Positions 1 through 64,000 of a stretch of DNA of 64,000 bases are shown here, piece by piece. The notes beneath the pieces are model-generated. The model ran no database searches. It was not told the origin of the DNA and was given only the letters and a program-made list of their open reading frames with translations. Position 1 is the first letter of the stretch. The number at the start of each line of letters is the position of its first letter. This DNA comes from the human T2T-CHM13v2.0 reference genome, Homo sapiens. Both the position numbers and the translations under genes were made by a program. The DNA is taken from the NCBI GenBank assembly GCA_009914755.4, contig CP086569.2:51232001-51296000 (forward strand), written 5' to 3'.

Positions 1-3000
1 AATGGAATGGAATGTATTAGAATGTAATGAACTTTAATGGAATGTACTCGAATGGATTCGACTGGAATGGAATGTTCTGGAAGTGAATGGACTCCAATGG
101 AATGGATTCCAAAGGAATGGAATCGTACGGAATGGAATCTAATGGAATGGAATTAAATGGAAATGAATCAAATTGAATAGCACGGAATTGAATTGAATGG
201 AATCGAATGCAATGGAATCTAATGAAACGGAAAGGAAAGGAATGGAATGGAATGGAATGGGCTGGAATGGAAAGGAATCGAAACGAATGGAATGGAATCG
301 AACTGAAGAGACTGGAATGGAATGCACTGGAATGGAAGGGAGTGTAATGGAAGGTTCTCGAAAAAAATGGAATCGAATGGAATGGAATTGAATGGAACGG
401 AATAGAGTCGAATGGAATTGAATGGAATGGAATGGACTAGAGTGATATGGAATCGAACCACAAGGAATGGAGAGGAATAGAATGGTCTCGAATTGAATGG
501 AATCGTATGGAGTGGCATCAAACGGAATGGAATGGACAGCCACGGAATGGAATGCACTCGAATGCAATGGAGTCGAAACTAATGGACTGGAATAGAATGG
601 ACTCGACTGGTACGGACTCCAATGGAATGGAATCGAATGGAAGGGAATCGAACGGAATGGACTCGAAGGGAAAAGACTGCAATGGAAAGGTCTCGAATGG
701 AATGGAAATTAATGGAATGGAATGGAATCGAATGAAATGGAGTCAAAAGGAATGGAATCGAATGGCAACAAATCGAATGTAATGGAATCGCAAGGAATTG
801 ACGTGAAAGGAACGGAATGGAATGGAATCCAAAGGAATGGAATAGAATGGAATGGAATCGAATGGAAAGGACTCGAATGGAAATCACTCGAATAGAATGC
901 AATTTAATAAAATAGGATCAAATGTAATGGAATGGAATGGAAAGGAATCGAAACGAAAGGAATGGAGACAGATGGAATGGAATGGAACAGAGAGCAATGG
1001 TGTAGAATGGAATGGAATCATCTGGAATGGAATTGAATGGAATGGAATAATATGAAATGGAATGGAATGGAATGGAATGGAATGCCCTTGAATTAAATGG
1101 ACTGGAATGGAATGGACTCGAACAGAGTGGAATGGAAAGTGTTGAGATAGAATGGAATGGACTCCTTTGGAATGGTGTAGTATGCAATGCAATCGACTGG
1201 CAGGGAATCAAAAGGAATGTAATGGAATGGACTGGACTGGAATGCAATGGACTCGAATAGATTGGAAACGGAATGCAAAGAAATGGAATGGAATAGTATG
1301 GAATGGAATGGAAAGGAATGGAGTGGAATAGACTAGAGTGGAATGGAATGGACTGGAAAGCAATGGACTGGAATGGAACTTTCTTGAATGGACTGGAATC
1401 AAACGGAATGGAATGCAATGCAATCAAATGGCATGGAATAAAATAGAATGAAAGAGAATCAAATGGAATTGAATCGAATGGAATCGAATGGATTGGAAAG
1501 GAATAGAATGGAATGGAATGGAATGGACTCAAATGGAATGGACTAGAATGGAATGGATTCGAATGGAAGGCAAAGGAATGGAATCTATTGGAATGGACTG
1601 TAATGGAATGGAATGGAAGGGATTGGAATGGACTCGAATGGAATGGACTGCAATAGAAAGGATTCGAATGGAATGAAAAAGAATTGAATGGAATAGAACA
1701 GAATGGAATCAAATCGAATGAAATGGAATGGAATAGAAAGGAATGGAATGAAATGGAATGGAAAGGATTCGAATGGAATGCAATCGAATGGAATGGAATC
1801 GAACGGAATGGAATAAAATGGAAGAAAACTGGCAAGAAATGGAATCGAAATGAATGGAGTGTTATGGAACGGACTCAAAAGGAATTGAATGTAATAGAAT
1901 GGAGTGGAGTGGACTCGAATATAATGGACTGGAATGGAATGAAATCACATGGAATGGGAACGAATGGAATGGAATGGAAAGGAATGGAATCGAATGGAAA
2001 GGAATCGAATGGAAGGGAATGAAATTGAATCAACAGGAATGGAAGGGAATAGAATAGACGGTAATGGAATGGACTCGAATAGAATGGACACGAATGCTCA
2101 AATTAAATGGACTCGAATGGAATGGAAACGAAAGGAATGTCATCGAATGGAATTGAATCGATTGGAATGAAATCGCATAGAATGGAGTGGAATCAAATGG
2201 AATTGAATCGAAAGGAAAGGAAGCGAATGGACTGAAATGAAATGGAATGGAATTGAATGGAAAGTAATGCAATGGAATAGAATGGAACGAAATTTCACGG
2301 AATGGAATCAAACTGAATGGAATCAAATCAATGGAATCAAATCAAATGGAATGGAAAGGAATTGAATGGAGTAGATTGGATTGGATGGGATTGGAATGAA
2401 ATGTACTGGAAAGGACTCGAATTTCATGAAACGGAATGGAATGAATTGGAACGGAATGGACTCGAATGGAATGGAATGTCATGGAATGGCATCAAATGGA
2501 ATGGCATCAAATGGAATGGAATCGAATGCAATGGAATGCTATGGAATGGAATGGAATGCATTGGAATGGAATGTCCTCTAATGGAATGGATTCGAGTGGA
2601 ATGGAATCGAATATAATGGAGTCGAATGAAATGGAATTGAAAGGAATGGGATCGAATAGAATGGAATATACTGGAATGTAATGTAATGAACTCGAATGTA
2701 ATTGACTGGAATGGAATGTACATGAATGGAATGTAATCGAATGGAAAGTAATCCAATGGAATAGAATCTAATGCAATAAAACCGACTCAGATAGAGTAGA
2801 ATGTAATGGAATGGAGTGCAGTGCAATGGAAGGGAATGGAATTGAATGCAATGGAATGGAATGGAATGGAATGGAATGGAATGGAATGGAATGGGATGGA
2901 ATGGTATGGAATGGATAGTAATGGACTGGAGTGAAATGGACTGGAAAGGAATGGACTCAAATTGAAAGGGCTCGAAAGGAATGGAGTCAAATGGAATGGT

Positions 3001-3564
3001 CTGGAATGGAATGAACACGAATGTAATGCAATCCAATAGAATGGAATCGAATGGCATGGAATATAAAGAAATGGAATCGAAGAGAATGGAAACAAATGGA
3101 ATGGAATTGAATGGAATGGAATTGAATGGAATGGGAACGAATGGAGTGAAATTGTATGCAGTAGAAGGGAATAGAATGGAATGCAAGCGAAAGGAAAGGA
3201 ATGGATTGGAATGGAATGGAATTCATTGGAATGGAAGGGAATGTAGTGTAATGGACAGGCCTGGAATAAAGTGGAATGCTACGGTCTCGAATGGAATAAA
3301 AATGTATGGAATGGAATGCAATGAAACGGAATCGAATGTCATAGAATGTAATGGAATGCAAAAAAATGGAATCCAAAATCATTGACTGGAAAGGCTGGGT
3401 GTCGAAAGGAATTGACTCCAATGGAATGGAATCGAATGGAATGGAAGTGAATAGAATCGAACTAAATCGAATGGAATGGAATTGATAGGAACGGAATGGA
3501 AAGGAATGCAATGATTTGGCATGGAATGGAATCGAATGGCATCGAATGGATTGGAATGGAATGC
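1..3564 (+). repeat. DYZ1-like higher-order repeat unit 1 (3564 bp; the window start defines the phase)
   Basis: The landmark aatggaatggaatgtattagaatg at position 1 recurs at 3565. Confidence 0.8.
2850..2894 (+). repeat. Pure (AATGG)9 microsatellite tract inside unit 1; its copy number varies between units (about 8-13)
   Basis: A perfect pentamer run between gaatgc and ggatgg. The equivalent tract holds 10 copies at 9978-10027 and 13 copies at 13547-13611. Confidence 0.8.
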
Positions 3565-6500
3565 AATGGAATGGAATGTATTAGAATGTAATGAACTTTA
3601 ATGGAATGTACTCGAATGGATTCGACTGGAATGGAATGTTCTGGAAGTGAATGGACTCCAATGGAATGGATTCAAAAGGAATGGAATCGTACGGAATGGA
3701 ATCTAATGGAATGGAATTAAATGGAAATGAATCAAATTGAATAGCACGGAATTGAATTGAATGGAATGGAATGCAATGGAATCTAATGAAACGGAAAGGA
3801 AAGGAATGGAATGGAATGGAATGGACTGGAATGGAAAGGAATCGAAACGAATGGAATGGAATCGAACTGAAGAGACTGGAATGGAATGCACTGGAATGGA
3901 AGGGAGTGTAATGGAAGGTTCTCGAAAAAAATGGAATCGAATGGAATGGAATTGAATGGAACGGAATAGAGTCGAATGGAATTGAATGGAATGGAATGGA
4001 CTAGAGTGAAATGGAATCGAACCACAAGGAATGGACATGAATAGAATGGTCTCGAATTGAATGGAATCGTATGGAATGGCATCAGACGGAATGGAATGGA
4101 CAGCCACGGAATGGAATGCACTCGAATGCAATGGAGTCGAAACTAATGGACTGGAATAGAATGGACTCGACTGGTACGGACTCCAATGGAATGGAATCGA
4201 ATGGAAGGGAATCGAACGGAATGGACTCGAAGGGAAAAGACTGCAATGGAAAGGTCTCGAATGGAATGGAAATTAATGGAATGGAATGGAATCGAATGAA
4301 ATGTAGTCAAAAGGAATGGAATCGTATAGCAAGAAATCGAATGTAATGGAATCACAAGGAATTGATGTGAACGGAACGGAATGGAATGGAATCCAAAGGA
4401 ATGGAATAGAATGGAATGGAATCGAATGGAAAGGACTCGAATGGAAATCACTCGAATAGAATGCAATTTAATAAAATAGGATCAAATGTAATGGAATGGA
4501 ATGGAAAGGAATCGAAACGAAAGGAATGGAGACAGATGGAATGGAATAGAACAGAGAGCAATGGTATGGAATGGAATGGAATCATCTGGAATGGAATTGA
4601 ATGGAATGGAATAATATGAAATGGAATGGAATGGAATGGAATGGAATGCCCTTGAATTAAATGGACTGGAATGGAATGGACTCGAACAGAGTGGAATGGA
4701 AAGTGTTGAGATAGAATGGAATGGACTCCTTTGGAATGGTGTAGTATGCAATGCAATCGACTGGCAGGGAATCAAAAGGAATGTAATGGAATGGACTGGA
4801 CTGGAATGCAATGGACTCGAATAGATTGGAAACGGAATGCAAAGAAATGGAATGGAATAGTATGGAATGGAATGGAAAGGAATGGAGTGGAATAGACTAG
4901 AGTGGAATGGAATGGACTGGAAAGCAATGGACTGGAATGGAACTTTCTTGAATGGACTGGAATCAAACGGAATGGAATGCAGTGCAATCAAATGGCATGG
5001 AATAAAATAGAATGAAAGAGAATCAAATGGAATTGAATCGAATGGAATCGAATGGATTGGAAAGGAATAGAATGGAATGGAATGGAATGGACTCAAATGG
5101 AATGGACTAGAATGGAATGGATTCGAATGGAAGGCAAAGGAATGGAATCTATTGGAATGGACTGTAATGGAATGGAATGGAAGGGATTGGAATGGACTCG
5201 AATGGAATGGACTGCAATAGAAAGGATTCGAATGGAATGAAAAAGAATTGAATGGAATAGAACAGAATGGAATCAAATCGAATGAAATGGAATGGAATAG
5301 AAAGGAATGGAATGAAATGGAATGGAAAGGATTCGAATGGAATGCAATCGAATGGAATGGAATCGAACGGAATGGAATAAAATGGAAGAAAACTGGCAAG
5401 AAATGGAATCGAAATGAATGGAGTGTTATGGAACGGACTCAAAAGGAATTGAATGTAATAGAATGGAGTGGAGTGGACTCGAATATAATGGACTGGAATG
5501 GAATGAAATCACATGGAATGGGAACGAATGGAATGGAATGGAAAGGAATGGAATCGAATGGAAAGGAATCGAATGGAAGGGAATGAAATTGAATCAACAG
5601 GAATGGAAGGGAATAGAATAGACGGTAATGGAATGGACTCGAATAGAATGGACACGAATGCTCAAATTGAATGGACTCGAATGGAATGGAAACGAAAGGA
5701 ATGTCATCGAATGGAATTGAATCGATTGGAATGAAATCGCATAGAATGGAGTGGAATCAAATGGAATTGAATCGAAAGGAAAGGAAGCGAATGGACTGAA
5801 ATGAAATGGAATGGAATTGAATGGAAAGTAATGCAATGGAATAGAATGGAACTAAATTTCACGGAATGGAATCAAACTGAATGGAATCAAATCAATGGAA
5901 TCAAATCAAATGGAATGGAAAGGAATTGAATGGAGTAGATTGGACTGGATGGGATTGGAATGAAATGTACTGGAAAGGACTCGAATTTCATGAAACGGAA
6001 TGGAATGAATTGGAACGGAATGGACTCGAATGGAATGGAATGTCATGGAATGGCATCAAATGGAATGGCATCAAATGGAATAGAATCGAATGCAATGGAA
6101 TGCTATGGAATGGAATGGAATGCATTGGAATGGAATGTCCTCTAATGGAATGGATTCGAGTGGAATGGAATCGAATATAATGGAGTCGAATGAAATGGAA
6201 TTGAAAGGAATGGGATCGAATACAATGGAATATACTGGAATGTAACGTAATGAACTCGAATGTAATTGACTGGAATGGAATGTACATGAATGGAATGTAA
6301 TCGAATGGAAAGTAATCCAATGGAATAGAATCTAATGCAATAAAATCGACTCAGATAGAGTAGAATGTAATGGAATGGAGTGCAGTGCAATGGAATGGAA
6401 TGGAATGGAATGCAATTGAATGGAATGGAATGGAATGGAATGGAATGGAATGGAATGGGATGGAATGGTATGGAATGGATAGTAATGGACTGGAGTGAAA

Positions 6501-7128
6501 TGGACTGGAAAGGAATGGACTCAAATTGAAAGGGCTCGAAAGGAATGGAGTCAAATGGAATGGTCTGGAATGGAATGAACACGAATGTAATGCAATCCAA
6601 AAGAATGGAATCGAATGGCATGGAATATAAAGAAATGGAACCGGAGAGAATGGAAACAAATGGAATGGAATTGAATGGAATGGAATTGAATGGAATGGGA
6701 ACGAATGGAGTGAAATTGTATGCAGTAGAAGGGAATAGAATGGAATGCAAGCGAAAGGAAAGGAATGGATTGGAATGGAATGGAATTCATTGGAATGGAA
6801 GGGAATGTAGTGTAATGGACAGGCCTGGAATAAAGTGGAATGCTACGGTCTCGAATGGAATAAATATGTATGGAATGGAATGCAATGAAATGGAATCGAA
6901 TGTCATAGAATGTAATGGAATGCAACAAAATGGAATCCAAAATCATTGACTGGAAAGGCTGGGTGTCGAAAGGAATTGACTCCAATGGAATGGAATCGAA
7001 TGGAATGGAAGTGAATAGAATCGAACTAAATCGAATGGAATGGAATTGATAGGAACGGAATGGAAAGGAATGCAATGATTTGGCATGGAATGGAATCGAA
7101 TGGCATCGAATGGAATGGAATGGAATGC
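3565..7128 (+). repeat. Higher-order repeat unit 2 (3564 bp)
   Basis: Landmark recurrence. Carries the 'B' variant set shared with unit 4, for example the HSIPFRSHQFLV form of the minus-strand pseudo-ORF at 4143-4466. Confidence 0.8.
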
Positions 7129-10100
7129 AATGGAATGGAATGTATTAGAATGTAATGAACTTTAATGGAATGTACTCGAATGGATTCGACTGGAATGGAA
7201 TGTTCTGGAAGTGAATGGACTCCAATGGAATAGATTCCAAAGGAATGGAATCGTACGGAATGGAATCTAATGGAATGGAATTAAATGGAAATGAATCAAA
7301 TTGAATAGCACGGAATTGAATTGAATGGAATGGAATGCAATGGAATCTAATGAAACGGAAAGGAAAGGAATGGAATGGAATGGAATGGGCTGGAATGGAA
7401 AGGAATCGAAACGAATGGAATGGAATCGAACTGAAGAGACTGGAATGGAATGCACTGGAATGGAAGGGAGTGTAATGGAAGGTTCTCGAAAAAAATGGAA
7501 TCGAATGGAATGGAATTGAATGGAACGGAATAGAGTCGAATGGAATTGAATGGAATGGAATGGACTAGAGTGATATGGAATCGAACCACAAGGAATGGAG
7601 AGGAATAGAATGGTCTCGAATTGAATGGAATCGTATGGAGTGGCATCAAACGGAATGGAATGGACAGCCACGGAATAGAATGCACTCGAATGCAATGGAG
7701 TCGAAACTAATGGACTGGAATAGAATGGACTCGACTGGTACGGACTCCAATGGAATGGAATCGAATGGAAGGGAATCGAACGGAATGGACTCGAAGGGAA
7801 AAGACTGCAATGGAAAGGTCTCGAATGGAATGGAAATTAATGGAATGGAATGGAATCGAATGAAATGGAGTCAAAAGGAATGGAATCGAATGGCAACAAA
7901 TCGAATGTAATGGAATCGCAAGGAATTGACGTGAAAGGAACGGAATGGAATGGAATCCAAAGGAATGGAATAGAATGGAATGGAATCGAATGGAAAGGAC
8001 TCGAATGGAAATCACTCGAATAGAATGCAATTTAATAAAATAGGATCAAATGTAATGGAATGGAATGGAAAGGAATCGAAACGAAAGGAATGGAGACAGA
8101 TGGAATGGAATGGAACAGAGAGCAATGGTGTAGAATGGAATGGAATCATCTGGAATGGAATTGAATGGAATGGAATAATATGAAATGGAATGGAATGGAA
8201 TGGAATGGAATGCCCTTGAATTAAATGGACTGGAATGGAATGGACTCGAACAGAGTGGAATGGAAAGTGTTGAGATAGAATGGAATGGACTCCTTTGGAA
8301 TGGTGTAGTATGCAATGCAATCGACTGGCAGGGAATCAAAAGGAATGTAATGGAATGGACTGGACTGGAATGCAATGGACTCGAATAGATTGGAAACGGA
8401 ATGCAAAGAAATGGAATGGAATAGTATGGAATGGAATGGAAAGGAATGGAGTGGAATAGACTAGAGTGGAATGGAATGGACTGGAAAGCAATGGACTGGA
8501 ATGGAACTTTCTTGAATGGACTGGAATCAAACGGAATGGAATGCAATGCAATCAAATGGCATGGAATAAAATAGAATGAAAGAGAATCAAATGGAATTGA
8601 ATCGAATGGAATCGAATGGATTGGAAAGGAATAGAATGGAATGGAATGGAATGGACTCAAATGGAATGGACTAGAATGGAATGGATTCGAATGGAAGGCA
8701 AAGGAATGGAATCTATTGGAATGGACTGTAATGGAATGGAATGGAAGGGATTGGAATGGACTCGAATGGAATGGACTGCAATAGAAAGGATTCGAATGGA
8801 ATGAAAAAGAATTGAATGGAATAGAACAGAATGGAATCAAATCGAATGAAATGGAATGGAATAGAAAGGAATGGAATGAAATGGAATGGAAAGGATTCGA
8901 ATGGAATGCAATCGAATGGAATGGAATCGAACGGAATGGAATAAAATGGAAGAAAACTGGCAAGAAATGGAATCGAAATGAATGGAGTGTTATGGAACGG
9001 ACTCAAAAGGAATTGAATGTAATAGAATGGAGTGGAGTGGACTCGAATATAATGGACTGGAATGGAATGAAATCACATGGAATGGGAACGAATGGAATGG
9101 AATGGAAAGGAATGGAATCGAATGGAAAGGAATCGAATGGAAGGGAATGAAATTGAATCAACAGGAATGGAAGGGAATAGAATAGACGGTAATGGAATGG
9201 ACTCGAATAGAATGGACACGAATGCTCAAATTAAATGGACTCGAATGGAATGGAAACGAAAGGAATGTCATCGAATGGAATTGAATCGATTGGAATGAAA
9301 TCGCATAGAATGGAGTGGAATCAAATGGAATTGAATCGAAAGGAAAGGAAGCGAATGGACTGAAATGAAATGGAATGGAATTGAATGGAAAGTAATGCAA
9401 TGGAATAGAATGGAACGAAATTTCACGGAATGGAATCAAACTGAATGGAATCAAATCAATGGAATCAAATCAAATGGAATGGAAAGGAATTGAATGGAGT
9501 AGATTGGATTGGATGGGATTGGAATGAAATGTACTGGAAAGGACTCGAATTTCATGAAACGGAATGGAATGAATTGGAACGGAATGGACTCGAATGGAAT
9601 GGAATGTCATGGAATGGCATCAAATGGAATGGCATCAAATGGAATGGAATCGAATGCAATGGAATGCTATGGAATGGAATGGAATGCATTGGAATGGAAT
9701 GTCCTCTAATGGAATGGATTCGAGTGGAATGGAATCGAATATAATGGAGTCGAATGAAATGGAATTGAAAGGAATGGGATCGAATAGAATGGAATATACT
9801 GGAATGTAATGTAATGAACTCTAATGTAATTGACTGGAATGGAATGTACATGAATGGAATGTAATCGAATGGAAAGTAATCCAATGGAATAGAATCTAAT
9901 GCAATAAAACCGACTCAGATAGAGTAGAATGTAATGGAATGGAGTGCAGTACAATGGAAGGGAATGGAATTGAATGCAATGGAATGGAATGGAATGGAAT
10001 GGAATGGAATGGAATGGAATGGAATGGGATGGAATGGTATGGAATGGATAGTAATGGACTGGAGTGAAATGGACTGGAAAGGAATGGACTCAAATTGAAA

Positions 10101-10697
10101 GGGCTCGAAAGGAATGGAGTCAAATGGAATGGTCTGGAATGGAATGAACACGAATGTAATGCAATCCAATAGAATGGAATCGAATGGCATGGAATATAAA
10201 GAAATGGAATCGAAGAGAATGGAAACAAATGGAATGGAATTGAATGGAATGGAATTGAATGGAATGGGAACGAATGGAGTGAAATTGTATGCAGTAGAAG
10301 GGAATAGAATGGAATGCAAGCGAAAGGAAAGTAATGGATTGGAATGGAATGGAATTCATTGGAATGGAAGGGAATGTAGTGTAATGGACAGGCCTGGAAT
10401 AAAGTGGAATGCTACGGTCTCGAATGGAATAAAAATGTATGGAATGGAATGCAATGAAACGGAATCGAATGTCATAGAATGTAATGGAATGCAAAAAAAT
10501 GGAATCCAAAATCATTGACTGGAAAGGCTGGGTGTCGAAAGGAATTGACTCCAATGGAATGGAATCGAATGGAATGGAAGTGAATAGAATCGAACTAAAT
10601 CGAATGGAATGGAATTGATAGGAACGGAATGGAAAGGAATGCAATGATTTGGCATGGAATGGAATCGAATGGCATCGAATGGAATGGAATGGAATGC
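7129..10697 (+). repeat. Higher-order repeat unit 3 (3569 bp)
   Basis: Landmark recurrence. Shares its variants with unit 1. Confidence 0.8.
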
Positions 10698-13600
10698 AAT
10701 GGAATGGAATGTATTAGAATGTAATGAACTTTAATGGAATGTACTCGAATGGATTCGACTGGAATGGAATGTTCTGGAAGTGAATGGACTCCAATGGAAT
10801 GGATTCAAAAGGAATGGAATCGTACGGAATGGAATCTAATGGAATGGAATTAAATGGAAATGAATCAAATTGAATAGCACGGAATTGAATTGAATGGAAT
10901 GGAATGCAATGGAATCTAATGAAACGGAAAGGAAAGGAATGGAATGGAATGGAATGGACTGGAATGGAAAGGAATCGAAACGAATGGAATGGAATCGAAC
11001 TGAAGAGACTGGAATGGAATGCACTGGAATGGAAGGGAGTGTAATGGAAGGTTCTCGAAAAAAATGGAATCGAATGGAATGGAATTGAATGGAACGGAAT
11101 AGAGTCGAATGGAATTGAATGGAATGGAATGGACTAGAGTGAAATGGAATCGAACCACAAGGAATGGACATGAATAGAATGGTCTCGAATTCAATGGAAT
11201 CGTATGGAATGGCATCAAACGGAATGGAATGGACAGCCACGGAATGGAATGCACTCGAATGCAATGGAGTCGAAACTAATGGACTGGAATAGAATGGACT
11301 CGACTGGTACGGACTCCAATGGAATGGAATCGAATGGAAGGGAATCGAACGGAATGGACTCGAAGGGAAAAGACTGCAATGGAAAGGTCTCGAATGGAAT
11401 GGAAATTAATGGAATGGAATGGAATCGAATGAAATGTAGTCAAAAGGAATGGAATCGTATGGCAAGAAATCGAATGTAATGGAATCACAAGGAATTGATG
11501 TGAACGGAACGGAATGGAATGGAATCCAAAGGAATGGAATAGAATGGAATGGAATCGAATGGAAAGGACTCGAATGGAAATCACTCGAATAGAATGCAAT
11601 TTAATAAAATAGGATCAAATGTAATGGAATGGAATGAAAAGGAATCGAAACGAAAGGAATGGAGACAGATGGAATGGAATGGAACAGAGAGCAATGGTAT
11701 GGAATGGAATGGAATCATCTGGAATGGAATTGAATGGAATGGAATAATATGAAATGGAATGGAATGGAATGGAATGGAATGCCCTTGAATTAAATGGACT
11801 GGAATGGAATGGACTCGAACAGAGTGGAATGGAAAGTGTTGAGATAGAATGGAATGGACTCCTTTGGAATGGTGTAGTATGCAATGCAATCGACTGGCAG
11901 GGAATCAAAAGGAATGTAATCGAATGGATTGGACTGGAATGCAATGGACTCGAATAGATTGGAAACGGAATGCAAAGGAATGGAATGGAATAGTATGGAA
12001 TGGAATGGAAAGGAATGGAGTGGAATAGACTAGAGTGGAATGGAATGGACTGGAAAGCAATGGACTGGAATGGAACTTTCTTGAATGGACTGGAATCAAA
12101 CGGAATGGAATGCAATGCAATCAAATGGCATGGAATAAAATAGAATGAAAGAGAATCAAATGGAATTGAATCGAATGGAATCGAATGGATTGGAAAGGAA
12201 TAGAATGGAATGGAATGGAATTGACTCAAATGGAATGGACTAGAATGGAATGGATTCGAATGGAAGGCAAAGGAATGGAATCTATTGGAATGGACTGTAA
12301 TGGAATGGAATGGAAGGGATTGGAATGGGCTCGAATGGAATGGACTGCAATAGAAAGGATTCGAATGGAATGAAAAAGAATTGAATGGAATAGAACAGAA
12401 TGGAATCAAATCGAATGAAATGGAATGGAATAGAAAGGAATGGAATGAAATGGAATGGAAAGGATTCGAATGGAATGCAATCGAATGGAATGGAATCGAA
12501 CGGAATGGAATAAAATGGAAGAAAACTGGCAAGAAATGGAATCGAAATGAATGGAGTGTTATGGAAGGGAGTCAAAAGGAATTGAATGTAATAGAATGGA
12601 GTGGAGTGGACTCGAATATAATGGACTGGAATGGAATGAAATCACATGGAATGGGAACGAATGGAATGGAATGGAAAGGAATGGAATCGAATGGAAAGGA
12701 ATCGAATGGAAGGGAATGAAATTGAATCAACAGGAATGGAAGGGAATAGAATAGACGGTAATGGAATGGACTCGAATAGAATGGACAGGAATGCTCAAAT
12801 TGAATGGACTCGAATGGAATGGAAACGAAATGAATGTCATCGAATGGAATTGAATCGATTGGAATGAAATCATATAGAATGGAGTGGAATCAAATGGAAT
12901 TGAATCGAAAGGAAAGGAAACAAATGGACTGAAATGAAATGGAATGGAATTGAATGGAAAGTTATGTAATGGAATAGAATGGAACGAAATTTCACGGAAT
13001 GGAATCAAACTGAATGGAATCAAATCAATGGAATCAAATCAAATGGAATGGAAAGGAATTGAATGGAGTAGATTGGATTGGATGGGATTGGAATGAAATG
13101 TACTGGAAAGGAATCGAATTTCTTGAAACGGAATGGAATGAATTGGAACGGAACGGACTCGAATGGAATGGAATGTCATGGAATGGCATCAAATGGAATG
13201 GCATCAAATGGAATGGAATCGAATGCAATGGAATGCTATGGAATGGAATGGAATGCATTGGAATGGAATGTCCTCTAATGGAATGGATTCGAGTGGAATG
13301 GAATCGAATATAATGGAGTCGAATGAAATGGAATTGAAAGGAATGGGATCGAATAGAATGGAATATACTGGAATGTAATGTAATGAACTCGAATGTAATT
13401 GACTGGAATGGAATGTACATGAATGGAAGGTAATCGAATGGAAAGTAATCCAATGGAATAGAATCTAATGCAATAAAACCGACTCAGATAGAGTAGAATG
13501 TAATGGAATGGAGTGCAGTGCAATGGAATGGAATGGAATTGAATGCAATGGAATGGAATGGAATGGAATGGAATGGAATGGAATGGAATGGAATGGAATG

Positions 13601-14271
13601 GGATGGAATGGTATGGAATGGATAGAAATGGACTGGAGTGAAATGGACTGGAAAGGAATGGACTCAAATTGAAAGGGCTCGAAAGGAATGGAGTCAAATG
13701 GAATGGTCTGGAATGGAATGAACACGAATGTAATGCAATCCAATAGAATGGAATCGAATGGCATGGAATATAAAGAAATGGATACGAAGAGAATGGAAAC
13801 AAATGGAATGGAATTGAATGGAATGGAATTGAATGGAATGGGAAAGAATGGAGTGAAATTGTATGCAGTAGAAGGGAATAGAATGGAATGCAAGCGAAAG
13901 GAAAGGAATGGATTGGAATGGAATGGAATTCATTGGAATGGAAGGGAATTTAGTGTAATGGACAGGCCTGGAATAAAGTGGAATGCTACGGTCTCGAATG
14001 GAATAAAAATGTATGGAATGGAATGCAATGAAACGGAATCGAATGTCATAGAATGTAATGGAATGCAAAAAAATGGAATCCAAAATCATTGACTGGAAAG
14101 GCTGGGTGTCGAAAGGAATTGACTCCAATGGAATGGAATCGAATGGAATGGAAGTGAATAGAATCGAACTAAATCGAATGGAATGGAATTGATAGGAACG
14201 GAATGGAAAGGAATGCAATGATTTGGCATGGAATGGAATCGAATGGCATCGAATGGAATGGAATGGAATGC
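10698..14271 (+). repeat. Higher-order repeat unit 4 (3574 bp)
   Basis: Landmark recurrence. The pure (AATGG) tract is 13 copies at 13547-13611, against 9 copies in unit 1. Confidence 0.8.
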
Positions 14272-17200
14272 AATGGAATGGAATGTATTAGAATGTAATG
14301 AACTTTAATGGAATGTACTCGAATGGATTCGACTGGAATGGAATGTTCTGGAAGTGAATGGACTCCAATGGAATGGATTCAAAAGGAATGGAATCGTACG
14401 GAATGGAATCTAATGGAATGGAATTAAATGGAAATGAATCAAATTGAATAGCACGGAATTGAATTGAATGGAATGGAATGCAATGGAATCTAATGAAACG
14501 GAAAGGAAAGGAATGGAATGGAATGGAATGGGCTGGAATGGAAAGGAATCGAAACGAATGGAATGGAATCGAACTGAAGAGACTGGAATGGAATGCACTG
14601 GAATGGAAGGGAGTGTAATGGAAGGTTCTCGAAAAAAATGGAATCGAATGGAATGGAATTGAATGGAACGGAATAGAGTCGAATGGAATTGAATGGAATG
14701 GAATGGACTAGAGTGAAATGGAATCGAACCACAAGGAATGGAGAGGAATAGAATGGTCTCGAATTGAATGGAATCATATGGAATGGCATCAAACGGAATG
14801 GAATGGACAGCCACGGAATGGAATGCACTCGAATGCAATGGAGTCGAAACTAATGGACTGGAATAGAATGGACTCGACTGGTACGGACTCCAATGGAATG
14901 GAATCGAATGGAAGGGAATCGAACGGAATGGACTCGAAGGGAAAAGACTGCAATGGAAAGGTCTCGAATGGAATGGAAATTAATGGAATGGAATGGAATC
15001 GAATGAAATGTAGTCAAAAGGAATGGAATCGAATGGCAAGAAATCGAATGTAATGGAATCGCAAGGAATTGATGTGAACGGAACGGAATGGAATGGAATC
15101 CAAAGGAATGGAATAGAATGGAATGGAATCGAATGGAAAGGACTCGAATGGAAATCACTCGAATAGAATGCAATTTAATAAAATAGGATCAAATATAATG
15201 GAATGGAATGGAAAGGAATCGAAACGAAAGGAATGGAGACAGATGGAATGGAATAGAACAGAGAGCAATGGTATAGAATGGAATGGAATCATCTGGAATG
15301 GAATTGAATGGAATGGAATAATATGAAATGGAATGGAATGGAATGGAATGGAATGCCCTTGAATTAAATGGACTGGAATGGAATGGACTCGAACAGAGTG
15401 GAATGGAAAGTGTTGAGATAGAATGGAATGGACTCCTTTGGAATGGTGTAGTATGCAATGCAATCGACTGGCAGGGAATCAAAAGGAATGTAATCGAATG
15501 GATTGGACTGGAATGCAATGGACTCGAATAGATTGGAAACGGGATGCAAAGGAATGGAATGGAATAGTATGGAATGGAATGGAAAGGAATGGAGTGGAAT
15601 AGACTAGAGTGGAATGGAATGGACTGGAAAGCAATGGACTGGAATGGAACTTTCTTGAATGGACTGGAATCAAACGGAATGGAATGCAATGCAATCAAAT
15701 GGCATGGAATAAAATAGAATGAAAGAGAATCAAATGGAATTGAATCGAATGGAATCGAATGGATTGGAAAGGAATAGAATGGAATGGAATGGAATTGACT
15801 CAAATGGAATGGACTAGAATGGAATGGATTCGAATGGAAGGCAAAGGAATGGAATCTATTGGAATGGACTGTAATGGAATGGAATGGAAGGGATTGGAAT
15901 GGACTCGAATGGAATGGACTGCAATAGAAAGGATTCGAATGGAATGAAAAAGAATTGAATGGAATAGAACAGAATGGAATCAAATCGAATGAAATGGAAT
16001 GGAATAGAAAGGAATGGAATGAAATGGAATGGAAAGGATTCGAATGGAATGCAATCGAATGGAATGGAATCGAACGGAATGGAATAAAATGGAAGAAAAC
16101 TGGCAAGAAATGGAATCGAAATGAATGGAGTGTTATGGAACGGACTCAAAAGGAATTGAATGTAATAGAATGGAGTGGAGTGGACTCGAATATAATGGAC
16201 TGGAATGGAATGAAATCACATGGAATGGGAACGAATGGAATGGAATGGAAAGGAATGGAATCGAATGGAAAGGAATCGAATGGAAGGGAATGAAATTGAA
16301 TCAACAGGAATGGAAGGGAATAGAATAGACGGTAATGGAATGGACTCGAATAGAATGGACACGAATGCTCAAATTGAATGGACTCGAATGGAATGGAAAC
16401 GAAAGGAATGTCATCGAATGGAATTGAATCGATTGGAATGAAATCGCACAGAATGGAGTGGAATCAAATGGAATTGAATCGAAAGGAAAGGAAGCGAATG
16501 GACTGAAATGAAATGGAATGGAATTGAATGGAAAGTAATGCAATGGAATAGAATGGAACTAAATTTCACGGAATGGAATCAAACTGAATGGAATCAAATC
16601 AATGGAATCAAATCAAATGGAATGGAAAGGAATTGAATGGAGTAGATTGGATTGGATGGGATTGGAATGAAATGTACTGGAAAGGACTCGAATTTCATGA
16701 AACGGAATGGAATGAATTGGAACGGAATGGACTCGAATGGAATGGAATGTCATGGAATGGCATCAAATGGAATGGCATCAAATGGAATGGAATCGAATGC
16801 AATGGAATGCTATGGAATGGAATGGAATGCATTGGAATGGAATGTCCTCTAATGGAATGGATTCGAGTGGAATGGAATCGAATATAATGGAGTCGAATGA
16901 AATGGAATTGAAAGGAATGGGATCGAATACAATGGAATATACTGGAATGTAATGTAATGAACTCGAATGTAATTGACTGGAATGGAATGTACATGAATGG
17001 AATGTAATCGAATGGAAAGTAATCCAATGGAATAGAATCTAATGCAATAAAATCGACTCAGATAGAGTAGAATGTAATGGAATGGAGTGCAGTGCAATGG
17101 AATGGAATGGAATGGAATGCAATTGAATGGAATGGAATGGAATGGAATGGAATGGAATGGGATGGAATGGTATGGAATGGATAGTAATGGACTGGAGTGA

Positions 17201-17830
17201 AATGGACTGGAAAGGAATGGACTCAAATTGAAAGGGCTCGAAAGGAATGGAGTCAAATGGAATGGTCTGGAATGGAATGAACACGAATGTATTGCAATCC
17301 AATAGAATGGAATCGAATGGCATGGAATATAAAGAAATGGAATCGGAGAGAATGGAAACAAATGGAATAGAATTGAATGGAATGGAATTGAATGGAATGG
17401 GAACGAATGGAGTGAAATTGTATGCAGTAGAAGGGAATAGAATGGAATGCAAGCGAAAGGAAAGGAATGGATTGGAATGGAATGGAATTCATTGGAATGG
17501 AAGGGAATGTAGTGTAATGGACAGGCCTGGAATAAAGTGGAATGCTACGGTCTCGAATGGAATAAAAATGTATGGAATGGAATGCAATGAAATGGAATCG
17601 AATGTCATAGAATGTAATGGAATGCAACAAAATGGAATCCAAAATCATTGACTGGAAAGGCTGGGTGTCGAAAGGAATTGACTCCAATGGAATGGAATCG
17701 AATGGAATGGAAGTGAATAGAATCGAACTAAATCGAATGGAATGGAATTGATAGGAACGGAATGGAAAGGAATGCAATGATTTGGCATGGAATGGAATCG
17801 AATGGCATCGAATGGAATGGAATGGAATGC
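14272..17830 (+). repeat. Higher-order repeat unit 5 (3559 bp)
   Basis: Landmark recurrence. Confidence 0.8.
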
Positions 17831-20800
17831 AATGGAATGGAATGTATTAGAATGTAATGAACTTTAATGGAATGTACTCGAATGGATTCGACTGGAATGG
17901 AATGTTCTGGAAGTGAATGGACTCCAATGGAATGGATTCAAAAGGAATGGAATCGTACGGAATGGAATCTAATGGAATGGAATTAAATGGAAATGAATCA
18001 AATTGAATAGCACGGAATTGAATTGAATGGAATGGAATGCAATGGAATCTAATGAAACGGAAAGGAAAGGAATGGAATGGAATGGAATGGGCTGGAATGG
18101 AAAGGAATCGAAACGAATGGAATGGAATCGAACTGAAGAGACTGGAATGGAATGCACTGGAATGGAAGGGAGTGTAATGGAAGGTTCTCGAAAAAAATGG
18201 AATCGAATGGAATGGAATTGAATGGAACGGAATAGAGTCGAATGGAATTGAATGGAATGGAATGGACTAGAGTGAAATGGAATCGAACCACAAGGAATGG
18301 AGAGGAATAGAATGGTCTCGAATTGAATGGAATCATATGGAATGGCATCAAACGGAATGGAATGGACAGCCACGGAATGGAATGCACTCGAATGCAATGG
18401 AGTCGAAACTAATGGACTGGAATAGAATGGACTCGACTGGTACGGACTCCAATGGAATGGAATCGAATGGAAGGGAATCGAACGGAATGGACTCGAAGGG
18501 AAAAGACTGCAATGGAAAGGTCTCGAATGGAATGGAAATTAATGGAATGGAATGGAATCGAATGAAATGGAGTCAAAAGGAATGGAATCGAATGGCAAGA
18601 AATCGAATGTAATGGAATCGCAAGGAATTGATGTGAACGGAACGGAATGGAATGGAATCCAAAGGAATGGAATAGAATGGAATGGAATCGAATGGAAAGG
18701 ACTCGAATGGAAATCACTCGAATAGAATGCAATTTAATAAAATAGGATCAAATGTAATGGAATGGAATGGAAAGGAATCGAAACGAAAGGAATGGAGACA
18801 GATGGAATGGAATGGAACAGAGAGCAATGGTATAGAATGGAATGGAATCATCTGGAATGGAATTGAATGGAATGGAATAATATGAAATGGAATGGAATGG
18901 AATGGAATGGAATGCCCTTGAATTAAATGGACTGGAATGGAATGGACTCGAACAGAGTGGAATGGAAAGTGTTGAGATAGAATGGAATGGACTCCTTTGG
19001 AATGGTGTAGTATGCAATGCAATCGACTGGCAGGGAATCAAAAGGAATGTAATCGAATGGATTGGACTGGAATGCAATGGACTCGAATAGATTGGAAACG
19101 GAATGCAAAGGAATGGAATGGAATAGTATGGAATGGAATGGAAAGGAATGGAGTGGAATAGACTAGAGTGGAATGGAATGGACTGGAAAGCAATGGACTG
19201 GAATGGAACTTTCTTGAATGGACTGGAATCAAACGGAATGGAATGCAATGCAATCAAATGGCATGGAATAAAATAGAATGAAAGAGAATCAAATGGAATT
19301 GAATCGAATGGAATCGAATGGATTGGAAAGGAATAGAATGGAATGGAATGGAATTGACTCAAATGGAATGGACTAGAATGGAATGGATTCGAATGGAAGG
19401 CAAAGGAATGGAATCTATTGGAATGGACTGTAATGGAATGGAATGGAAGGGATTGGAATGGGCTCGAATGGAATGGACTGCAATAGAAAGGATTCGAATG
19501 GAATGAAAAAGAATTGAATGGAATAGAACAGAATGGAATCAAATCGAATGAAATGGAATGGAATAGAAAGGAATGGAATGAAATGGAATGGAAAGGATTC
19601 GAATGGAATGCAATCGAATGGAATGGAATCGAACGGAATGGAATAAAATGGAAGAAAACTGGCAAGAAATGGAATCGAAATGAATGGAGTGTTATGGAAC
19701 GGAGTCAAAAGGAATTGAATGTAATAGAATGGAGTGGAGTGGACTCGAATATAATGGACTGGAATGGAATGAAATCACATGGAATGGGAACGAATGGAAT
19801 GGAATGGAAAGGAATGGAATCGAATGGAAAGGAATCGAATGGAAGGGAATGCAATTGAATCAACAGGAATGGAAGGGAATAGAATAGACGGTAATGGAAT
19901 GGACTCGAATAGAATGGACAGGAATGCTCAAATTGAATGGACTCGAATGGAATGGAAACGAAAGGAATGTCATCGAATGGAATTGAATCGATTGGAATGA
20001 AATCATATAGAATGGAGTGGAATCAAATGGAATTGAATCGAAAGGAAAGGAAACAAATGGACTGAAATGAAATGGAATGGAATTGAATGGAAAGTTATGT
20101 AATGGAATAGAGTGGAACGAAATTTCACGGAATTTATTCAAACTGAATGGAATCAAATCAATGGAATCAAATCAAATGGAATGGAAAGGAATTGAATGGA
20201 GTAGTTTGGATTGGATGGGATTGGAATGAAATGTACTGGAAAGGACTCGAATTTCATGAAACGGATTGGAATGAATTGGAACGGAACGGACTCGAATGGA
20301 ATGGAATGTCATGGAATGGCATCAAATGGAATGGCATCAAATGGAATGGAATCGAATGCAATGGAATGCTATGGAATGGAATGGAATGCATTGGAATGGA
20401 ATGTCCTCTAATGGAATGGATTCGAGTGGAATGGAATCGAATATAATGGAGTCGAATGAAATGGAACTGAAAGGAATGGGATCGAATACAATGGAATATA
20501 CTGGAATGTAATGTAATGAACTCGAATGTAATTGACTGGAATGGAATGTACATGAATGGAATGTAATCGAATGGAAAGTAATCCAATGGAATAGAATCTG
20601 ATGCAATAAAATCGACTCAGATAGAGTAGAATGTAATGGAATGGAGTGCAGTGCAATGGAATGGAATGGAATGCAATGGAATGGAATGGAATGGAATGGA
20701 ATGGAATGGAATGGAATGGTGTGGAATGGATAGTAATGGACTGGAGTGAAATGGACTGGAAAGGAATGGACTCAAATTGAAAGGGCTCGAAAGGAATGGA

Positions 20801-21379
20801 GTCAAATGGAATGGTCTGGAATGGAATGAACACGAATGTAATGCAATCCAATAGAATGGAATCGAATGGCATGGAATATAAAGAAATGGAATCGAAGAGA
20901 ATGGAAACAAATGGAATGGAATTGAGTGGAATCGAATTGAATGGAATGGGAACGAATGGAGTGAAATTGTATGCAGTAGAAGAGAATAGAATGGAATGCA
21001 AGCGAAAGGAAAGGAATGGATTGGAATGGAATGGAATTCATTGGAATGGAAGGGAATGTAGTGTAATGGACAGGCCTGGAATAAAGTGGAATGCTACGGT
21101 CTCGAATGGAATAAAAATGTATGGAATGGAATGCAATGAAACGGAATAGAATGTCATAGAATGTAATGGAATGCAACAAAATGGAATCCAAAATCATTGA
21201 CTGGAAAGGCTGGGTGTCGAAAGGAATTGACTCCAATGGAATGGAATCGAATGGAATGGAAGTGAATAGAATCGAACTAAATCGAATGGAATGGAATTGA
21301 TAGGAACGGAATGGAAAGGAATGCAATGATTTGGCATGGAATGGAATCGAATGGCATCGAATGGAATGGAATGGAATGC
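17831..21379 (+). repeat. Higher-order repeat unit 6 (3549 bp)
   Basis: Landmark recurrence. Confidence 0.8.
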
Positions 21380-24300
21380 AATGGAATGGAATGTATTAGA
21401 ATGTAATGAACTTTAATGGAATGTACTCGAATGGATTCGACTGGAATGGAATGTTCTGGAAGTGAATGGACTCCAATGGAATGGATTCAAAAGGAATGGA
21501 ATCGTACGGAATGGAATCTAATGGAATGGAATTAAATGGAAATGAATCAAATTGAATAGCACGGAATTGAATTGAATGGAATGGAATGCAATGGAATCTA
21601 ATGAAACGGAAAGGAAAGGAATGGAATGGAATGGAATGGGCTGGAATGGAAAGGAATCGAAACGAATGGAATGGAATCGAACTGAAGAGACTGGAATGGA
21701 ATGCACTGGAATGGAAGGGAGTGTAATGGAAGGTTCTCGAAAAAAATGGAATCGAATGGAATGGAATTGAATGGAACGGAATAGAGTCGAATGGAATTGA
21801 ATGGAATGGAATGGACTAGAGTGAAATGGAATCGAACCACAAGGAATGGAGAGGAATAGAATGGTCTCGAATTGAATGGAATCATATGGAATGGCATCAA
21901 ACGGAATGGAATGGACAGCCACGGAATGGAATGCACTCGAATGCAATGGAGTCGAAACTAATGGACTGGAATAGAATGGACTCGACTGGTACGGACTCCA
22001 ATGGAATGGAATCGAATGGAAGGGAATCGAACGGAATGGACTCGAAGGGAAAAGACTGCAATGGAAAGGTCTCGAATGGAATGGAAATTAATGGAATGGA
22101 ATGGAATCGAATGAAATGGAGTCAAAAGGAATGGAATCGAATGGCAAGAAATCGAATGTAATGGAATCGCAAGGAATTGATGTGAACGGAACGGAATGGA
22201 ATGGAATCCAAAGGAATGGAATAGAATGGAATGGAATCGAATGGAAAGGACTCGAATGGAAATCACTCGAATAGAATGCAATTTAATAAAATAGGATCAA
22301 ATGTAATGGAATGGAATGGAAAGGAATCGAAACGAAAGGAATGGAGACAGATGGAATGGAATGGAACAGAGAGCAATGGTATAGAATGGAATGGAATCAT
22401 CTGGAATGGAATTGAATGGAATGGAATAATATGAAATGGAATGGAATGGAATGGAATGGAATGCCCTTGAATTAAATGGACTGGAATGGAATGGACTCGA
22501 ACAGAGTGGAATGGAAAGTGTTGAGATAGAATGGAATGGACTCCTTTGGAATGGTGTAGTATGCAATGCAATCGACTGGCAGGGAATCAAAAGGAATGTA
22601 ATGGAATGGATTGGACTGGAATGCAATGGACTCGAATAGATTGGAAACGGAATGCAAAGGAATGGAATGGAATAGTATGGAATGGAATGGAAAGGAATGG
22701 AGTGGAATAGACTAGAGTGGAATGGAATGGACTGGAAAGCAATGGACTGGAATGGAACTTTCTTGAATGGACTGGAATCAAACGGAATGGAATGCAATGC
22801 AATCAAATGGCATGGAATAAAATAGAATGAAAGAGAATCAAATGGAATTGAATCGAATGGAATCGAATGGATTGGAAAGGAATAGAATGGAATGGAATGG
22901 AATTGACTCAAATGGAATGGACTAGAATGGAATGGATTCGAATGGAAGGCAAAGGAATGGAATCTATTGGAATGGACTGTAATGGAATGGAATGGAAGGG
23001 ATTGGAATGGGCTCGAATGGAATGGACTGCAATAGAAAGAATTCGAATGGAATGAAAAAGAATTGAATGGAATAGAACAGAATGGAATCAAATCGAATGA
23101 AATGGAATGGAATAGAAAGGAATGGAATGAAATGGAATGGAAAGGATTCGAATGGAATGCAATCGAATGGAATGGAATCGAACGGAATGGAATAAAATGG
23201 AAGAAAACTGGCAAGAAATGGAATCGAAATGAATGGAGTGTTATGGAACGGAGTCAAAAGGAATTGAATGTAATAGAATGGAGTGGAGTGGACTCGAATA
23301 TAATGGACTGGAATGGAATGAAATCACATGGAATGGGAACGAATGGAATGGAATGGAAAGGAATGGAATCGAATGGAAAGGAATCGAATGGAAGGGAATG
23401 CAATTGAATCAACAGGAATGGAAGGGAATAGAATAGACGGTAATGGAATGGACTCGAATAGAATGGACAGGAATGCTCAAATTGAATGGAAACGAAAGGA
23501 ATGTCATCGAATGGAATTGAATCGATTGGAATGAAATCATATAGAATGGAGTGGAATCAAATGGAATTGAATCGAAAGGAAAGGAAACAAATGGACTGAA
23601 ATGAAATGGAATGGAATTGAATGGAAAGTTATGTAATGGAATAGAGTGGAACGAAATTTCACGGAATGGATTCAAACTGAATGGAATCAAATCAATGGAA
23701 TCAAATCAAATGGAATGGAAAGGAATTGAATGGAGTAGTTTGGATTGGATGGGATTGGAATGAAATGTACTGGAAAGGACTCGAATTTCATGAAACGGAA
23801 TGGAATGAATTGGAACGGAACGGACTCGAATGGAATGGAATGTCATGGAATGGCATCAAATGGAATGGCATCAAATGGAATGGAATCGAATGCAATGGAA
23901 TGCTATGGAATGGAATGGAATGCATTGGAATGGAATGTCCTCTAATGGAATGGATTCGAGTGGAATGGAATCGAATATAATGGAGTCGAATGAAATGGAA
24001 CTGAAAGGAATGGGATCGAATACAATGGAATATACTGGAATGTAATGTAATGAACTCGAATGTAATTGACTGGAATGGAATGTACATGAATGGAATGTAA
24101 TCGAATGGAAAGTAATCCAATGGAATAGAATCTAATGCAATAAAATCGACTCAGATAGAGTAGAATGTAATGGAATGGAGTGCAGTGCAATGGAATGGAA
24201 TGGAATGCAATGGAATGGAATGGAATGGAATGGAATGGAATGGAATGGTGTGGAATGGATAGTAATGGACTGGAGTGAAATGGACTGGAAAGGAATGGAC

Positions 24301-24908
24301 TCAAATTGAAAGGGCTCGAAAGGAATGGAGTCAAATGGAATGGTCTGGAATGGAATGAACACGAATGTAATGCAATCCAATAGAATGGAATCGAATGGCA
24401 TGGAATATAAAGAAATGGAATCGAAGAGAATGGAAACAAATGGAATGGAATTGAGTGGAATCGAATTGAATGGAATGGGAACGAATGGAGTGAAATTGTA
24501 TGCAGTAGAAGAGAATAGAATGGAATGCAAGCGAAAGGAAAGGAATGGATTGGAATGGAATGGAATTCATTGGAATGGAAGGGAATGTAGTGTAATGGAC
24601 AGGCCTGGAATAAAGTGGAATGCTACGGTCTCGAATGGAATAAAAATGTATGGAATGGAATGCAATGAAACGGAATCGAATGTCATAGAATGTAATGGAA
24701 TGCAACAAAATGGAATCCAAAATCATTGACTGGAAAGGCTGGGTGTCGAAAGGAATTGACTCCAATGGAATGGAATCGAATGGAATGGAAGTGAATAGAA
24801 TCGAACTAAATCGAATGGAATGGAATTGATAGGAACGGAATGGAAAGGAATGCAATGATTTGGCATGGAATGGAATCGAATGGCATCGAATGGAATGGAA
24901 TGGAATGC
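21380..24908 (+). repeat. Higher-order repeat unit 7 (3529 bp; two ~15 bp pentamer-multiple deletions near 23480 and 23600)
   Basis: Landmark recurrence. The pseudo-ORFs at 23328-23534 and 23409-23690 are each 5 codons shorter than their counterparts in other units. Confidence 0.75.
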
Positions 24909-27900
24909 AATGGAATGGAATGTATTAGAATGTAATGAACTTTAATGGAATGTACTCGAATGGATTCGACTGGAATGGAATGTTCTGGAAGTGAATGGAC
25001 TCCAATGGAATGGATTCCAAAGGAATGCAATCGTACGGAATGGAATCTAATGGAATGGAATTAAATGGAAATGAATCAAATTGAATAGCACGGAATTGAA
25101 TTGAATGAAATGGAATGCAATGGAATCTAATGAAACGGAAAGGAAAGGAATGGAATGGAATGGAATGGGCTGGAATGGAAAGGAATCGAAACGAATGGAA
25201 TGGAATCGAACTGAAGAGACTGGAATGGAATGCACTGGAATGGAAGGAAGTGTAATGGAAGGTTCTCGAAAAAAATGGAATCGAATGGAATGGAATTGAA
25301 TGGAACGGAATAGAGTCGAATGAAATTGAATGGAATGGAATGGACTAGAGTGAAATGGAATCGAACCACAAGGAATGGACAGGAATAGAATGGTCTCGAA
25401 TTGAATGGAATCGTATGGAATGGCATCAAACGGAATGGAATGGACAGCCACGGAATGGAATGCACTCGAATGCAATGGAGTCGAAACTAATGGACTGGAA
25501 TAGAATGGACTCGACTGGTACGGACTCCAATGGAATGGAATCGAATGGAAGGGAATTGAACGGAATGGACTCGAAGGGAAAAGACTGCAATGGAAAGGTC
25601 TCGAATGGAATGGAAATTAATGGAATGGAATGGAATCGAATGAAATGGAGTCAAAAGGAATGGAATCGAATGGCAAGAAATCGAATGTAATGGAATCGCA
25701 AGGAATTGATGTGAACGGAACGGAATGGAATGGAATCCAAAGGAATGGAATAGAATGGAATGGAATCGAATGGAAAGGACTCGAATGGAAATCACTCGAA
25801 TAGAATGCAATTTAATAAAATAGGATCAAATGGAATGGAATGGAATGGAAAGGAATCGAAACGAAAGGAATGGAGACAGATGGAATGGAATGGAACAGAG
25901 AGCAATGCTATAGAATGGAATGGAATCATCTGGAATGGAATTGAATGGAATGGAATAATGTGAAATGGAATGGAATGGAATGGAATGGAATGCCCTTGAA
26001 TTAAATGGACTGGAATGGAATGGACTCGAACAGAGTGGAATGGAAAGTGTTGAGATAGAATGGAATGGACTCCTTTGGAATGGTCTAGTATGCAATGCAA
26101 TCGACTGGTAGGGAATCAAAAGGAATGAAATCGAATGGATTGGACTGGAATGCAATGGACTCGAATAGATTGGAAACGGAATGCAAAGGAATGGAATGGA
26201 ATAGTATGGAATGGAATGGAAAGGAATGGAGTGGAATAGACTAGAGTGGAATGGAATGGACTGGAAAGCAATGGACTGGAATGGAACTTTCTTGAATGGA
26301 CTGGAATCAAACGGAATGGAATGCAATGCAATCAAATGGCATGGAATAAAATAGAATGAAAGAGAATCAAATGGAATTGAATCGAATGGAATCGAATGGA
26401 TTGGAAAGGAATAGAATGGAATGGAATGGAATTGACTCAAATGGAATGGACTAGAATGGAATGGATTCGAATGGAAGGCAAAGGAATGGAATCTATTGGA
26501 ATGGACTGTAATGGAATGGAATGGAAGGGATTGGAATGGACTCGAATGGAATGGACTGCAATAGAAAGGATTCCAATGGAATGAAAAAGAATTGAATGGA
26601 ATAGAACAGAATGGAATCAAATCGAATGAAATGGAATGGAATAGAAAGGAATGGAATGAAATGGAATGGAAAGGATTCGAATGGAATGCAATCGAATGGA
26701 ATGGAATCGAACGGAATGGAATAAAATGGAAGAAAACTGGCAAGAAATGGAATCGAAATGAATGGAGTGTTATGGAACGGACTCAAAAGGAATTGAATGT
26801 AATAGAATGGAGTGGAGTGGACTCGAATATAATGGACTGGAATGGAATGAAATCACATGGAATGGGAACGAATGGAATGGAATGGAAAGGAATGGAATCG
26901 AATGGAAAGGAATCGAATGGAAGGGAATGAAATTGAATCAACAGGAATGGAAGGGAATAGAATAGACGGTAATGGAATGGACTCGAATAGAATGGACACG
27001 AATGCTCAAATTGAATGGACTCGAATGGAATGGAAACGAAAGGAATGTCATCGAATGGAATTGAATGGATTGGAATGAAATCGCATAGAATGGAGTGGAA
27101 TCAAATGGAATTGAATCGAAAGGAAAGGAAGCGAATGGACTGAAATGAAATGGAATGGAATTGAATGGAAAGTAATGCAATGGAATAGAATGGAACGAAA
27201 TTTCACGGAATGGAATCAAACTGAATGGAATCAAATCAATGGAATCTAATCAAATGGAATGGAAAGGAATTGAATGGAGTAGATTGGATTGAATGGGATT
27301 GGAATGAAATGTACTGGAAAGGACTCGAATTTCATGAAACGGAATGGAATGAATTGGAACGGAATGGACTCGAATGGAATGGAATGTCATGGAATGGCAT
27401 CAAATGGAATGGCATCAAATGGAATGGAATCGAATGCAATGGAATGTTATGGAATGGAATGGAATGCATTGGAATGGAATGTCCTCTAATGGAATGGATT
27501 CGAGTGGAATGGAATCGAATATAATGGAGTCGAATGAAATGGAATTGAAAGGAATGGGATCGAATAGAATGGAATATACTGGAATGTAATGTAATGAACT
27601 CGAATGTAATTGACTGGAATGGAATGTACATGAATGGAAGGTAATCGAATGGAAAGTAATCCAATGGAATAGAATCTAATGCAATAAAACCGACTCAGAT
27701 AGAGTAGAATGTAATGGAATGGAGTGCAGTGCAATGGAATGGAATGGAATTGAATGCAATGGAATGGAATGGAATGGAATGGAATGGAATGGGATGGAAT
27801 GGTATGGAATGGATAGAAATGGACTGGAGTGAAATGGACTGGAAAGGAATGGACTCAAATTGAAAGGGCTCGAAAGGAATGGAGTCAAATGGAATGGTCT

Positions 27901-28471
27901 GGAATGGAATGAACACGAATGTAATGCAATCCAATAGAATGGAATCGAATGGCATGGAATATAAAGAAATGGATACGAAGAGAATGGAAACAAATGGAAT
28001 GGAATTGAATGGAATGGAATTGAATGGAATGGGAACGAATGGAGTGAAATTGTATGCAGTAGAAGGGAATAGAATGGAATGCAAGCGAAAGGAAAGGAAT
28101 GGATTGGAATGGAATGGAATTCATTGGAATGGAAGGGAATTTAGTGTAATGGACAGGCCTGGAATAAAGTGGAATGCTACGGTCTCGAATGGAATAAAAA
28201 TGTATGGAATGGAATGCAATGAAACGGAATCGAATGTCATAGAATGTAATGGAATGCAACAAAATGGAATCCAAAATCATTGACTGGAAAGGCTGGGTGT
28301 CGAAAGGAATTGACTCCAATGGAATGGAATCGAATGGAATGGAAGTGAATAGAATCGAACTAAATCGAATGGAATGGAATTGATAGGAACGGAATGGAAA
28401 GGAATGCAATGATTTGGCATGGAATGGAATCGAATGGCATCGAATGGAATGGAATGGAATGCAATGGAATG
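24909..28471 (+). repeat. Higher-order repeat unit 8 (3563 bp)
   Basis: Landmark recurrence. Confidence 0.8.
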
Positions 28472-31400
28472 GAATGTATTAGAATGTAATGAACTTTAAT
28501 GGAATGTACTCGAATGGATTCGACTGGAATGGAATGTTCTGGAAGTGAATGGACTCCAATGGAATGGATTCCAAAGGAATGGAATCGTACGGAATGGAAT
28601 CTAATGGAATGGAATTAAATGGAAATGAATCAAATTGAATAGCACGGAATTGAATTGAATGGAATGGAATACAATGGAATCTAATGAAACGGAAAGGAAA
28701 GGAATGGAATGGAATGGAATGGGCTGGAATGGAAGGGAGTGTAATGGAAGGTTCTCGAAAAAAATGGAATCGAATGGAATGGAATTGAATGGAACGGAAT
28801 AGAGTCGAATGGAATTGAATGGAATGGAATGGACTAGAGTGAAATGGAATCGAACCACAAGGAATGGAGAGGAATAGAATGGTCTCGAATTGAATGGAAT
28901 CATATGGAATGGCATCAAACGGAATGGAATGGACAGCCACGGAATGGAATGCACTCGAATGCAATGGAGTCGAAACTAATGGACTGGAATAGAATGGACT
29001 CGACTGGTACGGACTCCAATGGAATGGAATCGAATGGAAGGGAATCGAACGGAATGGACTCGAAGGGAAAAGACTGCAATGGAAAGGTCTCGAATGGAAT
29101 GGAAATTAATGGAATGGAATGGAATCGAATGAAATGGAGTCAAAAGGAATGGAATCGAATGGCAAGAAATCGAATGTAATGGAATCGCAAGGAATTGATG
29201 TGAACGGAACGGAATGGAATGGAATCCAAAGGAATGGAATAGAATGGAATGGAATCGAATGGAAAGGACTCGAATGGAAATCACTCGAATAGAATGCAAT
29301 GTAATAAAATAGGATCAAATATAATGGAATGGAATGGAAAGGAATCGAAACGAAAGGAATGGAGACAGATGGAATGGAATAGAACAGAGAGCAATGGTAT
29401 AGAATGGAATGGAATCATCTGGAATGGAATTGAATGGAATGGAATAATATGAAATGGAATGGAATGGAATGGAATGGAATGCCCTTGAATTAAATGGACT
29501 GGAATGGAATGGACTCGAACAGAGTGGAATGGAAAGTGTTGAGATAGAATGGAATGGACTCCTTTGGAATGGTGTAGTATGCAATGCAATCGACTGGCAG
29601 GGAATCAAAAGGAATGTAATCGAATGGATTGGACTGGAATGCAATGGACTCGAATAGATTGCAAACAGAATGCAAAGGAATGGAATGGAATAGTATGGAA
29701 TGGAATGGAAAGGAATGGAGTGGAATAGACTAGAGTGGAATGGAATGGACTGGAAAGCAATGGACTGGAATGGAACTTTCTTGAATAGACTGGAATCAAA
29801 CGGAATGGAATGCAATGCAATCAATCGGCATGGAATAAAATAGAATGAAAGAGAATCAAATGGAATTGAATCGAATGGAATCGAATGGATTGGAAAGGAA
29901 TAGAATGGAATGGAATGGAATGGACTCAAATGGAATGGACTAGAATGGAATGGATTCGAATGGAAGGCAAAGGAATGGAATCTATTGGAATGGACTGTAA
30001 TGGAATGGAATGGAAGGGATTGGAATGGACTCGAATGGAATGGACTGCAATAGAAAGGATTCGAATGGAATGAAAAAGAATTGAATGGAATAGAACAGAA
30101 TGGAATCAAATCGAATGAAATGGAATGGAATAGAAAGGAATGGAATGAAATGGAATGGAAAGGATTCGAATGGAATACAATCGAATGGAATGGAATCGAA
30201 CGGAATGGAATAAAATGGAAGAAAACTGGCAAGAAATGGAATCGAAATGAATGGAGTGTTATGGAACGGACTCAAAAGGAATTGAATGTAATAGAATGGA
30301 GTGGAGTGGACTCGAATATAATGGACTGGAATGGAATGAAATCACATGGAATGGGAACGAATGGAATGGAATGGAAAGGAATGGAATCGAATGGAAAGGA
30401 ATCGAATGGAAGGGAATGAAATTGAATCAACAGGAATGGAAGGGAATAGAATAGACGGTAATGGAATGGACTCGAATAGAATGGACACGAATGCTCAAAT
30501 TGAATGGACTCGAATGGAATGGAAACGAAAGGAATGTCATCGAATGGAATTGAATCGATTGGAATGAAATCGCATAGAATGGAGTGGAATCAAATGGAAT
30601 TGAATCGAAAGGAAAGGAAGCGAATGGACTGAAATGAAATGGAATGGAATTGAATGGAAAGTAATGCAATGGAATAGAATGGAACGAAATTTCACGGAAC
30701 GGAATCAAACTGAATGGAATCAAATCAATGGAATCCACTCAAATGGAATGGAAAGGAATTGAATGGAGTAGATTGGATTGGATGGGATTGGAATGAAATG
30801 TACTGGAAAGGACTCGAATTTCATGAAACGGAATGGAATGAATTGGAACGGAATGGACTCGAATGGAATGGAATGTCATGGAATGGCATCAAATGGTATG
30901 GCATCAAATGGAATGGAATCGAATGCAATGGAATGCTATGGAATGGAATGGAATGCATTGGAATGGAATGTCCTCTAATGGAATGGATTCGAGTGGAATG
31001 GAATCGAATATAATGGAGTCGAATGAAATGGAATTGAAAGGAATGGGATCGAATACAATGGAATATACTGGAATGTAATGTAATGAACTCGAATGTAATT
31101 GACTGGAATGGAATGTACATGAATGGAATGTAATCGAATGGAAAGTAATCCAATGGAATAGAATCTAATGCAATAAAATCGACTCAGATAGAGTAGAATG
31201 TAATGGAATGGAGTGCAGTGCAATGGAATGGAATGGAATGGAATGCAATGGAATGGAATGGAATGGAATGGAATGGAATGGAATGGAATGGGATGGGATG
31301 GAATGGTATGGAATGGATAGTAATGGACTGGAGTGAAATGGACTGGAAAGGAATGGACTCAAATTGAAAGGGCTCGAAAGGAATGGAGTCAAATGGAATG

Positions 31401-31965
31401 GTCTGGAATGGAATGAACACGAATGTAATGCAATCCAATAGAATGGAATCGAATGGCATGGAATATAAAGAAATGGAATCGGAGAGAATGGAAACAAATG
31501 GAATGGAATTGAATGGAATGGAATTGAATGGAATGGGAACGAATGGAGTGAAATTGTATGCAGTAGAAGGGAATAGAATGGAATGCAAGCGAAAGGAAAG
31601 GAATGGATTGGAATGGAATGGAATTCATTGGAATGGAAGGGAATGTAGTGTAATGGACAGGCCTGGAATAAAGTGGAATGCTACGGTCTCGAATGGAATA
31701 AAAATGTATGGAATGGAATGCAATGAAATGGAATCGAATGTCATAGAATGTAATGGAATGCAAAAAATGGAATCCAAAATCATTGACTGGAAAGGCTGGG
31801 TGTCGAAAGGAATTGACTCCAATGGAATGGAATCGAATGGAATGGAAGTGAATAGAATCGAACTAAATCGAATGGAATGGAATTGATAGGAACGGAATGG
31901 AAAGGAATGCAATGATTTGGCATGGAATGGAATCGAATGGCATCGAATGGAATGGAATGGAATGC
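28472..31965 (+). repeat. Higher-order repeat unit 9 (3494 bp; carries a ~65-70 bp internal deletion near 28733)
   Basis: At 28721-28740, gggctggaatgg is followed directly by aagggagtgtaatgg. The segment aaaggaatcgaaacgaatggaatggaatcgaactgaagagactggaatggaatgcactggaatgg that other units carry (for example 262-330) is absent. Confidence 0.75.
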
Positions 31966-34900
31966 AATGGAATGGAATGTATTAGAATGTAATGAACTTT
32001 AATGGAATGTACTCGAATGGATTCGACTGGAATGGAATGTTCTGGAAGTGAATGGACTCCAATGGAATGGATTCCAAAGGAATGGAATCGTACGGAATGG
32101 AATCTAATGGAATGGAATTAAATGGAAATGAATCAAATTGAATAGCATGGAATTGAATTGAATGGAATGGAATGCAATGGAATCTAATGAAACGGAAAGG
32201 AAAGGAATGGAATGGAATGGAATGGGCTGGAATGGAAAGGAATCGAAACGAATGGAATGGAATCGAACTGAAGAGACTGGAATGGACTGCACTGGAATGG
32301 AAGGGAGTGTAATGGAAGGTTTTCGAAAAAAATGGAATCGAATGGAATGGAATTGAATGGAACGGAATAGAGTCGAATGGAATTGAATGGAATGGAATGG
32401 ACTAGAGTGAAATGGAATCGAACCACAAGGAATGGAGAGGAATAGAATGGTCTCGAATTGAATGGAATCGTATGGAATGGCATCAAACGGAATGGAATGG
32501 GCAGCCACGGAATGGAATGCACTCGAATGCAATGGAGTCGAAACTAATGGACTGGAATAGAATGGACTCGACTGGTACGGACTCCAATGGAATGGAATCG
32601 AATGGAAGGGAATCGAACGGAATGGACTCGAAGGGAAAAGACTGCAATGGAAAGGTCTCGAATGGAATGGAAATTAATGGAATGGAATGGAATCGAATGA
32701 AATGGAGTCAAAAGGAATGGAATCGAATGGCAAGAAATCGAATGTAATGGAATCGCAAGGAATTGATGTGAACGGAACGGAATGGAATGGAATCCAAAGG
32801 AATGGAATAGAATGGAATGGAATCGAATGGAAAGGACTCGAATGGCAATCACTCGAATAGAATGCAATTTAATAAAATAGGATCAAATGTAATGGAATGG
32901 AATGGAAAGGAATCGAAACGAAAGGAATGGAGACAGATGGAATGGAATGGAACAGAGAGCAATGGTATAGAATGGAATGGAATCATCTGGAATGGAATTG
33001 AATGGAATGGAATAATATGAAATGGAATGGAATGGAATGGAATGGAATGGAATGCCCTTGAATTAAATGGACTGGAATGGAATGGACTCGAACAGAGTGG
33101 AATGGAAAGTGTTGAGATAGAATGGAATGGACTCCTTTGGAATGGTGTAGTATGCAATGCAATCGACTGGCAGGGAATCAAAAGGAATGTAATGGAATGG
33201 ATTGGACTGGAATGCAATGGACTCGAATAGATTGGAAACGGAATGCAAAGGAATGGAATGGAATAGTATGGAATGGAATGGAAAGGAATGGAGTGGAATA
33301 GACTAGAGTGGAATGGAATGGACTGGAAAGCAATGGACTGGAATGGAACTTTCTTGAATGGACTGGAATCAAACGGAATGGAATGCAATGCAATCAAATG
33401 GCATGGAATAAAATAGAATGAAAGAGAATCAAATGGAATTGAATCGAATGGAATCGAATGGATTGGAAAGGAATAGAATGGAATGGAATGGAATGGACTA
33501 GAATGGAATGGATTCGAATGGAAGGCAAAGGAATGGAATCTATTGGAATGGACTGTAATGGAATGGAATGGAAGGGATTGGAATGGACTCGAATGGAATG
33601 GACTGCAATAGAAAGGATTCGAATGGAATGAAAAATAATTGAATGGAATAGAACAGAATGGAATCAAATCGAATGAAATGGAATGGAATAGAAAGGAATG
33701 GAATGAAATGGAATGGAAAGGATTCGAATGGAATGCAATCGAATGGAATGGAATCGAACGGAATGGAATAAAATGGAAGAAAACTGGCAAGAAATGGAAT
33801 CGAAATGAATGGAGTGTTATGGAACGGACTCAAAAGGAATTGAATGTAATAGAATGGAGTGGAGTGGACTCGAATATAATGGACTGGAATGGAATGAAAT
33901 CACATGGAATGGGAACGAATGGAATGGAATGGAAAGGAATGGAATCGAATGGAAAGGAATCGAATGGAAGGGAATGAAATTGAATCAACAGGAATGGAAG
34001 GGAATAGAATAGACGGTAATGGAATGGACTCGAATAGAATGGACACGAATGCTCAAATTGAATGGACTCGAATGGAATGGAAACGAAAGGAATGTCATCG
34101 AATGGAATTGAATCGATTGGAATGAAATCGCATAGAATGGAGTGGAATCAAATGGAATTGAATCGAAAGGAAAGGAAGCGAATGGACTGAAATGAAATGG
34201 AATGGAATTGAATGGAAAGTAATGCAATGGAATAGAATGGAACGAAATTTCACGGAATGGAATCAAACTGAATGGAATCAAATCAATGGAATCTAATCAA
34301 ATGGAATGGAAAGGAATTGAATGGAGTAGATTGGATTGGATGGGATTGGAATGAAATGTACTGGAAAGGACTCGAATTTCATGAAACGGAATGGAATGAA
34401 TTGGAACGGAACGGACTCGAATGGAATGGAATGTCATGGAATGGCATCAAATGGAATGGCATCAAATGGAATGGAATCGAATGCAATGGAATGTTATGGA
34501 ATGGAATGGAATGCATTGGAATGGAATGTCCTCTAATGGAATGGATTCGAGTGGAATGGAATCGAATATAATGGAGTCGAATGAAATGGAATTGAAAGGA
34601 ATGGGATCGAATAGAATGGAATATACTGGAATGTAATGTAATGAACTCGAATGTTATTGACTGGAATGGAATGTACATGAATGGAAGGTAATCGAATGGA
34701 AAGTAATCCAATGGAATAGAATCTAATGCAATAAAATCGACTCAGATAGAGTAGAATGTAATGGAATGGAGTGCAGTGCAATGGAATGGAATGGAATTGA
34801 ATGCAATGCAATGGAATGGAATGGAATGGAATGGAATGGAATGGAATGGAATGGAATGGGATGGAATGGTATGGAATGGATAGTAATGGACTGGAGTGAA

Positions 34901-35529
34901 ATGGACTGGAAAGGAATGGACTCAAATTGAAAGGGCTCGAAAGGAATGGAGTCAAATGGAATGGTCTGGAATGGAATGAACACGAATGTAATGCAATCCA
35001 ATAGAATGGAATCGAATGGCATGGAATATAAAGAAATGGATTCGAAGAGAATGGAAACAAATGGAATGGAATTGAATGGAATGGAATTGAATGGAATGGG
35101 AACGAATGGAGTGAAATTGTATGCAGTAGAAGGGAATAGAATGGAATGCAAGCGAAAGGAAAGGAATGGATTGGAATGGAATGGAATTCATTGGAATGGA
35201 AGGGAATGTAGTGTAATGGACAGGCCTGGAATAAAGTGGAATGCTACGGTCTCGAATGGAATAAAAATGTATGGAATGGAATACAAAGAAACGGAATCGA
35301 ATGTCATAGAATGTAATGGAATGCAACAAAATGGAATCCAAAATCATTGACTGGAAAGGCTGGGTGTCGAAAGGAATTGACTCCAATGGAATGGAATCGA
35401 ATGGAATGGAAGTGAATAGAATCGAACTAAATCGAATGGAATGGAATTGATAGGAACGGAATGGAAAGGAATGCAATGATTTGGCATGGAATGGAATCGA
35501 ATGGCATCGAATGGAATGGAATGGAATGC
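31966..35529 (+). repeat. Higher-order repeat unit 10 (3564 bp)
   Basis: Landmark recurrence. Its distal half is near-identical to units 11-13. Confidence 0.8.
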
Positions 35530-38500
35530 AATGGAATGGAATGTATTAGAATGTAATGAACTTTAATGGAATGTACTCGAATGGATTCGACTGGAATGGA
35601 ATGTTCTGGAAGTGAATGGACTCCAATGGAATGGATTCAAAAGGAATGGAATCGTACGGAATGGAATCTAATGGAATGGAATTAAATGGAAATGAATCAA
35701 ATTGAATAGCACGGAATTGAATTGAATGGAATGGAATGCAATGGAATCTAATGAAACGGAAAGGAAAGGAATGGAATGGAATGGAATGGGCTGGAATGGA
35801 AAGGAATCGAAACGAATGGAATGGAATCGAACTGAAGAGACTGGAATGGAATGCACTGGAATGGAAGGGAGTGTAATGGAAGGTTCTCGAAAAAAATGGA
35901 ATCGAATGGAATGGAATTGAATGGAACGGAATAGAGTCGAATGGAATTGAATGGAATGGAATGGACTAGAGTGAAATGGAATTGAACCACAAGGAATGGA
36001 GAGGAATAGAATGGTCTCGAATTGAATGGAATCGTATGGAATGGCATCAAACGGAATGGAATGGACAGCCACGGAATGGAATGCACTCGAATGCAATGGA
36101 GTCGAAACTAATGGACTGGAATAGAATGGACTCGACTGGTACGGACTCCAATGGAATGGAATCGAATGGAAGGGAATCGAACGGAATGGACTCGAAGGGA
36201 AAAGACTGCAATGGAAAGGTCTCGAATGGAATGGAAATTAATGGAATGGAATGGAATCGAATGAAATGGAGTCAAAAGGAATGGAATCGAATGGCAAGAA
36301 ATCGAATGTAATGGAATCGCAAGGAATTGATGTGAACGGAACGGAATGGAATGGAATCCAAAGGAATGGAATAGAATGGAATGGAATCGAATGGAAAGGA
36401 CTCGAATGGAAATCACTCGAATAGAATGCAATTTAATAAAATAGGATCAAATGTAATGGAACGGAATGGAAAGGAATCGAAACGAAAGGAATGGAGACAG
36501 ATGGAATGGAATAGAACAGAGAGCAATGGTATAGAATGGAATGGAATCATCTGGAATGGAATTGAATGGAATGGAATAATATGAAATGGAATGGAATGGA
36601 ATGGAATGGAATGGAATGCCCTTGAATTAAATGGACTGGAATGGAATGGACTCGAACAGAGTGGAATGGAAAGTGTTGAGATAGAATGGAATGGACTCCT
36701 TTGGAATGGTGTAGTATGCAATGCAATCGACTGGCAGGGAATCAAAAGGAATGTAATCGAATGGATTGGACTGGAATGCAATGGACTCGAATAGATTGGA
36801 AACGGAATGCAAAGGAATGGAATGGAATAGTATGGAATGGAATGGAAAGGAATGGAGTGGAATAGACTAGAGTGGAATGGAATGGACTGGAAAGCAATGG
36901 ACTGGAATGGAACTTTCTTGAATGGACTGGAATCAAACGGAATGGAATGCAATGCAATCAAATGGCATGGAATAAAATAGAATGAAAGAGAATCAAATGG
37001 AATTGAATCGAATGGAATCGAATGGATTGGAAAGGAATAGAATGGAATGGAATGGAATGGACTCAAATGGAATGGACTAGAAAGGAATGGATTCGAATGG
37101 AAGGCAAAGGAATGGAATCTATTGGAATGGACTGTAATGGAATGGAATGGAAGGGATTGGAATGGACTCGAATGGAATGGACTGCAATAGAAAGGATTCG
37201 AATGGAATGAAAAAGAATTGAATGGAATAGAACAGAATGGAATCATATCGAATGAAATGGAACGGAATAGAAAGGAATGGAATGAAATGGAATGGAAAGG
37301 ATTCGAATGGAATGCAATCGAATGGAATGGAATCGAACGGAATGGAATAAAATGGAAGAAAACTGGCAAGAAATGGAATCGAAATGAATGGAGTGTTATG
37401 GAACGGACTCAAAAGGAATTGAATGTAATAGAATGGAGTGGAGTGGACTCGAATATAATGGACTGGAATGGAATGAAATCACATGGAATGGGAACGAATG
37501 GAATGGAATGGAAAGGAATGGAATCGAATGGAAAGGAATCGAATGGAAGGGAATGAAATTGAATCAACAGGAATGGAAGGGAATAGAATAGACGGTAATG
37601 GAATGGACTCGAATAGAATGGACACGAATGCTCAAATTGAATGGACTCGAATGGAATGGAAACGAAAGGAATGTCATCGAATGGAATTGAATCGATTGGA
37701 ATGAAATCGCATAGAATGGAGTGGAATCAAATGGAATTGAATCGAAAGGAAAGGAAGCGAATGGACTGAAATGAAATGGAATGGAATTGAATGGAAAGTA
37801 ATGCAATGGAATAGAATGGAACGAAATTTCACGGAATGGAATCAAACTGAATGGAATCAAATCAATGGAATCTAATCAAATGGAATGGAAAGGAATTGAA
37901 TGGAGTAGATTGGATTGGATGGGATTGGAATGAAATGTACTGGAAAGGACTCGAATTTCATGAAACGGAATGGAATGAATTGGAACGGAACGGACTCGAA
38001 TGGAATGGAATGTCATGGAATGGCATCAAATGGAATGGCATCAAATGGAATGGAATCGAATGCAATGGAATGTTATGGAATGGAATGGAATGCATTGGAA
38101 TGGAATGTCCTCTAATGGAATGGATTCGAGTGGAATGGAATCGAATATAATGGAGTCGAATGAAATGGAATTGAAAGGAATGGGATCGAATAGAATGGAA
38201 TATACTGGAATGTAATGTAATGAACTCGAATGTTATTGACTGGAATGGAATGTACATGAATGGAAGGTAATCGAATGGAAAGTAATCCAATGGAATAGAA
38301 TCTAATGCAATAAAATCGACTCAGATAGAGTAGAATGTAATGGAATGGAGTGCAGTGCAATGGAATGGAATGGAATTGAATGCAATGCAATGGAATGGAA
38401 TGGAATGGAATGGAATGGAATGGAATGGAATGGAATGGGATGGAATGGTATGGAATGGATAGTAATGGACTGGAGTGAAATGGACTGGAAAGGAATGGAC

Positions 38501-39108
38501 TCAAATTGAAAGGGCTCGAAAGGAATGGAGTCAAATGGAATGGTCTGGAATGGAATGAACACGAATGTAATGCAATCCAATAGAATGGAATCGAATGGCA
38601 TGGAATATAAAGAAATGGATTCGAAGAGAATGGAAACAAATGGAATGGAATTGAATGGAATGGAATTGAATGGAATGGGAACGAATGGAGTGAAATTGTA
38701 TGCAGTAGAAGGGAATAGAATGGAATGCAAGCGAAAGGAAAGGAATGGATTGGAATGGAATGGAATTCATTGGAATGGAAGGGAATGTAGTGTAATGGAC
38801 AGGCCTGGAATAAAGTGGAATGCTACGGTCTCGAATGGAATAAAAATGTATGGAATGGAATACAAAGAAACGGAATCGAATGTCATAGAATGTAATGGAA
38901 TGCAACAAAATGGAATCCAAAATCATTGACTGGAAAGGCTGGGTGTCGAAAGGAATTGACTCCAATGGAATGGAATCGAATGGAATGGAAGTGAATAGAA
39001 TCGAACTAAATCGAATGGAATGGAATTGATAGGAACGGAATGGAAAGGAATGCAATGATTTGGCATGGAATGGAATCGAATGGCATCGAATGGAATGGAA
39101 TGGAATGC
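35530..39108 (+). repeat. Higher-order repeat unit 11 (3579 bp variant)
   Basis: Landmark recurrence. Near-identical to unit 12. Confidence 0.8.
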
Positions 39109-42100
39109 AATGGAATGGAATGTATTAGAATGTAATGAACTTTAATGGAATGTACTCGAATGGATTCGACTGGAATGGAATGTTCTGGAAGTGAATGGAC
39201 TCCAATGGAATGGATTCAAAAGGAATGGAATCGTACGGAATGGAATCTAATGGAATGGAATTAAATGGAAATGAATCAAATTGAATAGCACGGAATTGAA
39301 TTGAATGGAATGGAATGCAATGGAATCTAATGAAACGGAAAGGAAAGGAATGGAATGGAATGGAATGGGCTGGAATGGAAAGGAATCGAAACGAATGGAA
39401 TGGAATCGAACTGAAGAGACTGGAATGGAATGCACTGGAATGGAAGGGAGTGTAATGGAAGGTTCTCGAAAAAAATGGAATCGAATGGAATGGAATTGAA
39501 TGGAACGGAATAGAGTCGAATGGAATTGAATGGAATGGAATGGACTAGAGTGAAATGGAATTGAACCACAAGGAATGGAGAGGAATAGAATGGTCTCGAA
39601 TTGAATGGAATCGTATGGAATGGCATCAAACGGAATGGAATGGACAGCCACGGAATGGAATGCACTCGAATGCAATGGAGTCGAAACTAATGGACTGGAA
39701 TAGAATGGACTCGACTGGTACGGACTCCAATGGAATGGAATCGAATGGAAGGGAATCGAACGGAATGGACTCGAAGGGAAAAGACTGCAATGGAAAGGTC
39801 TCGAATGGAATGGAAATTAATGGAATGGAATGGAATCGAATGAAATGGAGTCAAAAGGAATGGAATCGAATGGCAAGAAATCGAATGTAATGGAATCGCA
39901 AGGAATTGATGTGAACGGAACGGAATGGAATGGAATCCAAAGGAATGGAATAGAATGGAATGGAATCGAATGGAAAGGACTCGAATGGAAATCACTCGAA
40001 TAGAATGCAATTTAATAAAATAGGATCAAATGTAATGGAACGGAATGGAAAGGAATCGAAACGAAAGGAATGGAGACAGATGGAATGGAATAGAACAGAG
40101 AGCAATGGTATAGAATGGAATGGAATCATCTGGAATGGAATTGAATGGAATGGAATAATATGAAATGGAATGGAATGGAATGGAATGGAATGGAATGCCC
40201 TTGAATTAAATGGACTGGAATGGAATGGACTCGAACAGAGTGGAATGGAAAGTGTTGAGATAGAATGGAATGGACTCCTTTGGAATGGTGTAGTATGCAA
40301 TGCAATCGACTGGCAGGGAATCAAAAGGAATGTAATCGAATGGATTGGACTGGAATGCAATGGACTCGAATAGATTGGAAACGGAATGCAAAGGAATGGA
40401 ATGGAATAGTATGGAATGGAATGGAAAGGAATGGAGTGGAATAGACTAGAGTGGAATGGAATGGACTGGAAAGCAATGGACTGGAATGGAACTTTCTTGA
40501 ATGGACTGGAATCAAACGGAATGGAATGCAATGCAATCAAATGGCATGGAATAAAATAGAATGAAAGAGAATCAAATGGAATTGAATCGAATGGAATCGA
40601 ATGGATTGGAAAGGAATAGAATGGAATGGAATGGAATGGACTCAAATGGAATGGACTAGAAAGGAATGGATTCGAATGGAAGGCAAAGGAATGGAATCTA
40701 TTGGAATGGACTGTAATGGAATGGAATGGAAGGGATTGGAATGGACTCGAATGGAATGGACTGCAATAGAAAGGATTCGAATGGAATGAAAAAGAATTGA
40801 ATGGAATAGAACAGAATGGAATCATATCGAATGAAATGGAACGGAATAGAAAGGAATGGAATGAAATGGAATGGAAAGGATTCGAATGGAATGCAATCGA
40901 ATGGAATGGAATCGAACGGAATGGAATAAAATGGAAGAAAACTGGCAAGAAATGGAATCGAAATGAATGGAGTGTTATGGAACGGACTCAAAAGGAATTG
41001 AATGTAATAGAATGGAGTGGAGTGGACTCGAATATAATGGACTGGAATGGAATGAAATCACATGGAATGGGAACGAATGGAATGGAATGGAAAGGAATGG
41101 AATCGAATGGAAAGGAATCGAATGGAAGGGAATGAAATTGAATCAACAGGAATGGAAGGGAATAGAATAGACGGTAATGGAATGGACTCGAATAGAATGG
41201 ACACGAATGCTCAAATTGAATGGACTCGAATGGAATGGAAACGAAAGGAATGTCATCGAATGGAATTGAATCGATTGGAATGAAATCGCATAGAATGGAG
41301 TGGAATCAAATGGAATTGAATCGAAAGGAAAGGAAGCGAATGGACTGAAATGAAATGGAATGGAATTGAATGGAAAGTAATGCAATGGAATAGAATGGAA
41401 CGAAATTTCACGGAATGGAATCAAACTGAATGGAATCAAATCAATGGAATCTAATCAAATGGAATGGAAAGGAATTGAATGGAGTAGATTGGATTGGATG
41501 GGATTGGAATGAAATGTACTGGAAAGGACTCGAATTTCATGAAACGGAATGGAATGAATTGGAACGGAACGGACTCGAATGGAATGGAATGTCATGGAAT
41601 GGCATCAAATGGAATGGCATCAAATGGAATGGAATCGAATGCAATGGAATGTTATGGAATGGAATGGAATGCATTGGAATGGAATGTCCTCTAATGGAAT
41701 GGATTCGAGTGGAATGGAATCGAATATAATGGAGTCGAATGAAATGGAATTGAAAGGAATGGGATCGAATAGAATGGAATATACTGGAATGTAATGTAAT
41801 GAACTCGAATGTTATTGACTGGAATGGAATGTACATGAATGGAAGGTAATCGAATGGAAAGTAATCCAATGGAATAGAATCTAATGCAATAAAATCGACT
41901 CAGATAGAGTAGAATGTAATGGAATGGAGTGCAGTGCAATGGAATGGAATGGAATTGAATGCAATGCAATGGAATGGAATGGAATGGAATGGAATGGAAT
42001 GGAATGGAATGGAATGGGATGGAATGGTATGGAATGGATAGTAATGGACTGGAGTGAAGTGGACTGGAAAGGAATGGACTCAAATTGAAAGGGCTCGAAA

Positions 42101-42687
42101 GGAATGGAGTCAAATGGAATGGTCTGGAATGGAATGAACACGAATGTAATGCAATCCAATAGAATGGAATCGAATGGCATGGAATATAAAGAAATGGATT
42201 CGAAGAGAATGGAAACAAATGGAATGGAATTGAATGGAATGGAATTGAATGGAATGGGAACGAATGGAGTGAAATTGTATGCAGTAGAAGGGAATAGAAT
42301 GGAATGCAAGCGAAAGGAAAGGAATGGATTGGAATGGAATGGAATTCATTGGAATGGAAGGGAATGTAGTGTAATGGACAGGCCTGGAATAAAGTGGAAT
42401 GCTACGGTCTCGAATGGAATAAAAATGTATGGAATGGAATACAAAGAAACGGAATCGAATGTCATAGAATGTAATGGAATGCAACAAAATGGAATCCAAA
42501 ATCATTGACTGGAAAGGCTGGGTGTCGAAAGGAATTGACTCCAATGGAATGGAATCGAATGGAATGGAAGTGAATAGAATCGAACTAAATCGAATGGAAT
42601 GGAATTGATAGGAACGGAATGGAAAGGAATGCAATGATTTGGCATGGAATGGAATCGAATGGCATCGAATGGAATGGAATGGAATGC
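39109..42687 (+). repeat. Higher-order repeat unit 12 (3579 bp variant)
   Basis: Landmark recurrence. The pseudo-ORF strings are identical to those of unit 11 at an offset of exactly 3579 bp. Confidence 0.8.
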
Positions 42688-45600
42688 AATGGAATGGAAT
42701 GTATTAGAATGTAATGAACTTTAATGGAATGTACTCGAATGGATTCGACTGGAATGGAATGTTCTGGAAGTGAATGGACTCCAATGGAATGGATTCAAAA
42801 GGAATGGAATCGTACGGAATGGAATCTAATGGAATGGAATTAAATGGAAATGAATCAAATTGAATAGCACGGAATTGAATTGAATGGAATGGAATGCAAT
42901 GGAATCTAATGAAACGGAAAGGAAAGGAATGGAATGGAATGGAATGGGCTGGAATGGAAAGGAATCGAAACGAATGGAATGGAATCGAACTGAAGAGACT
43001 GGAATGGAATGCACTGGAATGGAAGGGAGTGTAATGGAAGGTTCTCGAAAAAAATGGAATCGAATGGAATGGAATTGAATGGAACGGAATAGAGTCGAAT
43101 GGAATTGAATGGAATGGAATGGACTAGAGTGAAATGGAATCGAACCACAAGGAATGGACAGGAATAGAATGGTCTCGAATTGAATGGAATCGTATGGAAT
43201 GGCATCAAACGGAATGGAATGGACAGCCACGGAATGGAATGCACTCGAATGCAATGGAGTCGAAACTAATGGACTGGAATAGAATGGACTCGACTGGTAC
43301 GGACTCCAATGGAATGGAATCGAATGGAAGGGAATCGAACGGAATGGACTCGAAGGGAAAAGACTGCAATGGAAAGGTCTCGAATGGAATGGAAATTAAT
43401 GGAATGGAATGGAATCGAATGAAATGGAGTCAAAAGGAATGGAATCGAATGGCAAGAAATCGAATGTAATGGAATCGCAAGGAATTGATGTGAACGGAAC
43501 GGAATGGAATGGAATCCAAAGGAATGGAATAGAATGGAATGGAATCGAATGGAAAGGACTCGAATGGAAATCACTCGAATAGAATGCAATTTAATAAAAT
43601 AGGATCAAATGTAATGGAACGGAATGGAAAGGAATCGAAACGAAAGGAATGGAGACAGATGGAATGGAATAGAACAGAGAGCAATGGTATAGAATGGAAT
43701 GGAATCATCTGGAATGGAATTGAATGGAATGGAATAATATGAAATGGAATGGAATGGAATGGAATGGAATGGAATGCCCTTGAATTAAATGGACTGGAAT
43801 GGAATGGACTCGAACAGAGTGGAATGGAAAGTGTTGAGATAGAATGGAATGGACTCCTTTGGAATGGTGTAGTATGCAATGCAATCGACTGGCAGGGAAT
43901 CAAAAGGAATGTAATCGAATGGATTGGACTGGAATGCAATGGACTCGAATAGATTGGAAACGGAATGCAAAGGAATGGAATGGAATAGTATGGAATGGAA
44001 TGGAAAGGAATGGAGTGGAATAGACTAGAGTGGAATGGAATGGACTGGAAAGCAATGGACTGGAATGGAACTTTCTTGAATGGACTGGAATCAAACGGAA
44101 TGGAATGCAATGCAATCAAATGGCATGGAATAAAATAGAATGAAAGAGAATCAAATGGAATTGAATCGAATGGAATCGAATGGATTGGAAAGGAATAGAA
44201 TGGAATGGAATGGAATGGACTCAAATGGAATGGACTAGAAAGGAATGGATTCGAATGGAAGGCAAAGGAATGGAATCTATTGGAATGGACTGTAATGGAA
44301 TGGAATGGAAGGGATTGGAATGGACTCGAATGGAATGGACTGCAATAGAAAGGATTCGAATGGAATGAAAAAGAATTGAATGGAATAGAACAGAATGGAA
44401 TCATATCGAATGAAATGGAACGGAATAGAAAGGAATGGAATGAAATGGAATGGAAAGGATTCGAATGGAATGCAATCGAATGGAATGGAATCGAACGGAA
44501 TGGAATAAAATGGAAGAAAACTGGCAAGAAATGGAATCGAAATGAATGGAGTGTTATGGAACGGACTCAAAAGGAATTGAATGTAATAGAATGGAGTGGA
44601 GTGGACTCGAATATAATGGACTGGAATGGAATGAAATCACATGGAATGGGAACGAATGGAATGGAATGGAAAGGAATGGAATCGAATGGAAAGGAATCGA
44701 ATGGAAGGGAATGAAATTGAATCAACAGGAATGGAAGGGAATAGAATAGACGGTAATGGAATGGACTCGAATAGAATGGACACGAATGCTCAAATTGAAT
44801 GGACTCGAATGGAATGGAAACGAAAGGAATGTCATCGAATGGAATTGAATGGATTGGAATGAAATCGCATAGAATGGAGTGGAATCAAATGGAATTGAAT
44901 CGAAAGGAAAGGAAGCGAATGGACTGAAATGAAATGGAATGGAATTGAATGGAAAGTAATGCAATGGAATAGAATGGAACGAAATTTCACGGAATGGAAT
45001 CAAACTGAATGGAATCAAATCAATGGAATCAAATCAAATGGAATGGAAAGGAATTGAATGGAGTAGATTGGATTGGATGGGATTGGAATGAAATGTACTG
45101 GAAAGGACTCGAATTTCATGAAACGGAATGGAATGAATTGGAACGGAATGGACTCGAATGGAATGGAATGTCATGGAATGGCATCAAATGGAATGGCATC
45201 AAATGGAATGGAATCGAATGCAATGGAATGCTATGGAATGGAATGGAATGCATTGGAATGGAATGTCCTCTAATGGAATGGATTCGAGTGGAATGGAATC
45301 GAATATAATGGAGTCGAATGAAATGGAATTGAAAGGAATGGGATCGAATACAATGGAATATACTGGAATGTAATGTAATGAACTCGAATGTAATTGACTG
45401 GAATGGAATGTACATGAATGGAATGTAATCGAATGGAAAGTAATCCAATGGAATAGAATCTAATGCAATAAAATCGACTCAGATAGAGTAGAATGTAATG
45501 GAATGGAGTGCAGTGCAATGGAATGGAATGGAATGGAATGCAATTGAATGGAATGGAATGGAATGGGATGGAATGGTATGGAATGGATAGTAATGGACTG

Positions 45601-46236
45601 GAGTGAAATGGACTGGAAAGGAATGGACTCAAATTGAAAGGGCTCGAAAGGAATGGAGTCAAATGGAATGGTCTGGAATGGAATGAACACGAATGTAATG
45701 CAATCCAATAGAATGGAATCGAATGGCATGGAATATAAAGAAATGGAATCGGAGAGAATGGAAACAAATGGAATGGAATTGAATGGAATGGAATTGAATG
45801 GAATGGGAACGAATGGAGTGAAATTGTATGCAGTGGAAGGGAATAGAACGGAATGCAAGCGAAAGGAAAGGAATGGATTGGAATGGAATGGAATTCATTG
45901 GAATGGAAGGGAATGTAGTGTAATGGACAGGCCTGGAATAAAGTGGAATGCTACGGTCTCGAATGGAATAAAAATGTATGGAATGGAATGCAATGAAATG
46001 GAATCGAATGTCATAGAATGTAATGGAATGCAACAAAATGGAATCCAAAATCATTGACTGGAAAGGCTGGGTGTCGAAAGGAATTGACTCCAATGGAATG
46101 GAATCGAATGGAATGGAAGTGAATAGAATCGAACTAAATCGAATGGAATGGAATTGATAGGAACGGAATGGAAAGGAATGCAATGATTTGGCATGGAATG
46201 GAATCGAATGGCATCGAATGGAATGGAATGGAATGC
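42688..46236 (+). repeat. Higher-order repeat unit 13 (3549 bp)
   Basis: Landmark recurrence. Its proximal two thirds are identical to units 11 and 12. Confidence 0.8.
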
Positions 46237-49200
46237 AATGGAATGGAATGTATTAGAATGTAATGAACTTTAATGGAATGTACTCGAATGGATTCGACTG
46301 GAATGGAATGTTCTGGAAGTGAATGGACTCCAATGGAATGGATTCCAAAGGAATGGAATCGTACGGAATGGAATCTAATGGAATGGAATTAAATGGAAAT
46401 GAATCAAATTGAATAGCACGGAATTGAATTGAATGGAATGGAATGCAATGGAATCTAATGAAACGGAAAGGAAAGGAATGGAATGGAATGGAATGGGCTG
46501 GAATGGAAAGGAATCGAAACGAATGGAATGGAATCGAACTGAAGAGACTGGAATGGAATGCACTGGAATGGAAGGGAGTGTAATGGAAGGTTCTCGAAAA
46601 AAATGGAATCGAATGGAATGGAATTGAATGGAACGGAATAGAGTCGAATGGAATTGAATGGAATGGAATGGACTAGAGTGAAATGGAATCGAACCACAAG
46701 GAATGGAGAGGAATAGAATGGTCTCGAATTGAATGGAATCGTATGGAATGGCATCAAACGGAATGGAATGGACAGCCACGGAATGGAATGCACTCGAATG
46801 CAATGGAGTCGAAACTAATGGACTGGAATAGAATGGACTCGACTGGTACGGACTCCAATGGAATGGAATCGAATGGAAGGGAATCGAACGGAATGGACTC
46901 GAAGGGAAAAGACTGCAATGGAAAGGTCTGGAATGGAATGGAAATTAATGGAATGGAATGAAATCGAATGAAATGGAGTCAAAAGGAATGGAATCGAATG
47001 GCAAGAAATCGAATGTAATGGAATCGCAAGGAATTGATGTGAACGGAACGGAATGGAATGGAATCCAAAGGAATGGAATAGAATGGAATGGAATCGAATG
47101 GAAAGGACTCGAATGGAAATCACTCGAATAGAATGCAATTCAATAAAATAGGATCAAATGTAATGAAATGGAATGGAAAGGAATCGAAACGAAAGGAATG
47201 GAGACAGATGGAATGGAATGGAACAGAGAGCAATGGTATAGAATGGAATGGAATCATCTGGAATGGAATTGAATGGAATGGAATAATATGAAATGGAATG
47301 GAATGGAATGGAATGGAATGCCCTTGAATTAAATGGACTGGAATGGAATGGACTCGAACAGAGTGGAATGGAAAGTGTTGAGATAGAATGGAATGGACTC
47401 CTTTGGAATGGTGTAGTATGCAATGCAATCGACTGGCAGGGAATCAAAAGGAATGTAATGGAATGGACTGGACTGGAATGCAATGGACTCGAATAGATTG
47501 GAAACGGAATGCAAAGGAATGGAATGGAATAGTATGGAATGGAATGGAAAGGAATGGAGTGGAATAGACTAGAGTGGAATGGAATGGACTGGAAAGCAAT
47601 GGACTGGAATGGAACTTTCTTGAATGGACTGGAATCAAACGGAATGGAATGCAATGCAATCAAATGGCATGGAATAAAATAGAATGAAAGAGAATCAAAT
47701 GGAATTGAATCGAATGGAATCGAATGGATTGGAAAGGAATAGAATGGAATGGAATGGAATGGACTCAAATGGAATGGACTAGAATGGAATGGATTCGAAT
47801 GGAAGGCAAAGGAATGGAATCTATTGGAATGGACTGTAATGGAATGGAATGGAAGGGATTGGAATGGACTCGAATGGAATGGACTGCAATAGAAAGGATT
47901 CGAATGGAATGAAAAAGAATTGAATGGAATAGAACAGAATGGAATCAAATCGAATGAAATGGAATGGAATAGAAAGGAATGGAATGAAATGGAATGGAAA
48001 GGATTCGAATGGAATGCAATCGAATGGAATGGAATCGAACGGAATGGAATAAAATGGAAGAAAACTGGCAAGAAATGGAATCGAAATGAATGGAGTGTTA
48101 TGGAACGGACTCAAAAGGAATTGAATGTAATAGAATGGAGTGGAGTGGACTCGAATATAATGGACTGGAATGGAATGAAATCACATGGAATGGGAACGAA
48201 TGGAATGGAATGGAAAGGAATGGAATCGAATGGAAAGGAATCGAATGGAAGGGAATGAAATTGAATCAACAGGAATGGAAGGGAATAGAATAGACGGTAA
48301 TGGAATGGACTCGAATAGAATGGACACGAATGCTCAAATTGAATGGACTCGAATGGAATGGAAACGAAAGGAATGTCATCGAATGGAATTGAATCGATTG
48401 GAATGAAATCGCATAGAATGGAGTGGAATCAAATGGAATTGAATCGAAAGGAAAGGAAGCGAATGGACTGAAATGAAATGGAATGGAATTGAATGGAAAG
48501 TAATGCAATGGAATAGAATGGAACGAAATTTCACGGAATGGAATCAAACTGAATGAAATCAAATCAATGGAATCAAATCAAATGGAATGGAAAGGAATTG
48601 AATGGAGTAGATTGGATTGGATGGGATTGGAATGAAATGTACTGGAAAGGACTCGAATTTCATGAAACGGAATGGAATGAATTGGAACGGAATGGACTCG
48701 AATGGAATGGAATGTCATAGAATGGCATCAAATGGATTGGCATCAAATGGAATGGAATCGAATGCAATGGAATGCTATGGAATGGAATGGAATGCATTGG
48801 AATGGAATGTCCTCTAATGGAATGGATTCGAGTGGAATGGAATCGAATATAATGGAGTCGAATGAAATGGAATTGAAAGGAATGGGATCGAATACAATGG
48901 AATATACTGGAATGTAATGTAATGAACTCGAATGTAATTGACTGGAATGGAATGTACATGAATGGAATGTAATCGAATGGAAAGTAATCCAATGGAATAG
49001 AATCTAATGCAATAAAATCGACTCAGATAGAGTAGAATGTAATGGAATGGAGTGCAGTGCAATGGAATGGAATGGAATGGAATGCAATGGAATGGAATGG
49101 AATGGAATGGAATGGAATGGAATGGAATGGAATGGGATGGAATTGTATGGAATGGATAGTAATGGACTGGAGTGAAATGGACTGGAAAGGAATGGACTCA

Positions 49201-49805
49201 AATTGAAAGGGCTCGAAAGGAATGGAGTCAAATGGAATGGTCTGGAATGGAATGAACACGAATGTAATGCAATCCAATAGAATGGAATCGAATGGCATGG
49301 AATATAAAGAAATGGAATTGAAGAGAATGGAAACAAATGGAATGGAATTGAATGGAATGGAATTGAATGGAATGGGAACGAATGGAGTGAAATTGTATGC
49401 AGTAGAAGGGAATAGAATGGAATGCAAGCGAAAGGAAAGGAATGGATTGGAATGGAATGGAATTCATTGGAATGGAAGGGAATGTAGTGTAATGGACAGG
49501 CCTGGAAAAAAGTGGAATGCTACGGTCTCGAATGGAATAAAAATGTATGGAATGGAATGCAATGAAACGGAATCGAATGTCATAGAATGTAATGGAATGC
49601 AAAAAAATGGAATCCAAAATCATTGACTGGAAAGGCTGGGTGTCGAAAGGAATTGACTGCAATGGAATGGAATCGAATTGAATGGAAGTGAATAGAATCG
49701 AACTAAATCGAATGGAATGGAATTGATAGGAACGGAATGGAAAGGAATGCAATGATTTGGCATGGAATGGAATCGAATGGCATCGAATGGAATGGAATGG
49801 AATGC
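46237..49805 (+). repeat. Higher-order repeat unit 14 (3569 bp)
   Basis: Landmark recurrence. Confidence 0.8.
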
Positions 49806-52800
49806 AATGGAATGGAATGTATTAGAATGTAATGAACATTAATGGAATGTACTCGAATGGATTCGACTGGAATGGAATGTTCTGGATGTGAATGGACTCC
49901 AATGGAATGGATTCGAAAGGAATGGAATCGAACGGAGTGGATTCTAATGGAATGGAATTAAATGGAAATGAATCAAATTGAATAGCACGGAATTGAATTG
50001 AATGGAATCGAATGCAATGGAATCTAATGAAACGGAAAGGAAAGAATGGAATGGAATAGAATGGGCTGGAATGGAAAGGAATCAAAACGAATGGAATGGA
50101 ATCGAACTGAAGAGATTGGAATGGAATGCACTGGAATGGAAGGGAGTGTAATGGAAGGTTCTCGAAAAAAATGGAATCGAATGGAATGGAATTGAATGGA
50201 ACGGAATAGAGTCGAATGGAATTGAATGGAATGGAATGGACTAGAGTGAAATGGAATCGAACCACAAGGAATGGACAGGAATAGAATGGTCTCGAATTGA
50301 ATGGAATCGTATGGAATGGCATCAAACGGAATGGAATGGACAGCCACGGAATGGAATGCACTCGAATGCAATGGAGTCGAAACTAATGGACTGGAATAGA
50401 ATGGACTCGACTGGTACGGACTCCAATGGAATGGAATCAAATGGAAGGGAATCGAACGGAATGGACTCGAAGGGAAAAGACTGCAATGGAAAGGTCTCGA
50501 ATGGAATGGAAATTAATGGGATGGAATGGAATCGAATGAAATGGAGTCAAAAGGTATGGAATCGAATGGCAAGAAATCGAATGTAATGGAATCGCAAGGA
50601 ATTGATGTGAACGGAACGGAATGGAATGGAATCCAAAGGAATGGAATGGAATCGAATGGAAAGGACTCGAATGGAAATCACTCGAATAGAATGCAATTTA
50701 ATAAAATAGGATCAAATGTAATGGAATGGAATGGAAAGGAATCGAAACGAAAGGAATGGAGACAGATGGAATGGAATAGAACAGAGAGCAATGGTATAGA
50801 ATGGAATGGAATCATCTGGAATGGAATTGAATGGAATGGAATAATATGAAATGGAATGGAATGGAATGGAATGCCCTTGAATTAAATGGACTGGAATGGA
50901 ATGGACTCGAACAGAGTGGAATGGAAAGTGTTGAGATAGAATGGAATGGACTCGTTTGGAATGGTCTAGTATGCAATGCAATCGACTGGCAGGAATCAAA
51001 AGGAATGTAATGGAATGGATTGGACTGGAATGCAATGGACTCGAATAGATTGGAAACGGAATGCAAAGGAATGGAATGGAATAGTATGGAATGGAATGGA
51101 AAGGAATGGAGTGGAATAGACTAGAGTGGAATGGAATGGACTGGAAAGCAATAGACTGGAATGGAACTTTCTTGAATGGACTGGAATCAAACGGAATGGA
51201 ATGCAATGCAATCAAATGGCATGGAATAAAATAGAATGAAAGAGAATCAAATGGAATTGAATCGAATGGAATCGAATGGATTGGAAAGGAATAGAATGGA
51301 ATGGAATGGAATTGACTCAAATGGAATGGACTAGAATGGAATGGATTCGAATGGAAGGCAAAGGAATGGAATCTATTGGAATGGACTGTAATGGAATGGA
51401 ATGGAAGGGATTGGAATGGACTCGAATGGAATGGACTGCAATAGAAAGGATTCGAATGGAATGAAAAAGAATTGAATGGAATAGAACAGAATGGAATCAA
51501 ATCGAATGAAATGGAATGGAATAGAAAGGAATGGAATGAAATGGAATGGAAAGGATTCGAATGGAATGCAATCGAATGGAATGGAATCGAACGGAATGGA
51601 ATAAAATGGAAGAAAACTGGCAAGAAATGGAATCGAAATGAATGGAGTGTTATGGAACGGACTCAAAAGGAATTGAATGTAATAGAATGGAGTGGAGTGG
51701 ACTCGAATATAATGGACTGGAATGGAATGAAATCACATGGAATGGGAACGAATGGAATGGAATGGAAAGGAATGGAATCGAATGGAAAGGAATCGAATGG
51801 AAGGGAATGAAATTGAATCAACAGGAATGGAAGGGAATAGAATAGACGGTAATGGAATGGACTCGAATAGAATGGACACGAATGCTCAAATTGAATGGAC
51901 TCGAATGGAATGGAAACGAAAGGAATGTCATCGAATGGAATTGAATCGATTGGAATGAAATCGCATAGAATGGAGTGGAATCAAATGGAATTGAATCGAA
52001 AGGAAAGGAAGCGAATGGACTGAAATGAAATGGAATGGAATTGAATGGAAAGTAATGCAATGGAATAGAATGGAACGAAATTTCACGGAACGGAATCAAA
52101 CTGAATGGAATCAAATCAATGGAATCCACTCAAATGGAATGGAAAGGAATTGAATGGAGTAGATTGGATTGGATGGGATTGGAATGAAATGTACTGGAAA
52201 GGACTCGAATTTCATGAAACGGAATGGAATGAATTGGAACGGAATGGACTCGAATGGAATGGAATGTCATGGAATGGCATCAAATGGTATGGCATCAAAT
52301 GGAATGGAATCGAATGCAATGGAATGCTATGGAATGGAATGGAATGCATTGGAATGGAATGTCCTCTAATGGAATGGATTCGAGTGGAATGGAATCGAAT
52401 ATAATGGAGTCGAATGAAATGGAATTGAAAGGAATGGGATCGAATACAATGGAATATACTGGAATGTAATGTAATGAACTCGAATGTAATTGACTGGAAT
52501 GGAATGTACATGAATGGAATGTAATCGAATGGAAAGTAATCCAATGGAATAGAATCTAATGCAATAAAATCGACTCAGATAGAGTAGAATGTAATGGAAT
52601 GGAGTGCAGTGCAATGGAATGGAATGGAATGGAATGCAATGGAATGGAATGGAATGGAATGGAATGGAATGGAATGGAATGGAATGGAATGGTGTGGAAT
52701 GGATAGTAATGGACTGGAGTGAAATGGACTGGAAAGGAATGGACTCAAATTGAATGGGCTCGAAAGGAATGGAGTCAAATGGAATGGTCTGGAATGGAAT

Positions 52801-53351
52801 GAAGACGAATGTAATGCAATCCAATAGAATGGAATCGAATGGCATGGAATATAAAGAAATGGAATCGAAGAGAATGGAAACAAATGGATTGGAATTGAGT
52901 GGAATGGAATTGAATGGAATGGGAACGAATGGAGTGAAATTGTATGCAGTAGAAGAGAATAGAATGGAATGCAAGCGAAAGGAAAGGAATGGATTGGAAT
53001 GGAATGGAATTCATTGGAATGGAAGGGAATGTAGTGTAATGGACAGGCCTGGAATAAAGTGGAATGCTACGGTCTCGAATGGAATAAAAATGTATGGAAT
53101 GGAATGCAATGAAACGGAATCGAATGTCATAGAATGTAATGGAATGCAAAAAAATGGACTCCAAAATCATTGACTGGAAAGGCTGGGTGTCGAAAGGAAT
53201 TGACTCCAATGGAATGGAATCGAATGGAATGGAAGTGAATAGAATCGAACTAAATCGAATGGAATGGAATTGATAGGAACGGAATGGAAAGGAATGCAAT
53301 GATTTGGCATGGAATGGAATCGAATGGCATCGAATGGAATGGAATGGAATG
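49806..53351 (+). repeat. Higher-order repeat unit 15 (3546 bp; several small indels, including ~10 bp missing near 50641 and a 1 bp loss near 50993)
   Basis: Landmark recurrence. The pseudo-ORF pattern is altered at 50024-50440 and 50712-51623. Confidence 0.75.
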
Positions 53352-56300
53352 CAATGGAATGGAATGTATTAGAATGTAATGAACTTTAATGGAATGTACT
53401 CGAATGGATTCGACTGGAATGGAATGTTCTGGAAGTGAATGGACTCCAATGGAATGGATTCAAAAGGAATGGAATCGTACGGAATGGAATCTAATGGAAT
53501 GGAATTAAATGGAAATGAATCAAATTGAATAGCACGGAATTGAATTGAATGGAATGGAATGCAATGGAATCTAATGAAACGGAAAGGAATGGAATGGAAT
53601 GGAATGGAATGGGCTGGAATGGAAAGGAATCGAAACGAATGGAATGGAATCGAACTGAAGAGACTGGAATGGAATGCACTGGAATGGAAGGGAGTGTAAT
53701 GGAAGGTTCTCGAAAAAAATGGAATCGAATGGAATGGAATTGAATGGAACGGAATAGAGTCGAATGGAATTGAATGGAATGGAATGGACTAGAGTGAAAT
53801 GGAATCGAACCACAAGGAATGGACAGGAATAGAATGGTCTCGAATTGAATGGAATCGTATGGAATGGCATCAAACGGAATGGAATGGACAGCCACGGAAT
53901 GGAATGCACTCGAATGCAATGGAGTCGAAACTAATGGACTGGAATAGAATGGACTCGACTGGTACGGACTCCAATGGAATGGAATCGAATGGAAGGGAAT
54001 CGAACGGAATGGATTCGAAGGGACAAGACTGCAAAGGAAAGGTCTCGAATGGAATGGAAATTAATGGAATGGAATGGAATCAAATGAAATGGAGTCAAAA
54101 GGAATGGAATCGAAAGGCAAGAAATCGAATGTAATGGAATCGCAAGGAATTGATGTGAACGGAACGGAATGGAATGGAATCCAAAGGAATGGAATAGAAT
54201 GGAATGGAATCGAATGGAAAGGACTCGAATGGAAATCACTCGAATAGAATGCAATTTAATAAAATAGGATCAAATGTAATGGAATGGAATGGAAAGGAAT
54301 CGAAACGAAAGGAATGGAGACAGATGGAATGGAATGGAACAGAGAGCAATGGTATAGAATGGAATGGAATCATCTGGAATGGAATTGAATGGAATGGAAT
54401 AATATGAAATGGAATGGAATGGAATGGAATGGAATGCCCTTGAATTAAATGGACTGGAATGGAATGGACTCGAACAGAGTGGAATGGAAAGTGTTGAGAT
54501 AGAATGGAATGGACTCCTTTGGAATGGTCTAGTATGCAATGCAATCGACTGGTAGGGAATCAAAAGGAATGTAATCGAATGGATTGGACTGGAATGCAAT
54601 GGACTCGAATAGATTGGAAACGGAATGCAAAGGAATGGAATGGAATAGTATGGAATGGAATGGAAAGGAATGGAGTGGAATAGACTAGAGTGGAATGGAA
54701 TGGACCGGAAAGCAATGGACTGGAATGGAACTTTCTTGAATGGACTGGAATCAAACGGAATGGAATGCAATGCAATCAAATGGCATGGAATAAAATAGAA
54801 TGAAAGAGAATCAAATGGAATTGAATCGAATGGAATCGAATGGATTGGAAAGGAATAGAATGGAATGGAATGGAATTGACTCAAATGGAATGGACTAGAA
54901 TGGAATGGATTCGAATGGAAGGCAAAGGAATGGAATCTATTGGAATGGACTGTAATGGAATGGAATGGAAGGGATTGGAATGGACTCGAATGGAATGGAC
55001 TGCAATAGAAAGGATTCGAATGGAATGAAAAAGAATTGAATGGAATAGAACAGAATGGAATCAAATCGAATGAAATGGAATGGAATAGAGAGGAATGGAA
55101 TGAAATGGAATGGAAAGGATTCGAATGGAATGCAATCGAATGGAATGGAATCGAACGGAATGGAATAAAATGGAAGAAAACTGGCAAGAAATGGAATCGA
55201 AATGAACGGAGTGTTATGGAACGGACTCAAAAGGAATTGAATGTAATAGAATGGAGTGGAGTGGACTCGAATATAATGGACTGGAATGGAATGAAATCAC
55301 ATGGAATGGGAACGAATGGAATGGAATGGAAAGGAATGGAATCGAATGGAAAGGAATCGAATGGAAGGGAATGAAATTGAATCAACAGGAATGGAAGGGA
55401 ATAGAATAGACGGTAATGGAATGGACTCGAATAGAATGGACACGAATGCTCAAATTGAATGGACTCGAATGGAATGGAAACGAAAGGAATGTCATCGAAT
55501 GGAATTGAATCGATTGGAATGAAATCGCATAGAATGGAGTGGAATCAAATGGAATTGAATCGAAAGGAAAGGAAGCGAATGGACTGAAATGAAATGGAAT
55601 GGAATTGAATGGAAAGTAATGCAATGGAATAGAATGGAACGAAATTTCACGGAATGGAATCAAACTGAATGGAATCAAATCAATGGAATCTAATCAAATG
55701 GAATGGAAAGGAATTGAATGGAGTAGATTGGATTGGATGGGATTGGAATGAAATGTACTGGAAAGGACTCGAATTTCATGAAACGGAATGGAATGAATTG
55801 GAACGGAATGGACTCGAATGGAATGGAATGTCATGGAATGGCATCAAATGGAATGGCATCAAATGGAATGGAATCGAATGCAATGGAATGCTATGGAATG
55901 GAATGGAATGCATTGGAATGGAATGTCCTCTAATGGAATGGATTCGAGTGGAATGGAATCAAATATAATGGAGTCGAACGAAATGGAATTGAAAGGAATG
56001 GGATCGAATAGAATGGAATATACTGAAATGTAATGTAATGAACTCGAATGTAGTTGACTGGAATGGAATGTACATGAATGGAATGTAATCGAATGGAAAG
56101 TAATCCAATGGAATAGAATCTAATGCAATAAAACCGACTCAGATAGAGTAGAATGTAATGGAATGGAGTGCAGTGCAATGGAATGGAATGGAATTGAATG
56201 CAATGGAATGGAATGGAATGGAATGGAATGGAATGGAATGGAATGGAATGGGATGGAATGGTATGGAATGGATAGTAATGGACTGGAGTGAAATGGACTG

Positions 56301-56921
56301 GAAAGGAATGGACTCAAATTGAAAGGGCTCGAAAGGAATGGAGTCAAATGGAATGGTCTGGAATGGAATGAACACGAGTGTAATGCAATCCAATAGAATG
56401 GAAACGAATGACATGGAATATAAAGAAATGGAATCGAAGAGAATGGAAACAAATGGAATGGAATTGAATGGAATGGAATTGAATGGAATGGGAACGAATG
56501 GAGTGAAATTGTATGCAGTAGAAGGGAATAGAATGGAATGCAAGTGAAAGGAAAGGAATGGATTGGAATGGAATGGAATTCATTGGAATGGAAGGGAATG
56601 TAGTGTAATGGACAGGCCTGGAATAAAGTGGAATGCTACGGTCTCGAATGGAATAAAAATGTATGGAATGGAATGCAATGAAACGGAATCGAATGTCATA
56701 GAATGTAATGGAATGCAACAAAATGGAATCCAAAATCATTGACTGGAAAGGCTGGGTGTCGAAAGGAATTGACTCCAATGGAATGGAATCGAATGGAATG
56801 GAAGTGAATAGAATCGAACTAAATCGAATGGAATGGAATTGATAGGAACGGAATGGAAAGGAATGCAATGATTTGGCATGGAATGGAATCGAATGGCATC
56901 GAATGGAATGGAATGGAATGC
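53352..56921 (+). repeat. Higher-order repeat unit 16 (3570 bp)
   Basis: Landmark recurrence. Confidence 0.8.
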
Positions 56922-59659
56922 AATGGAATGGAATGTATTAGAATGTAATGAACTTTAATGGAATGTACTCGAATGGATTCGACTGGAATGGAATGTTCTG
57001 GAAGTGAATGGACTCCAATGGAATGGATTCAAAAGGAATGGAATCGTACGGAATGGAATCTAATGGAATGGAATTAAATGGAAATGAATCAAATTGAATA
57101 GCACGGAATTGAATTGAATGGAATCGAATGCAATGGAATCTAATGAAACGGAAAGGAAAGGAATGCAATGGAATGGAATGGGCTGGAATGGAAAGGAATC
57201 GAAACGAATGGAATGGAATCGAACTGAAGAGACTGGAATGGAATGCACTGGAATGGAAGGGAGTGTAATGGAAGGTTCTCGAAAAAAATGGAATCGAATG
57301 GAATGGAATTGAATGGAACGGAATAGAGTCGAATGGAATTGAATGGAATGGAATGGACTAGAGTGAAATGGAATCGAACCACAAGGAATGGAGAGGAATA
57401 GAATGGTCTCGAATTGAATGGAATCGTATGGAATGGCATCAAACGGAATGGAATGGACAGCCACGGAATGGAATGCACTCGAATGCAATGGAGTCGAAAC
57501 TAATGGACTGGAATAGAATGGACTCGACTGGTACGGACTCCTATGGAAGGGAAAAGAATGGAAGGGAATCGAACGGAATGGACTCGAAGGGAAAAGACTG
57601 CAATGGAAAGGTCTCGAATGGAATGGAAATTAATGGAATGGAATGGAATCGAATGAAATGGAGTCAAAAGGAATGGAATCGAATGGCAAGAAATCGAATG
57701 TAATGGAATCGCAAGGAATTGATGTGAACGGAACGGAATGGAATGGAATCCAAAGGAATGGAATAGAATGGAATGGAATCGAATGGAAAGGACTCGAATG
57801 GAAATCACTGGAATAGAATGCAATTTAATAATATAGGATCAAATGTAATGGAATGGAATGGAAAGGAATCGAAACGAAAGGAATGGAGACAGATGGAATG
57901 GAATAGAACAGAGAGCAATGGTATAGAACGGAATGGAATCATCTGGAATGGAATTGAATGGAATGGAATAATATGAAATGGAATGGAATGGAATGGAATG
58001 GAATGCCCTTGAATTAAATGGACTGGAATGGAATGGACTCGAACAGAGTGGAATGGAAAGTGTTGAGATAGAATGGAATGGACTCGTTTGGAATGGTCTA
58101 GTATGCAATGCAATCGACTGGTAGGGAATCAAAAGGAATGTAATCGAATGGATTGGACTGGAATGCAATGGACTCGAATAGATTGCAAACGGAATGCAAA
58201 GGAATGGAATGGAATAGTATGGAATGGAATGGAAAGGAATGGAGTGGAATAGACTAGAGTGGAATGGAATGGACTGGAAAGCAATGGACTGGAATGGAAC
58301 TTTCTTGAATGGACTGGAATCAAACGGAATGGAATGCAATGCAATCAAATGGCATGGAATAAAATAGAATGAAAGAGAATCAAATGGAATTGAATCGAAT
58401 GGAATCGAATGGATTGGAAAGGAATAGAATGGAATGGAATGGAATGGACTAGAATGGAATGGATTCGAATGGAAGGCAAAGGAATGGAATCTATTGGAAT
58501 GGACTGTAATGGAATGGAATGGAAGGGATTGGAATGGACTCGAATGGAATGGACTGCAATAGAAAGGATTCGAATGGAATGAAAAAGAATTGAATGGAAT
58601 AGAACAGAATGGAATCAAATCGAATGAAATGGAATGGAATAGAAAGGAATGGAATGAAATGGAATGGAAAGGATTCGAATGGAATGCAATCGAATGGAAT
58701 GGAATCGAACGGAATGGAATAAAATGGAAGAAAACTGGCAAGAAATGGAATCGAAATGAATGGAGTGTTATGGAACGGACTCAAAAGGAATTGAATGTAA
58801 TAGAATGGAGTGGAGTGGACTCGAATATAATGGACTGGAATGGAATGAAATCACATGGAATGGGAACGAATGGAATGGAATGGAAAGGAATGGAATCGAA
58901 TGGAAAGGAATCGAATGGAAGGGAATGAAATTGAATCAACAGGAATGGAAGGGAATAGAATAGACGGTAATGGAATGGACTCGAATAGAATGGACACGAA
59001 TGCTCAAATTGAATGGACTCGAATGGAATGGAAACGAAAGGAATGTCATCGAATGGAATTGAATCGATTGGAATGAAATCGCATAGAATGGAGTGGAATC
59101 AAATGGAATTGAATCGAAAGGAAAGGAAGCGAATGGACTGAAATGAAATGGAATGGAATTGAATGGAAAGTAATGCAATGGAATAGAATGGAACGAAATT
59201 TCACGGAATGGAATCAAACTGAATGGAATCAAATCAATGGAATCCAATCAAATGGAATGGAGTAGATTGGATTGGATGGGATTGGAATGAAATGTACTGG
59301 AAAGGACTCGAATTTCATGAAACGGAATGGAATGAATTGGAACGGAATGGACTCGAATGGAATGGAATGTCATAGAATGGCATCAAATGGAATGGCATCA
59401 AATGGAATGGAATCGAATGCAATGGAATGCTATGGAATGGAATGGAATGCATTGGAATGGAATGTCCTCTAATGGAATGGATTCGAGTGGAATGGAATCG
59501 AATATAATGGAGTCGAATGAAATGGAATTGAAAGGAATGGGATCGAATACAATGGAATATACTGGAATGTAATGTAATGAACTCGAATGTAATTGACTGG
59601 AATGGAATGTACATGAATGGAATGTAATCGAATGGAAAGTAATCCAATGGAATAGAATC
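56922..59659 (+). repeat. Higher-order repeat unit 17, truncated (2738 bp) at the junction with the AT-rich repeat
   Basis: The unit reads normally up to ...gtaatccaatggaatagaatc at 59639-59659. Full units continue taatgcaataaaaccgactcagatagag. Here the sequence switches to atatatgatatataatatatg. Confidence 0.85.
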
Positions 59660-60314
59660 ATATATGATATATAATATATGTATAATATTGTTTTACATCC
59701 TGCATCTTATGTTATATATATTGTATAAAATATAATAATTGATTATATATACTTTTATAACATAATTTACATAAAATATCATAATATAATATATATTATA
59801 TTATTTCATATTACATAATATATATTACATATCACCCAATATAAGTAACATACATAATATTATAATATAGATTATATTATGTTATATTAAATATCATATA
59901 TATTATGTATCATATATTCTATAATATATATTATACATTATATAATATGTATGTTGTCTATTATGTGATATATATAACTATACATATAATTATATTATTA
60001 TACGTATAACTAGATAAACATGTAATTCTACATATTTTCATTTATAATATATAGAATTATATAATCATATATAATTATGTATATTCTATAAAAAATTATA
60101 TCATTATATAAATTATAATATATAAAAATTATAATATGTACTACAAATATATATATTATATATCATATATGATATAGTACCTTTGTTATATATCATAATA
60201 CATATAAATGTGTATTATGTTATCTATAATTATATAATTTCATATATAAGATGTATAATATGTGTCATATATTATATATGTTATGTAATATATATAGTAT
60301 ATATAAGATGACAC

Positions 60315-60326
60315 AGGATAAATATT
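60315..60326 (+). repeat. Target-site duplication (5' copy) of the AluY insertion: aggataaatatt
   Basis: The same 12-mer recurs immediately after the poly-A at 60603-60614. The empty site in copy 2 has a single aggataaatatt at 63019-63030. Confidence 0.85.
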
Positions 60327-60619
<293 letters not shown>

Positions 60620-60697
60620 CTATGACATATAAAATATATGAGGTTATATGTTACATATAAGGCATAGCACATAACATGTAATATATATCATATATAA

Positions 60698-60990
<293 letters not shown>

Positions 60991-61560
60991 ATCCACATTT
61001 TTTAAATGAAAAAAAATTTCAAAGGTACTCTGCTTGGTACAATAATCAAATGTATAAACTGAGGAATAAAACATAACCATGAAACCTACTTATAACTGCA
61101 TATGGAAAATACAGAGGATAATTTTTTAAATAACATATTTTGAAAGCCTTAACTAGTAATTTGAAGAGTTGGCATTTGAAAGGCCAGTATGAATATACCT
61201 TCAAAGCAGCAACACAGGTTCCCCATGAGGAAAAGCAAACTCAGGGAAAATAAAACCACAAAGGTTCAATCTCTTCTGACCTTTGAAAGACACAGCACAG
61301 ACAGTGGTCCTTAGGACGAAGAGCAGGAGACCCCTAATTCCGTCACCATGGCGATAGGGCATAAACATTGCTGGGTGAGGGCACAATCCACATTGTGAGG
61401 TCCAACTGCTGCCAGGAAGACAGGTGTGCTTTTACATAGACCGAAAGGTCATTGAAGGCTCAGAGTTTTGTTTCAAGAACTGAATCCCAAGCCCACACGT
61501 TATTAGGCTGCGCTTCTTAAAACATGTTATGAGATGGGAAAAAGGGCACCCACAAACATA
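60991..61560. repeat. Non-AT-rich (~40% GC) segment of the DYZ2-like unit, copy 1; origin not recognisable by eye
   Basis: Complex sequence (cattttttaaatgaaaaaaaatttcaaaggtactctgcttgg ... gggcacccacaaacatacgtatacat) that recurs at 63409-63980 with a few substitutions. Confidence 0.6.
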
Positions 61561-63408
<1,848 letters not shown>

Positions 63409-63980
63409 TCCATATTTTTTAAATGAAAAAAAATTTCAAAGGTACTCTGCTTGGTACAATAATCAAATGTATAAACTGAGGAATAAAACATAACCATGAA
63501 ACCTACTTATAACTGCATATGGAAAATACAGAGGATAATTTTTTAAATAACATATTTTGAAAGCCTTAACTAGTAATTTGAAGAGTTGGCATTTGAAAGG
63601 CCAGTATGAATATACCTTCAAAGCAGCAACACAGGTTCCCCATGAGAAAAAGCAAACACAGGGAAAATAAAAACACAAAGGTTCAATCTCTTCTGACCTT
63701 TGAAAGACACAGCACAGACAGTGGTCCTTAGGACGAAGAGCAGGAGACCCCTAATTCCGTCACCATGGCGATAGGGCATAAACATTGCTGGATGAGGGCA
63801 CAATCCACATTGTGAGGTCCAACTGCTGCCAGGAAGACAGGAGTGCTTTTACATAGACCGAAAGGTCATTGAAGGCTCAGAGTTTTGTTTCAAGAACTGA
63901 ATCCCAAGCCCACACGATATTAGGCTGCGCTTCTTAAAACAAGTTATGAGATGGGAAAAAGGGCACCCACAAACATATGT
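63409..63980. repeat. Non-AT-rich segment of the DYZ2-like unit, copy 2
   Basis: Matches 60991-61560 at an offset of ~2420. Confidence 0.6.
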
Positions 63981-64000
63981 ATACATTATGTATATAATAA

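What the first reader, a model, noticed from the sequence alone, without database searches (positions are those of the whole stretch)
59630..59700. Precise DYZ1-to-DYZ2 array junction inside a higher-order unit
The last DYZ1 unit stops at 59659 (...aatccaatggaatagaatc). That is about three quarters of the way through the unit, at the point where full units continue taatgcaataaaaccgactcagatagag. The sequence then switches abruptly to the AT-rich repeat with no filler and no obvious microhomology beyond about 1 bp. If Yq12 is built from many alternating DYZ1/DYZ2 blocks, one question is whether every junction uses the same breakpoint (one ancestral junction amplified) or different breakpoints (independent events).
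Basis: partly seen in the sequence, partly recalled or inferred. Interest (0 to 1): 0.5.

Follow-up and report, generated by a model that had tools for sequence, protein, structure and literature searches.

The report
Edge between two Y-chromosome satellite arrays
This is a real, sharp boundary where one human Y-chromosome satellite array (DYZ1) stops part-way through a repeat unit and the other (DYZ2) begins; this architecture is already known, and the only new detail is how the join looks base by base.

Summary
Window 1-59659 is a GGAAT-type satellite with a ~3.56-kb higher-order unit. The 20-mer ending at 59659 occurs 17 times. Sixteen copies continue T[A/G]ATGCAATAAAA..., and the 17th switches to AT-rich DNA. 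Identity as DYZ1 and DYZ2 is well supported. DYZ1 has one HaeIII site per unit and 154-bp spacing between the classic DYZ1 primers. DYZ2 has a 2417-bp unit of three parts, a 2.1-kb HaeIII fragment, and is up to 99.7% identical to independent human-contaminant DYZ2 copies.

Two details need correcting. "Three quarters" is counted from the window start; in HaeIII phase the break is about 86% through the unit. "No filler" is uncertain. The first 20 nt after the break fit canonical DYZ2 at only 16/20. Together with the terminal ATC of DYZ1, they are an exact 23-nt inverted copy of a DYZ2 segment about 490 nt downstream. That suggests a templated insert with 3-nt microhomology.

The first DYZ2 unit is a degraded edge unit. 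It has a 765-bp deletion, a young Alu with a target-site duplication, and more substitutions than the next unit. The last DYZ1 unit is normal.

I could not test whether all Yq12 junctions share this breakpoint, because no human assembly was searchable and every junction search returned nothing. The feature is ordinary and of modest interest.

The parts
1..59659 (+). DYZ1 (HSat3A6) array. It holds 16 complete ~3.56-kb higher-order units in the junction phase, plus a partial unit at the window start. The + strand is GGAAT-rich.
   Evidence: The k-mer period is 3529-3579. The 16 units are 98.4-100% identical. There is one GGCC per unit, and the DYZ1 primers lie 154 bp apart.
56617..59659 (+). Last DYZ1 unit in HaeIII phase, truncated after 3043 nt. 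It is not more diverged than the other units.
   Evidence: The last GGCC is at 56615-56618. Unit 16 (56121-59659) differs from the local consensus by 0.57%, within the 0.28-0.90% range of the other units.
59657..59659 (+). ATC, the last three DYZ1 bases. These may be microhomology, because they are also the first three bases of the 23-nt inverted match and of the motif ATCATATAT in canonical DYZ2.
59660..59679 (+). Twenty ambiguous nucleotides (ATATATGATATATAATATAT). They are either diverged DYZ2 (16/20 ungapped against the canonical phase 61599-61618) or a templated filler copied in inverted orientation.
   Evidence: Ungapped alignment. Exact 23-nt inverted match. 27 nt at 96% (I3).
60151..60173 (-). 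Candidate template for the filler. Its reverse complement equals 59657-59679 exactly. The paralogous copy in the next unit is at 62855-62877.
59680..59752 (+). First unambiguous DYZ2 sequence, at the start of the AT-rich part. It corresponds to 61619-61691 of the next unit.
   Evidence: Offset-1939 alignment. The external copies carry the same anchor sequence.
59745..59752 (+). Breakpoint of a 765-bp internal deletion in the first DYZ2 unit. It lacks the equivalent of about 61684-62448. TATATATA is shared by both flanks.
   Evidence: The offset changes from 1939 to 2704. The missing segment is present in the external DYZ2 copies that span it (97% identity in the eight best hits), and none of the 19 contigs carries the deletion junction.
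59753..60326 (+). Remainder of the AT-rich part of the first DYZ2 unit.
   Evidence: The block 59713-60326 is 96.6% identical to 62416-63030. The block 59746-60326 is 98.3% identical to external copies, against 99.5% for the second unit.
60327..60603 (+). Young Alu insertion, 5'-truncated, with a 32-nt poly(A) tail. It is flanked by the target-site duplication GGATAAATATT (60316-60326 and 60604-60614).
   Evidence: Sequence. Poly(A). The empty site is seen at 63009-63030 and in the external copies. It is 76.9% identical to the old DYZ2 Alu.
60604..61561 (+). Rest of the first DYZ2 unit: the old antisense Alu and the GC-richer part.
   Evidence: 99.2% identical to the next unit. 98.6-98.7% identical to external copies, against 99.7% for the second unit.
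61562..63978 (+). First complete canonical DYZ2 unit (2417 bp).
   Evidence: Diagonal of 2417. 99.5-99.7% identical to external DYZ2 copies.

Best explanation
This is a genuine boundary between a DYZ1 (HSat3A6) array and a DYZ2 (HSat1B) array of the human Yq12 heterochromatin.

It was made by a non-homologous joining event, not by homologous exchange. That event fused a DYZ1 unit, 3043 nt after its HaeIII site, to the beginning of the AT-rich part of a DYZ2 unit. The join used at most 3 nt of microhomology (ATC). It most likely includes a 20-nt insert copied in inverted orientation from the AT-rich part of DYZ2, which is the signature of template switching or polymerase-theta-type end joining.

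After that, both arrays grew and were homogenised by unequal sister-chromatid exchange. The truncated first DYZ2 unit sits at the edge and largely escapes homogenisation. It therefore accumulated private changes: a 765-bp deletion, a young Alu insertion and extra substitutions.

Shown here: the break, its phase in both repeats, the identity of both repeats, the degraded edge unit and the inverted 23-nt match. Inferred: the joining mechanism, the order of events, and the idea that the junction has been copied along with multi-block duplications.
For: The break is abrupt: 16 of 16 earlier copies of the pre-junction 20-mer continue as DYZ1 and the 17th does not, with a matching change in composition.

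DYZ1 identity: ~3.56-kb units that are 98.4-100% alike, one HaeIII site per unit, and 154-bp primer spacing.

DYZ2 identity: a 2417-bp unit of three parts, a 2143-bp HaeIII fragment, and up to 99.7% identity to 19 independent contigs.

Published descriptions match. DYZ1 and DYZ2 arrays alternate (34-86 per Y), edge units are more diverged, tandem duplications of up to 5 Mb span several blocks, and young AluY insertions sit in the AT-rich part of DYZ2.

There is no homology between the two repeats at the break. Ungapped alignment gives 0 nt of shared sequence and gapped alignment gives 3 nt.

Window 59657-59679 is an exact reverse complement of 60151-60173 and 62855-62877. Among 2050 start positions in the AT-rich DNA, every other inverted match of 20 nt or more is a palindrome, matching itself or its copy in the other unit. 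The repeat finder extends the match to 27 nt at 96%.

The first DYZ2 unit is more diverged from external copies than the second unit in every segment compared: 95.2 vs 97.6%, 98.3 vs 99.5% and 98.6-98.7 vs 99.7%. It alone carries the 765-bp deletion and the Alu.
Against: The 20 nt after the break are low-complexity AT sequence. They can also be read as canonical DYZ2 with four substitutions (16/20), or as canonical DYZ2 with a 5-nt insertion and a 9-nt deletion.

Sixteen of the 23 template bases form a perfect palindrome (ATATCATATATGATAT). Orientation therefore rests on about 9 nt, and those 9 nt also occur in the canonical phase.

The junction region folds no better than shuffled sequence (z = 0.85), so nothing supports a hairpin-driven break.

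No second copy of the junction was found anywhere. The collections searched contain very little human Y DNA, so this says little either way. Read-level support for the assembly at this point could not be examined.
Confidence: 0.8

Rival explanations
1. The join is a simple blunt end-joining (classical NHEJ) of DYZ1 to DYZ2 with no filler. DYZ2 starts at 59660 in its canonical phase, and the four mismatches in the first 20 nt are later mutations in a hypervariable AT-rich edge.
For: Ungapped alignment at offset 1939 runs right up to 59660 with 16/20 matches, and the bases on the other side of the break do not match. The AT-rich part of DYZ2 is described as highly variable (methods passage). The first unit is more diverged overall.
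Against: Twenty percent divergence over these 20 nt is 4-10 times the divergence of the rest of the same unit (1.3-4.8%). The same 20 nt plus ATC have an exact 23-nt inverted match about 490 nt away. No other non-palindromic inverted match of that length occurs in the AT-rich DNA.
Confidence: 0.35
2. The junction is an assembly chimera. DYZ1 and DYZ2 reads were wrongly joined, so no such molecule exists.
For: Satellite DNA is hard to assemble. Metagenome contigs that join DYZ2 to unrelated DNA show that such chimeras do occur (L005, L011). No independent copy of this junction was found.
Against: Real DYZ1/DYZ2 junctions must exist, at 34-86 arrays per Y. The unit next to the join has the private structural changes expected of a true array edge, namely a deletion, an Alu with a target-site duplication and extra substitutions, rather than the canonical sequence a mis-join would usually bring. 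Published work reports more diverged units at array edges. The negative searches are uninformative, because the collections held only 19 DYZ2 contigs and no DYZ1/DYZ2 junction at all.
Confidence: 0.05
3. The window is not Yq12 but an HSat3/HSat1B junction on an acrocentric short arm, where both satellite families also occur.
For: The T2T-Y paper notes HSat1B on the acrocentric short arms and HSat3 on many chromosomes.
Against: The HSat3 here has the Y-specific 3.56-kb HaeIII higher-order unit and exact matches to the DYZ1-specific PCR primers. It also forms a highly homogeneous array of more than 59 kb. The DYZ2 units match the homogenised 2.4-kb form.
Confidence: 0.03

Closest known systems
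Alternating DYZ1 (HSat3A6) / DYZ2 (HSat1B) arrays of human Yq12, as described for T2T-Y (Rhie et al., preprint 10.1101/2022.12.01.518724) and for 43 Y assemblies (Hallast et al., preprint 10.1101/2022.12.01.518658)
   Same: The unit sizes, composition and three-part DYZ2 structure are the same. So are the more diverged units at array edges and the young Alu insertions in the AT-rich part of DYZ2. Those works annotated array boundaries; in T2T-Y they were 'manually refined'.
   Different: The texts I could read do not give the base-level breakpoint, its phase in each repeat, its microhomology or filler, or a comparison between junctions. What this window adds is a description of one junction, not a new kind of feature.
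Templated insertions at microhomology-mediated junctions (polymerase-theta end joining / MMBIR-type template switching); general knowledge, not tested against a database
   Same: There is a short insert of 20 nt, identical to nearby sequence about 490 nt away, in inverted orientation. It is flanked by 3-nt overlaps at both switch points (ATC on the DYZ1 side, TAT on the DYZ2 side).
   Different: The sequence is AT-rich, low-complexity and partly palindromic, so the match could be coincidental.
Alpha-satellite array edges, where diverged units accumulate at the periphery while the core is homogenised
   Same: The DYZ2 edge unit is more diverged and structurally damaged than its neighbour.
   Different: There is no gradient on the DYZ1 side within the 57 kb visible here, and the last DYZ1 unit is as typical as the others. 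The boundary is base-sharp rather than a zone of decaying monomers.

Membership tests
DYZ1 / HSat3A6 (Yq12) | Higher-order repeat of about 3.5-3.56 kb built from GGAAT-type pentamers | tested here: met
   Dominant k-mer distances are 3529-3579. The 16 units are 3489-3579 bp long and 98.4-100% identical. TRF consensus units are multiples of 5, such as AATGGAATGGAATCG.
DYZ1 / HSat3A6 (Yq12) | One HaeIII (GGCC) site per unit, giving the classical ~3.56-kb (3564-bp) fragment | tested here: met
   There are 16 GGCC sites in 1-59659, one per unit, spaced 3504-3579 bp including 3564. The enrichment at 3564 bp is cited in the Hallast supplement.
DYZ1 / HSat3A6 (Yq12) | Classic Y-specific DYZ1 PCR primers (TCCACTTTATTCCAGGCCTGTCC / TTGAATGGAATGGGAACGAATGG, 154-bp product). 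The primer sequences are recalled from memory, and I could not confirm them in the paper library. | tested here: met
   Each primer matches exactly in 15 of 16 units, in convergent orientation. The amplicon 3122-3275 is 154 bp.
DYZ1 / HSat3A6 (Yq12) | Location on Yq12 | not testable with these tools
   No human assembly is available in the searchable collections.
DYZ2 / HSat1B | Unit of about 2.4 kb (published mode 2413 bp, median 2420 bp) | tested here: met
   Diagonal of 2417 bp.
DYZ2 / HSat1B | Three-part unit: an extremely AT-rich part, an ancient diverged Alu fragment and a GC-richer part | tested here: met
   Sequence. GC is 0.135 in 62001-63000 against about 0.40 in 63001-64000. The old Alu is only 76.9% identical to the young Alu. 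Published description.
DYZ2 / HSat1B | Classical 2.1-kb male-specific HaeIII fragment (from memory of the early literature) | tested here: met
   GGCC at 61182 and the next at 63325, a 2143-bp fragment.
DYZ2 / HSat1B | Near-identity to independent copies of the homogenised repeat | tested here: met
   The second unit is 99.5-99.7% identical to DYZ2-bearing contaminant contigs from unrelated metagenome assemblies.
Retrotransposed young Alu (target-primed reverse transcription) | Target-site duplication, poly(A) tail, and an empty site in paralogous units | tested here: met
   The 11-nt duplication GGATAAATATT is at 60316-60326 and 60604-60614. The tail is 32 A. The site is empty at 63009-63030 and in the external copies. 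I did not determine the subfamily with a tool. The cleavage site does not look like the canonical TTTT/AA, but this was not analysed further.
Templated-insertion junction (template switching / theta-mediated end joining) | An insert identical to a nearby sequence, with short microhomology at both switch points | tested here: inconclusive
   The inverted match is 23/23 (27 nt at 96%), starting at the terminal ATC of DYZ1 and ending in TAT, which is shared with canonical DYZ2. The DNA is low-complexity and the template is partly palindromic, and alternative alignments exist.

The most novel reading that the evidence does not exclude
This exact join recurs at many or all DYZ1-to-DYZ2 transitions of Yq12. 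The recurring features would be the DYZ1 break 3043 nt after the HaeIII site, the 20-nt inverted templated insert, and DYZ2 starting about 37 nt into its AT-rich part, possibly with the 765-bp deletion and the Alu in a subset. If so, the whole alternating Yq12 pattern descends from one illegitimate template-switch event, or very few, that was then multiplied by multi-block tandem duplication. The private markers of the edge unit would then serve as lineage tags for reconstructing the duplication history of the largest human heterochromatin block.
Probability: 0.5. Interest if true: 0.4.

Novelty: already known. Interest (0 to 1): 0.25.

Why it matters
On its own this is one of the dozens of DYZ1/DYZ2 boundaries already known to exist on every human Y. 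It matters only as an entry point. The junction carries a specific phase in both repeats, a possible 20-nt templated insert, a 765-bp deletion and an Alu with a target-site duplication. Together these give a compound marker that could be looked up in complete Y assemblies. That look-up would show whether the alternating Yq12 pattern came from one founding join copied by multi-block duplications, and would help order those duplications. This is a modest refinement of published models of Yq12 evolution by unequal exchange, not a new phenomenon.

Tried and rejected
1. Exact-pattern scans for the junction all returned 0 hits. I ran a gapped pattern in metagenome contigs, a 25-mer spanning the break in genome contigs and viral contigs, and a 31-mer specific to the junction-adjacent DYZ2 variant in genome and viral contigs. 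These results are uninformative. A control DYZ2 anchor found only 19 contigs, and none contains any GGAAT-rich sequence.

2. The junction creates an ATG that opens an 87-aa ORF (59398-59661, minus strand); normal DYZ1 units have TAG at that position. I used this ORF as a junction-specific probe. The exact look-up found nothing. A homologue search with the 102-aa stop-free stretch across the break gave only four chimeric short contigs with no junction.

3. Exact look-ups of ORFs spanning the Alu insertion boundary and of canonical DYZ2 ORFs found nothing on record. Walking along long DYZ2 contigs to reach junctions was therefore not possible.

4. Contigs L005 and L011, where DYZ2 ends, turned out to be chimeras with unrelated, apparently microbial or organellar DNA. 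They are not array boundaries.

5. Hairpin or cruciform formation at the junction is not supported. The fold is no better than shuffles.

6. Rfam found nothing in 59000-64000, as expected.

7. The DYZ1 primer sequences could not be found in the paper library, so they rest on memory.

8. The Hallast supplement held as text does not include Table S28. I therefore could not tell whether the Alu here is one of their A1/A2 insertions.
Full report
**Observation**

Window 1-59659 has a uniform composition, with GC about 0.38-0.40 and GC skew about +0.55. From 59660 the GC content drops as low as 0.135 and the skew vanishes. The dominant self-match distances are 3529-3579 bp in the first part and 2417 bp in the last 4.3 kb.

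The 20-mer TAATCCAATGGAATAGAATC ends at 17 positions, from 2768 to 59659. After each of the first 16 the sequence continues T[A/G]ATGCAATAAAA[C/T]CGACTCAGATAGAG. After the 17th it continues ATATATGATATATAATATATGTATAATATTG. TRF ends the pentamer-based array at 59658/59659. The reported break is therefore real, sharp and at the stated base.

**Identity of the two repeats**

The left repeat has exactly one GGCC (HaeIII) site per unit. There are 16 sites spaced 3504-3579 bp, including 3564. The Hallast supplement cites the 3,564-bp HaeIII fragment as characteristic of DYZ1. The two classic DYZ1 PCR primers, which I recalled from memory and could not confirm in the paper library, each match exactly in 15 of 16 units. 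They face each other 154 bp apart. The 16 units are 98.4-100% identical.

The right repeat has a 2417-bp unit; the published mode is 2413 bp and the median 2420 bp. The unit consists of a roughly 1.45-kb AT-rich part, an old antisense Alu and a GC-richer part, as described for DYZ2/HSat1B. Its HaeIII sites give a 2143-bp fragment, which matches the classical 2.1-kb male-specific band as I remember it.

A DYZ2 anchor 29-mer retrieved 19 stretches from unrelated metagenome assemblies; these are human contamination. The second DYZ2 unit of the window is 99.5-99.7% identical to them. The labels DYZ1 and DYZ2 are thus well supported. Chromosomal location could not be tested.

**Phase of the break**

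'Three quarters of the unit' is true only when counting from window base 1. In the classical HaeIII phase, the last DYZ1 unit is cut 3043 nt after the HaeIII site, about 86% of the way through, and about 496 nt are missing.

On the DYZ2 side, unambiguous homology starts at 59680 (GTATAATATTGTTTTACATCC...). This corresponds to 61619 of the next unit, roughly 57 nt into the AT-rich part. Read ungapped, homology reaches back to 59660, about 37 nt into the AT-rich part.

**The 20 nt at 59660-59679**

These bases can be read in three ways.

- (a) Ungapped, they match the canonical DYZ2 phase at 16/20 with no shared base at the break.
- (b) Gapped, canonical ATCATATAT-ATAATATAT-ATAACCTAT-GTATAAT becomes ATCATATAT-GATAT-ATAATATAT-GTATAAT. 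That requires a 5-nt insertion and a 9-nt deletion, with ATC shared between DYZ1 and DYZ2.
- (c) Together with the terminal ATC of DYZ1, the 20 nt form a 23-mer that is the exact reverse complement of 60151-60173, and of the paralogous 62855-62877. The repeat finder extends this match to 27 nt at 96% (I3).

Among 2050 start positions in the AT-rich DNA, the 99th percentile of the longest inverted exact match is 18 nt. Every other match of 20 nt or more is a palindrome, matching itself or its copy in the other unit. Reading (c) needs only one event: a 20-nt templated insert with 3-nt overlaps at both switch points (ATC and TAT).

I rate (c) slightly above (a). However, the DNA is low-complexity, and 16 of the 23 template bases form a perfect palindrome, so this remains an inference. 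The junction region does not fold better than shuffled sequence.

**The flanking units**

The last DYZ1 unit is ordinary. It differs from the local consensus by 0.57%, against a range of 0.28-0.90% for the others.

The first DYZ2 unit is not ordinary, for three reasons:

- It lacks 765 bp of the AT-rich part. The offset changes from 1939 to 2704 at 59745-59752, where TATATATA is shared by both flanks.
- It carries a young, 5'-truncated Alu on the + strand (60327-60603, with a 32-nt poly(A) tail). The Alu is flanked by the 11-nt duplication GGATAAATATT, and the site is empty in the next unit.
- It is more diverged from the external DYZ2 copies than the second unit in every segment compared: 95.2 vs 97.6%, 98.3 vs 99.5%, and 98.6-98.7 vs 99.7%.

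None of the external contigs carries the deletion or the Alu. This is what published work reports for array edges, where edge units are more diverged than central ones. It also argues against a mis-assembly that joined canonical units.

**Literature**

The T2T-Y and 43-Y preprints describe alternating DYZ1 and DYZ2 arrays, 34-86 per Y. They report iterative tandem duplications of up to 5 Mb that span several blocks, and evolution by unequal exchange. They also report four young Alu insertions, two of them AluY in the AT-rich part of DYZ2, older than the haplogroup radiation and present in 1-17 copies. Boundaries were annotated; in T2T-Y they were 'manually refined'. In the texts available to me, and in two further full-text searches, I found no base-level comparison of junction breakpoints.

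**Mechanism (inferred)**

DYZ1 and DYZ2 share no homology at the break. The join must therefore come from a non-homologous event, either end joining or template switching, with 0-3 nt of microhomology. Homologous unequal exchange then expanded both arrays and copied whole multi-block segments. The truncated edge unit has no in-register partner on one side, so it escapes homogenisation and decays.

The published multi-block duplications make it likely that this junction exists in several copies on the same Y. I estimate this at about 0.5-0.7, but could not test it.

**Attempts to find further copies**

All attempts failed for lack of human Y data:

- Junction patterns gave no hits in metagenome, prokaryote-genome or viral contigs.
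- The ORF created by the junction was not on record, either exactly or through homologues.
- ORFs across the Alu boundary were not on record.
- Canonical DYZ2 ORFs were not on record.

Two contigs in which DYZ2 ends are chimeras with unrelated DNA.

**Verdict**

The feature is real and correctly identified, but it is an instance of a known architecture. Interest is low to modest.

Noticed in passing
window 60316-60614: A young, 5'-truncated Alu lies on the + strand (60327-60603, with a 32-nt poly(A) tail). It is flanked by the target-site duplication GGATAAATATT and sits in the AT-rich part of the first DYZ2 unit. The site is empty in the next unit (63009-63030) and in the external DYZ2 copies. 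This fits one of the AluY insertions reported in DYZ2 by Hallast et al., but I could not show that it is the same one.
   Followed up: partly
window 59745-59752 (missing the equivalent of about 61684-62448): The first DYZ2 unit has a 765-bp deletion inside its AT-rich part, with about 8 nt (TATATATA) shared by both flanks. None of the external DYZ2 contigs carries this deletion.
   Followed up: yes
window 34724-45460: DYZ1 units 10 and 11 (34724-38302 and 38303-41881) are 100% identical, and unit 12 is 99.7% identical to them. All three are the 3579-bp length variant. This points to a very recent local duplication inside the array.
   Followed up: partly
window 2769-59659: DYZ1 unit lengths range from 3489 to 3579 bp and differ mostly by multiples of 5. 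This is consistent with gain and loss of whole pentamers; the exceptions are the 3558-bp and 3552-bp units. One unit lacks an exact match to each of the two DYZ1 primers: the forward primer expected near 13829 and the reverse primer expected near 49494.
   Followed up: no
window 59398-59661, minus strand: The junction creates an ATG from the C of DYZ1 and the AT of DYZ2. This opens an 87-aa ORF running back into DYZ1, whereas normal units have TAG at that position. There is no evidence of function and it is not on record in the protein collection.
   Followed up: yes
L005 (OHQQ01006122.1) about 1500-2937; L011 (OGJJ01000944.1) about 1500-6438: These public metagenome contigs join human DYZ2 to unrelated GC-richer DNA that looks microbial or organellar. 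They are contaminated, chimeric assemblies. The T2T-Y paper warns about this problem for HSat1B and HSat3.
   Followed up: partly
L001, L009, L018 (BNJT01002008.1, 54 kb); L004 (BNJU01004413.1, 54.6 kb): These long metagenome contigs consist of tandem DYZ2 units at 80-97% identity and look like noisy long-read assemblies of human Y DNA. Only 10-13 kb of each could be read, and the unseen parts might contain array junctions.
   Followed up: no
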